The notes: a model not told the origin generated them from the sequence alone. Numbered from the stretch's first letter, positions 1 to 64,000 are shown. The stretch is 64,000 bases of DNA from an uncultured Candidatus Binatia bacterium (GCA_965247985.1 OZ252051.1:3973045-4037044); one strand, 5' to 3'. Program-made: numbers and translations.

Positions 1-62
1 CCGCCGCCGAGATTCAGCGTTTTCTCGGTAAGAACCAGGGCGAAAAGTCGAAAGACGTGTGA
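1..62 (+). CDS. 3' end of an unidentified upstream gene (partial)
   Basis: The frame is open from the window edge (...AAEIQRFLGKNQGEKSKDV) with TGA at 60-62. There is no start in the window. The last codons run into a heptad repeat element. Confidence 0.3.
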   Translation, partial: AAEIQRFLGKNQGEKSKDV

Positions 63-108
63 CTTTGGACGCTCTGGACTTGTGACCCTGGACTCTGGAC
101 TTATGAAA
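45..108. repeat. Heptad-periodic GACTTNN/TGGACTY element, locus A
   Basis: 7-nt periodic units: gactttg gacgctc tggactt gtgaccc tggactc tggactt (61-102). They are preceded by aagtcgaaag in the opposite orientation. The same unit type occurs at 1617-1736 and 29872-29940. Confidence 0.6.
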
Positions 109-249
109 AGCCGGGTCTCTTCCCACTTGCAATACAGGGCCGACTCGTATTATGCTTCCTCGTGTATGGACGACCCTCCATCTGATGGCCCGTGGTCTGA
201 GACTCAACTGCGGCTCCCCTTAGCCAGCCGGGAGGTGTGAAGCGCACGC

Positions 250-1599
250 ATGGAGAGTCCCGCCCTCGGTCTGCTGATCACATTCCTGCTGGTCCTGGCC
301 AACGCCTTTTTTGTCGCCGCTGAGTTTGCAATCGTCAAGGTTCGTGCGTCCCAGATCGAACTCCTGGTTCAGGCCGGCAGTCGAACGGCCAAGATGGGCC
401 AGTATCTCATCTCTCACCTCGATGCCTCCCTGTCGACGATCCAACTTGGCATTACCCTGGCTTCTCTGGGCTTGGGCTGGATCGGGGAGCCGATTGTGGC
501 CAAACTCATTATTGAAATTATGCACCTGGTTGGCCTGGAAGCCGACCCGGATTTGGCGCACAGTATCGCCCTGCCGGTTGCCTTTATCCTGCTCACATTT
601 CTTCTTATTGTCTTTGGCGAACTCGCCCCCAAAGCGCTCGCCATTCAGCACTCCCAATCAACAACGCTGGCGGTCGCCTTTCCGTTGTGGGTTTTTTATC
701 TGATCTTTTCGCCGGCGATTGTGGCCCTGAACTGGACCGCCAACCAAGTGCTACGGCTGTTTGGCATCAGGCCAGCGAGCGAAGCGGAGCATTATCATTC
801 GGGGGAAGAGCTACGCTTCCTGCTTGAGCAGGGCCGCGAGGGCGGCACGATCGAGGAGGAGGAGCACGAACTCATAGAGAACGTCTTTGAGTTTGGGGAG
901 ACCACTGTGCGGGAAATCATGGTTCCCCGGACCAATATCGCCGCCATTGAGGTTACCTCCTCCCGAAGTGAGCTAGTCAACTTGCTGGTGGAAGGCGGCT
1001 ATAGCCGGATACCGGTGTATGAAGATTCACTCGACAATATTATTGGCGTTGTGCACGCCAAGGACCTGATTACCCTCATGGAACATCGGGACCTGATCAT
1101 TCTGCGAGACCTCCTCCGACCCGCGTTCTTTGTGCCGGAGACGAAGCCGATCGACGATCTGTTGCGAGAGTTTCAACGCCGCAAGGTGCATCTTGCCATG
1201 GTTGTGGACGAGTTCGGCAGCACGGCCGGCCTGGTCACCATGGAAGACATTCTTGAGGAGCTGGTTGGAGAGATTCAGGACGAGCACGATAGCGAAAATC
1301 ACGATATTGAAAAAGTCTCCAATCAAACTTATATCGTCAACGCGGCCCTTTCTATTTCCGATGTCAACGATCACATTCATGAATTTGAGCTGCCCGAGGG
1401 GAACGACTACACCAGCGTGGGGGGCTTCATCAATAAGTGGCTCGGGCGTATCCCTGAGGTTGATGAGATATTCGAGTACAAGACTCTTCGCATGACCGTC
1501 CTCAAAACCGATAACCATCATGTCACCCAGGTCAAAATAGAAAAATTGTCAGATGTCACGCCCACGCCCTCCGCCCCCCTGCTACAAGAGGAAGTATGA
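250..1599 (+). CDS. HlyC/CorC (CNNM) family transporter: DUF21 membrane domain + CBS pair + CorC_HlyC C-terminal domain
   Basis: 449 aa. Hydrophobic N-terminus (LLITFLLVLANAFFVAAEFAIVKV), CBS-pair motifs (IMVPRTNI; VVDEFGSTAGLVTMEDILEELVGEI) and a C-terminal transporter-associated domain. Confidence 0.9.
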   Translation: MESPALGLLITFLLVLANAFFVAAEFAIVKVRASQIELLVQAGSRTAKMGQYLISHLDASLSTIQLGITLASLGLGWIGEPIVAKLIIEIMHLVGLEADPDLAHSIALPVAFILLTFLLIVFGELAPKALAIQHSQSTTLAVAFPLWVFYLIFSPAIVALNWTANQVLRLFGIRPASEAEHYHSGEELRFLLEQGREGGTIEEEEHELIENVFEFGETTVREIMVPRTNIAAIEVTSSRSELVNLLVEGGYSRIPVYEDSLDNIIGVVHAKDLITLMEHRDLIILRDLLRPAFFVPETKPIDDLLREFQRRKVHLAMVVDEFGSTAGLVTMEDILEELVGEIQDEHDSENHDIEKVSNQTYIVNAALSISDVNDHIHEFELPEGNDYTSVGGFINKWLGRIPEVDEIFEYKTLRMTVLKTDNHHVTQVKIEKLSDVTPTPSAPLLQEEV

Positions 1600-1616
1600 A
1601 GATTGACAAGGCATAA

Positions 1617-1736
1617 GGTCCGAAGTCGAAAGTCGGAAAGGCCAAAGTCCAAACGATGTGGAAAGGGGTATTTGACCCGCGACTTGTGACCTTTGACATG
1701 CGACTTGTGACTTGCGACTTCTTGACCTTCGACTTT
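1617..1736. repeat. Heptad-periodic GACTTNN element, locus B (inverted halves)
   Basis: The left half has AAGTC-type units (ccgaagtcgaaagtcggaaaggccaaagtcc). The right half has six phased 7-mers: gcgactt gtgacct ttgacat gcgactt gtgactt gcgactt (1679-1720). The element starts 18 nt after the stop at 1599. Confidence 0.65.
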
Positions 1737-1784
1737 ACAAATTCCAGGAAGTATAAAAATGGCACAAAATTACATTGAGGAAGC

Positions 1785-2051
1785 ATGACGCTCTCGGTGA
1801 CATTGTATTCTCGTCCTGGCTGCTGTTTGTGTGAAGACATGAAAGCGATTGTGGCTGAAGTACAGACCGACACAGCCTTCACCTTGACAGAAATCGATAT
1901 TTCAACCCAACCAGAACTCGAAGCCGGCTTTGGCCAGGACATTCCCGTGCTCTTTATCAACGGCCGGAAGGCATTCAAATATCGAGTCACAGCCAGGGCC
2001 CTGCGCCGTCGTCTGAGCCACCCTCTTCCTGAGGCGAGGCGTCTTCCATGA
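1785..2051 (+). CDS. Glutaredoxin-like protein (Glutaredoxin_2/DUF836 type)
   Basis: 88 aa. LYSRPGCCLCEDMK redox motif and IPVLFINGRK. Its stop overlaps the cutA start (ATGA). Confidence 0.75.
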   Translation: MTLSVTLYSRPGCCLCEDMKAIVAEVQTDTAFTLTEIDISTQPELEAGFGQDIPVLFINGRKAFKYRVTARALRRRLSHPLPEARRLP

Positions 2052-2374
2052 CGCCGGCCATCGTTGTCCTGGTCACGGTCAGCTCCGAGCGAGAAGCCGA
2101 GACCATTGCCACAGCCCTCCTGCATGAGCGCCTCGCCGCCTGTGTGAATGTGACCAGTCCGGTGCGGTCGCTCTATCGCTGGGAAGGGCGCATAGCGGAC
2201 GATCAGGAATGGCAGTTGGTCATCAAAACACAGGCGCGTCTCTTTGAGGCACTCGCGACTCGGGTTCGCGCCCTCCACGCCTATGACGTCCCCGAGATCA
2301 TCGCGCTGCCCGTTCTGGCCGGGACGGCAGAATATTTAGACTGGATTCAACGCGAGACACGCAACGAGCAGTGA
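2048..2374 (+). CDS. cutA: Divalent-cation tolerance protein CutA
   Basis: 108 aa. VVLVTVSSEREAETIATALLHERLAACVNV...YRWEG...DQEWQLVIKT...HAYDVPEIIALPV is the typical CutA1 pattern. Confidence 0.85.
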   Translation: MTPAIVVLVTVSSEREAETIATALLHERLAACVNVTSPVRSLYRWEGRIADDQEWQLVIKTQARLFEALATRVRALHAYDVPEIIALPVLAGTAEYLDWIQRETRNEQ

Positions 2375-2394
2375 CGAACGGAGCAACGGTCACT

Positions 2395-3192
2395 TTACCA
2401 CTCAGCCCAGCGATCATCTTCTTCTACGACAATGCTTTGCAGGCCAGCCTGAGCAACGCAGCGGGCCTGGTGTTCGGCGTGGACGCGTTCCGTGAACGGT
2501 CCGAGGCGCACTTGATAGTATCGCAACCGGCCGATTGACAACGGACTGATATACACTGACGAGAACCGCGGTGTTAAAGCGTGCTTCAACGCAAACGCTT
2601 TGTCTGCATCGGTGTACGAGCCAACTTGGACGGCATACAGGACGGCGCGCCGAGGGGTCGGAGCGGAGAGGACCTCTACGCGCACTGGCGCGGTCCCTGG
2701 GGTATACACGCCAATGCGTTTTGCCGCCGCAAAGGATAGGTCGATAATGCGGCCTTCCACAAAGGGGCCGCGGTCATTGATGCGGACTTCAACCGCCTGT
2801 CCACTCACAATGTTTGTCACTATCACACGGGTTCCCAGAGGCAGGCTGCGATGGGCCGCGGTCAGAGCGTACTGGTTATAGGTTTCACCGTTTGCCGTTC
2901 GCTTGCCATGGAATCCCGGTCCATACCATGAGGCGATTCCGGTCTGCACAAAAAGTGAAGGACGAACCACTCCAAACGGTGAAAGAGTGCCCTTCCTGAG
3001 CGGTGTCGAAGCGGCCAGTACCGCCGGGTCTGTCCGTGACTCAGGCGCTTGATGGATACGCATTGCCACAGAAGACGCAGGAGCGGTAGGAGAAAACCGA
3101 GCAGGCTGGACGGGCCGCGTCACAGAGCTGCTACACCCAGCTAGCATACTCATCAGCATCCACACTCCCCACATCCGTCCCTGCATGGACAA
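2395..3192 (-). CDS. rlpA: Septal ring lytic transglycosylase RlpA (DPBB domain + C-terminal SPOR domain), lipoprotein
   Basis: Lipobox MLAGCSS. DPBB motifs GIASWYGPGFHGKRTANGETY...TAAHRSLPLGTRVIVTN...VEVRINDRGPF. SPOR-like C-terminus (YAVQVGSY...YYQVRLGPF). Confidence 0.85.
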   Translation of the reverse strand: MSMQGRMWGVWMLMSMLAGCSSSVTRPVQPARFSPTAPASSVAMRIHQAPESRTDPAVLAASTPLRKGTLSPFGVVRPSLFVQTGIASWYGPGFHGKRTANGETYNQYALTAAHRSLPLGTRVIVTNIVSGQAVEVRINDRGPFVEGRIIDLSFAAAKRIGVYTPGTAPVRVEVLSAPTPRRAVLYAVQVGSYTDADKAFALKHALTPRFSSVYISPLSIGRLRYYQVRLGPFTERVHAEHQARCVAQAGLQSIVVEEDDRWAEW

Positions 3193-3292
3193 CGGTTATA
3201 CAGAAAGGCAATGGAGGCAGCAATGAGCCGTATCGTCTCTCCCCGCCTCCATTGCTTGTCCTCATGCTGTTTCCCGTGTACCATGCAGAGCC

Positions 3293-3997
3293 ATGGCGGG
3301 CTTCAATACGCCTTTTCGCCAACTCAAAAAGACGCTCAGGCCATCCATAGCGGAGCGAGCCTCAACCACCTCGGCTTTACCCAGGAGTACGCCCAATCCC
3401 GCTGGAAATACTGAGGAAAGCCCCACGGACCTTTTCCAGCGGGAAATGCGAGATGTCACCCGGCTCAAGCAGGACTCGCGTGTCAGCAATGCGCCACCAG
3501 CCGTCACCCGCCGTTCTCCGCAAGAAGGGGAGAACGAAGCCATTGCCGAGTTGTATGACCTCGTCGCCGGGCGGAGTGACTTTGATGTCACGGATACCGA
3601 CGAGTATGTCGAGGGCTGTGTCGTTGGCCTTGATACGCGTTTGGTCCAGAAGCTCAGACAAGGAGAATTTGCACGCCAGGCAGTCTTGGACTTACATGGG
3701 ATGAAGACCGCTGAGGCCAAGCCCGAGCTGGAGCAGTTTCTCAGTCGGGCCACCCAGGCTGGCGTCCGCTGCGTCCTCATCATTCATGGCCGCGGCAAAA
3801 ACTCGCCGGGGCAATTCCCGATCCTCAAGGATAAGCTGAAACAGTGGCTCACCCGAGGCCGGCTGGCCAAACTGGTATTGGCCTTTGCCAGCGCCCGTAT
3901 CCATGATGGCGGACCCGGTGCTATGTATATCCTGCTGAGACGAAAACGAGGCCAGAAAAGGCCCATCCTGATTTTGGAGGGAGCCAAGCGTGAGTGA
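3293..3997 (+). CDS. Smr domain-containing protein
   Basis: C-terminal Smr motif LDLHGMKTAEAKPELEQFL...VRCVLIIHGRGKNS...LKDKLKQWL. Confidence 0.8.
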   Translation: MAGFNTPFRQLKKTLRPSIAERASTTSALPRSTPNPAGNTEESPTDLFQREMRDVTRLKQDSRVSNAPPAVTRRSPQEGENEAIAELYDLVAGRSDFDVTDTDEYVEGCVVGLDTRLVQKLRQGEFARQAVLDLHGMKTAEAKPELEQFLSRATQAGVRCVLIIHGRGKNSPGQFPILKDKLKQWLTRGRLAKLVLAFASARIHDGGPGAMYILLRRKRGQKRPILILEGAKRE

Positions 3998-5279
3998 AAG
4001 TCGTCCGCTGGGTCAGCACGGCCAGCCAGCCTCTTCCAACGCCTCTCGTGCTCCTCAACCTATCCAGCTTGCTTATATTGGGCCAGACGGGCAAATCTTT
4101 GTGCGCCGCTTCCCGTCAGACACGGCCCACCAACTCACTTGGAGCTGGCACGCTCAGCAAGCTCAGCACATTTGGCAGAACCCTCAGGACCCGGCCGAGT
4201 CGCAGCCGGCCCCACCCCCCATGACCTATGCCTGGCCGACCTGGTCGCCCGATAGTAAACAGCTCGCCTGCTTTGCCCGGCACGGTGAAGGCGGGCCGGC
4301 CAGTGTGCATACGGTGTCAGCCGATGGCGTTGAATCCTGGGAACGGGCCAGCCTGGGGCAGGGAACTCCTATTTATGGCAACTGGTCACCCCAGGCTGAC
4401 ATATTTACCGTCCTGGTGCAGCGTGAAGCCCGCCAGCTTTCGCTAGAAACGATTGTCATGGCTCAGTCGGGCAAGACGCACACCCTGCTCAGCGGCGCGC
4501 CGCTCTTTTGGTCGTGGGCGCCGCGGGGGCCGCTTGTGGCCGCGCACGCCGGCGGCAACGCCACTGCCGGGCGGGTCGTGCTGATTGAGACCACCACGGG
4601 AGACATCGTCCGAGAGATCAGTATCAGTCCGGGTACCTTCCGCGTTCCGGTCTGGTCCCCAGACGGCGATTTACTCACCTATGTGGAGCGGAATGCAGAG
4701 GGCGTCCAGACCTTACGGCTCTTCGATATCCAGAGTGGAGAGAGCGCGCCCATTAGCCACACAAGCGGTCTGACGTCCGCCCTGTGGTCACCGGACGGGC
4801 AGGCCCTGGCCTTTGGCGGGACACAACGCCAGGGCTCTCTGCTCTTTCCCTCGCTGCATATGCTCGACCTGTCCACTGGCCAGAGTACGCTCCTCCTCGA
4901 AACGCCAGTCGCAGGGTTCCTGTGGGCTCCACACGGGACCAGTCTGTTGTATCTGAGTGTAGACGTACAACACAGCCAGCTCAGGTGGCATCGGTATGAC
5001 CGGCTGACGGGAGAAAGCCTGGAACTGGTCCGGTTTCTGCCGAGCAGAGAACAAACGCTCCAGGTTTCATTTTTTGACCAGTATGCCGCCTCTCACCCCT
5101 TGCTCGCCCCGGATGGGACCATGCTGACGTTTACCGGTCACATTCCCGGACCGGCTGCAACCCGCACCACTACCTCTCCCACGGTCTATACTCTGCCCCT
5201 CACGCCGCCCTTTACTCCACAGGCTATCGCAGCGGGCTCCTTTGCCTGCTGGAATATGGGAGCCAAGACCGCCATCTGA
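3990..5279 (+). CDS. PD40/TolB-like beta-propeller repeat protein
   Basis: Repeated WSPD motifs (WSPDSKQLA, WSPDGDLLTY, WSPDGQALAF). GTG start overlaps the smr stop by 8 nt. No obvious signal peptide. Confidence 0.7.
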   Translation: MSESRPLGQHGQPASSNASRAPQPIQLAYIGPDGQIFVRRFPSDTAHQLTWSWHAQQAQHIWQNPQDPAESQPAPPPMTYAWPTWSPDSKQLACFARHGEGGPASVHTVSADGVESWERASLGQGTPIYGNWSPQADIFTVLVQREARQLSLETIVMAQSGKTHTLLSGAPLFWSWAPRGPLVAAHAGGNATAGRVVLIETTTGDIVREISISPGTFRVPVWSPDGDLLTYVERNAEGVQTLRLFDIQSGESAPISHTSGLTSALWSPDGQALAFGGTQRQGSLLFPSLHMLDLSTGQSTLLLETPVAGFLWAPHGTSLLYLSVDVQHSQLRWHRYDRLTGESLELVRFLPSREQTLQVSFFDQYAASHPLLAPDGTMLTFTGHIPGPAATRTTTSPTVYTLPLTPPFTPQAIAAGSFACWNMGAKTAI

Positions 5280-5522
5280 TTCGGATGCCGCCATGGATAC
5301 GGAAGCGTATCTCCTGGGAGCGCGCCGCAGAATGACGATATTTATGACGAGGGCATGAAATGGCTCAACAGCCTCGCCGGTGAGCCGTCACGGGACGGTG
5401 AGCAGGTCGTCCGGTTTTCGGACGAGGTCTAGAAGTCCACTCCCAGAAAGCGAAGGGAAGCCGACAGATACGCGGTAACGAATTACGTGCTCTCCGACGA
5501 CGCCAACGCAGGAGGCGATAAG

Positions 5523-5714
5523 ATGGACAGGAATACATATCCCACGGGCTGGAATAAGCAACGTGTCCAGGAGGTTCTTGACCACATCGAAACCCGGACG
5601 GAAGAAGAGACTATCGCCGAAGACGAGGCCGCCTTCGAGCAGGATTACACTGCGATGCAGGTTCCCCGCAAACTGGTGCCTGTCGTGCGCCAACTCATCG
5701 CCCTGATGGAGTAG
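5523..5714 (+). CDS. Small hypothetical protein (63 aa)
   Basis: ATG at 5523 lies 8 nt after AGGAGG. Acidic, helical sequence (TEEETIAEDEAAFEQDY). Function unknown. It sits at the edge of the TA/defence islet. Confidence 0.4.
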   Translation: MDRNTYPTGWNKQRVQEVLDHIETRTEEETIAEDEAAFEQDYTAMQVPRKLVPVVRQLIALME

Positions 5715-5774
5715 CTGGTATCGGTTCTTTCGATGAAGATGGCATATTTCACAGAGACACCGTAGCGGCTCCAG

Positions 5775-5987
5775 TCACAAAAGCTTGCGGAATTCTTCAA
5801 TGGTTAATCCTGCGGCCCTCACAATTCCCCCCATAGTAAAGGCATTCACAGGATTATTTCTTGGAACAGTCAGAATACGCACTCCATCTGTCATGATGAT
5901 GTGCTTGCCCTGACGTGCAATGCGAAAACCCGCTTTTTCCAAAGCTCGCACCGCAGCGAGATGGTTGACGCCCGGAATCTTGGGCAT
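5775..5987 (-). CDS. hicA: Type II toxin HicA (mRNA interferase)
   Basis: 70 aa. VRALEKAGFRIARQGKHIIM...ILTVPRNNPVNAFTMGGIVRAAGL is the YcfA/HicA pattern. It lies 2 nt downstream of hicB. Confidence 0.85.
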   Translation of the reverse strand: MPKIPGVNHLAAVRALEKAGFRIARQGKHIIMTDGVRILTVPRNNPVNAFTMGGIVRAAGLTIEEFRKLL

Positions 5988-5989
5988 GT

Positions 5990-6193
5990 TTATATGGCTA
6001 CTTCGATTTCTCGGACTTCGACGTCCTCCAACAGGTCTTCTACGACGCTGAGATATTCACGGATGGCGTCTTCGATATTGGCAAGGGCCTCTGCTTCTGT
6101 TTTTCCCTGGGACCAACAACCGGGCAAGCCGGGTATCGACACACTATAGCCTTCGTCCGATTGGTGAAGGGCAATTTTGTATCTCATGGTCAT
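5990..6193 (-). CDS. hicB: Type II antitoxin HicB (UPF0150)
   Basis: The internal start MTMRYKIALHQSDEGYSVSIPGLPGCWSQGKTEAEALANIEDAIREYL lies 8 nt after AAGGAG. The longer track ORF (to 6292) adds a non-homologous leader. Confidence 0.85.
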   Translation of the reverse strand: MTMRYKIALHQSDEGYSVSIPGLPGCWSQGKTEAEALANIEDAIREYLSVVEDLLEDVEVREIEVAI

Positions 6194-6555
6194 GATCGAT
6201 ACTCCTTTCAGAGTGGATGCTGCCGCGGGAAATATCAAGAAGAGCCCTCTCCCCACACCTGCCGGAACCTTCTTCTCAAAATGTTCTATCAATGCACGGT
6301 TCGCAGTGACAAGGGTGTGGCCCGCTTTGGGCTTGGCAACATTTTCTATTTTTCTTGCTATTCCAACATCGATATGCCACGGCGTGTATTGGCTTACAGG
6401 CAGACTTGTTATCGTGTATCGCGATATAAGACAGAATGTCAGGGTGCGCTCGCTCCCTGGCTATCCTTGAACAACGCTAGATATCGTTAGCTATCGTTCT
6501 CTAGGGTTTCGTTTCGCACAGGAGTGCCTGTAAGCCTTCTCTTGAGAACTAACCT

Positions 6556-6717
6556 ATGGCCGACTTGGAGAAGTTGCGGGCAGCCCGAACATTGAAGGAT
6601 GTCGCGCCTATTCTCGGTGTACAACCGAAAACAGTTTCATATCTACTGTATAAGTTACCAGAAACAGAAAAGTACAACTCTTTTGAAATCCCAAAACGTA
6701 ATGGTGGGAAGCGGCCA
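6556..6717 (+). pseudogene. 5' stump (about 54 codons) of a retron-type / group-II-like reverse transcriptase
   Basis: LEKLRAARTLKDVAPILGVQPKTVSYLLYKL...YNSFEIPKRNGGKRP is the characteristic N-terminus that precedes RT motif 1. Similarity stops at about 6717. No RT motifs follow. Confidence 0.6.
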
Positions 6718-7088
6718 GCGATGGCATCATCAATGCCGCCGAGAAGCATCTGATGCAAAAGCAGGAGCAGGTCTTGGTTCAGTTCGCTGTCTTGCGCCCT
6801 CATGCGTTTATATTCGGTAACGCGGGCCAGGCTTTTCGCTTCAAAGACTTCCCGCATAGAGACATTCCGAGACAACACCTGCTCCAGTAGGATTCTTTCC
6901 GTCTCCCCGAGCGTGAGGGTCGAGTTCTCGATCGCGTTCGAGTTGTACACGCTCTCGGCTATCTCCACTTCATCAATCATCGACAGCAGCGATTCCTTGC
7001 CCTGGCTCACGGTATCGTACTCCCGTTTCAGGGTCTGGATACGGGTCTTTATCGGGCGTGAGGTTGCCATGACATTATTATATTCCAT
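6709..7088 (-). pseudogene. 5' portion (about 125 codons) of a Fic/DOC family gene, lacking the catalytic HxFx(D/E)GNGRxxR region
   Basis: YNSNAIENSTLTLGETERIL...LHQMLLGGIDDAIAGRF is the typical Fic N-terminal region. After GRF the frame is merely the antisense of the RT stump. Confidence 0.6.
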
Positions 7089-7214
7089 TCACTCCATATT
7101 GCCAAAAAAGAGTGAAGGGAACGCATTTTATACCTCCTATTCACTCTTTTTTACGCGAAACGTGGAAATCCTTATCCCGCAAACTGATTGAGGGAGACGT
7201 AATCCTTGACGTAC

Positions 7215-7343
7215 TCAGGAATCAGGTATGGTGACGCTGGGCTCAAGGCGAATAGTCGCCGACTTGTCGCCATCGGCAAAGAAGCGCCAGCCGGCTGCTT
7301 CAAGTAGCGTATTGATCTTGATACGGGCCGTGGATTCGTTCAT
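7215..7343 (-). pseudogene. 42-codon N-terminal stump of a restriction-enzyme/helicase (HsdR/Res-type N-terminus)
   Basis: MNESTARIKINTLLEAAGWRFFADGDKSATIRLEPSVTIPDS, then TGA. The E..TR.KI...L..AGW motif is the usual N-terminus of type I/III restriction R subunits. Not in the ORF track because it is too short. Confidence 0.45.
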
Positions 7344-7423
7344 TCCATAGTCACCCTACACATGTTGTGCTATGTTTCCTCTTCATAATATAAATTTCCA
7401 AATCCCATAAATCATAGTCCATC

Positions 7424-8083
7424 ATGGTCCACATTCTCCCCTCGATCCTATCCGCCGACTTTCGCTGTCTCGGACAACAAATTGCCGAGGTCGAGCAGGC
7501 TGGAGCAGACCGCATCCACGTCGATGTGATGGATGGCCGTTTTGTTCCAAACATCACGATTGGGCCGCTGATTGTCGAGGCGGCCCGCAAGAGTACAACC
7601 TTACCGCTCGACGTACACTTGATGATTGTTGAGCCCGAACGCTATCTCGCCGATTTTGCGAGCGCCGGGGCTGATATCATCCTGGTTCACCAGGAAACCT
7701 GCCCCCATCTGCACCGCACCCTTGAGCAGATTAAACGGCTCGACAAGCAAGCCGGTGTGGTCCTCAATCCCGGCACCTCGATTACCACGCTGGAAGAAGT
7801 GATCGACAGCGTTGACCAGGTCCTCATCATGAGTGTGAATCCCGGTTTTGGCGGGCAGCGCTTTATTGGTTCGAGTGTGGAGAAAGTCCGTCGCCTCCAT
7901 CATCTGTTGCAAGAACGCGGAGCCCAGGCAGCAATTGAGGTTGACGGCGGTATTGATGCGACAACGGCCCCGTCAGTTGTTGCCGCAGGGGCCTCTCTGC
8001 TTGTTGCCGGTTCTGCCGTATTCGGGGCTCCAGGCGGGCCGGGCGAGGGCGTGCGGCAGCTTCGCGCCAGCCTTTCACAATAG
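7424..8083 (+). CDS. rpe: Ribulose-phosphate 3-epimerase
   Basis: 219 aa. PSILSADF...[17 protein letters not shown]...DVHLMI...[13 protein letters not shown]...EVDGGI motifs. Confidence 0.95.
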
Positions 8084-8119
8084 ACGTAGAGGCTGGGCAG
8101 TGCTCAATATCTCCTCTGC

Positions 8120-9571
8120 CTATTTTCTCTTTTTACCCTGCTGCAAGAGATCTCCCAGGCTGAGCCCGAACCCCGACTGCTGTTGCGTTGAAGCCAGGTA
8201 GGCTTGTGTTTCAGCCTGCTCTTCATGTGTGCGTGCCTTGGTGCGAGACAGGCGGATACGCCTCCCCCCTTCTTCGACTGCCAGTACGGCAACCTTCACT
8301 TCAGTTCCAGGAGGAAACTCTTTGCGGTGATCTGCTCCACGCGGCGTCCCCATCTCCGCATTCGGAATCAGTCCAGTCTTCCCAGGACCGAGCCGGACAA
8401 AGACCCCAAACGACTCAACCCGCTCAACCGTTCCAGTGACAACCGTTCCGGTCGTCAGGTCCATCTCCTCGGCTCGGTCGCCTGGAGCGAACCCTTCCGG
8501 GGCTAGGGCCAGGGCAATGCGCCGCTTGTCAGGGTCAATCGTTAAAATAAGAACGGTCACTTCCTCGTTGGTCGCGGCCGCCTCCTTCAATACCCCCTGT
8601 TGGCTACGTGGAATTTCACTCACGTGCAGCAGCCCGTCAACGCCGGGCAAGAGTTCGACAAAGACGCCAAAGTCCGTCATCCGAACCAGACGGCCGCTCA
8701 CCACCTGGCGTTCACGCAGCTGCTCGATCGCTGCCGTCCACGGGTCATCTTCAAGAGCTTTCAGACTCAGCGCAACCTTACCGGTTTCCGCATCAACTTT
8801 GAGCACTTTGACTGTGACCGCTTCGTCAACGCTGAGTCGGTCGGCCGGTGTGCCCAGCCGTGAATACGAAATCTCAGAGATGTGTACCAAGCCCTGTACT
8901 CCCCCAAGGTCAATAAATGCGCCGAAATTTGTTAAGGAGGCCACCGTCCCCGGCAGCACCGCGTCTGGAATCAATTTCCGGCGGGTCTCTTGCGCGGCCT
9001 GTTCGGCCCGCTCTTCTAAAAGTCGACGCCGCGAGAGGACAATATTGCGCCCGTTTTCGCTGTATTGGGTCACATAGAACTCAAGGGTTTGGTCAAGGAA
9101 GACTTCCGCCGCATCCGGGCGGTGGAGTCCCATCTGAGAGAAGGGACAAAAGGCACGCAGCCCGGCGACCGTCACTTCGTAGCCGCCTTTGGTCTCACGA
9201 GTCACCGTGCCTTCAACCGGCAAGCGCTGCTCTACCGTCAGGGCCAAGCGCTGTCGGGCGTGGGCCCCCTTGAGCAATTTCTTTGACAGCCGCAGCTCTC
9301 CCTCTGTTGAGAGAACCGTTGCTTCCACTTCGTCTCCAACCGTAATGTCAAGCTCGCCGTGCTCATTTTCGAGCTCTGCACGGTCAATGATCCCCTCGCC
9401 TTTATCCCGGACATCAATAAAGACACTATCCGCACCAATGAGAACGACTCGGCCCTTCACAACCTGGCCACTGCTCAGCGCAGGTCCGGTCTGTTCATGT
9501 TCGAGTAGGGCGGCAAAGCTCTCTTCAGTCACCGCCTCTTCAGGGGGCGATGGGCCCGTCTCTTCCCTCAT
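8120..9571 (-). CDS. rpsA: 30S ribosomal protein S1 (multiple S1 domains)
   Basis: Repeated S1 motifs (G.VV.G.V......FIDVG..GEGI; GLVHISEIS; GLLHVSEI). Start chosen at MREETGP (9571). The track ORF extends to 9697 inside glnE. Confidence 0.9.
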   Translation of the reverse strand: MREETGPSPPEEAVTEESFAALLEHEQTGPALSSGQVVKGRVVLIGADSVFIDVRDKGEGIIDRAELENEHGELDITVGDEVEATVLSTEGELRLSKKLLKGAHARQRLALTVEQRLPVEGTVTRETKGGYEVTVAGLRAFCPFSQMGLHRPDAAEVFLDQTLEFYVTQYSENGRNIVLSRRRLLEERAEQAAQETRRKLIPDAVLPGTVASLTNFGAFIDLGGVQGLVHISEISYSRLGTPADRLSVDEAVTVKVLKVDAETGKVALSLKALEDDPWTAAIEQLRERQVVSGRLVRMTDFGVFVELLPGVDGLLHVSEIPRSQQGVLKEAAATNEEVTVLILTIDPDKRRIALALAPEGFAPGDRAEEMDLTTGTVVTGTVERVESFGVFVRLGPGKTGLIPNAEMGTPRGADHRKEFPPGTEVKVAVLAVEEGGRRIRLSRTKARTHEEQAETQAYLASTQQQSGFGLSLGDLLQQGKKRK

Positions 9572-12500
9572 GCAAATCTCCCTGTTCTCTTTCAAACAAC
9601 CGGCTATAGCACGCCCGGATCGTTTCCCGCTGCGTGTGGTATTCGGCCAATACACGCGAACCCGCCTCAGCCCCGTCGTAGCCCATCCGCCGGGCAAGTG
9701 CCGTCAACTGCTCAGCATTGCTTTCCAGCGCCTCAACGGGCTGGTCTCGTTCGAGGCGCAGCCGATTTTCCAGCTTACGCAGGAACTGGTAGCCCAGCCT
9801 GAGCATCCGACTCTCTTCACCAGAGAGTATCTGATATACGCTCAAGGCCTCCAGGGCAGCAAGTGTATTCCTATGCCGCAGTGCCGGAAAGCCATGACCA
9901 TAGCGGAGCTGCAACATCTGTACAAGAAACTCAATGTCCACAAGACCACCCCGACCAGTTTTAATATTAAATCGCTCGGTCGTCTCCCCGGCTAACTCGG
10001 ATTCCATCCGTCCGCGCAAGCGCTGAATTTCGGCAACATCGGCAGCCAGAATTGGGCCGTTATAGACGCAGCGCTCAAACAAGGCATTGACCTGAGCGGC
10101 AAGGGCGCTATCGCCCGCCACTGCGCGCGCCTTAATGAGCGCTTGCCGTTCCCACAGTTGCGCCTGGCTGTGATGGTAGCGGGTAAAGGCTGCCACAGAA
10201 GACACCAGGGAACCCGCGCGGCCAGAGGGACGCAAGCGGGTGTCAATTGTATACACCGCGCCCTCACGCGTTTGGATCTGGAGAATGGAAATCAGGCGCT
10301 GTACCAGCTTGGCAAAGATTTCTTGCGCCACGAGGTCTGCCCCATCCTGCTCATCCGGTGATGATGGATTTGGCTCATACAGGAAGATGAGATCCAGGTC
10401 CGAATTATAGTTCAACTCGCGCGCGCCCAGTTTTCCCATGCCCACGATGACAATCCGGCCAGGCAGGTCTGTCCGCTCCAATTTCTCCAACAAGGCCGAC
10501 CGGGCGGTCTCGTACGCCCCCTGGAGACAGGTCTCCGCAAGGTCTGACAGTTGGGCACTCACGGACGGGAAATCAAGCTGTCCGTTGGTGTCGTTAATGC
10601 CAATACGCAGAAACTCCTCACTCCGATATTCACGTAAAATATCAAGTCGGTCCTCAAGTTCTGGAGCACCCTCAATCCGAGCCATCAACTCGTCTTGCAT
10701 CCGCTCTTGAGACTTATACACGTGGACCAGGTCGGCCCGGACCAGACTGTCGAGTAATTCCGGTCGTCGTAAAAAGATTCGGGACAGGTAGGGACTACTT
10801 CCAAACAGACCAATGAGCGTTTGCAGCGTCTGTGGATTCTCACGCAATAACGATAAAAAGTTCGACCGGGCGCCAATCGACGCAACCAAATCCGCCATAT
10901 AGGCTAACGCCTGATCCGGATCTGCCGCTCGACACACTTCATGGAAGAGTGTGGGAGCAAGGGCGTACAATAGCTTTCTCCGTCTTGGCGAGGCGGGGGC
11001 ATACGGAGGGCCATCGTGCAGCAAACGCAGGCGCTCATACGTATGTGTCAGGTCACGAAACCCAAGTCGCTTCAGACATTGCTTGGTCCGCTCAGGGTGC
11101 TGCAACTCGTGGAAAAGTGCTTCAATGACCGCTTGCTCTCCAGTTTCGTCAGCCTCGGAGCTCTCTTCAGGACTGTGGAAAAGAGAGCGGAAAATCGTGT
11201 GGACCGCATGCGTATGATCCTGGAGAGTCGTCAGAAATACGGCGTCTTCTTCGGCCTCGGCCGTGCCCCCAATACGCAGGCGACGCGCCAAGGCCCGCAT
11301 TTCTTCTTCAGACCCAGGCAGCGTATGCGTTTGGCGGTCGTGCACCACTTGTAGCTTGTGCTCGACATGACGCAAGAAGCGATAGGCTGCTGCCAGGGCA
11401 TCTCGATCCGAGGCGATGAGATAGGCACCCTCAACCAAACGGTCGAGGGCATCCAGCGTGTTACGCCCCAGGACGCGCGGGTCTTTTCCGGCATGGATGA
11501 GTTGCAAGACTTGGGTCACAAATTCAACCTCTCGGATGCCACCCCGACCGAGCTTCACATTCAGCCGCTCTCGGTCGGCCCGGCGCAGCGAGCGCTCGAT
11601 CCGCGTCTTCAGGTCCTCCATATCCTCGACCATGCTGAAGTCGAGGTAGCGGCGCAGGATAAACGGTGCGACTTCACGCAAAAAGCGCTCGCCCAACACT
11701 CGCTCGCCGGCAATGGGCCGCGCTTTGAGCAGAGCGATACGTTCCCAGGTTTGGCCCCAAGACTCATAATACAATATTGTATTTGCTAGAGAATTGACAA
11801 TCTGGCCATTCGTCCCGTCCGGCCGCAGGCGAAGGTCAACCCGGAAGACAAAACCACCGGCACCAGAGGTGCTGAGGGCCTGGGTGAGATGCTGGGCAAG
11901 CTCGGTAAAATAGGTCCGTGTGTCAACCTGGCCCTTGCTTCCAGCAGTGGTGAGGCCGGCATCACATTCGTATAGATAGATGAGGTCGATGTCCGAACTG
12001 AAATTGAGTTCTTCTCCCCCGAGTTTACCCATACCAAAAACGACGAAGGCAATCGGGCGCTTATCTCCAGCCTCTTCATCCGTTTCAATCAGGGCCTCAC
12101 CGTAGTCCCGCTCCATTCTTGCCCGCGTATATTCGTACGCAATCTGAACCGCGGCATCGGCCAGCGCGCTCAAGTCGCGCGTCGTCTCTTCGAGGGACGC
12201 ACGGGCGAGCAGGTCTCGCGTTCCAATCCGCAGATATTCACGATTGCGGTAAGCGCGCAGCCGGTGTAAAAAATCGTCTTCCGCCAGATCAAGAGGGAGG
12301 GCGGCGCGACACGCCTGGAGGTGGGTCAGCGTCGATTTTTCCTCAGCGCTGCGATCGGCCAAAAAAACTGCCTCCCAGTCTTGTCCCTGGTGAACCAACA
12401 CATTCGTGAGATGCTGACTTGCCCCCAAAAGAAACAGCAGGTCGCGGGACAGCTCAGCACAATGAAGGACGACGCCCGTCCCAAACCCATGTTCTAATAT

Positions 12501-12638
12501 ACGGCTCAGATTAGCCGCGGCTAAAGATGGGTCTGGAGCCTGCGCAACTCCAGCGACAATATGCTTCCAGGAAGGAGTCAGCTTCTCCCGCAGCGCAAGG
12601 AGGGGACGGAGAATATCGGGGGAAACGTCACTGGGCAT
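9540..12638 (-). CDS. glnE: Bifunctional glutamine synthetase adenylyltransferase / adenylyl-removing enzyme GlnE
   Basis: Two nucleotidyltransferase modules (FVVFGMGKLGGEELNFSSDIDLIYLY and IVIVGMGKLGARELNYNSDLDLIFLY), each followed by a GlnE-type helical domain. Start taken at MPSDVSPD (12638) to avoid overlap with the upstream gene. Confidence 0.9.
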   Translation of the reverse strand: MPSDVSPDILRPLLALREKLTPSWKHIVAGVAQAPDPSLAAANLSRILEHGFGTGVVLHCAELSRDLLFLLGASQHLTNVLVHQGQDWEAVFLADRSAEEKSTLTHLQACRAALPLDLAEDDFLHRLRAYRNREYLRIGTRDLLARASLEETTRDLSALADAAVQIAYEYTRARMERDYGEALIETDEEAGDKRPIAFVVFGMGKLGGEELNFSSDIDLIYLYECDAGLTTAGSKGQVDTRTYFTELAQHLTQALSTSGAGGFVFRVDLRLRPDGTNGQIVNSLANTILYYESWGQTWERIALLKARPIAGERVLGERFLREVAPFILRRYLDFSMVEDMEDLKTRIERSLRRADRERLNVKLGRGGIREVEFVTQVLQLIHAGKDPRVLGRNTLDALDRLVEGAYLIASDRDALAAAYRFLRHVEHKLQVVHDRQTHTLPGSEEEMRALARRLRIGGTAEAEEDAVFLTTLQDHTHAVHTIFRSLFHSPEESSEADETGEQAVIEALFHELQHPERTKQCLKRLGFRDLTHTYERLRLLHDGPPYAPASPRRRKLLYALAPTLFHEVCRAADPDQALAYMADLVASIGARSNFLSLLRENPQTLQTLIGLFGSSPYLSRIFLRRPELLDSLVRADLVHVYKSQERMQDELMARIEGAPELEDRLDILREYRSEEFLRIGINDTNGQLDFPSVSAQLSDLAETCLQGAYETARSALLEKLERTDLPGRIVIVGMGKLGARELNYNSDLDLIFLYEPNPSSPDEQDGADLVAQEIFAKLVQRLISILQIQTREGAVYTIDTRLRPSGRAGSLVSSVAAFTRYHHSQAQLWERQALIKARAVAGDSALAAQVNALFERCVYNGPILAADVAEIQRLRGRMESELAGETTERFNIKTGRGGLVDIEFLVQMLQLRYGHGFPALRHRNTLAALEALSVYQILSGEESRMLRLGYQFLRKLENRLRLERDQPVEALESNAEQLTALARRMGYDGAEAGSRVLAEYHTQRETIRACYSRLFEREQGDLHEGRDGPIAP

Positions 12639-12678
12639 TGATTCTGAACCATCGTCAGAAAGAGAGGGGACTGTAAAC

Positions 12679-12709
12679 ACAGAGGGACACGGCAGCCGTG
12701 TCCCTCTGT
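12679..12709 (-). terminator. 13-bp perfect stem-loop between the 204-aa gene and glnE
   Basis: acagagggacacg-gcagc-cgtgtccctctgt. It lies 30 nt after the stop at 12739. Only a weak T-tract follows on the minus strand. Confidence 0.45.
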
Positions 12710-12738
12710 CAGTGGATACGAATGAAAAGATGCGACCG

Positions 12739-13353
12739 CTAGGCGGCTTTGGGCGCACTGAGCATCTCACACGACTCCATGAGCCATTTGATGCTCGACA
12801 TTTCGTCGTCAATGATGGTCCGCAGGAGTTCTTTGGTCTGCTGATCAGCCTGAATCTGATCGATAGAATCGGTCAGCGGCCTCAATGCGGCCTCGGGGTC
12901 TTTGAGCAACTCGGCAATGGATTGGAGTTTTTCCACATCAGTTTTCTCTTTTGATGTAAAGAAAGGCAGCTCTTTATCCCGCCGCTCGGCCGGGACCGTG
13001 CACTGCGGGTCCCCCCCCAGCTCGCGCAGCCGGGCTTCCAAGAGGTGGGCGTGAAAGGCTTCGCGTTGCTGAATCGTTTGCAAGCCGCCCTTCACACAGG
13101 CCTGGTCACTGACCTCAATCCAGCCGTTGAGATATTCGGCTGCAAAGTTCTCTCCACACCGGAACTCGTCCAACAACGCGAGAATCATGTCTTTCTCTGT
13201 GGCGTGACTTATCCCGTTGTAGGTATAGGCCGCGGCCCCATTCTCCTGGCCGTTGGACAGTTCATTCATCTGTTCCTCGAACAGCGCGTCCGAGATAACG
13301 CCCTTGCGATATGCCTTGAGGAGTTGGCGTACTTCGAAATCTGCGTGTGACAT
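12739..13353 (-). CDS. Hypothetical protein, possibly ferritin-like four-helix fold
   Basis: 204 aa, helical, with E/H-rich pairs (CGENFAAEYL; QQREAFHAHLLEARL; DDEMSSIKWL). The assignment is tentative. Confidence 0.45.
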   Translation of the reverse strand: MSHADFEVRQLLKAYRKGVISDALFEEQMNELSNGQENGAAAYTYNGISHATEKDMILALLDEFRCGENFAAEYLNGWIEVSDQACVKGGLQTIQQREAFHAHLLEARLRELGGDPQCTVPAERRDKELPFFTSKEKTDVEKLQSIAELLKDPEAALRPLTDSIDQIQADQQTKELLRTIIDDEMSSIKWLMESCEMLSAPKAA

Positions 13354-13553
13354 GGTGTTTTTCTCCTTTCACCCTTTTTCCTGATAGATACACGATACAT
13401 AGCAGATGTGGTGGGGGCTGTGTCAACTTCGTCTGTTCAGAGTTTAGGCAGTCCTGTCTTTCAGGTGCCACTCTTCTAAGCAGCATCTTCATACCATCTT
13501 CCAAAAAAAGAAAAACTTCTTTGGTTTCTCTAGGGTTTCCTCCTGTACGAAAT

Positions 13554-13569
13554 TGGCATCAGCTTTGCT
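13554..13569 (+). promoter_or_regulatory. Sigma-54 (-24/-12) promoter candidate upstream of porin-glnB-amtB
   Basis: TGGCATcagctTTGCT. GG-N10-GC spacing is exact. It ends about 70 nt upstream of the ATG at 13638. Confidence 0.6.
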
Positions 13570-13637
13570 CATTTGATTATATAGGAATGTCCCAATACAG
13601 AATCCAAGGGGCATATTTTTATCTAAGGGGGTAATGC

Positions 13638-15041
13638 ATGAAGAGATTTATTAGCGTTGCGGCTCTCGGGGTTGCGTTGGTGGTTGGGGGGAGCGTGAAC
13701 GCTTGGGCTGACTCGCATGAGATGCAGGAAATGCTGCAGAAAATGCAACAGCGGATCGATGAGCTGGAAGGTGAGATGAGCCGTATGAAAGAAGGCTCTG
13801 GGGAAAGTGGCGAGGGGGGGGCCGGGGTTATGGACCTCACCAGCCGAGTGGAGGCCCTGGAAGGCGACGTGCTCGGGCTCAACGGCTTTCAATTCGGCGG
13901 CTTGATGTACGGGTCGTACAACTACAACTTCAACAGCCCGGACTCGGGTAGCAACAATATGCGCATCTTTGACCAGAACCACAACGACTTCACCATGGAT
14001 TTGTTGCAACTCGAAGTGTCCAAAGAAACCGAGAGCGGCATCGGCTTCCATGCCGTACTGGACTATGGTGAGACCGCCGGCCTGATTCAGTCTGACTGGG
14101 GCGGCAGTTCCGACTGCGGCACCGGTGGATATCCGGTCTCTGCGCCCTTTGGGGAGCTCGTGGGGATTTCTGCCGGTGGCGACCCGGTTGTTGTAACAGA
14201 GACGGGCGAGCCGGTCGGAGCCGGTCGGAGCAGACGTATCAATCTGGACTGCGGCAACGGCTTGGCTCACAACTTTGAGATTCAGCAGGCCTATATGACC
14301 TACACCTTTGGAATCGGAAATGGCATCGAGATGAAGTTCGGAAAGTTCGCCACGCTGCTGGGCGGCGAGGTGATCGAATCGCCCTATAATCCCAATGTGT
14401 CGCGCTCCTTCATGTTCGGCTACGCCATTCCGCTCACGCACACTGGGGTGCTGTTCTCCACGGCCCTCAACGACAATATCAGCCTGACAGCCGGCATCGT
14501 GAACGGCTGGGACAATGTGAGGGATAACAACAACGGCAAGACCTTTCTCGGGAGTTTAGGTCTGGAATTCGGCGACTTGGCCTGGACCTTCAACGGCGTC
14601 TTTGGGGCCGAGGATGACGATAGCGGCAGCTCCAAGACGGGCGTGTTTGATACGGTCCTGACCTATTCACCCATGGACAACGTTGACCTGCTGGCCAACT
14701 TCGACTACGGCACGGCCTCGGAACAGGTGGACGGAGATGACGCAAACTGGACCGGGCTGTCGGGCATCGTGACCCTGGGCGGCGGTCTGCTGGGCGAGGG
14801 CTTGGCCGACTGGTCTTTTGCGCTGCGCGGCGAGTGGTTCTCTGACCCGGACGGCTACCGGACCGGCATTGAGCAGGACCTGCGGGAAGTCACCGGCACC
14901 TTCAAATGGCAGATGACGGAGAACATGCAGGCCCGCTTGGAGTTCCGCCACGACTGGTCGAACAAAGATGTATTCAACGACGGCGGCAGCTACACGGATG
15001 ACCAGGACTCGATGATTCTGGAGTTCGCCTACCTCATGTAA
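13638..15041 (+). CDS. Outer-membrane beta-barrel porin (OmpL/BBP2-like) with N-terminal coiled coil
   Basis: Signal peptide MKRFISVAALGVALVVGGSVNAWA, coiled coil (EMLQKMQQRIDELEGEMSRMKE), then alternating beta-strand pattern (QQAYMTYTF, IEMKFGKFATLLGGE, FALRGEWFSD, ARLEFRHDWS). Confidence 0.7.
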   Translation: MKRFISVAALGVALVVGGSVNAWADSHEMQEMLQKMQQRIDELEGEMSRMKEGSGESGEGGAGVMDLTSRVEALEGDVLGLNGFQFGGLMYGSYNYNFNSPDSGSNNMRIFDQNHNDFTMDLLQLEVSKETESGIGFHAVLDYGETAGLIQSDWGGSSDCGTGGYPVSAPFGELVGISAGGDPVVVTETGEPVGAGRSRRINLDCGNGLAHNFEIQQAYMTYTFGIGNGIEMKFGKFATLLGGEVIESPYNPNVSRSFMFGYAIPLTHTGVLFSTALNDNISLTAGIVNGWDNVRDNNNGKTFLGSLGLEFGDLAWTFNGVFGAEDDDSGSSKTGVFDTVLTYSPMDNVDLLANFDYGTASEQVDGDDANWTGLSGIVTLGGGLLGEGLADWSFALRGEWFSDPDGYRTGIEQDLREVTGTFKWQMTENMQARLEFRHDWSNKDVFNDGGSYTDDQDSMILEFAYLM

Positions 15042-15407
<366 letters not shown>

Positions 15408-15415
15408 ACGGTAAC

Positions 15416-15469
15416 AATGAGTAAACGTGCCCTCCAACAGACATGCAGATGTTGGCACGTTTACTCATT
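15416..15469 (+). promoter_or_regulatory. Perfect 16-bp inverted repeat (stem-loop, 22-nt loop) in the glnB-amtB spacer
   Basis: aatgagtaaacgtgcc (15416-15431) and ggcacgtttactcatt (15454-15469). It starts 9 nt after the glnB stop. No U-tract follows. Confidence 0.6.
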
Positions 15470-15650
15470 TCGTGTCGGGGCTCTGATGTTGTGAGGGCAA
15501 TATCGATAAGGAGCCCTGGCATGACAACCAGAAACATCGAGAATATCAAATCGAATCAGGCTGTAATTCTCGATACTGCTGTGGGGCAAAATGGGGCATC
15601 TCAACACGTAGGTATGAAGGAATGGTATCGCACGACATAAGGAGGTTGGG

Positions 15651-17093
15651 ATGAAACGTTTACTCGCTTTGGGGTCACTCGCCACGTTTGGCATCGGGCT
15701 GCTTGCACCGCTCGCCTTTGCCGAGGACGCACCACAGTACAAAGATTACGCAGAATTTGCGGCTTCACAGGGTTTTGCCCTGTTCACTGCACATAACTTG
15801 TGGATGATGATAGCGGCGGCGCTCGTGTTCGTCATGCACCTTGGTTTTGCCACCCTGGAGTCAGGTCTGACGCAATCCAAGAATACCGTTAATATCCTAT
15901 TCAAAAATACCTTTGTCATCTGCATCGGCATTCTTACCTACGCGCTGTGTGGGTTTAATCTGATGTATCCAGGTTTTGCCGAAGACTCTGCCGGCTGGTT
16001 TGCGTTTGCGGGGTTTGGCGTTGAGGTGATGGACGAAGTGGCTTCACAGACCAGTCTGTACAGTGAGGGCTATACCTATTGGACAGACTTTCTCTTCCAA
16101 GCCATGTTTGCTGCCACTGCCGCTACCATCGTATCCGGAGCCGTTGCCGAACGTATTAAGCTGTCCTCTTTCATGGTGTTTGCAACTCTCTTTGTAGCGA
16201 TCTCCTATCCCATCACCGGTAGTTGGAAGTGGGGCGCGGGCTGGCTGGATATGATGGAAACGCCCTTTTATGACTTTGCCGGATCAACCATAGTCCATTC
16301 AGTTGGTGGTTGGGGAGCCTTGGCCGGTGCCATCCTACTTGGCCCCCGGATGGGGAAATATCTCCCAGATGGCCGTATTCGACCCATTTTGCCCAGCAAT
16401 ATGCCGCTTGCCACTATTGGCGTCTTCTTGCTGTGGCTGGGTTGGTTTGGATTTAATGGCGGTTCCGTCCTTTCAGGCGATCCCAATCTCGTTTCTTTAA
16501 CCCTGGTCACGACCTGTATTGCAGCCTCGGCCGGTGGTGTGAGCGCGATGGCAACCTCTTGGATACTCCTCCAAAAGCCGGACCTATCCATGGCCTTAAA
16601 CGGGATTCTCGCCGGCCTCGTCGGTATTACCGCTGGTGCAGATCAAATGGCAGCCATGTCAGCCACACTGATAGGCTTGATCGCAGGAGCCTTGGTGGTC
16701 AGCTCGGTCCTTTTCTTTGACAAAATCAAGATCGACGACCCGGTCGGCGCCATCTCCGTCCACCTCACCTGTGGCATCTGGGGAACCCTGGCCGTCGGCA
16801 TTTTCGGTAACTCGGCCGGTGGTGCGCAGCTCGTCAGTCAGGCCATCGGTATCGTCGCAATTGGTATCTTTACCTTTACGTTTGCCTTTATCCTTTTCAG
16901 CATCATTAAGACCACCATGGGACTCCGGGTCTCGCCGGAAGAAGAGTCCGAGGGCTTGGATGTTGGCGAGCATGGCAACGTGGCATACGGAACCTCTCAG
17001 ATGTTCTCCTCAGGGGGTTCGACTATGGGTATGGCCAGCCAGCAATCGATGCTAGCAGAACCAATTCCACGTCTCCGTACCGAGGAGGCATAA
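15651..17093 (+). CDS. amtB: Ammonium transporter AmtB
   Basis: 480 aa with signal peptide. Conserved Amt motifs (FATLESG, DFAGSTIVHSVGGWGALAG, LWLGWFGFNGGS, VHLTCGIWGTLAVG). Confidence 0.95.
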   Translation: MKRLLALGSLATFGIGLLAPLAFAEDAPQYKDYAEFAASQGFALFTAHNLWMMIAAALVFVMHLGFATLESGLTQSKNTVNILFKNTFVICIGILTYALCGFNLMYPGFAEDSAGWFAFAGFGVEVMDEVASQTSLYSEGYTYWTDFLFQAMFAATAATIVSGAVAERIKLSSFMVFATLFVAISYPITGSWKWGAGWLDMMETPFYDFAGSTIVHSVGGWGALAGAILLGPRMGKYLPDGRIRPILPSNMPLATIGVFLLWLGWFGFNGGSVLSGDPNLVSLTLVTTCIAASAGGVSAMATSWILLQKPDLSMALNGILAGLVGITAGADQMAAMSATLIGLIAGALVVSSVLFFDKIKIDDPVGAISVHLTCGIWGTLAVGIFGNSAGGAQLVSQAIGIVAIGIFTFTFAFILFSIIKTTMGLRVSPEEESEGLDVGEHGNVAYGTSQMFSSGGSTMGMASQQSMLAEPIPRLRTEEA

Positions 17094-17098
17094 CCACC

Positions 17099-17127
17099 AA
17101 GCAGGACGGGAACCTCCCGTCCTGCTT
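17099..17127 (+). terminator. 13-bp stem-loop just after the amtB stop
   Basis: aagcaggacggga-acc-tcccgtcctgctt. It starts 6 nt after TAA. The 3' tail is not strongly T-rich. Confidence 0.5.
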
Positions 17128-17246
17128 CCACTCCAATCGGACACCCTTGGGGATATGGCTCTCACCATATTCTTTACTCGGTCCCATTGAGAGAGGTCGC
17201 TACGGCCCAGGCAAAGCCGATACAGCCATTCTAACCCCCAACCACC

Positions 17247-18497
17247 ATGAGCAGCAGGATGAATACGCGCCAGGGACATCTCGAAGAACGGCTCGAAGCG
17301 CTGTTCACCGTTGGGGCTGAAATCTCATCAACCTTACAATTGGAAGAAGTGCTCCAGCGTATTGTTGCCCATGCCCGTCGTCTCATGGCTGCGCGCGTAT
17401 CCTCGATCCTCCTCCTGAATCCCGAAGAAGGCACGCTACGTCCCGCAGCCACCGAGGGGGCGAGCGAAGAATACCTCGCCCAGCCAGCACGCGAGGTAGC
17501 CACCAGTCTGACCGGGGAAGTGATCAAAACCGGCCAGCCGCTGTACGCGCCGGATGTTCGGAAAGAAACACGCTACCGCGTGGCAGACTTGGCCCGACGT
17601 GAGGGACTGTGCTCACTGCTCTCCGTTCCGCTGCGGACCAAGACTGATATTATCGGCGTGCTGAATGTCTATACTACAGAACCGCGTAGTTTTGAGGAGA
17701 GTGACGTCCGGCTGCTGACCTTGCTCGCCAGCCAATCCGCCATTGCCATAGAAAATGCCACCCTCTATCGGGAAGAAATGCAGGCCAGAGAACAGCTGCG
17801 TCAATCTGAGAAATTGGCCGCTCTGGGCAAGCTGTCCGCAGGACTGGCCCATGAACTGCGCAACCCGCTGAATACGGTCAGCATGTTGATCTACGCCATG
17901 GCCCAGGACCATGCCCAGAAGTATCAGGGGGAGTATCCGCGAGGCCAAGCCCTGCCGAACGGGCTGTCCGATGATCTCAATATTGTCCAGGGCGAGTTGC
18001 AACGCATCCAACTCCTCCTCGATCAGTTTCTGGAATTTGCCGGACCGCGTCCGCCGCATTTTCAACGCGAACGACTCCAGGAAGTCATGGAAGAAACCCT
18101 TCTTTTGATTGGTCCGGAGGCGCGCGTGCGTGCGGTCGTCATCCGCAAGGATTGGGCCGACGATCTCCCCTTGGCCTGGGTTGACGGGGCCCAGATCAAG
18201 CAGGTGTTTTTGAACCTCTTGCTCAATGCCATTCAGGCCATGCCACACGGCGGGACACTGACCATTCACATCGGAGTCGGTGGCGGCAGCCTCCAGGTCT
18301 CCATTGCTGACCAAGGTGAAGGAATCTCGCCACAGGTTCGGACACAGCTCTTTGACCCGTTTTTTACGACCAAAGAAGGCGGCACCGGGCTCGGGTTGTC
18401 CATATCGCAGCGCATTATTGAGGGCCATAACGGCCGACTGCGCCTCTTCTCTCAGCCAGGAACAGGAACAACGGTTTGCATACGCCTTCCACTCTAG
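17247..18497 (+). CDS. Cytoplasmic GAF-domain sensor histidine kinase
   Basis: N-terminal GAF region, H-box LSAGLAHELRNPLN, and N/G boxes (LLNAIQAM, DQGEGI, GTGLGLS). No TM segments. Confidence 0.85.
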   Translation: MSSRMNTRQGHLEERLEALFTVGAEISSTLQLEEVLQRIVAHARRLMAARVSSILLLNPEEGTLRPAATEGASEEYLAQPAREVATSLTGEVIKTGQPLYAPDVRKETRYRVADLARREGLCSLLSVPLRTKTDIIGVLNVYTTEPRSFEESDVRLLTLLASQSAIAIENATLYREEMQAREQLRQSEKLAALGKLSAGLAHELRNPLNTVSMLIYAMAQDHAQKYQGEYPRGQALPNGLSDDLNIVQGELQRIQLLLDQFLEFAGPRPPHFQRERLQEVMEETLLLIGPEARVRAVVIRKDWADDLPLAWVDGAQIKQVFLNLLLNAIQAMPHGGTLTIHIGVGGGSLQVSIADQGEGISPQVRTQLFDPFFTTKEGGTGLGLSISQRIIEGHNGRLRLFSQPGTGTTVCIRLPL

Positions 18498-18501
18498 CCA
18501 T

Positions 18502-19896
18502 ATGGAAAAGATTCTTATTGTCGATGATGAACGGAACGTCCACTATTCCTTTCGACGCGTCCTCGGTCAGGAATACGAATTGCTGTCAGCATTCTCCGGT
18601 GTCGAAGCGCTGGAAAAAATAGACGATCCGGCCTTACGGCTCATCCTCATGGACGTACGCATGCCCAACCGCGACGGACTCTCTACGCTAGAAGAAATCA
18701 AACAGCGCCGGCCAACCATCCCCGTCATCATGATGACGGCTTTTGTTTCAGCCGAAACGGCCATCCGGTCTACCACGCTCGATGCGGATGACTATCTGGT
18801 CAAGCCGTTTGATGTCGAAACCCTGAAGCAGCTTATTGTCCGGACGCTCCAAAAACATCCCTCCGAAGACCCCACCATTCCCCCGGACAGAGCGAGTACG
18901 GAAACACTGCCGCCCGAGGCGGTTCCCATGTTAGGGAACAGTCAGGCTATGCAGGAAGTGTATAAAATTATCGGCAAAAGTGCGGCGCGTGACATTACGA
19001 TTTTGATTACCGGCGAAAGCGGTACGGGCAAAGAGCTTGTTGCCCACGCCCTGCATACCTACTCGCAACGCAGTAACGGACCGTTCCTGGCAATTAATTG
19101 TGCAGCCATTCCGGACTCCCTTCTGGAAAGTGAGCTGTTTGGCCATGAGCGCGGCGCCTTTTCCGGGGCAGTCGAATCACGCCCAGGGAAATTTGAGCTC
19201 GCCCACGGCGGAACGCTATTCTTGGATGAAATTGGAGACATGCCACCCCTCCTCCAGGCCAAACTGCTCCGCGTTTTGCAGGAACGCGAGATATACCGGC
19301 TGGGAGGACGGAAGTCGCGGCAGATAAACGTGCGTATTATTGCGGCGACCAACCAAGCACTCGAAACGCTGCTTCAAGATGGACGGTTTCGTGAAGACTT
19401 ATACTATCGACTCAATGTCGTGCGGATTAATCTGCCGCCTTTGCGGGAGCGCGGTGAAGACATCCTCCTCATAGCCAAGCATCTCCTTCAACTGCACACC
19501 CAGGACAATAAAAACGGACCGCAAGAGTTTTCTTCGACCGCAGGTGAGAAACTCCTCTCCTATCCCTGGCCTGGCAATGTGCGAGAGCTTGAGAACGTTA
19601 TTGCCCAAGCCGTATTGTACACACGGGGTCCCGTCATCACTGAAGAGGACCTCACCATGCCCACCACCGGTGCGCAGGCAAGCCTCGAACCCACACCACC
19701 AAGCGTCGAAGCCGCCCTGAATACAACCCTGGAGGAGCTGTTTGCGCAGCATGCGGGCAATGTCCTTGCTCGCTCTGAGCAGCTCGTTGTCAGCAAAGCG
19801 CTTGAACTCTCTCGCTACAATCAAGTCCAGGCCGCTCGTCTGCTGGGCGTAAGCCGCAATGTCCTGCGGGAGCGGATGAAACGCTATAATTTGTGA
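18502..19896 (+). CDS. Sigma-54-dependent response regulator (NtrC family: REC + AAA+ + Fis-type HTH)
   Basis: Start at MEKILIVDDE (REC; MDVRMP). AAA+ motifs GESGTGKE, GAFSGA (GAFTGA variant) and RVIAATN. C-terminal HTH QVQAARLLGVSRNVLRERM. The track ORF start at 18280 overlaps the kinase and is rejected. Confidence 0.9.
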   Translation: MEKILIVDDERNVHYSFRRVLGQEYELLSAFSGVEALEKIDDPALRLILMDVRMPNRDGLSTLEEIKQRRPTIPVIMMTAFVSAETAIRSTTLDADDYLVKPFDVETLKQLIVRTLQKHPSEDPTIPPDRASTETLPPEAVPMLGNSQAMQEVYKIIGKSAARDITILITGESGTGKELVAHALHTYSQRSNGPFLAINCAAIPDSLLESELFGHERGAFSGAVESRPGKFELAHGGTLFLDEIGDMPPLLQAKLLRVLQEREIYRLGGRKSRQINVRIIAATNQALETLLQDGRFREDLYYRLNVVRINLPPLRERGEDILLIAKHLLQLHTQDNKNGPQEFSSTAGEKLLSYPWPGNVRELENVIAQAVLYTRGPVITEEDLTMPTTGAQASLEPTPPSVEAALNTTLEELFAQHAGNVLARSEQLVVSKALELSRYNQVQAARLLGVSRNVLRERMKRYNL

Positions 19897-19954
19897 CTGG
19901 GCGGATACCCTCACCCTGGCCCTTGTCTGTTGACGTAGCGAGGAGAGCAATTCT

Positions 19955-20137
19955 TGTAGGGTGCGCCCTGCGCACCATCCGGTAGCCGCCGGCCGGGAGC
20001 CTGGATTCCGGCTCCTGTTTTCACACGGGTGACGGTCTTTCATAGGAATGACGGGCCATGGTGTGTAGGGGCGGCTCGTGAACCGCCCGGTGGGGAACTG
20101 CGGGGTTTGAGCCTGGGAGTGCGGGCTTCCGGCCCGC
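19955..20137. repeat. Cluster of four GC-rich REP-like hairpins in a convergent spacer
   Basis: ggtgcgc/gcgcacc (19960-19976), ggagcc/ggctcc (19996-20015), gggcgg/ccgccc (20069-20088) and gcgggc/gcccgc (20121-20137). Two are prefixed by TGTAGGG. Confidence 0.5.
19996..20022 (+). terminator. Intrinsic terminator candidate after the sigma-54 activator gene
   Basis: ggagcc-tggattcc-ggctcc followed by tgttttc. Confidence 0.45.
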
Positions 20138-20148
20138 AACCGCCCCGC

Positions 20149-21888
20149 CTAGCGCCGCGTCACAACCTGGGCCTCCGCCGACCGCAGCACGTCTTGTAAG
20201 CGTTGCCACAGCTCTCCCGCATCCCCGGCCTGAACCAGGCCGTGCCGCACCTCTTCTGCCCCCATACTGCGGGCTAATGCCGCCAGAATCTGTAACTGTG
20301 CACCTTCGTCCTGAACAGGCGTAAGCAGCAGAAAGACCAACTGCACGGGCAAACCATCCGGTGCGTCCCAATCGACCCCAGCCAGCGAACGTCCACAGGT
20401 AAGCACAGGTTTCGAGAGAGTCGCCAAACGGGCGTGCGGGATGGCAATCCCACTCCCGACTCCGGTTCCCATCAGTTCTTCCCGAGCGTATACCTCCGTG
20501 AATAAAGTTTCCCCGTCCAACATCGGACTATGTTCCGCTATTTCCTGACAGAGTTCCTGGATGACCGCCTGACGTGTCAGGCCGGTCAAATGAGGAATCA
20601 GAGCCCGACGGACAAACAGCTCACCGATATTCATGGCCGGCCGGCGTCGAATCGACCACATCAGCCAGGGTCCGACAATCAGAGAAGAGATAATCGCCGA
20701 GAGGACAATGGAAACAAAGACTGGAATGGTAATGATCTGATACTCTACCGCCACCGCGGCAACCACAATGCCGGTCACGCCACTGGGAGTAAAAGCAATA
20801 CCGATTGAAACCCGATCTCCGGGAGACAGGCCGGCCTGTTGAGCTCCCAGCCAGGCCCCAAAATACTTCCCTCCGATTGATACCACGGTCACAAAAAAGA
20901 CCAGAAAGACATCGAAGTTTGCAAAGAAGTCTATTTGCAGGGCGATAGTCGCAAAATAGAGCGGCACAAAAATCGCGTGGACCATCTGGGTCAGGATCTG
21001 CCGTACCCGCTCAGAAAGTGCCCCGGCATCCCCAGCCATAATCCCGGCCAGAAAAAACCCAAGCAGGGCAGTCAGCCCGACCCACTGGGTGACTGCCCCA
21101 CACAGCAACCCTAAGCAACACACAAAGGTGAGGACAATGCCGGGTTGGCGCGGTAAGCGTTTGACCAGTCCGGTCAGCGATTGGTCAACAATGCGTAAAC
21201 CCAGCGAGAGACAAAAGGCGGTAAAGCCGACTGCGGTCCCCAGCAGGAGGATGACCGAACCAACACTCAGGCTGGCCGCGGCCGCGGTCGCGAATACCAG
21301 GCTGAGAATCACCCAGGCCAAAATATCGTTCACCGCATAGCCACACAGGGTTAACAACCCCAAATCACTCTTGACCAAATCTAGGTCGTGCAGTACGCGG
21401 GCGATAATGACCATGGCACTGATGGCCATGGTCGTGCCTAAAAAGAGGGCGAAGGTCACCCGCTGGTCCGGCATGGCGAGGTAATAGTCAGGCAGCAACA
21501 GCGATAAGAGAAAGCCAACGGTCAGGGGAACGATCACGCCAATAATGCCAATGCGGAGGGCGGGGCCGCGTTGCTGCCAGGCCGCGGACACGTCGACTTC
21601 AAGACCCGTCTCAAGCAAGAGCAGCAGCACGCCAAACCATGAGACCGTTTCCAGCATAGTGTATTGGATCGGGTCGGGCGGAAACAAGGTCTGGTACAGT
21701 TCGGGAAAGAGCCGTCCAAGCAGCGTGGGGCCAAGGAGCAGACCAACCAGGATTTCCCCAACAACGGGCGGATGGCCCCAATGGCGTAAGACTTCACCAA
21801 ACCCACGTGCCATCACCAGCAACAGCAGGATCTGAAGCAGAAAAATCAGAAAATGGTGTTCATTCAGATAATGTCCATGCGGAAGCAT
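20149..21888 (-). CDS. CPA2 cation:proton antiporter fused to a C-terminal PTS EIIA(Ntr/Fru)-type domain
   Basis: About 410 aa of Na_H_Exchanger-type TM helices (VVGEILVGLLLGPTLLG), followed by LTGLTRQAVIQELCQEI...REELMGTGVGSGIAIPHARL...VQLVFLLLTP, an EIIA type 2 pattern with the phospho-His. Confidence 0.85.
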   Translation of the reverse strand: MLPHGHYLNEHHFLIFLLQILLLLVMARGFGEVLRHWGHPPVVGEILVGLLLGPTLLGRLFPELYQTLFPPDPIQYTMLETVSWFGVLLLLLETGLEVDVSAAWQQRGPALRIGIIGVIVPLTVGFLLSLLLPDYYLAMPDQRVTFALFLGTTMAISAMVIIARVLHDLDLVKSDLGLLTLCGYAVNDILAWVILSLVFATAAAASLSVGSVILLLGTAVGFTAFCLSLGLRIVDQSLTGLVKRLPRQPGIVLTFVCCLGLLCGAVTQWVGLTALLGFFLAGIMAGDAGALSERVRQILTQMVHAIFVPLYFATIALQIDFFANFDVFLVFFVTVVSIGGKYFGAWLGAQQAGLSPGDRVSIGIAFTPSGVTGIVVAAVAVEYQIITIPVFVSIVLSAIISSLIVGPWLMWSIRRRPAMNIGELFVRRALIPHLTGLTRQAVIQELCQEIAEHSPMLDGETLFTEVYAREELMGTGVGSGIAIPHARLATLSKPVLTCGRSLAGVDWDAPDGLPVQLVFLLLTPVQDEGAQLQILAALARSMGAEEVRHGLVQAGDAGELWQRLQDVLRSAEAQVVTRR

Positions 21889-22092
21889 ACGCGTACCACC
21901 AGCGAGGGCTCGTATTTAACTGCCTGCCTTCTTTATCCGTTGAGACCCCCCAAAGTCAAAAGGGAGGAGCAGGATGGTTTCTTTGCCGTGGCCTTCTCTT
22001 TGCTATGGATACTATGGATAAAGAGGACTTCCCTGGTTCCGAGTCGTCTCGGGCCGCAGGACGCTCGGAGCACGCACGGAGAGGAGACGCTG

Positions 22093-22482
22093 ATGTTGAT
22101 TGAGACCACATCCCCCGCCTTCCCGGCATCCCCCGCATACGGATTATACGGAGAATGCGGACCGCCTGATTTTCTCCCAATCGGGGTCTCCATTGGAGCC
22201 CCGCAAGCACGACCGCCCCAGCACGAAAGCCCCCGCCAGAAACTCTGGTGGGCAGTTATTATCGATGCCTTTTTTGTAAGAGATGCAGCGCATCAGGGCA
22301 ATAAGGGAGCGCGGCCACAGTACGAGCGGGATCAAACCTGGATTGCAGACGAGAGTGAAGGGCTCTTATCTTTTCGCTGGACGTGTACGCAGCTCGGTCT
22401 TGACCCGCAGCGCGTCAAACAGGCGTATCACAACATGCCCATCGAAAGTTGGGGGAAACGAAAACGCCGCACTCGACTGTGA
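22093..22482 (+). CDS. Hypothetical protein (129 aa)
   Basis: Protein-like only from MLIETTS onward (LWWAVIIDAFF...LLSFRWTCTQLGLDPQRVKQAY). The upstream part of the track ORF overlaps the antiporter start. Function unknown. Confidence 0.35.
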   Translation: MLIETTSPAFPASPAYGLYGECGPPDFLPIGVSIGAPQARPPQHESPRQKLWWAVIIDAFFVRDAAHQGNKGARPQYERDQTWIADESEGLLSFRWTCTQLGLDPQRVKQAYHNMPIESWGKRKRRTRL

Positions 22483-22486
22483 GGAA

Positions 22487-22573
22487 GGGATTGGGGATTA
22501 GGAAGGGCAACCACAACGGGTTGCCCCTATCATTGTGCCTGCCCTAACCCCCAATCCCCAACACCTAATCCCC
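22487..22573. repeat. Nested palindromic element (outer 16-nt arms + inner hairpin)
   Basis: Outer arms gggattggggattagg (22487-22502) and cctaacccccaatccc (22543-22558, 1 mismatch). Inner hairpin gggcaacc-acaacg-ggttgccc (22505-22526). An extra cctaatcccc lies at 22564-22573. Confidence 0.6.
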
Positions 22574-22681
22574 TCTGGAAACTGTTGTCTCAGCAGCAGG
22601 AAACAACACAGTCATGCTGAAAAGATGGGCAGCTCAAAACGGCGGCAACTCAAAAATACGGCCTTTTCCGCTCTTTCAGCT

Positions 22682-22697
22682 TGGCATGCTTCCTGCT
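22682..22697 (+). promoter_or_regulatory. Sigma-54 (-24/-12) promoter candidate upstream of the second porin gene
   Basis: TGGCATgcttcCTGCT. GG-N10-GC spacing is exact. It lies about 270 nt upstream of the ATG at 22967. Confidence 0.5.
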
Positions 22698-22966
22698 CCT
22701 GTTTATTACCTATGTGTGAGTCAGAGCTCTTGATTGAGTTTGATGAAGAGAGTTTCCCTTCCTTCCGCTCTCTTCTAGGTTGCCCCGGGGGCGGTTGTCC
22801 CTCCGACCGCCCCCGCCCCTCTCTCTTTTCCGATCAAATATCGTTCCCTTTTTTACATTCACAAGCTATGAATTCTCAAGCCGCTCAAGGATAAAGAACA
22901 CAATTGTTTAGCCTGTCTTGCTCTGCCGAAACGCTGAGCAAGGCATACAGACGAGGGAGAGAGAGA

Positions 22967-24508
22967 ATGATGCAAGGCCTAAGAAGTTTTACAGAATACA
23001 CCAGATACACCAGGACGACCTATCGAAAGGCATCGGCTTTCATCCAACGAGGCTGTCCCTCGCTGCTCGTCCTCTGGCTCCTTATTGTGTGGCCCGCTCC
23101 GCTTCAGGCGGAAGTCCCAATCACCCAGATTTCCCCAAAGCTGTCAGTTTTCGCGAGCCTGCGCGCGCGGGGCGAGTTCTGGGACTGGTTCAAAGGCAGC
23201 TCGGGCGATTCCTCGTATTCCTATGCGGCCACCGTAGCCAAGCTGGGCCTGAAATGGCAGCAAGACCTGTTTGACCTGTACCTTGAGGCGCAAAACACCG
23301 CTTTGATGGGTCTGCCCGATGACGCCAGCGCTCCTGCCCCGCAGGGCGCCTTCGGCCTGGGCCCCGTCTATCTGTCCCATAATCGCCGCCAGAACGACGC
23401 CAGCGTATTTCTCAAACAGGCCCACCTGACCCTCAAACAGCTCGGTATCCCCGGCCTGCGCCTGAGGGGCGGACGGCACTCGATCGCCGAGGGCGCAGAA
23501 GTGCTGAGCAAGGACCCGACCATTGACTGGATCAAGAAAATGCGCGTCTCCCAGCGTCTGCTCGGCCCCTTTGGTTGGTCCCATATCGGACGCTCCTATG
23601 ACGGCTTCACCCTGAGCTGGACCAAGGACGCCTACAACTTCACGCTGCACGGCTCCCATCCGACCCAGGCCGGTTTTGACCTGGCCGGGAACAAGACCAT
23701 AACCGACATCGACATCCTGTACGTCGGCTTCAATCTCACCCGGCCCGAGTTCGCCAAGACGACCGACGCGCGGCTGTTCTACATCTACTACGCCGACGGG
23801 CGGAATCTGCGGCCCACCGATAACCGGCCGACGGCCGTCCGCAACGTCGACCGCCGTCACCTGGCCATCAACACGGGCGGTGGCCACCTGATTCATGTCG
23901 TGCCGACCGGGGCCGGTCCGATTGACCTGATGGGCTGGGGCGTGGTGCAGGGCGGCGACTGGGGCCGGCAGGATCATCGCGGCTGGGCGTTTGCCGCCGA
24001 GGTCGGCTGGCAACCCGGCGGGCTGCCGGGGAAACCCTGGCTTCGGTTTGGCTATAACCGCAGCTCGGGCGACGACGACCCCAACGACGGCGACCACGAC
24101 ACCTTTTTCCAGATGCTGCCGACCGCTCGGGTGTATTCGTTTTCGACCTTCTACAATCTGATGAATAACGAAGATATCTTCTTCCAACTCATACTGCGTC
24201 CGCTCAAAGGGCTGGTCTGGCGCACGGACTTTCACTATATCCGCGTCAGCGAGAAGAATGACCTGTGGTATCAGGGCGCTGGCGCGACCCTGGGAGACCG
24301 GCAGGGAGGCTTTGGCTTTGCCGGCCGGCCGACCTTTGGCAAGCGCGACTTGTTTCAGATTATCGAAACCAGCCTCAGCTACAACCTGAACAAACACATC
24401 AACGTCAATGTCTTTTTTGCCCACGTCTTCGGCGACAGCATCGTAGACCAGATCTATCCCGACGATAGCGCCAATTTTGGCTATATTGAGACGACCTTGA
24501 AGTTTTAG
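22967..24508 (+). CDS. Outer-membrane porin, alginate-export (AlgE)-like beta-barrel
   Basis: Start MMQGLRS after GAGGGAGAGAGAGA. Signal-like LLVLWLLIVWPAPLQAEV. Beta-barrel periodicity and a C-terminal ...FGYIETTLKF (terminal Phe). Confidence 0.65.
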   Translation: MMQGLRSFTEYTRYTRTTYRKASAFIQRGCPSLLVLWLLIVWPAPLQAEVPITQISPKLSVFASLRARGEFWDWFKGSSGDSSYSYAATVAKLGLKWQQDLFDLYLEAQNTALMGLPDDASAPAPQGAFGLGPVYLSHNRRQNDASVFLKQAHLTLKQLGIPGLRLRGGRHSIAEGAEVLSKDPTIDWIKKMRVSQRLLGPFGWSHIGRSYDGFTLSWTKDAYNFTLHGSHPTQAGFDLAGNKTITDIDILYVGFNLTRPEFAKTTDARLFYIYYADGRNLRPTDNRPTAVRNVDRRHLAINTGGGHLIHVVPTGAGPIDLMGWGVVQGGDWGRQDHRGWAFAAEVGWQPGGLPGKPWLRFGYNRSSGDDDPNDGDHDTFFQMLPTARVYSFSTFYNLMNNEDIFFQLILRPLKGLVWRTDFHYIRVSEKNDLWYQGAGATLGDRQGGFGFAGRPTFGKRDLFQIIETSLSYNLNKHINVNVFFAHVFGDSIVDQIYPDDSANFGYIETTLKF

Positions 24509-24544
24509 TTTTTCTCAGACATACGGGTTCTCACAAGGAAAGGA

Positions 24545-24571
24545 GGGGCAGCTCAGGCTGTCCCTTTTTTT
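24545..24571 (+). terminator. Rho-independent terminator after the porin gene
   Basis: ggggcagc-tcag-gctgtccc (one G.U pair) followed by T7. Confidence 0.7.
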
Positions 24572-24711
24572 GTCTTCCTTTTCCTCTTCGACCTGTAAAA
24601 ATCGAGGTGTATGTCCTTTTTCTTTATGGTTACAGAGTATGTTCTTCTGCGAGGTCCGAGCAATCCCTCTATTCTGGGTGAACCTCCTGTCCCATCAGCC
24701 AGATGTTGCTT

Positions 24712-24750
24712 AGCCAACAATTCATTGCTTCTCTGCCTATATTGTTGGCT
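24712..24750. promoter_or_regulatory. 10-bp inverted repeat about 100-135 bp upstream of the cyn sigma-54 promoter (candidate activator site)
   Basis: agccaacaat-N19-attgttggct. The position is appropriate for a bEBP upstream activating sequence. Confidence 0.3.
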
Positions 24751-24848
24751 GATCCGTTCCCTCTCGCCGGGTGCTCCCCCTCTCTTCCGAATGTCCAACT
24801 CCCCAGGGCTGCTGGTATTTTTCGCGTTCTTTCCCAAGCGGTCTCTAT

Positions 24849-24864
24849 TGGCATGCATGTTGCT
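24849..24864 (+). promoter_or_regulatory. Sigma-54 (-24/-12) promoter candidate upstream of the cyanate operon
   Basis: TGGCATgcatgTTGCT. GG-N10-GC spacing is exact. It ends 49 nt before the ATG at 24913. Confidence 0.6.
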
Positions 24865-24912
24865 CTTTCTGCTCCGTAGAAGGGTTAAGCACACATAAGG
24901 GAGGGTCCCTCA

Positions 24913-26280
24913 ATGCAAAGCAAGAGTTTACACGATCCCTATGATCCGCATACGTCTCTCGATCACTCCCACAGTCATGGAGAGCCGACACCGCCAGAGA
25001 CCCATTCTACACTCCAGACCCCGGAAAAAATTATCGATCGAGTAGTGGAGAATACGGTTGTCCGCGCCATATTCGGGGGTAATGATGTGAACCGCAGGCG
25101 CTTCATGCAACTCGTTGGTGCAAGTAGCGCCGCGGCCCTCATCGAGTCACTCTTTCCTCTCAAAATGGCGAAGGCCTTGGCTCAGGAACAGGTTGGCAAT
25201 ATTGAAAAGAAAGACCTGACGATTGGCTTCATCCCAATTACCTGTGCAACGCCTATTATTATGGCGGAACCCATGGGATTCTATCAAAAACACGGGCTGA
25301 ATGCGAAGGTCCGCCGCGCAGCGGGCTGGGCCATGGTTCGGGACTGGTCAATCAATAAGGACGTCGACGCAGCCCATATGCTGAGCCCGATGCCCTTGTC
25401 CATCACGTTAGGAGCCGGGTCGCAACAGGTACCGTATTTCATGCCGGCCGTTGAAAATATTAATGGCCAGGCCATCACTCTGCATACGAAGCATGCGGGC
25501 GTACAGTCCGCAAAAGATATGAAGGGCTTCCGCTTTTGTGTACCCTTTCGCTACTCCATGCACAACTATTTGCTCCGCTATTATTTAGCGGAGGGCGGAG
25601 TTCACCCAGACAAAGATGTGCAGATCCGCGTTGTTCCGCCGCCGGAAATGGTGGCTAACCTCAAAGCCGACAACGTAGACGGCTACCTGGCCCCCGACCC
25701 GTTTAACCAACGGGCGGTGTACGAAAATGCCGGATTTATTTACCTGCTGTCAAAAGAAATTTGGGATGGTCACCCCTGCTGTGCTTTCGCTATTTCTCAG
25801 GAATTCGCCACAACATACCCCAATACATTCCTGGCCCTGTTTAGGTCTATTGTTGATGCAACCCATTACGCCTCAAAGCTCGAAAACCGTAAAGATATCG
25901 CAAAAGCCATTGCGCCGAAAAACTATCTCAACCAGCCTACCATTGTGCTCGAACAGGTCCTCACCGGAAAATTTGCTGACGGCCTTGGCAATATTAAGAC
26001 CGTGCCGGACCGGATCGATTTCGACCCATTCCCCTGGCACTCAATGGCAGTCTGGATACTGACCCAGATGAAGCGCTGGAAGCATGTCGAAGGCGATTTC
26101 GATTACAAGAAGATTGCAGAAGAAGTGTATCTCGCCTCAGAATGCGACAAAATCTCTCGGGAACTCGGCTATGACGTTCACCAACAGACCTATAGCTCCC
26201 ACGTTCTCATGGGAAAAACTTTTGATCCCAACCAGCCAGAGGAATATCTCAAAAGCTTTCCCATAAATAATCTGACATAA
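24913..26280 (+). CDS. ABC transporter substrate-binding protein, NrtA/CmpA/CynA family (Tat signal)
   Basis: Twin-arginine NRRRFMQLVGASSAAALIE. NMT1/NrtA-like body (LTIGFIPITCATPIIMAE, YLAPDPFNQRAV, HPCCAF). Confidence 0.85.
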   Translation: MQSKSLHDPYDPHTSLDHSHSHGEPTPPETHSTLQTPEKIIDRVVENTVVRAIFGGNDVNRRRFMQLVGASSAAALIESLFPLKMAKALAQEQVGNIEKKDLTIGFIPITCATPIIMAEPMGFYQKHGLNAKVRRAAGWAMVRDWSINKDVDAAHMLSPMPLSITLGAGSQQVPYFMPAVENINGQAITLHTKHAGVQSAKDMKGFRFCVPFRYSMHNYLLRYYLAEGGVHPDKDVQIRVVPPPEMVANLKADNVDGYLAPDPFNQRAVYENAGFIYLLSKEIWDGHPCCAFAISQEFATTYPNTFLALFRSIVDATHYASKLENRKDIAKAIAPKNYLNQPTIVLEQVLTGKFADGLGNIKTVPDRIDFDPFPWHSMAVWILTQMKRWKHVEGDFDYKKIAEEVYLASECDKISRELGYDVHQQTYSSHVLMGKTFDPNQPEEYLKSFPINNLT

Positions 26281-26363
26281 ACACAGCAGAGAGAGGTCAG
26301 CCGATTCCGGCCCCTCAGCGTACGTCAAAAGGAAACAAACATCACAAAAATGGAGGATGGAAT

Positions 26364-26807
26364 ATGACACGGAGCGACGCAACAGCTCTCCTACTCGTAG
26401 CCAAGAAAGACAAAGGGCTCTCTTTTAGCGATATCGCAACAATTCTGGGAAGAGACAAAGTGTGGGTCGCTGCGGCCTTTATGGGCCAAGCCACATTATC
26501 TGCGGAAGAGGCTGAGCGGCTGAGCGAGCTCTTAGGCGTGGCACCGGATGTGACCCTGCCCCTGCAAGAGCCTCCCTTAAAAGGGGCCTTGGACGGCACG
26601 GTTCCGGTTGATCCCCTGATCTATCGCTTTCACGAAATCACTCAGATTTACGGAACAGCCATGAAAGCGGTGATCCATGAAATGTTCGGCGATGGCATTA
26701 TGAGCGCCATCGACTTTGAAATTGATATTCAGAAAAAGGCAGACCCCAAAGGAGATCGAGTGATTGTGACCTATAGTGGAAAATTTCTCCCGTACCGGAA
26801 ATGGTGA
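26364..26807 (+). CDS. cynS: Cyanase (cyanate hydratase/lyase)
   Basis: 147 aa. N-terminal HTH-like KGLSFSDIATILGRDKVWVAAAFMGQA and C-terminal catalytic domain ...YRFHEITQIYG...SAIDFEIDI...DRVIVTYSGKFLPYRKW. Confidence 0.95.
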   Translation: MTRSDATALLLVAKKDKGLSFSDIATILGRDKVWVAAAFMGQATLSAEEAERLSELLGVAPDVTLPLQEPPLKGALDGTVPVDPLIYRFHEITQIYGTAMKAVIHEMFGDGIMSAIDFEIDIQKKADPKGDRVIVTYSGKFLPYRKW

Positions 26808-27814
26808 TCCTCATGAACGCACGTGCCTTGTCCATCCGAGATGCTGCGACCGCCGTATTGACGCAACAGTCGCAGGGTAAGGGAGAAGGAAAGGAGCCCT
26901 CACAAGACCCCCTTCTGCGACAGTCCATGAGGAAAAAAATATACACGCAGGGGCAGCCGTGGCTTCTGTCTGTTACTCTTCTGATCTTTTTTCTGGTGGC
27001 CTGGCATCTGGCGACGGTTCGGCCAGCTTTTGACCCAACCGGCCGGACAGAAGACGAATTACTGACCATGGAGTTTAATGGAGATATTATCAGAACGGAG
27101 AGTGGCATCTACATCCATAATCCCGACAAAATCCAGGGCATTCCAGGGCCCCTCGTCCTGGTAAAGAAATCCGTCGAAGAACTCTCGGACCCTTTCCATA
27201 GGAAAGGAACAAACGACCATGGGATTGGCTATCTCGTATTCTATACCGTGACGCGTTTTGCAGTCGGATTTATATCCGCCTCGGTGCTTGCGGTGTGTAT
27301 CGGCATACTTATCGGCATGTCACGACCACTCTATCAAGCCCTGAACCCCTTTATTCAGCTCTTGAAGCCCATCTCGCCTCTGGCGTGGATGCCTCTCTTA
27401 TTATACAGCGTGCAAGACTCTACCTGGACAGCCATTCTTGTCGTCTTTATGGCATCGTTGTGGCCAACTATTGCGAATACCGCATTTGGGGTGAGTTCGA
27501 TCCGCAAAGAATACATCCAAGTTGCTCGCTTGCTACAGCTGTCCTGGTTCCGTCGTCTTATCATGGTTATCTTACCCGCTGCAGCACCGACTATTATCGC
27601 AGGTCTGCGCATCTCTTTTGGGAGTGCTTTGGTGGCAGTAGTGCCTGCGGAGATGTTGTTAGGCGAACTCGGTCTTGGCTATTTAACTTGGATTGAATGG
27701 AACAATCTCGACATCTCTGGCGTGATGTTTGCCATTCTCGTCGTTGGATCGGTGGGCATTATACTAGACTCCGGCTTTAATCAGCTCGCCCGCCTCGTGA
27801 CCTATGCTGAGTAA
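26801..27814 (+). CDS. ABC transporter permease, NrtB/CynB family
   Basis: BPD_transp_1-type core (RFAVGFISASVLAVCIGILIG...LKPISPLAWMPLLL...EYIQVARLLQLSWFRRL). ATG overlaps the cynS stop (ATGGTGA). An alternative ATG lies at 26813. Confidence 0.85.
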   Translation: MVILMNARALSIRDAATAVLTQQSQGKGEGKEPSQDPLLRQSMRKKIYTQGQPWLLSVTLLIFFLVAWHLATVRPAFDPTGRTEDELLTMEFNGDIIRTESGIYIHNPDKIQGIPGPLVLVKKSVEELSDPFHRKGTNDHGIGYLVFYTVTRFAVGFISASVLAVCIGILIGMSRPLYQALNPFIQLLKPISPLAWMPLLLYSVQDSTWTAILVVFMASLWPTIANTAFGVSSIRKEYIQVARLLQLSWFRRLIMVILPAAAPTIIAGLRISFGSALVAVVPAEMLLGELGLGYLTWIEWNNLDISGVMFAILVVGSVGIILDSGFNQLARLVTYAE

Positions 27815-27855
27815 CCTGCCCAGTCCAGAGTGCATACTGCTACAGAAAGAGTAGA

Positions 27856-28668
27856 ATGTCTTTCCTTGAAATTGACCATGTCAGCAAGCATTTCCCCCTG
27901 CGTGAAGGGACAACTGACCTTGCCCAGATGACAGAGACCTTCTGCGTCTTCCAAGATATCTCGCTCACTGTTGAAGAGGGGGAATTCGTCACCCTGGTTG
28001 GTCACTCGGGGTGTGGCAAGAGTACACTGCTTAATATTCTTGCCGGCTTTGAGACTGCCTCCGAAGGGGGCATGGTCTTGGACGGTCGGGAAGTCGTTGA
28101 GCCCGGCTTAGATAGAATGGTCGTCTTTCAAAGTTTTGCTTTGATGCCATGGCTCTCTGCCTTCGACAATGTCCGCATTGCGGTGAAAGCCGCCTACCCG
28201 GAGTGGGACAAGTCACAGACGGATGCCCATACACAAAAATATCTCGCCATGATGAATTTACAGCAGGCGGCCAATAAGAAGCCCACCTTTTTATCGGGAG
28301 GCATGCGTCAGCGTGTCGGGCTTGCACGTGCTTTTGCCGTCCAACCGAAAGTGCTGCTGCTGGATGAGCCCTTTGCACAAATCGATGCTCTCACTCGGGG
28401 CGTGATTCAGGACGAGCTGATGAGGATGTGGGAGGCGACTGGTACAACTGTTTTCATGGTAACCCACGATGTGGATGAAGCGATTTTACTATCGGATCGC
28501 ATCGCCCTCATGAGCGCCGGCCCGGAAGCCTTTCTCGCCGAGTGTGTCGAGATCGATATTCCTCGACCCCGACGACGGGAGACCATTATTGACCTGCCAC
28601 GGTATATACAACTCCGGAATGAGATCCTCCGCTTCCTCATGCACGCCTCTCAAGTCGAACAAGATTGA
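27856..28668 (+). CDS. ABC transporter ATP-binding protein, NrtD/CynD family
   Basis: Walker A GHSGCGKST, signature LSGGMRQR and Walker B LLLDEPF. Confidence 0.9.
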   Translation: MSFLEIDHVSKHFPLREGTTDLAQMTETFCVFQDISLTVEEGEFVTLVGHSGCGKSTLLNILAGFETASEGGMVLDGREVVEPGLDRMVVFQSFALMPWLSAFDNVRIAVKAAYPEWDKSQTDAHTQKYLAMMNLQQAANKKPTFLSGGMRQRVGLARAFAVQPKVLLLDEPFAQIDALTRGVIQDELMRMWEATGTTVFMVTHDVDEAILLSDRIALMSAGPEAFLAECVEIDIPRPRRRETIIDLPRYIQLRNEILRFLMHASQVEQD

Positions 28669-28757
28669 GAGTGAATGCAAGCGCTCTCTTTGACTTTCGC
28701 CCCTCCCCTGTCACTCATCCACCAAGCGTATGGTATAGGGGCTATCATGAGGAGAGT

Positions 28758-29873
28758 ATGCGTATCCAAAGAATTGGAGTGTTAACCGGAGGGGGCGATG
28801 CCCCTGGCTTGAACCCGGCACTCAAGGCGATTGTGTATCGCGCCACAGCCGAGGGCGTGGAAGTGATGGGGCTGCCCGACGGCTGGTACGGTTTACTCGA
28901 CGCAGGCGTTGGCGAGGCCGTCCGGCTGGAGGATTACCAGGTCCGGCGCTGGGACCGCGATGGGGGCACCAATCTGGGTTCGTCTCGCACCAACCCGTTT
29001 CGCGTGACAGTGCCGGGCGATGCGAGTGCGCGAAATCGTCCACAAGACCGGTCGGATGAAGTCATGGCCAATATCGCTCAGCTTGGCCTGGATGCCATTA
29101 TCGCCCTGGGCGGAGAAGATACCTTAGGCGTGGCGCACCGGCTGAGTGAAAAAGGCTGCCCGGTGGTGGGCATTCCAAAAACCATTGATAAAGACCTCAG
29201 CCACACCGACTACACCTTGGGATTTGATACGGCGCTGCGCAATTGCACCAGTGTCATCGAGCAGGCCCGCACCCCGGCCGGCTCGCACCATTGGGTGCAG
29301 GTGGTTGAGGTCATGGGCCGTCATGCCGGCCATCTGGCCCTATGGAGTGCGGTCGCCGGAGGCGCGACCCTGGCCCTTATCCCTGAGTATCCTTTTGCGT
29401 ATGAACGAGTGTATGAATTGTTGACCCAACGGCTCAGGCGTGGAGAGCAGGACCGGCGCTATCCCCGCTATGCGGTGATTGTGGCGGCCGAGGGCGCGCA
29501 CGCGGTTGAGGAGGGCGTGGTGACGCTGGATGCCCGCCGGGATGCCTTCGGACATGAACGCTTGGGCGGCATTGGGAGTCAACTCGCCCACCGGATTCGC
29601 CGCGACACGCCTTTTGATTCACGCGAGTTGGTAATCGGCCATAGCCAGCGCGGCGGCAGTCCGTCGGCGCTGGACCGGATTATGGGGCGGATGTTTGGCA
29701 CGGCAGCCGTCGAAGCCGTGCGGCACGGCGCCTGGGGACAGATGGTCAGTGCTCAGGGCATTGGCCCGACCTGCCAGCTCAGCCTGGTCCCCCTCAGTCA
29801 AGCCGTCGGCGGGCTCAATACCGTGGACCTTGAGCGCTTGTATGACATCAACCGGTATACCGCAAAGGTATAA
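28758..29873 (+). CDS. 6-phosphofructokinase (ATP- or PPi-dependent; GGEDT-type)
   Basis: Start MRIQRIGVLTGGGDAPGLN after GAGGAGAG. Motifs ALGGEDTLG, GIPKTIDKDL, MGRHAGHLAL and GHSQRGG. Confidence 0.9.
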   Translation: MRIQRIGVLTGGGDAPGLNPALKAIVYRATAEGVEVMGLPDGWYGLLDAGVGEAVRLEDYQVRRWDRDGGTNLGSSRTNPFRVTVPGDASARNRPQDRSDEVMANIAQLGLDAIIALGGEDTLGVAHRLSEKGCPVVGIPKTIDKDLSHTDYTLGFDTALRNCTSVIEQARTPAGSHHWVQVVEVMGRHAGHLALWSAVAGGATLALIPEYPFAYERVYELLTQRLRRGEQDRRYPRYAVIVAAEGAHAVEEGVVTLDARRDAFGHERLGGIGSQLAHRIRRDTPFDSRELVIGHSQRGGSPSALDRIMGRMFGTAAVEAVRHGAWGQMVSAQGIGPTCQLSLVPLSQAVGGLNTVDLERLYDINRYTAKV

Positions 29874-29940
29874 GTCATAAGTCAAGAGTCGCAAGTCCCA
29901 CTTTCGACTTTCCAACTTTCGACTCCCCGACCTTTCGCCC
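29872..29940. repeat. Heptad-periodic element, locus C (AAGTCNN x4 then NNGACTT-type units, imperfect long palindrome)
   Basis: aagtcat aagtcaa gagtcgc aagtccc, then actttcg actttcc aactttcg actcccc gaccttt. It begins within the pfk stop codon. Confidence 0.65.
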
Positions 29941-30000
29941 CATAGCTTGCCAGGTGGCGTCCACATACGATAATGGGCAGTCGGATGAAGAGGAGGGGAT

Positions 30001-30290
30001 ATGCCTGAGTCCACCTATGCGGAGACCCGTTTTCAGAGAGATGCGGTTCAGGGCGATTCGCTTGCGCCCCATCCCTTTTCATCAGAGCGCTTCGATGAAA
30101 TGTGTTCGGCTCCAGGAACTGTGCGTCCCCACTGGCAATACGCCATGCGCGCTTTCAGTGCTCTTGGCGGACAAGAGCTGGGTCGCCGTCGGGACGAAGT
30201 GCAACAGGTCTTGCGCGAAAATGGAGTGACCTACAACGTCTATACGGACACCCAGGGACGAACCCGGCCGTGGGCTCTTGACGTCATACC
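30001..30290 (+). pseudogene. N-terminal stump (about 95 codons) of a circularly permuted type-2 ATP-grasp protein
   Basis: FDEM....GTVRPHW......LG..EL..R..EV...LRENGVTYNVY.D..G..RPWALDVIP matches the family N-terminus. The family is normally about 480 aa. The ORF then drifts and ends at 30384 inside the convergent ubiE 3' end. Confidence 0.55.
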
Positions 30291-30364
30291 CGCGAAAGCA
30301 AGTATCCAGGTAGCCGGGCTTCCCGGACAAGACGAAGTCAGAGAACACTTCTCTACCCCCCCCT

Positions 30365-31060
30365 TTATCGTCTCACCGCTGTAATCAACTGCGCCACACC
30401 ACCGGATAAACTCTCCTTTACGACCTGCTCGAATCCCGCCGCTCGAACCATCTCCAACAGTTCCGCTTCCTCCGGGAGATACACCACAGAACGCGGCAAA
30501 TAGCGATACGACTTTCTGTCTGAGATGAGACCGCCCAGCAGGGGCACGAGCCGCTGAAAATAGAATCTATGGCCCCATTTCAGGAGGGCATTGCGAGGCG
30601 TATCAACCTCAAGCAAAGCCAAGCGGCCGCCGGGCTTGAGGACGCGCGCCGCTTCTTGGAGTGCGTGTGGTATTGAGACAAAATTTCGTAGAGCAAAGCC
30701 GGACAAGACAACGGAAACGGAGGCGGGCAGTAAGGGTAAGGCATTCGCATCGGCATGAATAAAGTCCGCTTTGATCCGGCGCCGGGTTGCGCCGACAAGC
30801 ATATTGCGGGCAAAGTCAACACCCATCACTCGGGCACCGGTCGCCGCGGCGAGTTCGCTCAAATCTCCCGTTCCGCAGGCTAGGTCGAGCACGACATCGG
30901 TAGCACGGACGTCAACGCTACGGATAGTCTTGCGGCGCCAGTATTGATCGAGGCGCAGAGACAGCCACCGGTTCAGCCGGTCATACTGCGGGGCGATCAG
31001 ATCAAACATTGCCCGCACTGCCGCGGCTTTCTCTGGAGCGGGAGGCAAGACCTCGGACAT
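30365..31060 (-). CDS. ubiE: Demethylmenaquinone/ubiquinone C-methyltransferase UbiE/MenG
   Basis: MFDLIAPQYDRLNRWLSLRLDQYWRR...VLDLACGTGD...NALPL...FALRNF...LKPGGRL.LLE are the canonical UbiE motifs. Confidence 0.9.
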   Translation of the reverse strand: MSEVLPPAPEKAAAVRAMFDLIAPQYDRLNRWLSLRLDQYWRRKTIRSVDVRATDVVLDLACGTGDLSELAAATGARVMGVDFARNMLVGATRRRIKADFIHADANALPLLPASVSVVLSGFALRNFVSIPHALQEAARVLKPGGRLALLEVDTPRNALLKWGHRFYFQRLVPLLGGLISDRKSYRYLPRSVVYLPEEAELLEMVRAAGFEQVVKESLSGGVAQLITAVRR

Positions 31061-31178
31061 GGGGATAGGGAATCAGCCAAAGCCGGTGCGGGCAAGGGTG
31101 GGAGAGGTATGAGGACACACGGACACGACTCGACGGTGCTGTCATTCCAACGCAGGCCGGAATCCAGTCCCTCGGCTC

Positions 31179-32930
31179 CTAGGGGATCACTGGCAACACA
31201 ATATGTGACCGAAACTTACTGTTATGCAAAACGGTCTGCTGCGCGGTGTGGAACTGCGTGCCGGTCGCCTGGTCGCCGCCGGTGTTCAGGTTGCGGTCAA
31301 AGCGGGGGAAGTTGCTCGACGACACTTCTACGCGGAGACGATGCCCCGGCAGAAACACATGGCTGGTTGCCCATAAGTCTATGCTGAACTCATACGGCTC
31401 GTCCGGGGTCAGCAGAGTCGGACTGCTCAAGGAGTCACGATAGCGTGCCCGCAGGATGCCATCAGCAATGTTCTGGGCATAACCGTCGGGCCGGACATCT
31501 ACCAGCTTGGCAGTAAAATCGGTGTCGGTGGCTGAAGACGAAGCGTAGAGCACAACCTTGAGGGGTCCGGTGACTTCCAGCGCTGCTTCCAGCGGCGCTC
31601 CGGTATAGACCAACACGTCCGAACGGCTTTCTACCTCACGCTGGTCTGCCACGCCAACCGGGATAATCAGCGTGTTGCCGCCACAGGTCGGCACCGGATT
31701 GGCCGGATCATATTCATACTGATCGTTGGGTTCGTCCTGGGGGGGGTCAACACTCAGCTCGCCATCGCCGTTGAGGCTGTTCGCCTGGCCCTGACTGTGG
31801 AAGTAGTAGGGTGTGTACTGCGTCCGGGCGAGCGGCCATTCGTATTCGTCCCGCCATTGATTGGTCCCCATCACAAACAGCCGGATAGGTGGCTCCTCGG
31901 AAATTCCCGAGTCAATTCCTTTGAGCCAATAGTCAAACCAGCGCAACTGCGTCTCGTGCAGTTCGATGGCAGCATTCGGACCGAAATCAATATCTCCGGT
32001 CCCACCGGAAATTGGCGTGGTATACGGAAAGAGGTGGGCCCACGGTCCAAGCAGCAATTTCTGGCCCCCGCGTGCTTCTGGCGTCATGGCCCGCGCCTGT
32101 AAGCCACAGAAGTGGACTAAGGCATCGCGCAGGAAAATGTCATACCACGAGCTGACATGGTACATGGGGATGTTGATGTTGCGATGCTGACGCTCAATGT
32201 TGATCGGCCACCAATACGGACCATCCTCGGGGTGGGTCAGGTAATCGCGCAGATACGGAGCAACCTCTTCAAGCAAATCGGCCCAGTACATGAGCGGCAA
32301 GCGTTGGTAGGCTTCTTCTGAAAGCGGATTCCCAAAATTGATTGAACGCAGCAGGTCGGGCCGAACCTTTGGCCAGAGTTGCTCTTTTATGCCTTTGCGA
32401 TCGATAGTGTTACGCGCGAGGAAGACAGCATACGGGATTTGCCAACCGAGGGAGAAGGCCCCACCGGTGTGGTAGACCCAGCCTTGATGATAATCAGCCC
32501 CGGCAGAGATGGGGAAAGCACACTGGAGATGTGGCGGCCGCGTGGGTGCGAGTTGATACTGGGTTGCGCCGAGATACGACTGGCCCTGAGTCCCGACCAT
32601 GCCGTTCGAGTACGGCAGGGCAGCGGCCCACTCGACTGTATCGTAGCCATCCTGAGCTTCATCAATGAGTGGGTAGTATTCCCCCTCTGACGCAAACCGT
32701 CCGCGACCGTCCTGGACGACCACCACATAACCACGCGAAGGAAAATACTCATGGTCGCCAAAGACCTCTGCCAATTGTTTGCCATACGGGAGGCGCAATA
32801 AAATAACGGGGAAACGCCCCTCGGCATCAGGTCGATATACATCGGCGTATAATGTCGTCCCATCCCGCATGACTGCCGGGACCTCTTTTTCTGTTATGAT
32901 TCGATATTCCTGACGACTTTCGCGTGGCAT
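31179..32930 (-). CDS. CocE/NonD family hydrolase (X-Pro dipeptidyl-peptidase S15 fold)
   Basis: Start MPRESRQEY after AAGGAGGGGG. Motifs MRDGTTLYADVYRPD, LPYGK, GYVVVVQDGRGRFASEG, GQSYLG (nucleophile elbow) and a C-terminal jelly-roll domain. Confidence 0.85.
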   Translation of the reverse strand: MPRESRQEYRIITEKEVPAVMRDGTTLYADVYRPDAEGRFPVILLRLPYGKQLAEVFGDHEYFPSRGYVVVVQDGRGRFASEGEYYPLIDEAQDGYDTVEWAAALPYSNGMVGTQGQSYLGATQYQLAPTRPPHLQCAFPISAGADYHQGWVYHTGGAFSLGWQIPYAVFLARNTIDRKGIKEQLWPKVRPDLLRSINFGNPLSEEAYQRLPLMYWADLLEEVAPYLRDYLTHPEDGPYWWPINIERQHRNINIPMYHVSSWYDIFLRDALVHFCGLQARAMTPEARGGQKLLLGPWAHLFPYTTPISGGTGDIDFGPNAAIELHETQLRWFDYWLKGIDSGISEEPPIRLFVMGTNQWRDEYEWPLARTQYTPYYFHSQGQANSLNGDGELSVDPPQDEPNDQYEYDPANPVPTCGGNTLIIPVGVADQREVESRSDVLVYTGAPLEAALEVTGPLKVVLYASSSATDTDFTAKLVDVRPDGYAQNIADGILRARYRDSLSSPTLLTPDEPYEFSIDLWATSHVFLPGHRLRVEVSSSNFPRFDRNLNTGGDQATGTQFHTAQQTVLHNSKFRSHIVLPVIP

Positions 32931-33058
32931 TATTCCCCCTCCTTTGAGCCTTCTTATAAAGAGACAAGCTGGGAAACGCAATCAAAAAGACGAAGTGAAA
33001 AAACGCGGGGGGAGTATGCTGTTCAGCATCATACAAAACCGATAAGGAACACAGTGCT

Positions 33059-33469
33059 ATGAAGTATTGGCTGGTGAAATCCGAACCGTATAAATACTCC
33101 TGGGACGATCTCCAAAAAGACGGCTGGACGTATTGGGACGGCGTGCGCAACTACCAGGCCCGGAATAACCTGCGCGCCATGCGGCTGGACGACCGGGTTT
33201 TGTATTATCACAGCAACGAAGGGCTGGAGATTGTTGGGATTGCGCGCGTCATCAAAGCGGCCTACCAGGACCCCACGACTGATGATGAGCGCTGGAGTGT
33301 GGTTGATATTGAACCGGTCGAACCCTTGACTACGCCGGTCACGCTGAGCGAGATCAAACAGGAGAAACGCTTGCAGGACATGGCTCTGCTCAAACAGAGC
33401 CGTCTCTCAGTCATGCCGGTGACCAAAAAAGAGTTTGATGTGATTGTCAAACAGGGACGGACGAAATAG
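33059..33469 (+). CDS. EVE (PUA-like) domain protein
   Basis: MKYWLVKSEPYKYSWDDL....WDGVRNYQARNNLRAMRLDDRVLYYHS...IVGIARV. Confidence 0.85.
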   Translation: MKYWLVKSEPYKYSWDDLQKDGWTYWDGVRNYQARNNLRAMRLDDRVLYYHSNEGLEIVGIARVIKAAYQDPTTDDERWSVVDIEPVEPLTTPVTLSEIKQEKRLQDMALLKQSRLSVMPVTKKEFDVIVKQGRTK

Positions 33470-33914
33470 TTCAGGCTCCTCCCTTCTTGTTCTCTGGGAG
33501 GCGTACTCCCGTGGTGAGACGCGGTGCTATTGCCTGTATCCACCACAGGAAACTCACTGTCTACACTTGACTCGTCAAAAAAGAGTGCTAGGGAAAGATT
33601 AGATGCCTGTGGCAGGTGGTGGTTGGGGATTCACTCACTAAACATGAGACTGGAGGGGATCCGCTACTATGCAATACCTGGAGCAACAGCCGTGCTCCTT
33701 CCCCACCAGCGGACAGTCTGGATTTGCTCCCGCCGTTCGCCAGGCCCCATCCGAGTCTGCTTCCCCCTCTTTCAGCCGCTCGCATCTTTCTCCTGCTGTC
33801 TCCACACGATTGTTCTATTTCTACCCGCCTGCGAAAGCGTGGTCCTCCGATCGTATAGGTCACCGCCGTTGCCCCGACTTGGTTTTCGTTCAGCCACAGA
33901 CAGGAGGAAGGGAT

Positions 33915-34046
33915 ATGAAACCTATTCTCGGCTTTATTGGAGGCGGTCTCATAGTCGTAGTCGTCCTGCTCTGGGGAACAATAGCAGACGCCTGCTTCGG
34001 CTACCCGGATGAGACGCCGTATCTCAATATGCATATTGAACCGTGA
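33915..34046 (+). CDS. Small membrane protein candidate (43 aa)
   Basis: ATG 7 nt after AGGAGGAAGGG. MKPILGFIGGGLIVVVVLLWGTIADACFG gives one TM helix. No homology recognised. Confidence 0.35.
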   Translation: MKPILGFIGGGLIVVVVLLWGTIADACFGYPDETPYLNMHIEP

Positions 34047-34082
34047 TTTCATACTTTTGGAAAACGATCAGGAGGTGTCATC

Positions 34083-34550
34083 ATGCCAATGCTCAATGCT
34101 CTTCAAGAGGCGCTTGAAGCGAACCATATCCCCTATCTCTTACAGACCCACCCTCGGACCTATTCCAGCCAAAAAACGGCCGCGGTCCAGCATGTGCCTG
34201 GCAGAGAGATGGCAAAAGTCGTTATAGTCAAAAAGGATGGACGGCCCATCATGACAGTGCTGCCGGCAAGCCATCGGGTGAATTTTACCCGGCTGAAGGA
34301 ATCTCTTGGGGGGGAGGTCGAACTTGAGGGTGAACAGGAGTTCCGGCGGTTGTTCCCGTACTGCGAGACCGGAGCAGAGCCGCCGTTTGGGAATTTGTTT
34401 GGCTTGGACGTCTGGGTTGATACTGCCCTGGCAGAGGACGAGGAAATCGTCTGTAACGCGGGGACGCACTATCAAACGGTCCGGCTGCGCTATGCTGACT
34501 TTGCCTGGCTCGTGCGGCCTCATGTCGCCACGTTTGCAGAGCATGGGTGA
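34083..34550 (+). CDS. YbaK/EbsC-like aminoacyl-tRNA editing (deacylase) domain protein
   Basis: 155 aa. AKVVIVKKDGRPIMTVLPASHRVNFTRL...GAEPPFGNLFGLDVWVD...IVCNAGTH. Confidence 0.8.
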   Translation: MPMLNALQEALEANHIPYLLQTHPRTYSSQKTAAVQHVPGREMAKVVIVKKDGRPIMTVLPASHRVNFTRLKESLGGEVELEGEQEFRRLFPYCETGAEPPFGNLFGLDVWVDTALAEDEEIVCNAGTHYQTVRLRYADFAWLVRPHVATFAEHG

Positions 34551-34738
34551 CAACAGCCTTGAGGGGAGAGCTCCTCAGGATCGAGATCAGAGGTACGGAT
34601 TAAGATGAAACCTCCCAAGGGAAGAGAACGAGGCCCGCCATATATGCCCCTAACGGGATCGGGCAGAAAGAAACGTCCGCGATGTGCGTTCCTCCGAGAG
34701 CGCGACTCTTCAGGAGAGCATTGAGAAAGGAAACCGTT

Positions 34739-35044
34739 ATGCCGACCTATATTTTGCTCAGCACCCTCACCCCCGAAGGCAACAAAACCCTCCATCAGCA
34801 TCCGAATCGTCTGGAAGAAGTGAACAAAGAGATTACCGAGTTTGGTTGTAAAGTGACGGGCCAGTTTGCGACGCTCGGCGCGTATGATTTTGTCAGCATT
34901 ATTGAGGCGCCCGACAACGAAACCGTGGCCCATCTGTCGGTTGATTTGAGTTCACGTGGCACAGTCCATATTACGACGTTACCAGCGATTCCAACCGCTC
35001 AGCTTTACGAAAAACTCATGGGACCGAAACAGATAGGTCGGTAG
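34739..35044 (+). CDS. GYD domain protein
   Basis: MPTYILLSTLTPEG.......R.EEVNKEI.EFGCKV..QFATLGAYDFVSIIEAPDNETVAHLSVDLSSRG. Confidence 0.8.
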   Translation: MPTYILLSTLTPEGNKTLHQHPNRLEEVNKEITEFGCKVTGQFATLGAYDFVSIIEAPDNETVAHLSVDLSSRGTVHITTLPAIPTAQLYEKLMGPKQIGR

Positions 35045-35482
35045 CAGCAGGCACCCACGCAGTTGACCGAGTTCTGTGCCGCTTAAAAAACTTGACACGG
35101 AACAATCAAGCGGAGTGGGAGAAAGTATCGGGTCTCTGGTGGACCCGTCGGACGAGGACGGCGCGCCCGTCAAAAAACCCTCCACAGGAGAGACAGGAGG
35201 TGCGAATGGAAAGTCCGCCGGAATATACACGCCCGCCGACGGTGGGCAGCAGCCACGTTAGACAGTGGCTATTGTGTTCGCGCTCTTGATGCTCAGACCC
35301 CGCCTGACTGTCGTGCTCGAAAGTACGGGGCCGAAAACGGCCGACTAACAAGAGAAGGCCAGCGGGAAAACGGACTGAGGACAGTCCGGAGCAGCCAGGG
35401 TTCAGAACAAGCCTGCTGTACTACCGCCAAGTCGGGCATACAACACAGACAACTGATAGTCGATTCTCAGCGCATAACGCGC

Positions 35483-35524
35483 ACCAAAGAGGGCGGCCTT
35501 TCCGGAAAGGTCGCCCTCTTTGGT
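35483..35524. terminator. Long near-perfect palindrome (about 20 bp stem), bidirectional hairpin
   Basis: accaaagagggcg gcctttcc/ggaaaggt cgccctctttggt, inside an ORF-poor 790-bp spacer. Confidence 0.5.
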
Positions 35525-35831
35525 TGACGCTGTGTGCTATCCATCTGGAATTGGCTTGGCTGTCTGAAATGCTGGTGGAGAGTGCTCAGCCATATTCTCT
35601 CACTTAGCACTCCTCCTGTCCCGGCCTCGCCCAGGATCAAGGAGGTCTCTCCAGTGTCTGAAATTACACCAGATATGGTAAATGTCCATTCGCCCCGCTC
35701 ACTTACTGTACGATTCGTCTGAGCGGCGAATATCACTCTGTGTTTCGCCCTTCTGCCAGAGAGCTATTTTGGCTATATAGGTCGCAGTACACTTCACCCA
35801 TCACGAGCGGGGAGTATATGGGAGACTCAAC

Positions 35832-36038
35832 ATGCGGGTGCAGCAGATTGACGTGAGCTATGCAGACGGAGCCGGAGAAACACTCGGGGGGGCGACACTC
35901 CACGTGCAATCGAAAACGCTGGCCGGCCAGGAGATTTATACACAGCTACCTCTTGAAGCAAAAGAAGTCAGAGCCCTCGAACAGGTGATACGGCAAGCCC
36001 TGAGGCGTTTGACCCAAGAAGCCCTGAAACTGATTTAG
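35832..36038 (+). CDS. Small hypothetical protein (68 aa)
   Basis: The ORF ends 4 nt before the glf region. The sequence is protein-like and helical at the C-terminus. No motif recognised. Confidence 0.35.
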   Translation: MRVQQIDVSYADGAGETLGGATLHVQSKTLAGQEIYTQLPLEAKEVRALEQVIRQALRRLTQEALKLI

Positions 36039-36054
36039 GCGTGTGGCACTACCG

Positions 36055-37188
36055 ATGAACCGGAGAGATTCGGAGTACGACCTGCTGATAGCCGGAGCCG
36101 GCCCGGTCGGTTGTGTTATCGCCGAGCGAGCCGCCAGCCAGCTCGGTTGGCGGGTCCTGCTGGTTGAGCAACGCAGCCATATTGCCGGCATGTGTTATGA
36201 CGGACTGCATACCAGCGGGGTGTTTATACATCACTTTGGGCCGCATTATTTTCGGACCAGCAACCCTGCTCTGGCCGAGTATCTGTCCCAATTCACCAAC
36301 TGGATCGACAGCAACTATATTGTAAAAAGCTGGGTGAACGGACGCTTGCACCCCTTCCCTATCAATCTCACAACGCTCGAAATGTTTTTCCACCGCCCTT
36401 TTACCGCCGCTTCAGCCGAGCAGTTACTCGATACCCTACGGGTAAAAATCAACGAACCGCAAAATGCCGAAGAATACGTATTGTCCCGCGTCGGACGCGA
36501 GTTGTACGAAGCATTTTATCTCCACTACACCCTGAAGGCATGGGGCAAACATCCGCGCGATTTACATCCGAGCGTCGTTGGGCGCATTCCTATTCGTTTC
36601 AACAGAGACGAACGCTATGTTGACCACACTTTTCAAAAAACTCCCGCGCAAGGGTTTACGGCCATGTTCGCCGCCATGCTGAATCACCCGAATATCGAAG
36701 TCCGGCTGAACGCCAGCTACAAAGACGCGGCCAAAGAAGTCCGGCCGCGCAGAGCGACAGTCTTTTCCGGGCCGGTAGATGCGTATTTTGATTACCGTTT
36801 AGGCAAACTTCCCTGGCGCTCGACCGCATTCGAGTTTGAATACTTTGATCAGGTGTTCAAACAGCCCTGTGTCCAAATCAACTATCCGACTCAGCATGCC
36901 TATACCCGCTCAACCGAGATCAAGCACCTGACCCGACAACGACACCCAGGCACAGTCGTAGCCTATGAATATCCGGGTGCGGACGGCGACCCGCTCTATC
37001 CTATCCCGGCGGCTGAGAATGAGCGCTTATACCAATCCTATGTAGAACTCGCGCAACGAGAAACACGGGACAAACACGTCTATTTTTGTGGCCGGCTGGC
37101 GCAATATACCTATATTAACTCCGACCAGGCCATGGAAAGAGCGCTCCAGACCTTTCAGCAAATCCGGGCGGATTGTGCGGGCGTGTAG
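36055..37188 (+). CDS. glf: UDP-galactopyranose mutase
   Basis: YDLLIAGAGPVGCVIAERAA (FAD fold), GPHYFRT, YTLKAWG and RLAQYTYINSDQAM. An alternative GTG start lies at 36043. Confidence 0.9.
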   Translation: MNRRDSEYDLLIAGAGPVGCVIAERAASQLGWRVLLVEQRSHIAGMCYDGLHTSGVFIHHFGPHYFRTSNPALAEYLSQFTNWIDSNYIVKSWVNGRLHPFPINLTTLEMFFHRPFTAASAEQLLDTLRVKINEPQNAEEYVLSRVGRELYEAFYLHYTLKAWGKHPRDLHPSVVGRIPIRFNRDERYVDHTFQKTPAQGFTAMFAAMLNHPNIEVRLNASYKDAAKEVRPRRATVFSGPVDAYFDYRLGKLPWRSTAFEFEYFDQVFKQPCVQINYPTQHAYTRSTEIKHLTRQRHPGTVVAYEYPGADGDPLYPIPAAENERLYQSYVELAQRETRDKHVYFCGRLAQYTYINSDQAMERALQTFQQIRADCAGV

Positions 37189-37928
37189 TGCAACAGCCCT
37201 CACACTCTGACACGCTCTTCGTTGTCCTGCCGGTGTACAACGAACAAGCTGCCCTGCGAGAGGTGATCGAAGAATGGCTGCCCGTTCTCAGAGCAGCCTG
37301 TGAAAATTTCGTCTTATACGCCATTAATGATGGCTCGACCGATGCGAGTCTCCGCATTCTCACGACGCTGTCCGCAGAGTTTCCCGAGATCGAAATACGG
37401 GATCAGGCCAACGCTGGCCACGGCCGCTCGTGTGTGCGCGGGTATGCGACCGCGGTCGCCCGCAATGCGGAGTGGGTCTTCCAAATAGACTCTGATGGTC
37501 AGTGCGATGTGCATTACTTTTCCAGCCTGTGGGACAGACGAAACACAAAGAAACCCGTGTACGGTTTTCGCTCCAAACGGGACGACGGCCTGAGACGGGT
37601 GCTGATATCACGAGCCCTGCGGTGGTGCGTCTATCTTGGAACCGGCACCTGGGTCCGAGACGCCAACGTCCCGTATCGGCTGATGCCCGTCTCCAGCGTT
37701 GCCCAGTGCCTCTCCCTCATCCCGGACAACCCTGCTTTGGCCAATGTTTTTTTATCCGCCCTGCAAGAGCACTACTATGGCATTGAGTGGGTCGATATCC
37801 GCTTCCGCAATCGCCACAGCGGCCAGTCGTCTCTGCGCTTCTCCGCCCTGCTGCGCACCGCGCTGCAACTGTATGGGCAACTCCGCCAGTGCTTTTCCGC
37901 TCTCCGCAAGTCCACCAAGTCCGCTTAA
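37173..37928 (+). CDS. Family 2 glycosyltransferase
   Basis: LFVVLPVYNEQAAL...YAINDGSTD...FQIDSDGQ (DxD). The start is uncertain: TTG at 37173 or GTG at 37188. It overlaps the glf end. Confidence 0.8.
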   Translation: MCGRVVQQPSHSDTLFVVLPVYNEQAALREVIEEWLPVLRAACENFVLYAINDGSTDASLRILTTLSAEFPEIEIRDQANAGHGRSCVRGYATAVARNAEWVFQIDSDGQCDVHYFSSLWDRRNTKKPVYGFRSKRDDGLRRVLISRALRWCVYLGTGTWVRDANVPYRLMPVSSVAQCLSLIPDNPALANVFLSALQEHYYGIEWVDIRFRNRHSGQSSLRFSALLRTALQLYGQLRQCFSALRKSTKSA

Positions 37929-38491
37929 CTGAGCGACAGGCGGAGGGTACCACTATCCAAATCTTGTCGAACCGCTTTCAGACAGGCCTCAAAATCGCCC
38001 TCGACCAATCGTCCGCCACTATCAAGCATGCCGCACTCCATCATAAGATTAATCGAGGTCCCAAAGTCGTCAACCAGCAGAAAGCCATCCTGGTCGATCT
38101 TTTGTCCGTCCGGCAGGGTCGTAAAACTGCACCGGCTTGGTAGGAATTCCTGCGCTGGAATCAAACGCTCAATATAACCATAGGTTGGTTTGCCGAGCGC
38201 GTTACCATACCCCAACTCATACGCCGTCCCGTCGTCGATTAACCCTCCTCGAAAGGCATTACAGTTCGCAACGATCATGTCACAGGCTTTGATCTGACCG
38301 ATGTCGCCCCGATAGATCTTCGTGGCCGTTCGCATTGAGCTTTCACTCAGGTCCACATTATTGTCCATGGGATGGAGGCCAATGAAACCGTACTGTACGC
38401 ACAGGCTCCGCTGAATCTGCGCGTACTCAACCGCGTCGGGGCGAAAGACTTCGGGTCCGGCGAGGTAGAGTTTAGGCGGAGTGTTTGACAT
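37925..38491 (-). CDS. Nucleoside 2-deoxyribosyltransferase family protein
   Basis: Start MSNTPPKLYLAGPEVF. Motifs CDMIVANCNAFRGGLIDDGTAYELGYGNALGKP. Its stop overlaps the convergent GT2 stop (TTAA). Confidence 0.8.
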   Translation of the reverse strand: MSNTPPKLYLAGPEVFRPDAVEYAQIQRSLCVQYGFIGLHPMDNNVDLSESSMRTATKIYRGDIGQIKACDMIVANCNAFRGGLIDDGTAYELGYGNALGKPTYGYIERLIPAQEFLPSRCSFTTLPDGQKIDQDGFLLVDDFGTSINLMMECGMLDSGGRLVEGDFEACLKAVRQDLDSGTLRLSLS

Positions 38492-38568
38492 GGGGAGTAG
38501 GCCTCCAATCTTCTCCTCTCTCGGGAGGGGACGAGCATTATTCAACACAGACGAGGGACACGAGGAGA

Positions 38569-39336
38569 TTACCGACCAATATACTTGGGCTCGCGTTTCT
38601 CCAGAAACGAATTGACCCCTTCTTCGTAATCATGGGTGGAGCGCAGCCAGGCGTAGGACTTGCGCTCTAACTCCAGGGCCGTCTCCAGCGCGGCATCAGC
38701 GCCTTTATTGAGCACCGTCTTTAAGGTCCGGAGTGCTAGGGGCGCGCGCTCAGCCAACTCAGTCGAAAGTTCGGCTAGGGCGCGCTCAAATTCGTCGCCA
38801 GCAACGCATTGCGTAATCAACCCCCACTGCTCGGCTTGGGGTGCTGTAATGCGGCGACCGGTCATCATAAACAACTTCGCCCGCGTCATACCGATGAGGC
38901 GCAGGGCCCGCTGCGTGCCACCGCTGCCAGGGATCATCCCCAGACGAATTTCAGGAAACGCGAACTGTGAGCGCTCAGTGGCAATACGAAAGTCGCAGGC
39001 CAGCGCGAGTTCAAGACCAGCTCCCATAGTATAGCCATCAATGGCCGCAATCACAGGCTTACGACAGCGCTCCGGCCAGCTCAGCGTGTCGCCCCACTCT
39101 TCCAGGTCGGCCGGCGTTTGGGTCAGGAATTCGGACAGGTCGCCGCCGGCACTAAACGCCTTTCCGCCCGCACCGCGAATAATGACCACTCGCACCGCGT
39201 CGTCCGCATCAAGACTGAGTATGAGGCCGGGCAGCTCTTTGCGCATGGCTACGGTGATGGTGTTCATCAGCGTCTGACGGTCAATCCAGATAGTTGCTTC
39301 AGCACCGTTCTTTTCTATGCGAATGACATCACTCAT
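38569..39336 (-). CDS. Enoyl-CoA hydratase/isomerase (crotonase) family protein
   Basis: Start MSDVIRIEKNG. Motifs VVIIRGAGGKAFSAGGDL, AAIDGYTMGAGLELALACDFRIA and PEIRLGMIPGSGGTQRL. Confidence 0.9.
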   Translation of the reverse strand: MSDVIRIEKNGAEATIWIDRQTLMNTITVAMRKELPGLILSLDADDAVRVVIIRGAGGKAFSAGGDLSEFLTQTPADLEEWGDTLSWPERCRKPVIAAIDGYTMGAGLELALACDFRIATERSQFAFPEIRLGMIPGSGGTQRALRLIGMTRAKLFMMTGRRITAPQAEQWGLITQCVAGDEFERALAELSTELAERAPLALRTLKTVLNKGADAALETALELERKSYAWLRSTHDYEEGVNSFLEKREPKYIGR

Positions 39337-39371
39337 TGTTCTTCTTCCTGTTTTCTTCTTCCAAGCAACAT

Positions 39372-39408
39372 CCCCTCGTCCCTTGGGGGAGAGGGCTAGG
39401 GTGAGGGG
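39372..39408. repeat. GGGAGAGGG-type dispersed repeat, copy 1
   Basis: cccctcgtcccttgggggagagggctagggtgagggg. It is near-identical to 59076-59112, in the same orientation, and lies in the spacer upstream of a minus-strand gene. Confidence 0.65.
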
Positions 39409-39433
39409 AATCAAAATCAGTTTTCATGAGACT

Positions 39434-40999
39434 TCACACCGTCTCATATTCTCCCTCAAGCAGTCTGCGACGCAATAATTTGCCCGTCGGACTCTTGGGT
39501 AAGCCGGGCACAAACTCATAGCGCCGCGGACGTTTGAAGTCGGCAAAGTCCTCGGCCTGACGACAGAAGGCGTCCAGGTCTTCCGCACGCAGCGCAACAA
39601 GACTCCCGTCAGCCCCCCGTTTGGGAATAACAAAGGCAGTGACCACCTGTCCCCAGCGCTGGTCCGGTAGACCGACGACACAAGCTTCATCAACCCCAGG
39701 GTGACGAGAGACAACCTCCTCAACCTCAAGCGGATAAATATTCTCCCCACCGCTAATGACCATATCATCCACCCGACCAACGGTGAAAATATCTCCGTCT
39801 TCGTCCTCGTACACGAGATCGCCGCTAAAATACCAGCCGCCACGCAGCGCTTTGGCATCCGCCTCGGGCCGCCGCCAATAGCCCTGAAACGCTTCGGGCG
39901 AGGAGAGACTGACAATCAGCTCGCCGGTTTCCCCCCGAGACAGAACGGCGTCCGGGTCACCCTGTCTTTCGGAATCAGCCCGCACGATGCGGATCCGGCT
40001 AAAGATACCGGCTCGGCCGGCACAGGTCGGTTTCTCCAATATACGATCACAGATCGTGAATGTATAAATTTCGGTACTCCCGAGATGATTGACAAAAACC
40101 CGAGGCTGGAAAATATCCGCAACCTGTTGCGTGAGTGTCCCGGACATGGGCGCTCCGGCGTAACCCAGCTTGGTGACGCTCGCCATTGCCGTCCGCGTGC
40201 AATCCGGCACATTGACCAGATCGTGATACAGCGTCGGAACGAGATAGAGCGACGTGACCTGCTCGTTCGCAATCAGATTCACGGCTGTCTCCGGGCTCCA
40301 GTCCGGCAGGCAGATCAAGCAACCGTTCAGTAAGGCCATGACAAGCATCGAGCGGACACCCATCGTATGGTAGAGCGGCATGACTCCGAGGGTGCGATCT
40401 CGAATGCTGTTCTGGCTTTGCAGGCTATGGGCGAGGGCCGCACTATACTCGGCCCGATGCGTGCGCGGCACTCCTTTGGGCCGACCGGTTGTGCCGGACG
40501 TATACAGCATAATGCTGCTGTCCGCTTCGGAAACCTCAGCTGGCGATGCCCTGCCGGTCCCTTCGTCCTCTAACAGAGCGGAAAAAGAAAGACAGTCTGC
40601 CGGGGGATTGTCTCCAACGTAGATCCAGGTATGAACGGTTGACAGTGAGGGCCGCGCCGCCTGGACCGCCGCGTGACTTGCCTGTTCAAATATGACCGCA
40701 ACCGCTTCCGCGTCCTGGACACAAAATGCGATATCCCCGGCTGACCAGCGCCAGTTAAGCGGCGTCGCAATGGCGCCGATCCGCTGACACGCCCAGTACG
40801 CGGTGGCATGTTCGAGCCGGTTTTTCAGCAAAAACACAACATGGTCACCGCGGGTAATACCACGCCGGTGTAAGGCCTGCGCCACCCGGCTGATACGAGT
40901 CTGCCAGGCGCGGTAGGTCAGACGCCGGTCTCCATCAATAATAGCCTCTGCCTCGGGATACCGAGCGGCGGCCATATCGATGACGCTGGCGATATTCAT
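39434..40999 (-). CDS. AMP-dependent acyl-CoA synthetase/ligase
   Basis: Start MNIASVID. Its ATG overlaps the upstream TGA (ATGA). Motifs MLYTSGTTGRPKGV, YHTMG, GELIV, SGDL.Y.DEDG and ISGGENIYP.EVE. Confidence 0.9.
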   Translation of the reverse strand: MNIASVIDMAAARYPEAEAIIDGDRRLTYRAWQTRISRVAQALHRRGITRGDHVVFLLKNRLEHATAYWACQRIGAIATPLNWRWSAGDIAFCVQDAEAVAVIFEQASHAAVQAARPSLSTVHTWIYVGDNPPADCLSFSALLEDEGTGRASPAEVSEADSSIMLYTSGTTGRPKGVPRTHRAEYSAALAHSLQSQNSIRDRTLGVMPLYHTMGVRSMLVMALLNGCLICLPDWSPETAVNLIANEQVTSLYLVPTLYHDLVNVPDCTRTAMASVTKLGYAGAPMSGTLTQQVADIFQPRVFVNHLGSTEIYTFTICDRILEKPTCAGRAGIFSRIRIVRADSERQGDPDAVLSRGETGELIVSLSSPEAFQGYWRRPEADAKALRGGWYFSGDLVYEDEDGDIFTVGRVDDMVISGGENIYPLEVEEVVSRHPGVDEACVVGLPDQRWGQVVTAFVIPKRGADGSLVALRAEDLDAFCRQAEDFADFKRPRRYEFVPGLPKSPTGKLLRRRLLEGEYETV

Positions 41000-43437
41000 G
41001 CAGGGCTTCCTTTCATACTCGCCTCCAACTGCTGCCACAGCTTGTTTGGGGTCAGGGGCAACTCGGTAATTTCAATACCAAGATGGCGGACGGCATCGGC
41101 CACCGCATTGGCAATGGCAATCGGCGCAGTCTGGGCGGTGCTTTCCCCGATGCCCTTGGCTCCGGTTAAGGACTGGGGAGTCGGCAGCACAATATGGTCC
41201 ATCACCACGTTGTCCGGCATTTCGTTCAGCGTCGGACACAGATAGTCCATCAACGTTCCGGTCAGAAAATCACCCGTCTCGGTGTAACGCAGCTCCTCGT
41301 ACAGAGCACCGGCAAGGCCGTGTAAGAGACCGCCGGCGAACTGTCCTCGGGCTATCTGTGGGTGCAGGATATTCCCGGCGTCGTGCACAGTAATGTAGTC
41401 GGTCACGCGGATATCGAGCGTCTCTGTATCGATCTCAACAACGGCAACATCCGCAGTGAAAGCATAGACCGCAGAAGAGTTCACCTGATCGTACTCGTTC
41501 GGATAGTCGAGATCACGGGCAATAAACGTTCCTTCAACGTTACAGGCGGTCTCCAACTTCGGCGGCAGCGTTCCGGTTGACCAGTGCAGACGCGCCGCGA
41601 CGTCTTTCAGGCTCAGGCCGAGCTGGGTGTTATCGAGCGCAACAATGCGGCCTTCCCGGACGCTGAGTCGATGCGCTTCAACATCCAGGAAGTAGGCAGC
41701 CGCCTGGATAAGATTGTCTTGCAACTGCTTGGTAGCAGCGACAATTGAACTTGCCCCGACCGCGCCAAAACGACTGGAATAGCTGCCTGAAGAAACCGAC
41801 CACGGTCTGGAGCCGGTATCCATCCCGGCGATGACAGTCACGTCTGCTGGCGCAATGCCCAAGGCTTGGGCGACAATAAAAGCGGCAGTCGTTTCCTGTC
41901 CCTGTCCGTGGGCCGCTGTCTCCAACTCAACCGTGACGCCGCCCGTCGCGTCCAAGTAGATACGTGTCGTCTGAGCCGAGCCGACTCGGACTAGGTTTGG
42001 GCGTCGCTGCGCGGCTTTCTTACTCACGTCTATATAGCCCATATTCGAGCCCGAGGGATCTATTGCAACGGCGATGCCAACCCCGCGCCACACCCTGGCA
42101 TCACTCGGACCTGAAGTACCCCCTGAAGTGCCGGTGGATTGCCGTAGCTTCCAGTAATCACTCAGTTCCAGCGCGCGCTGCGTGGCACGGGGATAATCCC
42201 CGGAGTCGTACAGTCCGCCCGTCACCGTGCGGTAGGGGATATCGTGTGGCTGGATGAGGTTTTGCAACCTGACCTCGGCTGGGTCTTTACCAATCTTCAG
42301 GGCGATTTCGTCAATCGCGCGCTCAATCGGGAAATAGTGCTGTTGGCAGGCATAGCCACGATTCGGGCCGCTGGGACAGACATTCGTCATGACCGCCAGG
42401 GCGTTGACCTGAAGATGCTCGATCTTGTAGGCGTTCATGAAATTGCCGACTGGACGGAACAAACAGCCAGGTTCCGGCGCACGAATATAGGCCCCCACAT
42501 TGTCCATGAGGCGCATTTTGAGACCGAGCAGTTGGCCATCATTGCGTGCCGCGACCTCAAGTTCCGTCACCCGGTCCGTTCCGGTCGAGCTTGCGCTGAG
42601 CGACTCCAGGCGGTCTTCGATCCACTTGACCGGACGGCCGGCTTTCCGAGAAGCAAGCGCCATTAAGGCCATATAGGGATACAGGGCGATCTTATTCCCG
42701 AATGAACCACCGACATCCGGTGGCGTTACTACGCGCAGCTTGCTGAGGGGAACACGGAGCGCCCCAGCCAAAACTGCCAGCATGCTATACGGCCCGTGAA
42801 AGTTGGCCCAAAAACTGACCTGTGACGAGGACGGATTCCAACTGGCGATAATCCCATAGGTTTCGAGTGGAAAGGACTGATAGCGGGGAAAAACATAGCG
42901 CTGCGAGAACACCATATCCGCAGTGCTGAAGACCGCTTCCACATCGCCGTAGGTGAGCTGACGATCGATGGCGACATTGGTTGCAAGCTCCTCATGCAGG
43001 ATGGGGGCCGAGGGCTGCATGGCGGCCTCAACATCAACCACGGCAGGCAGTGGCTCATACTCCACTTCGATTTTATCCCGGGCGTCTTCAGCAATATATC
43101 GGTCGGCGGCAACCACCACCGCGACCGGCTCGCCAACATAGCGTACTTTTTCGATAGCGCAGGAATAGTATCGTCCCGGACGTTCGGCAGCCACCGCAAA
43201 CGGCCGACTCCACCCTTGGATTTCACGCCCGGTCAGCACAGTGATGACGCCCGGAAGCGCCAGCGCAGCGCTGGGATCAATGTCTATAATACGCGCATGC
43301 GCATACGGGCTTCTCACCACCGCGGCATGGGCGAGATTGGGCAGCGGGTTGAGGTCGGCAATATACTGGGCCTGAAGATCAAAGAGCCGCCGGCCTTCGG
43401 TTGAGGGCGGCGGCGCGGTGGTTGGATGCTGAGACAT
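40996..43437 (-). CDS. Molybdopterin-dependent hydroxylase large subunit (xanthine dehydrogenase / aldehyde oxidase family)
   Basis: 813 aa. Contains Ald_Xan_dh_C and C2 regions, and the C-terminal catalytic Glu context GAKGIGESTAQTAPIAIANAV. The active-site loop reads GPNRGYACQQ. It is neither the VAYRCSFR loop (form I CODH) nor AYRGAGR. Confidence 0.9.
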   Translation of the reverse strand: MSQHPTTAPPPSTEGRRLFDLQAQYIADLNPLPNLAHAAVVRSPYAHARIIDIDPSAALALPGVITVLTGREIQGWSRPFAVAAERPGRYYSCAIEKVRYVGEPVAVVVAADRYIAEDARDKIEVEYEPLPAVVDVEAAMQPSAPILHEELATNVAIDRQLTYGDVEAVFSTADMVFSQRYVFPRYQSFPLETYGIIASWNPSSSQVSFWANFHGPYSMLAVLAGALRVPLSKLRVVTPPDVGGSFGNKIALYPYMALMALASRKAGRPVKWIEDRLESLSASSTGTDRVTELEVAARNDGQLLGLKMRLMDNVGAYIRAPEPGCLFRPVGNFMNAYKIEHLQVNALAVMTNVCPSGPNRGYACQQHYFPIERAIDEIALKIGKDPAEVRLQNLIQPHDIPYRTVTGGLYDSGDYPRATQRALELSDYWKLRQSTGTSGGTSGPSDARVWRGVGIAVAIDPSGSNMGYIDVSKKAAQRRPNLVRVGSAQTTRIYLDATGGVTVELETAAHGQGQETTAAFIVAQALGIAPADVTVIAGMDTGSRPWSVSSGSYSSRFGAVGASSIVAATKQLQDNLIQAAAYFLDVEAHRLSVREGRIVALDNTQLGLSLKDVAARLHWSTGTLPPKLETACNVEGTFIARDLDYPNEYDQVNSSAVYAFTADVAVVEIDTETLDIRVTDYITVHDAGNILHPQIARGQFAGGLLHGLAGALYEELRYTETGDFLTGTLMDYLCPTLNEMPDNVVMDHIVLPTPQSLTGAKGIGESTAQTAPIAIANAVADAVRHLGIEITELPLTPNKLWQQLEASMKGSPA

Positions 43438-43485
43438 AATGCTAAGAAAGACGCTGTTGGACTATCACGCAGGGGTTGAATCCGT

Positions 43486-43968
43486 TCACTTTCTTTGATC
43501 CCGCAAGCGCTTGGCTGCCTCCACAATACTCACATAGCCGGTGCAGCGACATATATGCCCCCCCAGCGTCTCTTGAATATCCCGGTCCGTAATCGGCTCT
43601 GGCGCGGTCTCCAGGAGATGACACAGACTAAGGGCGAAACCGGCAGTGCAAAAGCCGCACTGCATAGCAAAGTGCTCAACAAAAGCCTGCCCGACCGTTT
43701 TTCCGAGGTCGGTTTGCATGATCCCTTCAAGCGTGGTGATCGCATGTCCTGCCGCTTGCGGGGCCAAACGCAAACATGAACGAACGGGCAATCCATCAAC
43801 CAGCACCGTACAGGCACCGCACACCCCCTGCTCACACCCCAGATGTACGCTGGTGCAGCCGGCCTCTTCGCGCAGAAAGTCGGCCAGCGTTTTGCGAACG
43901 TCAACCAGCGTTTCAACTGGCGTTCCGTTGACGGCGGTCGTGACAATGATGCGGCGTTGAGGCTGCAC
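43486..43968 (-). CDS. (2Fe-2S)-binding small subunit
   Basis: GTG start 5 nt after AGGAGA, overlapping the upstream TAG by 1 nt. Motifs CEQGVCGACTV and CGFCTAG...NICRCTGY-type (HICRCTGY). Confidence 0.9.
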   Translation of the reverse strand: MQPQRRIIVTTAVNGTPVETLVDVRKTLADFLREEAGCTSVHLGCEQGVCGACTVLVDGLPVRSCLRLAPQAAGHAITTLEGIMQTDLGKTVGQAFVEHFAMQCGFCTAGFALSLCHLLETAPEPITDRDIQETLGGHICRCTGYVSIVEAAKRLRDQRK

Positions 43969-44864
43969 TATGCTCTCCTGACCGTGTTCTCTCGGCCTTC
44001 CTTCCCTTTCCACATAGCAACAGCATCCAGGTAGGCGCGCTTGACCATCACCCGAGCGAGATGCTTCCGATACTCGGCAGAGGCATGCAGATCAGTGTGA
44101 CAATCGAGTCCTGCGACAGCCGACGCCGCAACCGCCTCGGCCTGACCGTCAGACAATACCTGCTGTGTCAGCACGGCTTCAGCCTGGGGGACCCGCAGAG
44201 GGCGATCCTCCACGCCAAACAGGACGACACGTCCATGCGCACAACGGTCCTCACCCATCTCGGCCAGCACGATCGCCCCGGCCAGGGCAAAATCCCCCGC
44301 CCGTCGGGTGTACTCCCGCACCCCCCACACCACGTTCTTGCGGATGGGGATACGGACTTCGGTCAGCAGTTCGTCAGGCCGGATATCCGCGCTCAGGGGA
44401 CCCTGAAAAAAATCAACCGCCTGAATACAGCGTGCTCCGGACGGTCCGACAACGAGCAGCTCTGCGTTTAAGGCGCAAATTGCCGCCGGCAGTTCCGCGG
44501 CCGGGTCGGCATGGGCCAGACTCCCCCCAATTGTTCCCGCATACCGAATAGGCGGATGGCCGATCAGGCGCGTGACCGCAGCCAACACGGGCACGGTGCG
44601 CTGAATACGAGCGTCCCGTTCAAGCCTGTATTGCCGGGTGAGAGCGCCAATATGCAGGCGCTCAGCCTCTTGACGGATGTAGCTCAACTCGTCCAAGCCG
44701 TTGATGTCCACAACCACGCCGGGAGTTGTCAGTCGCATATTGAGGAGCGGCATAAGACTCTGGCCCCCAGCGAGAATCTTCGCCTCGTCGCCATACTGAC
44801 CAAGGACGGCCAGCGTCTGTTCGATTGATTTCGGAGCAATATACTCAAAGGGGGCAGGCTTCAT
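43968..44864 (-). CDS. FAD-binding subunit (CoxM/XdhB-like)
   Basis: Start MKPAPFEYIAPKS after GAGGGAGAA. Motifs ILAGGQSLMPLLNMR and AGTIGGSLAHADPAAE. There is no Cys-rich 4Fe-4S insertion. Confidence 0.9.
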   Translation of the reverse strand: MKPAPFEYIAPKSIEQTLAVLGQYGDEAKILAGGQSLMPLLNMRLTTPGVVVDINGLDELSYIRQEAERLHIGALTRQYRLERDARIQRTVPVLAAVTRLIGHPPIRYAGTIGGSLAHADPAAELPAAICALNAELLVVGPSGARCIQAVDFFQGPLSADIRPDELLTEVRIPIRKNVVWGVREYTRRAGDFALAGAIVLAEMGEDRCAHGRVVLFGVEDRPLRVPQAEAVLTQQVLSDGQAEAVAASAVAGLDCHTDLHASAEYRKHLARVMVKRAYLDAVAMWKGKEGRENTVRRA

Positions 44865-45021
44865 TTCTCCCTCTTCGACCTCGCGCCGGACTATACTATG
44901 GATGGAATAGCCAGTCCAGTTTTCCAGCCCCCTGCGTTTCTCCAGTTGACGCACCCCCGGACAATCCATATTGATGGGCCGAAGAGTCTAGGATCACTTT
45001 TTTTCCGAAAGGAGTATGTGT

Positions 45022-45696
45022 ATGAGCGGTCAAGAAGCAGGGCTCAACAACGAGCTCAAGCAACAAATCGTAGCCTTCCAAAAGGAAATGCTGCCAAAGA
45101 TTCCACCGGAGATTCGTGAGGTACTGGTCCGCACGACCGAAGATCAAGTCAAATCCGGCATCACGGCCAAGGCCCTGAAAGTCGGAGACAAAGCCCCTGA
45201 CTTCACCCTGCCCAACGTGCGTGGAGAGGCGGTGACGCTTTCAAACCTCCTGGCCAAAGGACCGGCCGTCATTGCCTTTTATCGAGGCGCGTGGTGACCG
45301 TACTGCAACCTGCAGTTGCAGGCTTACCAAAAACGCTTGGCTGAGATGCAGGCGCAAGGCGCGTCCTTGATCGCCATCTCTCCCCAGACCCCGGATAATT
45401 CGTTGACTGTTGCAGAAAAGAATGAGCTTCAATTTGAGGTTCTCAGCGACGCCGGCAACGCCGTCGCCCGACAGTTCGGGCTGGCGTTTCGATTTGTTGA
45501 TGAGTTGCAGGAGACCTTTGAAAAAATGGGTATTCAACTGCCCACATACAATGGCGATGAGGCTTGGGAACTACCGATACCCGGCACCTATGTCATTGAC
45601 CAGGACGGCACCATTACGCTGGCCTATGTGGATGCAAACTATACCACCCGGCTTGAGCCAGGTGATATTCTTGACAGTCTGCAAGGGCTGAATTAA
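45022..45696 (+). CDS. Predicted selenoprotein: PRX_like2 / AhpC-TSA family thiol-disulfide oxidoreductase with Sec (UGA 45295-45297) in a W-U-P-Y-C motif
   Basis: Track ORFs 45016-45297 and 45316-45696 share one frame, separated only by TGA plus 6 codons. The joined sequence reads ...PAVIAFYRGAW-U-PYCNLQLQAYQKRL...LIAISPQ. The family normally has FYRG.WCPYCN there. A hairpin follows the UGA. Confidence 0.7.
45300..45327 (+). promoter_or_regulatory. Candidate bacterial SECIS stem-loop
   Basis: ctgcaac-ctgca-gttgcag (45303-45321), extendable by gta/tac. The loop lies 13-17 nt after the UGA and contains G. Confidence 0.5.
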
Positions 45697-45714
45697 ACGG
45701 ACGCAGGCTATTAT

Positions 45715-45738
45715 GCGGGGAGCGCTCTTGCTCCCCGC
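45715..45738 (+). terminator. 9-bp GC-rich stem-loop after the redoxin gene
   Basis: gcggggagc-gctctt-gctccccgc, 19 nt after TAA. No clear U-tract. Confidence 0.4.
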
Positions 45739-45856
45739 GAGTCATTATCCACCGTGGCACAGTCTCAATAAGAAATGGGCAATATCGCTTGTTTCCCTTG
45801 CTCTCTCTTTTCTGAAAAGTTAGTCTGAATTTTAGTCTATTGAAAGGAGAAATGAG

Positions 45857-46123
45857 ATGCCACGCAATCTTCCTTTATCTGAGGCAAAAGCGAAACTAAG
45901 CCAGATCATCGCAGATGTAGAGAGTACAGAAGAAGAAATTACCATCACCCGGAACGGGCGTCCTGCCGCTGTACTGATGAGTGCGGATGAATTCGCGAGT
46001 TGGCAAGAAACAAGAGCAATTCGTCAGGATCCCGAATTGATGCGAGAAATTAAACGTGGACTTCGGCAACTCCAGAAAGGACAACGATTCACTTTTGAAG
46101 ATATCTTTGGGGAGCCGCTCTGA
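45857..46123 (+). CDS. Phd/YefM family antitoxin
   Basis: LSEAKAKLSQIIADVESTEEEITITRNGRPAAVLMSADEFASWQET. Confidence 0.9.
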   Translation: MPRNLPLSEAKAKLSQIIADVESTEEEITITRNGRPAAVLMSADEFASWQETRAIRQDPELMREIKRGLRQLQKGQRFTFEDIFGEPL

Positions 46124-46132
46124 AGGAAGAGT

Positions 46133-46453
46133 ATGGCGAAAACGCCCCGGTATCGTATAGAAACCGCGAAAGCTGTCCGAGATGCAATCATTCACCTCCC
46201 CCCACATCTCAAACGAAGAGTGAAAGCAGCCTTTCGAGCTATCGCGGGCAATCCGCACCAGGCAAGGCCTCTCAAAGATGAATTGATATGGCTCCGAAGT
46301 TATCGGGTCGGCAGGAACCGGCTTGTCCTGCGTATCAAAGGCTCCGTCATCGAAATTATTGCCTTCGGTCCCCGGAGTAATATCTACGAACGCGCCGCTG
46401 CTGAACTCAGCATCTCATTGCGTGCCAAAGACGAAAACGACGAGAAAGGGTGA
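46133..46453 (+). CDS. RelE/ParE family toxin
   Basis: 106 aa, 10 nt downstream of the antitoxin. LKDELIWLRSYRVGRNRLVLRIKGSVIEIIAFGPRSNIY. Confidence 0.8.
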   Translation: MAKTPRYRIETAKAVRDAIIHLPPHLKRRVKAAFRAIAGNPHQARPLKDELIWLRSYRVGRNRLVLRIKGSVIEIIAFGPRSNIYERAAAELSISLRAKDENDEKG

Positions 46454-46459
46454 GCGCTC

Positions 46460-47626
46460 GTGAACGTTACCCATCTCTCTTGTTCAGCCTGTGGGGCCCA
46501 CTACGCACCCAATCAGCTCCATAACCTGTGTACCCAATGCGGGAAGCCGTTATTGGTTCACTACGATCTTGAGCGGGCTGCGACGACGTTAAAAAAAGAC
46601 AGCCTACCGGCTCGCTCTTCAAGCCTGTGGCGTTATCGGGAAGTGCTGCCCGTTATCCAAGACGACAATATCGTCAGTCTGGGTGAGGGCTGGACCCCAT
46701 TGCTGCACGCCCATCGGCTGGGTGAACAACTCGGGCTGCCGCGGCTCCATATCAAAGACGAGTCGCTCAATCCCACGGGATCATTCAAAGCTCGCGGGAT
46801 GACCGTCGCCGTCTCAATGGCAAAAGAACTCGGGGCGAAGAAGCTGGCAGTTCCCTCGGCCGGGAACGCGGCTGGCGCACTTGCCGCCTATGCGGCGCAG
46901 GCCGGACTCGAAGCCCATATCTTTATGCCCAAAGATGTTCCGTTGGCCAATCGGCTTGAGTGCGAACAGACGGGCGCACACGTCACCCTGGTTGAGGGCC
47001 TTATTACTGATTGTGGAAAGATCGTCGCCGAACGCAAAGAGCAAGAAGGCTGGTTCGATGTCTCGACCCTCAAGGAGCCCTATCGGATCGAAGGCAAGAA
47101 AACGATGGGCTATGAGCTGGCAGAACAGTGTGGCTGGCATCTGCCGGATGTCATTCTGTATCCCACCGGCGGAGGGACCGGTCTGATCGGGATGTGGAAA
47201 GCCTTTGACGAAATGGAGCGGCTCGGTTGGATCGACTCACGCCGGCCGCGCATGGTGAGCGTGCAAGCAGCCGGCTGTGCCCCCATTGTGCACGCCTTTG
47301 CAACTGGCGCGTCACACGGCGCGGAGATTCCCAGGCCACACACCGTCGCCTCAGGCTTGCGCGTACCTGCGGCGATTGGCGATTTCATTATGCTCGATAT
47401 TCTGAAAAAAAGCGGCGGCACGGCTATAAGTGTCAGCGACGAGGAACTGCTCGCCGCGGTCGGTGAAATCGGTTCAGCCGAGGGCATCTTTCCCGCACCA
47501 GAGGGCGCTGCCTGTCTGCCGGCGCTCAAGCGTCTGCTTCAGCGGGGTGAGGTCAAACCAGACGAATGGGTCGTCCTGTTTAATACCGGTTCGGGGCTGA
47601 AGTACCTGGACGTGTTGTCTGCTTAG
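46460..47626 (+). CDS. thrC: Threonine synthase family PLP enzyme with N-terminal zinc ribbon
   Basis: GTG start. Motifs CSACGAHY....[11 protein letters not shown] Lys motif [10 protein letters not shown] and [12 protein letters not shown]. Confidence 0.8.
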
Positions 47627-47627
47627 C

Positions 47628-49313
47628 TCACGCCTCCACGTTCGAGCGCAGCACGCGGCCAGACAACGGGCCGGTCTGCTCTCCATCTGAGAACAGGAAT
47701 TGTCCGTTCAGGAGCGTATGCGCGATACCCGTCGATTTTTCGATGTAGCGCAGTCCTCCACCGGGGAAATCATGCACCGGCTCCTGTTTTCCGCAGTCGA
47801 CCGTCTCAGGATCAAATACCACCAGATCGGCGATCATACCCGCAGCGACTGTCCCGCGCAGTGGTACGCCAAAGACCTGAGCGGGGACGGACGTCAACTT
47901 CCGGATGGCCTCTTCGAGCGGTAACATCTGTTTGTCGCGCACCAGCGTTCCGAGCAGATAGGTCGAGTAGCCCGCCTCGCAGCGCATATCGGCATGTGCC
48001 CCGCCATCCGACAAACCGACCAGGGTATGCGGATGCGTGAGCATGTCTTTATTGACCTCGCCAAACTCGTACAAGAACTGCATGTCCAGATCGTCGTTGA
48101 GGGCTAGATCAAAAAACAGATCGAGCGGGTCTTTCCCCCGCTCGTGGCTCAGGCTGGCCAGGCTCTTGTCCAGCAGGGGTTGCAACTCCGGCTTGTTGAC
48201 CGTGAACACGCTCAACTGCTCCCACTGTCCGGTGAAAATACGCGGCTGTTTCAGCTCTTCACGAAACGCGGCCCGAAAGACAGGGTCGGCACACATGCGT
48301 TGCTGCTCGTCCAGAGGCCGGTCGAAGATCGGCTTCCAGCAATCAAAATTCCCAAAGATAAACGGGCGTTTCAGATTAAACCGAGCGCTCTTGTAATGAC
48401 ACGGTACTTGCCCCAGCGGCAGATAGCCCCGGTCAAAGAGCGGCACCACCCGATTGACCGCAGCCTGCCAGGCATCGGGTGGCGCCTCCGGCTTTTGCAG
48501 CAGCCCCAGCCACGTTACCGGCCGTTCACTCTGGAGTAGCAAAAAGGTCAGCAGGTCATATTCGTCATCAGACAAAAACCCCGGACTCCGCGTGAGCGCA
48601 ATCTCGATACTCCCCCGGCCGCGTTCTTTGAGCACGCCGGACAAAGCCCCCAGTTCGTCCCGGCTGGCCATCCGGCACGGCAGCGGTCGGCCCCGAAAGC
48701 CTAAGTGCTGGGGTAAGACGGTCGTCGAGAAACCAAACGCGCCAGCGTCCATAGCAGTGCGGAAGAGCCCCGTGAGTTGCCGGATCTCGTCTTCCGTTGC
48801 CGCTCGCTCCTTACTCTCCTCTCCGAGCACGTATTGGCGCAGCGGCGAGAGCGGCAGCATCATTCCTACATTCATTCCCAGCCCGTTATTGCCGAGCGCG
48901 TTGAGGTATTCGTCAAAGCCCTGCCAGGACCACCCGACTCCTTTTTGGAGGACCTCCAGGGACATGCCCTCGACATTGACCAGGTCGCCAACCAGGGCCT
49001 CCCGGTCGGCGGGTTTGCACGGCGCCAGGCCAACCCCGCAGTTCCCCATGATAATGGAAGTCACACCGTGCCAGGATGAACACGTTGCCAGCGGGTCCCA
49101 GAGAATTTGGGCGTCGTAATGGGTGTGATGGTCAATAAATCCTGGGCACACGATCAGCCCACCAATGTCGAGGACGGTGGCCGCCTGGCGGGACGGAATA
49201 GTGGGTTCAACCGCAACGATCCGATCTCCGCTCAGCGCTACGTCCGCGGCAAACCGCTCCCGGCCGGTTCCATCAATAACCGTCCCCCCTTTGAGCACTA
49301 TGTCGTAGGACAT
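47628..49313 (-). CDS. N-acyl-D-amino-acid deacylase (D-aminoacylase) family amidohydrolase
   Basis: MSYDIVLKGGTVIDGTG...GDRIVAV...PGFIDHHTHYD...GVTS...GLSDGGAH. Confidence 0.85.
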   Translation of the reverse strand: MSYDIVLKGGTVIDGTGRERFAADVALSGDRIVAVEPTIPSRQAATVLDIGGLIVCPGFIDHHTHYDAQILWDPLATCSSWHGVTSIIMGNCGVGLAPCKPADREALVGDLVNVEGMSLEVLQKGVGWSWQGFDEYLNALGNNGLGMNVGMMLPLSPLRQYVLGEESKERAATEDEIRQLTGLFRTAMDAGAFGFSTTVLPQHLGFRGRPLPCRMASRDELGALSGVLKERGRGSIEIALTRSPGFLSDDEYDLLTFLLLQSERPVTWLGLLQKPEAPPDAWQAAVNRVVPLFDRGYLPLGQVPCHYKSARFNLKRPFIFGNFDCWKPIFDRPLDEQQRMCADPVFRAAFREELKQPRIFTGQWEQLSVFTVNKPELQPLLDKSLASLSHERGKDPLDLFFDLALNDDLDMQFLYEFGEVNKDMLTHPHTLVGLSDGGAHADMRCEAGYSTYLLGTLVRDKQMLPLEEAIRKLTSVPAQVFGVPLRGTVAAGMIADLVVFDPETVDCGKQEPVHDFPGGGLRYIEKSTGIAHTLLNGQFLFSDGEQTGPLSGRVLRSNVEA

Positions 49314-49328
49314 GCTTCTCTCCTTTTT

Positions 49329-49796
49329 TTACGGGCGAGACGGCTTGTCTGTTTGCGGCCTCTTCTTAATCAGATAGGCGTGCATACCCTCAAGCACGAC
49401 CTCGTCGCGTTGATTGATAATACGGGTTGTGAGGCGCAGGACGCCGACAGCGGTCTTGGGAATCAGTTCGCTCACTTCCAGCTCGGGTTTCACGGTGTCG
49501 CCGATCAGGACCGGTTTGAGAAACCGGGAAGACTGCTCAAGAAAGGCCACCATCGACTCTTCGACCAACGGCGACAGTTCGGACGCACCCAGACAGCCCA
49601 GGGCGGTCACCAACAGCCCGTGGGTGACACGTTTGCCAAAGCGAGTGGTCTTGGCGTATTCGTCATCGTAGTGAATCGAGTGGTTGTCGCCCGTCATGCC
49701 GGAGAAAAAAAGAAAATGGGCATCGGTCAGGGTTTTGGCCGGACTCCGATAGACCTCACCAAGCTCGAAATCTTCAAAGTATTTGGTAGTTGGCAT
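49329..49796 (-). CDS. MaoC-like (R)-specific enoyl-CoA hydratase / hotdog-fold dehydratase
   Basis: FSGMTGDNHSIHYDDEYAKTTRFGKRVTHGLL. Its start abuts the RidA stop (49796/49797). Confidence 0.85.
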   Translation of the reverse strand: MPTTKYFEDFELGEVYRSPAKTLTDAHFLFFSGMTGDNHSIHYDDEYAKTTRFGKRVTHGLLVTALGCLGASELSPLVEESMVAFLEQSSRFLKPVLIGDTVKPELEVSELIPKTAVGVLRLTTRIINQRDEVVLEGMHAYLIKKRPQTDKPSRP

Positions 49797-50189
49797 CTAT
49801 TTCTCATCCAGCACGGCAATCGCATCAATTTCTATGAGCGCTTCCGGACGCAGCAGTTCCTTGACCACAATCCCGGTTGCCGCGGGGAAACCGTTTTTGA
49901 AAAACTCGCGGCGGACCTCGGCTGTGCCGCGATAGCCTTCCTTGGTGGTGATATAGTCCACGGTCTTGACGATATCGTCAAAGCTCGCTCCGGCTGCGTC
50001 CAGGATCTTGCCGATCTTCTGAAAGATCTCGCGCGTTTGGACAACAATATTACCCTCGCCCACGACTTCGCCTTTTGCGTTGAACGCGGTTAGGCCGGAA
50101 ATAAACAACAGATTCCCCTTGCGCACCGCCGGCGAGAACGTATAGCGCTGGTCAAAGCCCCAGGGATCAACGATTTCAAGTTTCGGCAT
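49797..50189 (-). CDS. RidA/YjgF/L-PSP family protein
   Basis: Start MPKLEIV 9 nt after GAGGAGA. Motifs LLFISGLTA, QTREIFQKIGKILDAAGASFDDIVK and IEIDAIAV. Confidence 0.85.
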   Translation of the reverse strand: MPKLEIVDPWGFDQRYTFSPAVRKGNLLFISGLTAFNAKGEVVGEGNIVVQTREIFQKIGKILDAAGASFDDIVKTVDYITTKEGYRGTAEVRREFFKNGFPAATGIVVKELLRPEALIEIDAIAVLDEK

Positions 50190-50230
50190 GGATTGGTTTC
50201 TCCTCTCGTCCACTCTCGCTTATCTTCAAT

Positions 50231-50782
50231 TCAACCGTGCGCGACACGCTGAAGAGGCGGTCCGTCCAATTCAAGCTGGACCGCAATTTCGGCCAGCGCC
50301 TCTTCGGCGCGGCCACGAAAATCCTCAGGCTTTTCCCCGGCCTTGATGTGCGGAATGACCACGATGGGAATATCCGGCATGGCCATGGCTTTGGCTTGAT
50401 CCTGGGCCGCAACGAGAAAGGTATCAAAAGTCACGGCAACGGCTCGCACCCCCCGCTTCCACAGTTTTGCTGAGTCGAGCATACAGCCCGACGTACACGA
50501 CCCTCACGCGCACAGGCCGACAACGGCCTGCTGCGACGCTGCGGCGACCTCGTTAATCAACTGCTCGGGCGAAGGACGGGTAAACATCGGCTTGCGCCAG
50601 ATCGACACCTTACTCACGGCCGGCTTCGCCTCCAGGAGTTCCTTGAGTCGTTCAAAAAACATCCCGGCGATCTCATTGCCAAAGCCATTGTTCACCAATC
50701 CGATGACACGGCCTGCAGCGTTCCTATCGATTTTCTTTTCGGCAAATTGTCGTCGGACTCCGACGGGGCTGAGTACCCGCAT
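50231..50782 (-). CDS. Predicted selenoprotein of the UGSC family (Sec at UGA 50504-50506)
   Basis: Track ORFs 50504-50845 and 50231-50482 are in one frame. The joined sequence reads ...QQAVVGLCA-U-GSCTSGCMLDSAKLW...IPIVVIPH. Start MRVLSPVG (50782) lies 6 nt after GAGGT and 8 nt after the upstream stop. Confidence 0.7.
50474..50501 (-). promoter_or_regulatory. Candidate SECIS stem-loop downstream of the UGSC UGA
   Basis: On the minus strand: GUCGUGUACGUCGGGCUGUAUGCUCGAC. The outer stem is GUCG/CGAC, continued by GUA/UGC-type pairs, with a G-rich apical region. It starts 3 nt after the UGA. Folded by eye only. Confidence 0.35.
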
Positions 50783-50790
50783 ATGGCACC

Positions 50791-51843
50791 TCACTGACTG
50801 TGTTGAATTTCCTTGGTCACGGCAAATCCACCCAGTCCACCCCAACCTGGACAGATCGCCGCGAAATACGTTTCTCCTCCAGCCACCACAATGTGAATGT
50901 TACGGGGCCGCTCGGTGATGGGCACCCGGTAGTCGTCATTATCCTTCTCCACCCAACTCGGCCAAAACTGGTCTGATATCCCAAGGGCGTCCACTGCTCG
51001 AATGTCCCCCAGCCGGGCCCGGGCGTGCTCCCACAGGTAGACCCGAATCTCAGGCTTGGACCAGCCTTCACGCTGAAACTGGCGCGCCTGCCAGGGATTC
51101 AGCACAACCAGGGTTTCACCCATGGCTTGGACATTATTACTGCCCAAGCCGCTGAGCGAGCTAACCAGTGAGGCCAGCATCTGTGCGACCGTGCCGTAGC
51201 ATAACACCGAGTGAGGGGCCTCACAGCTAAACACGGTCACGGCATTTTTACCGGCTTCGATCCCACGCTCAACGTGCAGCGGTTCCCACGGATTCGACTC
51301 TTCCTTTTCTGCAATACAAAAGCTCCACTTGCCGGGGTGGGCCTGGGTGGACTTATCTACCTCACCGGGGATATTGCCGCCCAGATTCCAGAGGAGCAGA
51401 CGGATGGCACGGCCAACAGTCCCGTTGGCCCGGAAGCCGTTACCAAACACACCGTCGCTGGCATTGAACTTGAGTTCTGTAGCAATCGGACCGTTGACGA
51501 TGGTCAGCGGCACACAACTATGGGTGGTGGTCTGCACGCCGTTGAGATTGTGTTCCGGCTCCAGCATGGCCTCGACCGCAGCGATAATAATCGGAAAGTA
51601 TTCAGGCCGACAGCCGGCCATGACACTGTTGACCGCCAGTTTTTCAATAGTGGCAATGCCTTGAGCCGGCGGAATCTCGCCCAACTCTTCTTGCGGGTCA
51701 CGCCCGGAGGCTTTGATCGTTGCCTCGACCAGTTCTTCAGTCGGCGGCACGATAGCCAAGCCATCGGTCCAGCCGCGCTCAAAGAACAACTCGACCGCGG
51801 CGTGGTAGTCTTCAACGTCAATCGGTTCGGATGTGAACTGCAT
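50791..51843 (-). CDS. Conserved-looking hypothetical protein (350 aa), first gene of the UGSC operon
   Basis: Globular, with no TM segment or signal peptide. Clean ORF with Cys-containing segments (MAGCRPEYFP, THSCVPL, FSCEAPHSVLCYG, FAAICPGWGG). I recognise no family. Confidence 0.6.
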   Translation of the reverse strand: MQFTSEPIDVEDYHAAVELFFERGWTDGLAIVPPTEELVEATIKASGRDPQEELGEIPPAQGIATIEKLAVNSVMAGCRPEYFPIIIAAVEAMLEPEHNLNGVQTTTHSCVPLTIVNGPIATELKFNASDGVFGNGFRANGTVGRAIRLLLWNLGGNIPGEVDKSTQAHPGKWSFCIAEKEESNPWEPLHVERGIEAGKNAVTVFSCEAPHSVLCYGTVAQMLASLVSSLSGLGSNNVQAMGETLVVLNPWQARQFQREGWSKPEIRVYLWEHARARLGDIRAVDALGISDQFWPSWVEKDNDDYRVPITERPRNIHIVVAGGETYFAAICPGWGGLGGFAVTKEIQHSQ

Positions 51844-51939
51844 ATCCCCTCCGGCCAGTCTTCTGATGTCTACACAGCCGGAAGGGACAGCGTCAAGGGT
51901 TTACCTCGCCTGCCGCGCGCCTCAAGACCTTGAGAGCAA

Positions 51940-52275
51940 TCACGCCGCCAGCATTTTCTCGTTGCAGGTATAGATCGTGACATCGGGAATGCGGGCGAAA
52001 TCCGTATCTGTGGTCGCAATGATGGAGACCTCATGGTCCTGCATAATAGACCAATGATAGGCGTCCCGAGGCAGTAAGAGGTGACGGTCCACTGTTTTGA
52101 GGGCCGTCTCATATGAACCTGCTTCTGTTTCGATAAAGGAGATATGCGGTAACTGCTCAAGCCTTTTTGTAAACGCTCGCAACTTCCGCAATATTGGTTT
52201 GAAACGGTCAGGCTCTTCTCGATACACTTCCCAAAAAGTTTTCGGAGCATGAAGCTGTTCGGTTTCGAGCTTCAA
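51940..52275 (-). CDS. PIN-domain-like protein (possible VapC toxin, atypical N-terminus)
   Basis: C-terminal pattern RDAYHWSIMQDHEVSIIATTDTDFARIPDV resembles PIN. The usual N-terminal D(T/S)N motif is absent. TTG start overlaps the upstream stop. Confidence 0.45.
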   Translation of the reverse strand: MKLETEQLHAPKTFWEVYREEPDRFKPILRKLRAFTKRLEQLPHISFIETEAGSYETALKTVDRHLLLPRDAYHWSIMQDHEVSIIATTDTDFARIPDVTIYTCNEKMLAA

Positions 52276-52394
52276 TAAGATGTACCACGTTCTCGTACAA
52301 AGCGGTCCAACAGGAAAAGCAGAGTCTGCTGGTTCTCCTGGGCGAGTCGCTTCAGTGTGCGATGGAGCGCGTCGTCAACGTAGACAGATTTCAT
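52272..52394 (-). CDS. 40-aa ribbon-helix-helix-like antitoxin candidate (not in ORF track)
   Basis: MKSVYVDDALHRTLKRLAQENQQTLLFLLDRFVRERGTSY. Its TGA overlaps the TTG of the PIN-like gene. Confidence 0.4.
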   Translation of the reverse strand: MKSVYVDDALHRTLKRLAQENQQTLLFLLDRFVRERGTSY

Positions 52395-52415
52395 GTCATT
52401 TTCTCTTCGCAGCAT

Positions 52416-52439
52416 TATTTTAGCTATTCAGCTAAAATA
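52416..52439. promoter_or_regulatory. Perfect 10-bp inverted repeat (operator candidate) upstream of the antitoxin
   Basis: tattttagct-attc-agctaaaata, 22 nt upstream of the ATG at 52394. Confidence 0.45.
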
Positions 52440-52734
52440 AACAGGAATGCACGGAAAAGAGGCTTTACTCATGTCGATGCTCTTATTGGCAGGGGTATAT
52501 ATCTCTGCGTTGCCGCATACTCGCAAATCCGCAGGGGCTCCCGTGTGGTACACAATCGACACAAATTCGCGATCAAGGTGGCGAGGGTGTATGAGGTATA
52601 GCGAGGGGTATCATAAGTTCCTGGAAAAATTGACCTTTTCCGCTTGCCCGTATGATATGGAAACACGTTACAGCCAAAACTGGATAAGAAGAGAGAATCT
52701 TTCCTTTGTCAAGTGGTGCCATATGTGTTACTAA

Positions 52735-53001
52735 TTGCCCGTGGCCGAAGTCCGAGAATATCTTACCGACCGAGGGCAGAGCCCGTATGCAAATTGGTTT
52801 TATCGACTCAATGCCCCAGCGGCGGCCAAGGTCGCAGTAGCCTTGACTCGTATAGAACAGAGCAATTTCTCGAATGTCAAAGGGGTTGGTGGGGGCATCT
52901 TTGAATACAAGATTGACTTTGGACCTGGCTACCGAGTGTATTTCGGTAAGGACGGAGAGACGCTGGTTATTCTGCTCGGTGGAGGAACGAAGAAACAATA
53001 A
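52735..53001 (+). CDS. Addiction-module killer protein (RelE/ParE superfamily, HigB-like), truncated by an in-frame TAA
   Basis: EYKIDFGPGYRVYFGKDGETLVILLGGGTKKQ, then TAA (52999-53001). The same frame continues as QKDIVTAKSLWQDYKRRKRLES to a TAG at 53068-53070, 2 nt before the antidote ATG. Confidence 0.7.
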   Translation: MPVAEVREYLTDRGQSPYANWFYRLNAPAAAKVAVALTRIEQSNFSNVKGVGGGIFEYKIDFGPGYRVYFGKDGETLVILLGGGTKKQ

Positions 53002-53072
53002 CAAAAGGACATCGTGACAGCAAAATCCCTTTGGCAAGACTACAAACGAAGAAAAAGGCTGGAGAGCTAGCT

Positions 53073-53390
53073 ATGCCGTTAACACGGAGCTTTAAGGAAA
53101 CTATTCAGGCACGAGTGCACAGTGATCCCGCCTTCCGGGACGCGCTTTTGAGGGAAGGGGTGGAGTCCTTACTCGCAGGAGATGTCGAGACGGGGAAGGC
53201 GGTACTTCGTGACTATATCAATGCGACAATTGGCTTTGAGGCGTTAGGTACACTCGCGAATAAGCCTGCAAAGAGCCTCATGCGCATGTTTGGGCCGCGC
53301 GGCAATCCACAAGCAAAGAATCTCTTTGAAGTGATTGGGCATTTGCAGAAACAAGAAGGAATTCAACTGGAAGTGCACGCCGTGCGCTAG
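53073..53390 (+). CDS. Addiction-module antidote protein (HigA family HTH)
   Basis: MPLTRSFKETIQARVHSDPAFRDALLREGVESLL.GD...GKAVLRDYINATIGFEAL.....K.AKSLMRMF...GNP. Confidence 0.8.
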   Translation: MPLTRSFKETIQARVHSDPAFRDALLREGVESLLAGDVETGKAVLRDYINATIGFEALGTLANKPAKSLMRMFGPRGNPQAKNLFEVIGHLQKQEGIQLEVHAVR

Positions 53391-53470
53391 AGCGTCTATA
53401 CCCAACGGCAAAAATTGAATCGGCCTTTCACAAGGCCATCAAGGGAATCCGCAGAATCTGGCCCAGGTCG

Positions 53471-53650
53471 CTAGCTGCCCACTGACGCGGCGGCGGCCGT
53501 TGCGACGTAACGCTCGGCGTCTTCGGCCAGCAGCAAGCGTTTTTCTTGTAGCTCAGCGGCGGCGCGGGTCACGGCCTCAACGGAGTGCTCGTGACTGGGA
53601 TAACGCTCTTCAAGCGAGAGCCTCGGATCGCCATTTGCCCGTCGTTCTTT
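53471..53650 (-). pseudogene. Possible start-less C-terminal remnant of a hydrolase-type gene
   Basis: The frame reads ...AKERRANGDPRLSLEERYPSHEHSVEAVTRAAAELQEKRLLLAEDAERYVATAAAASVGS, then TAG (53471-53473). It has no usable start. The resemblance to C-termini of an alpha/beta-hydrolase family is from memory only. Confidence 0.3.
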
Positions 53651-53739
53651 GGCGGTGACGGCAACGTGTAGGGGCGGTATGGCACGTTGCCCGGTAGACT
53701 CGCCCGCTCGACCATGATGGTGAAACTGGAGCGCCTCTT

Positions 53740-54270
53740 TTACCCGGATTGTGCTCCAACCAAAACGAAAGCCACCAGAGCTGGCTCTGCTGAACGATTA
53801 CTCCAGGCATGATTGGTCGCCCGCTGGATGAGGACATCCCCAGCCTGCATGCAAGTTTCACCTTCGTCCATGACTGCCCAAATCTCACCTGATAGGACGA
53901 TGGCGTAGTCTACTGAGGCGGTTTTATGCATCATCGGGGTTGAGCTGGTAGAATCAGCGGCATGACCCGCCTCCATGGAGGAAAAGACTTCGCTCGCATC
54001 AGTACGGTCTTGCCATGCCGCATCAGGCGGAAACTCGACGACGCGGCAGATTGTCCCGGTCGACTGAGGTTCAAGATGCATAGGACGATCAACCGGGTCG
54101 GCATCACTGGACAGGTCAGCAGGCGCAGTTGTCGTCTCCCATAGATCAGTGGCTCGCAGTCCTGGCACTGCTTCGAGATCTAGAATGCTCGTGGCAGTGG
54201 CATCTTCAGCAATGACCGATTTTCCTTCAGCATTGTGACCGGTCACAATGCGGCGGATTTTCTTTGGCAT
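53740..54270 (-). CDS. Cupin domain protein
   Basis: Start MPKKIRRIVTGHN after GGGGAGAGAG. Motifs MHKTASVDYAIVLSGEIWAVMDEGE...AGDVLIQRATNHAWSN. Confidence 0.75.
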   Translation of the reverse strand: MPKKIRRIVTGHNAEGKSVIAEDATATSILDLEAVPGLRATDLWETTTAPADLSSDADPVDRPMHLEPQSTGTICRVVEFPPDAAWQDRTDASEVFSSMEAGHAADSTSSTPMMHKTASVDYAIVLSGEIWAVMDEGETCMQAGDVLIQRATNHAWSNRSAEPALVAFVLVGAQSG

Positions 54271-54412
54271 CTCTCTCCCCCTCTCATTCATGAAACGGAT
54301 ATCCTTCCTCCTAACACGAGTCAAACGTGTCGGTTCAACCCGACTCTCTCAAATCAGACAGCACCTGACCTTTGATCCATAGCTGTTGAGGGCGGTGTCC
54401 CTCTGTGAAAAA

Positions 54413-55552
54413 TCAGCTCACAGCCTGCTTGGGTGGAATCTCTTCTGCATTCTCGGCTTGCCCAGCCGGCTGGATTGATAGCCCTTCAGGTACATGAATC
54501 GTAGAGGTTGGGAAGGCGGTTTGTGCGCCGTGAGACTCGATAATCTCCAGGATTTTCAGCAACACGTCTTGCTTGACCTTGTGGTAATAGGTCCAACTCG
54601 TCGTCTTGGTGAAGGTATACACAAAGAAGTCTAGGGAAGAGGGGGCAAAGGCATTGAAATTGACCATCAAGGTCCGCGAGGTATCAATCTCGGGATGGGA
54701 ACGCAGCATCCGCTCAACCGCGTGGACAATAGGCTCCATCTTGTCGGCATCGTCATAGCGGATGCCGATCGTCTCGTAGATGCGACGGTTCGACATCCGC
54801 GAAGGATTCTCCACCGCAATAGTGGCAAAGGCTGCGTTCGGGATGTATAACGGCCGCCTATCAAAGGTGCGGATGCGCGTCTGTCGCCAACCGATCTGCT
54901 CAACTGTTCCCTCGATCTCACGGTCCGGAGAGCGTATCCAATCGCCTACCGCAAACGGACGATCAAGATAGACCATCAAGCCCCCGAAAAAGTTCGCCAA
55001 TAAATCCTTGGCAGCAAAGCCAATGGCAATACCGCCAATGCCGCCAAACGCCAGCACTCCGGATACACTCACCCCCAGCGTCTGCAGAATCACCAACGTC
55101 GCTATAATCGTGACAAACATGCGCAGCAACTTGGCAATGGCATCCAGGGTGGTGCGGTCGTAGGCTTCGCCTTCGGCTTCATATTTTGCGAGGATCGCCC
55201 CTTCCCCTTCTTTAATGAGGCGCATCAAAAACCAGGCGAAGAGGGACATTACTCCCAGCATCCGAAAGGGGCCAAGCTCAGTAAAAAGTGTGGGTTCGGA
55301 ATGACGCAGAACAATATCAAGAGCCAAGCTCAGACCGATAAAAAGCACAAGAAAAGCCAGCGGTCTTTGCAGGGCCTTGACGACCGCATCGTCCCAATAC
55401 GCCTGTGAGTCCAGGGCTTTGTGATGCAAGCGGTTGAGGAGCCGCCGCAAAATGAAATCCAGCACCAGGGTGATGAAAACAATGACACAGACCTGGACCA
55501 GCCACGATGTGGCCCAGTCGGGCTTTTCGGTGAAAAGGCGTGTGAGTTCCAT
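54413..55552 (-). CDS. Mechanosensitive ion channel (MscS family)
   Basis: N-terminal TM helices, then FGGLMVYLDRPFAVGDWI......EGTVEQIGWRQTRIRTFDRRPLYIPN. Confidence 0.9.
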   Translation of the reverse strand: MELTRLFTEKPDWATSWLVQVCVIVFITLVLDFILRRLLNRLHHKALDSQAYWDDAVVKALQRPLAFLVLFIGLSLALDIVLRHSEPTLFTELGPFRMLGVMSLFAWFLMRLIKEGEGAILAKYEAEGEAYDRTTLDAIAKLLRMFVTIIATLVILQTLGVSVSGVLAFGGIGGIAIGFAAKDLLANFFGGLMVYLDRPFAVGDWIRSPDREIEGTVEQIGWRQTRIRTFDRRPLYIPNAAFATIAVENPSRMSNRRIYETIGIRYDDADKMEPIVHAVERMLRSHPEIDTSRTLMVNFNAFAPSSLDFFVYTFTKTTSWTYYHKVKQDVLLKILEIIESHGAQTAFPTSTIHVPEGLSIQPAGQAENAEEIPPKQAVS

Positions 55553-55595
55553 ACCTACCTCTGTAGCATGTCCGGCGTTTGAATGATGGGGAGGA

Positions 55596-56258
55596 TCAAC
55601 GCGTGATAATCAACCAGCGCGCACTCCAATAAATGAAGAATAACGCCAACGCCTGGACCACATGGTAGAGGGCGTTATGGCTCAGGGACACCGGCAAATA
55701 TATGGAGTGAAAGCCCCACTGCGCTTGCTGTATGCCTGCTGCAACGAATGTCAGGACGAGTCCGAGCAGGCCGATCAGAATCGCAGACTCGCGCCCCTGT
55801 TGATACACCAGACCATAGACAATTAAAAGAAAAACCGTTGCGGGCAGGTAGTAAACAATCGCTACAAGAAAATTGCGCGAGACGAACAGAACAACCCCGC
55901 AGTAGAGGACGAAGAGCACAACAGCGCCTTGCCTGATCCACACAGCCACGCTTTCCGAGAAATAGAGTTGCGCCCCAATAATCCAGCCGCATAGCGCGGT
56001 GACCCCAATCGCGATTAGGGTCGTTCCCCACAGCAGGCTATGGCTAACGGTTCCCTCGCCAGGGAAGTAGCCGTGCACCGTTCCGCCACTGAGGGCAGCC
56101 ACGCCAATCGAGGCAAAAAATATTGCAAACCAGAGGCGCAGCGGGTTCTCCGCCTGGCCCGCCTGGCCCGCCTGGCCAGATACAAGCAGCCAATAGGCAA
56201 ACAGTCCACACTCAAGCGCGACTGCATAATCGGTCAGGGTGACATCCGGTTCGTTCAT
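55596..56258 (-). CDS. Integral membrane protein, function unknown
   Basis: 220 aa with about 7 hydrophobic segments. No motif recognised. Confidence 0.6.
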   Translation of the reverse strand: MNEPDVTLTDYAVALECGLFAYWLLVSGQAGQAGQAENPLRLWFAIFFASIGVAALSGGTVHGYFPGEGTVSHSLLWGTTLIAIGVTALCGWIIGAQLYFSESVAVWIRQGAVVLFVLYCGVVLFVSRNFLVAIVYYLPATVFLLIVYGLVYQQGRESAILIGLLGLVLTFVAAGIQQAQWGFHSIYLPVSLSHNALYHVVQALALFFIYWSARWLIITR

Positions 56259-56359
56259 GATCTTCGTAACGGAGAAGACTTCGCTCTGACTTCTTGTTCC
56301 GGCGCAGCCTTTCCGTTACCACACTGACGGAAGGGATTGAATACAAAAAGGAGGACAGC

Positions 56360-57244
56360 ATGAAATATGGCATTCAACTTGGTGGTGGGGCGTCCGTGTC
56401 TCAGCGCGACTCGCTCAAAAAAGTCGCCACTGCCGCAGAAGCACTTGGCTTTGATTCGCTCCTGATTGGCGATCATATTGTCATTCCCAAGCAGATTACC
56501 GCCCCCTGGCCCTATGACGAATATGTGGGCGGCAAGACGCCGTATGCGGTGTACACCGAAATGGTCTGGCTGGACCCGTTCGACACCATGGCCTTTCTGG
56601 CGGCGATTACTGAGCGGATACGCCTGGGCATCAGCGTCGTAATTGTGCCGTATCGGCATCCCTTTGACGTTGCGCGCCGGGTAGCCACCATTGATGTGCT
56701 GTCCGGCGGACGTTTTGTCATGGGCATTGGAGTCGGCTGGCTGGAGGACGAATTTCGTCTGCTGAATATCCCCTTCAAAGAACGGGGTGCTCGCACGCGC
56801 GAATATATTGCTATGATGCAAGCCTTGTGGACGCAGGACTCGCCCCGTTTTTCCGGCAAATTCGTCGAGCTGAAGGAAGATGTCAACGTCCTGCCCCGTC
56901 CGCTCCAAAAGCCCCATCCGCCCATTTGGGTGGGGGGAGAATCCAAGCCGGCCTTGAGACGCGTAGCCGCCTTTGGCAATGGCTGGCACTGTGGCCTGGT
57001 CCTGCCCGAGCGGATTCCTGGCTTACTGGATCAAATCAAAGGACTCATGGACGAAGCCGGCCGCGATTTTAACGAGTTGGAGATTACCGCTCTTGCCCTA
57101 TCCAATAGGACTGGCGACAAAGAACTTGAGGAGTATCGGGCCGCCGGCGTTGATGTGCTGTATATGCTGCCGTTGAGCAACGAGACCGATGCCGTCATTG
57201 AGGAAATGCACGACTTTGCGGAGCGAGTCAGTAGGTCGGATTAG
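56360..57244 (+). CDS. LLM-class (luciferase-like) F420/flavin-dependent oxidoreductase
   Basis: Start MKYGIQLGG after AAAGGAGGA. Motifs GFDSLLIGDH, RLGISVVIVPYRHP, LSGGRFVMGIGVGW, PRP.QKPHPPIWVGG. The last 4 codons and the stop lie in a REP copy. Confidence 0.85.
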   Translation: MKYGIQLGGGASVSQRDSLKKVATAAEALGFDSLLIGDHIVIPKQITAPWPYDEYVGGKTPYAVYTEMVWLDPFDTMAFLAAITERIRLGISVVIVPYRHPFDVARRVATIDVLSGGRFVMGIGVGWLEDEFRLLNIPFKERGARTREYIAMMQALWTQDSPRFSGKFVELKEDVNVLPRPLQKPHPPIWVGGESKPALRRVAAFGNGWHCGLVLPERIPGLLDQIKGLMDEAGRDFNELEITALALSNRTGDKELEEYRAAGVDVLYMLPLSNETDAVIEEMHDFAERVSRSD

Positions 57245-57303
57245 CGCAGCGTAATCCGACACGTCCGGGCTGTCGGGTTACGCCTACGGCTAACCCGACC
57301 TAC
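57231..57303. repeat. Pair of inverted REP-like hairpin elements (GTAGGTCGGRTTAGC...GTAAYCCGACA)
   Basis: Copy 1: gtaggtcggattagcgcagcgtaatccgacac (57231-57262). Copy 2, on the opposite strand: gtaggtcgggttagccgtaggcgtaacccgaca (57303-57271). Each has a 9-bp stem. Confidence 0.7.
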
Positions 57304-57937
57304 AAGGCTTCGGTGGCTGCTGAGCCCGCGTCACGCCGATCATACTGTCTCGCGTGACCAACTCGGCGAGATCATCCTCGCCCATCCCCTCCGTGCCGGT
57401 TGGCCGCTGTGGAATCACCAGATAGCGCATATCTGCCGTACTGTCGTACACCCGGACCTCCATATCAGGCGCTAATTCCAAGCCAAATTCTTTGAGGACG
57501 GCACGCGGCTCTTTCACCACCCGGGCTCGGTAGTTCAGACTTTTATACCAGTCGGGCGGGAGACCGAGGAGCGCGCGCGGATAGCAGGAACACAAGGTAC
57601 ATACCACAACGTTGTGGATGGTAGGCGTGTTCTCCACAGCCACAAGCGTACTCCAGGTGTCCACGTCAATGTCGAGTGTGGCAATGGCCGCCTTGGCGTC
57701 TGCAAGTAAGTGTTGCTTAAAGTGCGGATCGACCCAGGCGCGCGCAATCACCCGCGCCCCGACTGCCGGAGTGCGGGCATCCATATCTTCGACCGCGCGC
57801 CGAACGTCGTCTGCGCTCAGCAATCCCTTTTCGATCAGCAGGACCTGAATGGCTTCTACCCGCTGCTCGTAATAGGTCAGCTCGGAAGCCTCTTCAAGAG
57901 GAACGTGCGGGTCGGGCTCATCGTGTTCGTGCATCAC
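57290..57937 (-). CDS. nthA: Nitrile hydratase alpha subunit, cobalt type (metal claw VCTLCSCYP)
   Basis: VVCTLCSCYPRALLGLPPDWYKSLNYRARVV.EPR.VL.EFG......EVRVYDSTADMRYLVIPQRP. AAGGAG lies upstream of GTG/ATG (57937/57934). Confidence 0.9.
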   Translation of the reverse strand: MMHEHDEPDPHVPLEEASELTYYEQRVEAIQVLLIEKGLLSADDVRRAVEDMDARTPAVGARVIARAWVDPHFKQHLLADAKAAIATLDIDVDTWSTLVAVENTPTIHNVVVCTLCSCYPRALLGLPPDWYKSLNYRARVVKEPRAVLKEFGLELAPDMEVRVYDSTADMRYLVIPQRPTGTEGMGEDDLAELVTRDSMIGVTRAQQPPKPCRSG

Positions 57938-57948
57938 TTACTCCTTAC

Positions 57949-58251
57949 TTACTCCTGGGGGCAGGGCTCCAGCCAGTGTTCATACATATCAATCAATAAC
58001 TGATCATTCTGATACTGAGAGGCAGATTCATATTGTTCCCAGATATGGGTTTGATCAAAGCGGACTAAATAGAGCGCTTGCTTGGGGCGTCCGTCTTTAC
58101 CATACGCCAGCGTCTCGGGGTTGCGGAACGTACCATGGACAGTCTCTATGATCCCTACTTTGCCTTGAATATAGGCTGGCGTCCGGCAATGACCGGACGG
58201 GCTAGCGACTCGGATGCGAACGCGGTCTCCGGGCTTGTACTGCGGCATCAC
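57949..58251 (-). CDS. Stand-alone C-terminal half of nitrile hydratase beta subunit (SCNase-alpha / ToyL-like)
   Basis: 100 aa. YKPGDRVRIRVASPSGHCRTPAYIQGKVGIIETVHGTFRNPETLAYG......LYLVRFD....W......LLIDMYEHWLEP. Starts 10 nt after the SDR stop. Confidence 0.85.
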   Translation of the reverse strand: MMPQYKPGDRVRIRVASPSGHCRTPAYIQGKVGIIETVHGTFRNPETLAYGKDGRPKQALYLVRFDQTHIWEQYESASQYQNDQLLIDMYEHWLEPCPQE

Positions 58252-58260
58252 CGTTCGTCC

Positions 58261-59046
58261 CTAGTAGGCCGACAACCCGCCATCAACCGGCACGATTGCG
58301 CCGGTCATCATGCGGGCTTCATCCGAGGCCAGAAAGAGGGCCACCCGGGCGATATCTTCAGGCTCGCCCACAGAGAACGGATATTTCTTCAGTTGGGATT
58401 CCAGGTTCACGACAGCGGACTGGCCGGCCGACTGCGGACTATCGACGCTCAGGCGTTGCCGCACCCGGTCGGTCATAATAACGCCCGGACAAATCGCATT
58501 GGCTCGAATCTTATCCTTGGCATACGTCCCAGCTAACACCTGGGTAAAAGAAATGACGCCACCCTTGGCCGCGGTGTAGACGTGCAGCGGAAACGATCCC
58601 CGCAAAGCGACGACGGAGGACATATTGACAATCGCGCCACCACCAGCCTTGATGAGTTCAGGAATTCCGTGCCGGCAGCACAGAAACGGGCCCAGCAAAT
58701 CGAGCGACTGGGTATGCTGCCAGACTGACATATCAACCTCAGTCACTGTCTTATCTTCGGCAATGGACCCGCCGGCGCAGTTGTACAAAATATCAAGCCT
58801 GGCGTAGCGTGCCACCGTTTGGTGGATAGCGTTCTGCACGCTCTCTTCTTGGGTGACATCGGTTTCTATAAAAACAGCCTCTCCACCAGCGTCATGGACC
58901 AGGCGTTCAGTCTCGCGTCCAAGCTCAGGCCTGAGTTCGGCAATGGCGACCTTCGCCCCCTCTTGGGTAAAAATCCGGGCGGCAGAGCGAGCAATACCTG
59001 AACCAGCCCCGGTAATGAATGCGACTTTGCCATCGAGGCGTCCCAT
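58261..59046 (-). CDS. Classical short-chain dehydrogenase/reductase (SDR)
   Basis: GKVAFITGAGSGIA (TGxxxGxG), NCAG and the S...YTAAK catalytic triad. Strong SD: CAAGGAGGAATAT-ATG. Confidence 0.9.
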   Translation of the reverse strand: MGRLDGKVAFITGAGSGIARSAARIFTQEGAKVAIAELRPELGRETERLVHDAGGEAVFIETDVTQEESVQNAIHQTVARYARLDILYNCAGGSIAEDKTVTEVDMSVWQHTQSLDLLGPFLCCRHGIPELIKAGGGAIVNMSSVVALRGSFPLHVYTAAKGGVISFTQVLAGTYAKDKIRANAICPGVIMTDRVRQRLSVDSPQSAGQSAVVNLESQLKKYPFSVGEPEDIARVALFLASDEARMMTGAIVPVDGGLSAY

Positions 59047-59075
59047 ATATTCCTCCTTGTTTTTCCCCTTCCTAC

Positions 59076-59112
59076 TCCCTCGCCCCTTGGGGGAGAGGGT
59101 CGGGGTGCGGGG
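59076..59112. repeat. GGGAGAGGG-type dispersed repeat, copy 2
   Basis: ctccctcgccccttgggggagagggtcggggtgcgggg. It abuts the stop (59116-59118) of the beta N-half gene and fills most of the spacer to the SDR gene. Confidence 0.65.
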
Positions 59113-59115
59113 TGT

Positions 59116-59475
59116 CTACGCAACAGAAGCGTCCGGGCCACCCACCGAACTTCCCTCAGTCGTTTCGACCCTCCGCTGCGCCACAATCTCTTCGGCCTTA
59201 TGGTCAATCTCGACTTTGGTCAGGACGTTCTTTTCAATCAGGAGGGTTTCAATTGCACTTATCCAGCGTTCGTAATAACTCATTGTTTCATATGCCTCGG
59301 ACGGCAGACTTTCGATTGCCCGACGCAATTCATCCACCCGGATCACGCGCTGGTCGGCGCTACTCAGCAGCACCAGTAAGGCATCCGTCCGTTTCTCCCA
59401 AAACGACAGTTCATGTTCTGCCCGGTTGACAGGCTCGGCATCAGGCCAGCCCCCACGGTCATGTACGCCCGGCAT
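59116..59475 (-). CDS. Stand-alone N-terminal half of nitrile hydratase beta subunit (SCNase-beta / ToyK-like)
   Basis: 119 aa. MPGVHDRGGW...E..FWEKRTDAL........IRVDELRRAIESLP..AYE.MSYYERWISAIETLLIEK.VLT. Strong SD: GAAGGAGGG. Confidence 0.85.
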   Translation of the reverse strand: MPGVHDRGGWPDAEPVNRAEHELSFWEKRTDALLVLLSSADQRVIRVDELRRAIESLPSEAYETMSYYERWISAIETLLIEKNVLTKVEIDHKAEEIVAQRRVETTEGSSVGGPDASVA

Positions 59476-59526
59476 ACGACCCTCCTTCTTTTTGAACGGG
59501 TCTTTTTACCCTTTTTCTTGATGGAT

Positions 59527-59710
59527 TTAGTATAAATCGATACAGGCAATATCAAGGGCGCGCAAACTCGCTTCTGCTGCTCGTAGGACAGCGGCGTATT
59601 GCAGATGGCTGCCAGAAACTTTCGAGGCAATCAGAACCTGATCAGATATCTTTGATCGCCGCTCCAACCACATCTTCCACGCCGGTATTGCCGAGCTGTT
59701 TATACTCCAT
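59527..59710 (-). pseudogene. Eroded aldo/keto reductase remnant
   Basis: MEYKQLGNTGVE (AKR N-terminus), fused to EDVVGAAIKDI, then TGA. After a frameshift the sequence reads DQVLIASKVSGSH...AAEASLRALDIACIDLY, then TAA. About 60 of about 330 codons remain. Confidence 0.55.
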
Positions 59711-59752
59711 ATCGAGTCTTTCCCGAGCGTATAGAGCAGGAACGGAGTGCGC

Positions 59753-60835
59753 TCACTTTCTTTTCCTACCACGAGGCTTCCGTTGCCCCACTGCATGCAG
59801 CCGGCGTGGATTATCGACCATCATCAGATTGACGTCCGCCTCTGAAGCGCCTAACGATTTGAGCCAGGGAATAATATTGTCATACACGTGCGAGTAGCCC
59901 CAGCCGCCGTAGTTCTTATAGCACGTCTTCATGGCGACCTCGGCACACAACAGCACCCGGTCAGCATAGCCAGCATCCAAAAGATCTCGCACGACACGGA
60001 CTTCTTCCTTATCTGTCGAAAACCCAAACCCAGGGCCACCCGCACTTTCAAACAACTCCTCGTGACCAAAATGGTCGTAAGAGACAAAGCCGACCCCTTT
60101 GTTCAGGATACGTTTGGGTACGTCAGCGTTGGGAAAGAGGCCCAGGTGGGACATATAACATTTACCCAGATCGGCGCCTTCTTTTTCCAAAATATCAATA
60201 TAGGTATCCCAGTGGTCTGCCGGAAAATTCGGATGAACCGTCAGCGACACTCCGGTAGCTTTCTGGGCGCGGGCTGACGCCCGCAAGACCTTCTCTTCTC
60301 CCGGTTGAAACGGCTCATGGGGTTGACCGCTCATCGCGATTTCGCCAATGTTGCCAGCTTTAATCCCCGTGCTGCCGATCCCTTGCGTGATCTCTTTGAT
60401 CATAATGTCGGAGAGTTCTTCAACATTCTTGTCGGCGATTTCAGGCGGATGAGAAAACTGTACATACCACCCTGTTGAAGCCACAATATGCAGGCCGGTG
60501 GCACGCGCAATTTTCTGTAACGCAATGGGGTCACGTCCCATGCCGGGCAGATCAACATTGATCAATGTTTGCCCGCCGGCGAACTTGTACTCAGCAGATT
60601 CCTGAATCGCCAGGTCCAAGTCATCCTGCACGAGGTTGTCTTTAAAGAGCATGGCGTTACGACGCACTTGGCCAAGATTTTGCATCGTAATCTTGCTCTC
60701 GCTGAGCCCCTTGAGCACCCCAGAATCTGGCGGCTGGTGCCAACACAGAATATCAATGGTCAGATGTACGTGGGACATGGTGCCCCCAATCTGACTGTCA
60801 TCAATTTCCCCTAACACGGTATTGAGTGTAGCCAT
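59753..60835 (-). CDS. Phosphotriesterase-family (PTE/PHP, PLL-like) amidohydrolase-fold protein
   Basis: Start MATLNTVLGEI after AAGGAGGG. Motifs TMSHVHL (HxH metal site), GIKAGNIGEI, VSLTVH and SHLGLF...YDHFG. Confidence 0.85.
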   Translation of the reverse strand: MATLNTVLGEIDDSQIGGTMSHVHLTIDILCWHQPPDSGVLKGLSESKITMQNLGQVRRNAMLFKDNLVQDDLDLAIQESAEYKFAGGQTLINVDLPGMGRDPIALQKIARATGLHIVASTGWYVQFSHPPEIADKNVEELSDIMIKEITQGIGSTGIKAGNIGEIAMSGQPHEPFQPGEEKVLRASARAQKATGVSLTVHPNFPADHWDTYIDILEKEGADLGKCYMSHLGLFPNADVPKRILNKGVGFVSYDHFGHEELFESAGGPGFGFSTDKEEVRVVRDLLDAGYADRVLLCAEVAMKTCYKNYGGWGYSHVYDNIIPWLKSLGASEADVNLMMVDNPRRLHAVGQRKPRGRKRK

Positions 60836-60955
60836 ACCGGCCCTCCTTTCTTTCTCGACAAACTTGTATAACGCCAAGCCTAGCATAGCTACGAATCACG
60901 AGAGAAGAGAAATTTATATTTGTCTGGATAGAACGGCTCGGCTATAGTCGGCCCC

Positions 60956-61822
60956 ATGCTGAAAGCCGGCGATATAGTCATTCACTTTTTGAACGACGGG
61001 CTGTGGTGGGATGACGGCGGCGCGCAGTTCGGTATTGTCCCACGTGAAGTCTGGCAACGGGAGAAACAACCCAACGAACGTGGTCGCATTACCATGAGTC
61101 TGACGTGTCCGCTGATTGTGACCCGCAACGAACTCATAGTCGTGGATACCGGAATTGGCAATCGTCTGAGTGAACGTGAGCAACAATTTTTTACGCCCCG
61201 GCGCGGAGACGGTCTGACTGGCCAGCTTCGCGCCCTCGGCTACACCCCAGAAGACGTGACGCACGTCGTGCTGAGCCATCTGCATTTTGATCATGTGGGC
61301 GGTGTCATTGATAAAGCGGACGACGGGACGATCACCCCGGTTTTTCCCAACGCCCGCGTTGTTATGCAAAAGGCGGAATGGGAGCTGGCAACCCATCCAC
61401 CGGACGAACGCATTGCTGCGGCCTACCGGCACGCCCCGGAATGCCTGGAGCCGCTTGAGCATATTGCACTGATCGACGGCGATACGAGACTGACGGCTCA
61501 GGTTCGTACAACCGTCTCGGGCGGTCATACCAGCCCACACCAGTGTGTCATTGTTGAGACGAGTGGAACCGGCTTGATTCACTTCGCCGATATTGTGCCT
61601 ACGACCTCGCACCTGCGGCTGGCCTGGAATGCTGCGTATGACACTGACCCGTTAGGGACCATCGCCGCGAAAAAACGTCTCTACGCGGAGGCCAGAGAGA
61701 AAGATTTATGGGTTTCGTTTTCTCACGATGACACTATCGCCGCCGGACGTTTTTCAGACGAAGAAGGGAAAACTCCAGCGTTGGCAGAGACAATTCCCAT
61801 CGCCCCTCCCAGCGGAGCATAG
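60956..61822 (+). CDS. MBL-fold metallo-hydrolase (AHL-lactonase-like HLHFDH motif)
   Basis: LIVVDTGIG....HVVLSHLHFDHVGG...GGHTSPH..V. Confidence 0.85.
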   Translation: MLKAGDIVIHFLNDGLWWDDGGAQFGIVPREVWQREKQPNERGRITMSLTCPLIVTRNELIVVDTGIGNRLSEREQQFFTPRRGDGLTGQLRALGYTPEDVTHVVLSHLHFDHVGGVIDKADDGTITPVFPNARVVMQKAEWELATHPPDERIAAAYRHAPECLEPLEHIALIDGDTRLTAQVRTTVSGGHTSPHQCVIVETSGTGLIHFADIVPTTSHLRLAWNAAYDTDPLGTIAAKKRLYAEAREKDLWVSFSHDDTIAAGRFSDEEGKTPALAETIPIAPPSGA

Positions 61823-61866
61823 CAACGAGGCAGCTCTTTTTTCACCGGACGGTGTAATCAGCGCGC

Positions 61867-62760
61867 CTATTCAACCGAGAGTTCGACGCGGCGGTTCATG
61901 GCTCTGCCTTCCGGATTGTCCGAGCCATCATCTTTGGCATTCGGGGCGAGAGGGTCGATTTCTCCTCGTCCAACTGATCGGAGACGCTCGGCTGTAATCC
62001 CGCGCTCCACCAGATATTCTCGTACAGCTTCCGCTCGATTGTACGAGAGTACCTGGTTAAACGACTCGGGGCCAACCGCGTCAGAGTAACCTTCAATCAG
62101 GACAGATATATTCGGGTTGTCGTTGAGAATACGGACCGCCTCATTCAGCTCCGTCAGGAATTCCGGCTGAACCGTGTAGTCGCTGAAAGCAAAAGGAATA
62201 CCCCGCAGGATAATTTCTTCCGGAGCTTCTTCTCCCCGTGGAGCGTCCTCTTCCTCTTGTGCAGGAGTCGGTGGTGGTAGCGGCGGCCGTGTCGGTTGTG
62301 TACCAGCGTCCTGATGGGGCAACTCCTGCCCGCCCGACCTCTCTGACACGCGCGCCTGCTCGCCAGAACCGGCCCCACCGTCATACAGCAGAACACCCGT
62401 CGCTCCAATAAGCATCACTACCCCAACGATGGCAGACGCGCGCCAATACGTCTGAATGAGAGCGGGGGAGAAACCCGCAAACAGTCCAATCGGGTAGAGC
62501 GCCAAGATAGACCAGTTGGGGGCAAGGACAGCGAGAATTCCACCAGTGACCACGGTTCCGAGGAGGGTAGCCAGAAATTTCTGCACGGCAGTAAAGGACG
62601 GAGGCGGGGCGTCTTCCATGCGGCGATTTGGCCTTTTGCGAACGCCCTGAAGGGATTGGGCGGCCCGCGCCATCCAGCGGACGTTCAGTTGCAGCCAGAC
62701 CTGGCCGTGAACCTTCCCCCACACAAACCCGCACAGAACAGCAGCAAGCGCGATAAGCAC
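61867..62760 (-). CDS. OmpA/MotB C-terminal domain protein with N-terminal TM segments and a Pro-rich linker
   Basis: FAFSDYTVQPEF...L..NPNISVLIEGYSDAVGPESFNQVLSYNRAEAVREYL...RL..VGRGE..P.......GRAMNRRVEL. Confidence 0.8.
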   Translation of the reverse strand: MLIALAAVLCGFVWGKVHGQVWLQLNVRWMARAAQSLQGVRKRPNRRMEDAPPPSFTAVQKFLATLLGTVVTGGILAVLAPNWSILALYPIGLFAGFSPALIQTYWRASAIVGVVMLIGATGVLLYDGGAGSGEQARVSERSGGQELPHQDAGTQPTRPPLPPPTPAQEEEDAPRGEEAPEEIILRGIPFAFSDYTVQPEFLTELNEAVRILNDNPNISVLIEGYSDAVGPESFNQVLSYNRAEAVREYLVERGITAERLRSVGRGEIDPLAPNAKDDGSDNPEGRAMNRRVELSVE

Positions 62761-63037
62761 GTCAGTACTATAATGAGTAAACGTGCCAACATCTACATGT
62801 CTGTTGGAGGGCGCGTTGACTCATTAAGCGCCTGCGTTCTTAAACGCTAGTCTAGCAGGGGCAGACCCAAATCCGGACTATCTCCGCAAATCGGCAGGTC
62901 GTTGAGACGGCACTGCACAAAGACCGCCGCTCAGACCGAGTCCACTTACCAGCTCCACTTGTTGAGGGGTGTACGAACACGATAGGCTTGGGCACCTTGC
63001 AGCCTGGACAGATGCGTCTGTCGAGCCACACAGCAGC

Positions 63038-64000
63038 ATGTCTTTTATGGATACCTCCTCTTTGACTCCAACTCCGGACCCCAAGCCCCGCGTCTTCTAC
63101 GGTTGGTGGTTGGTCGCGCTCAGCGGCTTCATCATGATGCTTGCCCACGTACCGCTTTTTCACGCGATGGGGGTGTGGGCAGTTGCCCTGGAACGAGAAT
63201 TTGGCTGGAGCCGGACCCAACTCAGCCTGGCACTGACCTTTACTCGTATTGAAGGGGGCTTGATGGGCCCGGTCGAGGGCTATCTGGCTGATCGTCTCGG
63301 CACGCGCCGTATGGTTCTCATAGGCCTCTTTTTTCTGGCCACGGGCTTCCTGCTGTTCAGCCAGGTTCAAGGCTTGTGGATGTTTTATACCGCCTACATC
63401 GTCATGGCCGTAGGCCAGGGGTTTGGGGGCTGGCTGCCACTGATGACGATGCTGACCCACTGGTTTGTACGCCGGCGGGCGAGCGCCATCGGCTGGGCCA
63501 ATGTCGGCAGTCGCCTGGGGGCGTTATTCCTCGTCCCAGCGATTGCCTGGGCCATTGACCCCGACTACGACCGTCTCGGCTGGCAGACGACCGCCCTGCT
63601 GCTGGGGGTCTTTACCCTTGTGGTTGCTATTCCGGTTTCGCGGCTCATCCGTGACCGCCCACAGGACTATGACCTGCTGCCCGATGGCGAGCCGGCAGCG
63701 CCAGCAGCGCACAGGGCCGAAGCAAGCGACCCACAACGCCCAGCGACATCTCAGCCTATCAGCCCGACCCACAGTGCCGACCTGACCGCAGCGCAAGCGC
63801 TCAGAACACCCGCCTTTTGGCTCATCTCCTTTGGCCACGGTTTTACCTCCATGGTGCTCTTGGCCATCATGGCCCACCTGGGACTGCTGATGGAGGATGC
63901 CGGCTTTTCGGTTCAGACAACGGCCTGGCTCGTCTCGGTGTACACCGCTATTTCCATGGTCTTTCAGCTCGTTGGCGGATATGTCGGTGATCGCATGCCA
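63038..64000 (+). CDS. MFS transporter (5' partial; runs off the window end; absent from ORF track)
   Basis: The frame is open from TGA at 62963 to the window end. MSFMDTSS...FYGWWLVALSGFIMML...GPVEGYLADRLGTRRMVLIGL...GQGFGGWLP...RRRASAIGW. Alternative ATG at 63047. Confidence 0.85.
   Translation, partial: MSFMDTSSLTPTPDPKPRVFYGWWLVALSGFIMMLAHVPLFHAMGVWAVALEREFGWSRTQLSLALTFTRIEGGLMGPVEGYLADRLGTRRMVLIGLFFLATGFLLFSQVQGLWMFYTAYIVMAVGQGFGGWLPLMTMLTHWFVRRRASAIGWANVGSRLGALFLVPAIAWAIDPDYDRLGWQTTALLLGVFTLVVAIPVSRLIRDRPQDYDLLPDGEPAAPAAHRAEASDPQRPATSQPISPTHSADLTAAQALRTPAFWLISFGHGFTSMVLLAIMAHLGLLMEDAGFSVQTTAWLVSVYTAISMVFQLVGGYVGDRMP

Follow-up and report, generated by a model that had tools for sequence, protein, structure and literature searches.

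The only new feature of this locus is an SDR gene placed between the two beta-half genes of a Co-type nitrile hydratase (NHase) in one lineage of Binatia; a beta subunit in two pieces is a design already described for Co-type NHases and is common in uncultured bacteria. By analogy with ScNHase, the three-subunit Co-type NHase AnhD-AnhE-AnhA of Streptomyces canus CGMCC 13662 (Guo et al. 2019/2020; PMC7329996), the locus quite probably represents an activator-independent three-subunit Co-NHase operon of the AnhD/AnhE/AnhA kind that has recruited a pathway SDR. The analysis covered a 64-kb stretch of DNA, referred to below as the window.

An earlier note on this DNA had described four ORFs, and all four were found in place, on the minus strand and tightly spaced (Table 1). 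Its statement that each beta half has its own start, with a strong Shine-Dalgarno sequence for betaN, also held, as GAAGGAGGG lies 5 nt ahead of the betaN ATG. The SDR start is preceded by AAGGAGGA and the alpha start by AAGGAG. The SDR stop and the betaC start are separated by 9 nt, and betaN and the SDR in most relatives by about 24 nt; the spacer contains no terminator-like site with a T-run. GC content is even across the locus, with no base-composition anomaly. The four genes are presumably transcribed as a single unit.

Table 1. Features of the split NHase locus and its flanks, in window positions.
Feature	Position	Strand	Details
Phosphotriesterase-family (PTE) hydrolase, upstream	59753-60886	-	PF02126, E 1e-61
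Aldo/keto reductase (AKR) gene remnant, in the interval from the PTE gene to betaN	59521-59649	-	tblastn
betaN, N-terminal half of NHase beta subunit, AnhD-like	59116-59475	-	119 aa; PF21006 NHase_beta_N, E 6.5e-19, profile positions 1-102 of 115
betaN-SDR spacer	59047-59115	-	REP-like GC-rich hairpin and SDR ribosome-binding site
Classical SDR	58261-59046	-	261 aa; adh_short_C2, E 2e-57
betaC, C-terminal (SH3-like) half of NHase beta subunit, AnhE-like	57949-58251	-	100 aa; PF02211 NHase_beta_C, E 3.4e-22
Co-type NHase alpha subunit, AnhA-like	57290-57937	-	215 aa; PF02979, E 1.3e-82
Nested REP-like palindrome across the last alpha codons and stop	57231-57303	-	inverted repeats of 15, 13, 9 and 9 nt

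The assignment of the beta subunit to two genes was confirmed by the matches of the N-terminal helical domain (PF21006) to the 119-aa ORF and of the C-terminal SH3-like domain (PF02211) to the 100-aa ORF. BetaN aligned to residues 1-91 and betaC to residues 131-218 of the 219-aa beta subunit of the Pseudomonas putida Co-NHase (3qxe_B), indicating that the split lies in the inter-domain linker. In TIGR03888, the model of a single beta subunit of ~210-230 aa, betaN spanned positions 1-101 of 226, and neither half reached the threshold of 152.2 (57.3 and 71.9 bits). R51, Y67, Y68 and W71 of betaN were invariant among 85 family members, as were H21, R23, P25 and Y27 of betaC among 83 sequences. 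Neither of the Arg residues in contact with the oxidised Cys ligands was missing: in the alignment to solved Co-NHases, DELRRAIE of betaN (R51) paired with DEFRHSIE, and GHCRTPAY of betaC (R23) paired with GHTRMPRY. We take this pair to be betaArg52 and betaArg157 in Pseudonocardia thermophila numbering. The two polypeptides would jointly stand in for the ordinary beta subunit, and each would contribute one Arg of the pair that keeps the oxidised Cys ligands in place.

Within the NHase motif V-C-T-L-C-S-C-Y, which contains the claw C-T-L-C-S-C, Thr and Tyr mark the Co-type, and Ser and Thr mark the Fe-type. The ORF read earlier as a genuine Co-type alpha subunit carries the claw VCTLCSCYP and scored 266.6 bits against TIGR01323 (cut-off 249.85), in agreement with that reading. 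Its top PDB match was the Bacillus smithii Co-NHase (1v29_A, 234 bits), and CTLCSCYP was found in all 81 family alpha subunits. The claw motif predicts that the alpha subunit is cobalt-specific. It would hold the Co centre in CTLCSCYP, and the predicted reaction is R-CN + H2O -> R-CONH2.

The 64-kb window contains no activator gene, as the earlier note had stated: tblastn with a canonical NHase accessory protein matched only betaN, which was also the sole match, a weak one (18.8 bits), to the nitrile_acc model in the window. No Co transporter was found in the window either. In ScNHase, the N-terminal half (AnhD) doubles as a self-subunit-swapping and metal chaperone (PMC7329996; PMC13243292). 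By analogy with AnhD (PMC7329996), betaN is predicted to act as a self-subunit-swapping and metal chaperone as well, which would account for the missing activator gene.

Standalone betaN proteins of ~100 aa formed more than 1,100 clusters, and every one of the best 120 of these measured 96-112 aa. We examined 78 complete species-representative loci from Binatia, Rokubacteria, Nitrospinota, Alphaproteobacteria, Eremiobacterota and others. A split beta with a separate betaN, in the order N<C<A, was present in all 78, and the plain betaN-betaC-alpha layout was present in 53 of them, across many phyla; the latter layout is general, and probably ancestral. RefSeq annotates split genes in Streptomyces, Planktothrix and Agrobacterium. 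The view that a split beta is known only from thiocyanate hydrolase (SCNase) and ToyJKL is superseded by the biochemically characterised ScNHase, whose genes anhD-anhE-anhA have the same order and no activator (PMC7329996). Nor does the adjacency of the halves in those two systems make the present locus exceptional, as the alpha gene lies between the halves on Agrobacterium pAt, and other Binatia and alphaproteobacterial loci carry other genes in that slot.

The arrangement betaN-SDR-betaC-alpha was common to 22 syntenic Binatia species-representative loci. An NJ tree of the alpha subunits, a quick distance tree with a single outgroup and without support values, placed these 22 loci in one monophyletic group, with a locus carrying SDR plus epoxide hydrolase (L032) as its sister and L039 outside the SDR clade. 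For all four genes of the 22-locus arrangement, dS was 0.2-2 and dN/dS was 0.06-0.28; these values, together with the sharing of the arrangement by 22 species-level genomes, refute the suggestion of a recent mosaic. The betaN/betaC slot was occupied by SDR, by SDR plus epoxide hydrolase, by epoxide hydrolase plus DUF29 (L039) or by a 620-aa ORF with no Pfam match (L051), and the linkage of SDR orthologues to the NHase genes persisted in two further layouts, those of L032 and L039. One relative, L079, was truly degraded: its betaN is truncated and fused beside a fragment of alpha. On the favoured reading, an SDR gene entered between the beta cistrons in an ancestor of a single Binatia clade, probably as a module of SDR and epoxide hydrolase. 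The SDR has stayed in that position under strong purifying selection and is presumably co-transcribed with the NHase genes.

The dispersed GGGAGAGGG repeat reported earlier for the betaN-SDR spacer was confirmed in part: one exact copy lies there and three occur window-wide, which is no enrichment (7 of 100 shuffles reach 3). The spacer copy is part of a ~38-nt REP-like palindrome, a second copy of which lies at about 39360-39410. The spacer hairpin CCCTCTCCCC-CAA-GGGGCGAGGG gave an RNA fold of -26.1 kcal/mol, and its stem has no trailing T-run. In most relatives the betaN-SDR spacer is just ~24 nt, indicating that the REP-like element is a lineage-specific insertion. The palindrome at the end of the alpha gene folds at -45.6 kcal/mol and the next gene, LLM, is convergent; the palindrome is likely a transcript end or stabiliser. 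The upstream PTE gene was identified as previously described, and it was present in just four of the 22 related loci (L006, L017, L019 and L026; 94-99% identical), being an optional member of the cluster. The AKR relic was likewise recognized by tblastn: it was 81% identical to the stretch of residues 60-102 in the complete AKR of L004 (E 3.6e-16), and a stop follows. The AKR gene is intact upstream of betaN in L004, and intact also in L019, L026, L032, L002, L034 and L036. The cyanate operon noted elsewhere in the window is present at 24913-28668; its cyanase lies 30 kb off, in a separate nitrogen-assimilation cluster.

The gene between the beta halves encodes a complete classical SDR, as had been proposed, with the motifs TGAGSGIA, NCAG, NMSS and YTAAK and end-to-end matches to adh_short and adh_short_C2. 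Its top solved relatives were uncharacterised SDRs (~157 bits). Identity was 87-95% across 21 of the 22 Binatia loci and 79% for the N-terminally deleted copy of L016, in which the Gly-rich cofactor-binding motif is missing and the NHase genes are intact. The SDR had the lowest dN/dS of the operon (0.06-0.13). SDRs of 66-75% identity were also found on metagenome contigs with no nearby NHase genes, where their neighbours were an alpha/beta hydrolase, a transposase, amidohydrolase_2 and TetR. These NHase-free relatives, the decay in L016 and the lack of a specific functional assignment for the SDR weaken the functional link between SDR and NHase. Most likely, the SDR would be a pathway enzyme working on the same oxygenated nitrile as the NHase, or on the amide of that nitrile, by oxidation or reduction at a hydroxyl or carbonyl group; it is probably not an NHase subunit or maturation factor.

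The wider conserved neighbourhood contains an MBL-fold hydrolase, LLM oxidoreductases, HAD, AKR, RidA, MaoC and Amidohydro_3. A more far-reaching reading is speculative, and we regard it as rather unlikely: the SDR, ancestrally SDR plus epoxide hydrolase, would mark a dedicated Binatia pathway for oxygenated nitriles such as epoxy- or hydroxy-nitriles, with one substrate passing through SDR and split NHase in consecutive steps. The betaN/betaC junction, derived from an ancient gene fission, would be a recurrent insertion slot that forces co-expression of accessory enzymes with the NHase subunits, and the neighbourhood would amount to a catabolic island, so far undescribed, that converts nitriles to acids and is widespread among uncultured phyla of soils and the sea.

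The SDR could instead be a passenger, useful to the cell on a substrate unrelated to the NHase, with the betaN/betaC junction serving as a permissive intercistronic site. The relatives of 66-75% identity in unrelated contexts, the decayed L016 copy beside an intact NHase, and the unrelated genes in the slot elsewhere (DUF29 in L039 and the 620-aa ORF in L051) are consistent with this explanation. However, the SDR has held the same position in 22 species-representative genomes with the lowest dN/dS of the operon, and its orthologues are still beside NHase genes after rearrangement (L032 and L039). Bacterial operon membership, moreover, usually mirrors a shared pathway. We consider a passenger SDR unlikely.

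Classical SDRs move hydride to organic carbonyls, and we know of none that serves as a metallocentre maturase. This argues against the dedicated redox partner proposed in the earlier note, and against a physical subunit of the split NHase that would channel substrate or be needed for Co(III)/Cys-SO2H/SOH maturation. The location of the gene between two structural genes, 9 nt from the betaC start, and its very high conservation would fit such a role, as would the requirement for reducing conditions during in vitro cobalt insertion into ScNHase (PMC7329996). Yet an SDR is missing from 53 of the 78 complete family loci, and AnhD2E2A2, the active form of ScNHase, does not include one (PMC7329996). 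The L016 copy lacks its cofactor-binding motif next to an intact NHase, and close homologues (66-75% identical) exist where there are no NHase genes. The proposal was not borne out, and such a partner now appears very improbable.

No more credit can be given to an enzyme that resembles thiocyanate hydrolase or is of the toyocamycin type, with a non-nitrile or a nucleoside as its substrate, an idea suggested by the three polypeptides, by a gene order like that of scnB-scnA-scnC and by the cyanate operon elsewhere in the window. The supposed affinity to SCNase was not supported: the alpha subunit scored 205.8 against the TIGR03887 gamma model, well below the cut-off of 291.45, whereas it passed the NHase alpha model, and among the PDB matches of betaN, betaC and alpha the SCNase chains scored lowest in each case. 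The cyanase belongs to its own distant cluster. ToyJKL is set apart by description: it is alpha-first and lies inside a cluster for 7-deazapurine biosynthesis, whereas the Pfam-annotated ORFs of the window include no domains of the QueC/QueD/QueE or GTP-cyclohydrolase type. We judge this reading to be slightly less probable even than a redox partner. Finally, the view of the locus as a recent mosaic or a relic in decay, in which the SDR insertion disrupted a beta gene and left its halves as pseudogene fragments, can practically be dismissed: the AKR remnant and REP-like insertions do show remodelling and L079 is degraded, but the split is older than the insertion and universal in the family, both halves have start and stop codons of their own and evolve under purifying selection, the arrangement is common to 22 species-representative genomes, and base composition is uniform.

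Because they mature without a chaperone gene, three-subunit activator-free NHases are attractive biocatalysts; to our knowledge, only ScNHase and the toyocamycin enzyme have been characterised among them. The split architecture is common in uncultured phyla and strongly conserved, and in Binatia the split NHase is coupled with an SDR, in some cases together with an epoxide hydrolase, within a conserved island of hydrolases and oxidoreductases. For substrate discovery the locus supplies concrete candidates, and it is a natural setting in which to ask whether an operon position between subunit genes matters functionally. Nothing is overturned, since published work already accounts for the divided beta subunit, the order of the genes and the lack of an activator. 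The properties expected of the Binatia enzyme are extrapolated from the Streptomyces enzyme, at 39-56% identity via the homologue of Streptomyces sp. NBC_01176.

Among known systems, SCNase of Thiobacillus thioparus (ScnB-ScnA-ScnC; PDB 2dd4) is likewise built from three polypeptides, the counterparts of betaN, betaC and alpha, with the same gene order. Its chains 2dd4_B and 2dd4_A matched the two halves with E values of ~1e-4, compared with 5e-10 and 9e-16 for Co-NHase beta, and are the most distant solved relatives; the SCNase beta match begins at residue 48, indicating an N-terminal extension in SCNase that is absent here. ToyJKL of Streptomyces rimosus (cited in PMC7329996) likewise has three subunits, two small ones of which are beta-derived, and requires no activator. 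The split NHase of Agrobacterium/Rhizobium plasmids (betaC-alpha-betaN-aquaporin-CbtAB; e.g. NZ_CP048575.1) shares with the locus a split beta with non-adjacent halves and a Co-type alpha (56% identical); in contrast, there the alpha gene itself separates the halves, the order is permuted and cobalt-uptake genes are linked. The canonical Co-NHases of B. smithii (1v29), P. thermophila (1ire) and P. putida (3qxe) align with the alpha subunit end to end, with an identical VCTLCSCYP, and the Arg, Tyr and Trp active-site residues of their beta subunit are kept in the locus. Unlike them, the locus has beta as two polypeptides without the linker of ~30-40 residues, no P14K/NhlE-type activator, and an SDR inside the operon.

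The RefSeq homologue of Streptomyces sp. NBC_01176, used as a stand-in for the S. canus sequences, has the same architecture, with identities of 39%, 41% and 56% for betaN, betaC and alpha. In Streptomyces, however, the two halves adjoin each other in a cluster that lacks an SDR, and in NBC_01176 genes for an aquaporin and a HoxN cobalt transporter follow; both are absent from this window. ScNHase, which has been studied on neonicotinoids (PMC7329996), resembles the locus in its separate N- and C-terminal beta polypeptides, its order betaN-betaC-alpha, its Co-type alpha and a genome without an activator gene. AnhE-His21, a reported substrate-binding residue (PMC13243292), matches the invariant H21 of betaC.

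The four-gene locus reported in the earlier note is present on the minus strand (57290-59475), with tightly packed ORFs and the Pfam domains assigned to them. The gap between the SDR stop codon and the betaC start codon is 9 nt, and the Shine-Dalgarno sequences quoted for the locus were found in place. The alpha protein scored above the NCBIfam equivalog cut-off for nitrile hydratase alpha (266.6 bits versus 249.85) and did not reach the thiocyanate-hydrolase gamma model (205.8 bits versus a cut-off of 291.45). It aligned end to end with the Bacillus smithii Co-type NHase (234 bits) and carried the VCTLCSCYP motif. Alignment to solved structures placed betaN on residues 1-91 and betaC on residues 131-218 of the 219-aa beta subunit of the Pseudomonas putida Co-type enzyme, indicating that the split point is the inter-domain linker. 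The earlier note had asked for a check of the two arginines holding the oxidised Cys ligands, and both were found: R51 in betaN (DELRRAIE) and R23 in betaC (GHCRTPAY).

Table. Features of the split-beta NHase locus and associated elements in the window. Identity is that to the window protein across the 22-locus Binatia clade.
Feature	Position	Strand	Size or location	Pfam match	Identity in clade
betaN	59116-59475	minus	119 aa	NHase_beta_N, E 6.5e-19	80-95%
SDR (short-chain dehydrogenase/reductase)	58261-59046	minus	261 aa	adh_short_C2, E 2e-57	87-95% (79% in the decayed L016 copy)
betaC	57949-58251	minus	100 aa	NHase_beta_C, E 3.4e-22	67-85%
alpha	57290-57937	minus	215 aa	NHase_alpha, E 1.3e-82	72-91%
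RidA	49800-50189	minus	~7 kb downstream of alpha		
MaoC-like hydratase	49332-49796	minus	~7 kb downstream of alpha		
Amidohydro_3 protein	47631-49313	minus	561 aa; ~7 kb downstream of alpha		
GC-rich ~38-nt REP-like element (CCCTCGYCCCTTGGGGGAGAGGG...GGGTGMGGGG)	59053-59100 and ~39360-39410		two intergenic spots		
Nested REP-like 67-nt hairpin	57231-57303		overlaps the alpha stop and supplies the last alpha codons		

The split beta subunit belongs to a broad family. With betaN as the query, more than 1,100 protein clusters were recovered; the top 120 were all 96-112 aa long and consisted of the N-terminal domain alone, and the top homologues (65-94% identity) shared an end point. A scan of species-representative genomes confirmed 166 loci, of which 80 were fetched and 78 were complete. 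All 78 had a separate betaN ORF and the order betaN, betaC, alpha, with the halves abutting or overlapping by a few bases in 53. Gap classes based on tblastn coordinates were wrong for L016, L019 and L024, where the matches ran through stop codons, and ORF coordinates were used for these three. CTLCSCYP was present in 81 of 81 alpha proteins, and the family alignment contained invariant active-site Arg, Tyr, Trp and His residues in both beta halves. The nearest relatives in the scan were Candidatus Binatia; other hosts were Rokubacteria/Methylomirabilota, Nitrospinota, Dehalococcoidia, Stellaceae and other Alphaproteobacteria, Entotheonella and Eremiobacterota. The Binatia-like loci L019, L026-L029, L037 and L079 lie in MAG records titled 'uncultured Enterobacteriaceae' or 'Klebsiella pneumoniae', which looks like mislabelled public taxonomy. 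In one of them, L027 (5222-6849, 10001-11281), a three-subunit split NHase and a canonical NHase cluster (with a 219-aa beta, an alpha and a 101-aa accessory protein) are only some 3 kb apart; thus the canonical and split types coexist in this genome.

In 22 Binatia species loci (L005-L026), the two beta halves are separated by the SDR gene. The gene order common to these loci is OmpA, MBL (opposite strand), PTE where present, betaN, SDR, betaC, alpha, LLM (opposite strand), DUF6962, MscS and cupin. In a neighbour-joining tree of alpha, these loci formed one clade, whose sister, L032, has the layout betaN-SDR-epoxide hydrolase-betaC-alpha. Another Binatia locus, L039, has betaN-epoxide hydrolase-DUF29-betaC-alpha-SDR, and in an alphaproteobacterial one, L051, the betaN/betaC slot is occupied by a 620-aa ORF lacking any Pfam match. 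Of the four operon proteins, the SDR varies least within the clade, and dN/dS was 0.06-0.28 at dS 0.2-2 for all four operon genes. GC content was uniform across the NHase/SDR locus. Because it is shared by 22 loci, shows low dN/dS and has uniform GC, the SDR insertion is, as judged from these comparisons, old, fixed and maintained by selection; the same observations contradict the recent mosaic that the earlier note had offered as an alternative. A degraded locus was also seen in L079 (8631-9220). Its betaN stops near residue 70 and runs straight into C-terminal pieces of alpha; most of alpha has been lost, along with the SDR and betaC, and the flanking MBL, LLM, DUF6962 and MscS genes are retained.

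The SDR had been proposed to be a dedicated redox partner of the NHase. The evidence on this points both ways. Its conserved position, its tight spacing and a linkage kept through rearrangements speak for a link to the NHase, but exclusivity to the NHase did not hold. We rejected an NHase-exclusive orthologue group, since the nearest relatives in metagenomes came from contigs that carry no NHase genes; these were 66-75% identical, the range of the NHase-linked L032 and L039 copies, and their neighbours were alpha/beta hydrolases, a transposase, amidohydrolase_2 genes or a TetR regulator. In L016 (identical to L001), the SDR (10349-10951) has lost about 65 N-terminal residues in frame, including the Gly-rich TGxxxGxG cofactor motif, and carries unusual substitutions; betaN, betaC and alpha of this locus are intact. 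NCBIfam and PDB searches for a specific SDR function gave only generic matches below threshold and placed the SDR in no specific family, and a literature search for an SDR or epoxide hydrolase within NHase operons found nothing relevant. We infer that the SDR is most likely a pathway enzyme co-expressed with the NHase genes, probably gained as an SDR plus hydrolase module, and that it is probably neither a subunit nor a maturation factor.

Three SDR-less loci (L002, L034 and L036) have a layout that is probably ancestral: an MBL-fold hydrolase (opposite strand), an LLM oxidoreductase, in some cases a HAD gene, an AKR, betaN-betaC-alpha, RidA, a MaoC-like hydratase and Amidohydro_3. The last three genes directly follow alpha in these loci, and probably also in L029 and L033. 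This layout is partly dispersed in the window, where the AKR is left as a relic only; both this relic and the upstream PTE gene, as claimed before, are real. Together with the dispersed RidA, MaoC-like and Amidohydro_3 genes of the window, the ancestral-type layout suggests a catabolic island. The three proteins may act in the NHase pathway; the amidohydrolase is a candidate amidase that would carry the amide on to acid and ammonia.

Of the 22 related Binatia loci, only four (L006, L017, L019 and L026) have the PTE gene (59753-60886 in the window), and their copies match that of the window at 94-99% identity, versus 80-95% for the flanking betaN and 55-70% for OmpA. This patchy presence and an identity far above that of the flanking genes suggest a recent horizontal spread or sweep of PTE among Binatia. 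Between the cupin gene and the genes downstream, a low-GC island (52000-53400; 0.47 versus ~0.57) breaks the conserved synteny. Two small plus-strand ORFs without a Pfam match (52735-53001 and 53031-53390) lie within this island, and the first of them we take to resemble an 'addiction module killer' toxin of the RelE/ParE type. A set of three genes for a molybdopterin dehydrogenase (FAD-binding, 2Fe-2S and 813-aa MoCo subunits; 38569-44969, minus strand) adjoins an AMP-binding CoA ligase and an enoyl-CoA hydratase, and this region is probably a separate catabolic cluster. The cyanate operon noticed elsewhere in the window was located at 24913-28668 (NMT1-type binding protein, cyanase at 26364-26807, permease and ATPase). 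Another region (9540-19896) is a nitrogen-assimilation neighbourhood with GlnE adenylyltransferase, a porin, PII, an Amt ammonium transporter, a GAF histidine kinase and a sigma-54 response regulator; these two clusters lie 30-45 kb from the NHase genes.

The dispersed GGGAGAGGG repeat said to fill the spacer between betaN and the SDR was not enriched: three exact copies, one of them in the spacer, occur in the 64 kb, versus 0.81 expected, and three copies were reached in 7 of 100 shuffles. The copy in the spacer is nevertheless part of a ~38-nt REP-like palindrome, the only genuine repeat, with a second copy near 39.4 kb. The hairpin at the alpha stop has a predicted fold of -45.6 kcal/mol, and a convergent gene lies directly beyond it. 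Consensus scans for promoters and intrinsic terminators found no match in the intercistronic spacers and, overall, fewer matches than shuffled sequence did. No Rfam match within the window attained the gathering score of its family.

Taken together, the locus is a conserved new operon variant of a three-subunit, activator-independent Co-type nitrile hydratase. The observation in the earlier note was borne out, and its interpretation only in part. The enzyme mechanism can be predicted with good confidence from the conserved residues and a characterised relative. For specialists, the SDR/epoxide-hydrolase linkage in Binatia and the broad distribution of the split family are useful, if unsurprising.

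That relative is the three-subunit Co-type NHase of Streptomyces canus CGMCC 13662 (ScNHase; genes anhD-anhE-anhA), in which AnhD is the N-terminal and AnhE the C-terminal part of beta; its genome has no activator gene, and AnhD is also a self-subunit-swapping and metal chaperone (PMC7329996; PMC13243292). In our 64-kb window, tblastn with the canonical accessory protein, HoxN, CbtA and CbtB matched betaN only, the sole activator-like sequence, in line with the absence of an activator gene noted earlier; this absence would be explained if betaN, like AnhD (PMC7329996), doubles as a chaperone. No aldoxime dehydratase, amidase-signature enzyme, 7-deazapurine gene or cobalt transporter was found among the annotated ORFs of the window. 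A plasmid homologue from Streptomyces sp. NBC_01176 stood in for S. canus AnhD/E/A and ToyJKL in the sequence comparison. PGAP names the split halves of cultured bacteria 'SH3-like domain-containing protein' or merely 'nitrile hydratase'. Agrobacterium and Rhizobium plasmids carry betaC-alpha-betaN followed by aquaporin and CbtA/CbtB cobalt-uptake genes; L087 is Agrobacterium tumefaciens pAt (NZ_CP048575.1, split NHase at 3963-5300), and L085 and L086 are further cultured split-beta cases. The premise that a split beta occurs only in thiocyanate hydrolase and ToyJKL, always with adjacent halves, is therefore incomplete: besides ScNHase, the RefSeq plasmids of Streptomyces sp. NBC_01176 (betaN-betaC-alpha-aquaporin...HoxN) and Planktothrix agardhii (betaN-betaC-alpha) have a split beta as in the window, and the permuted order on A. 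tumefaciens pAt keeps the halves apart, as they are here.
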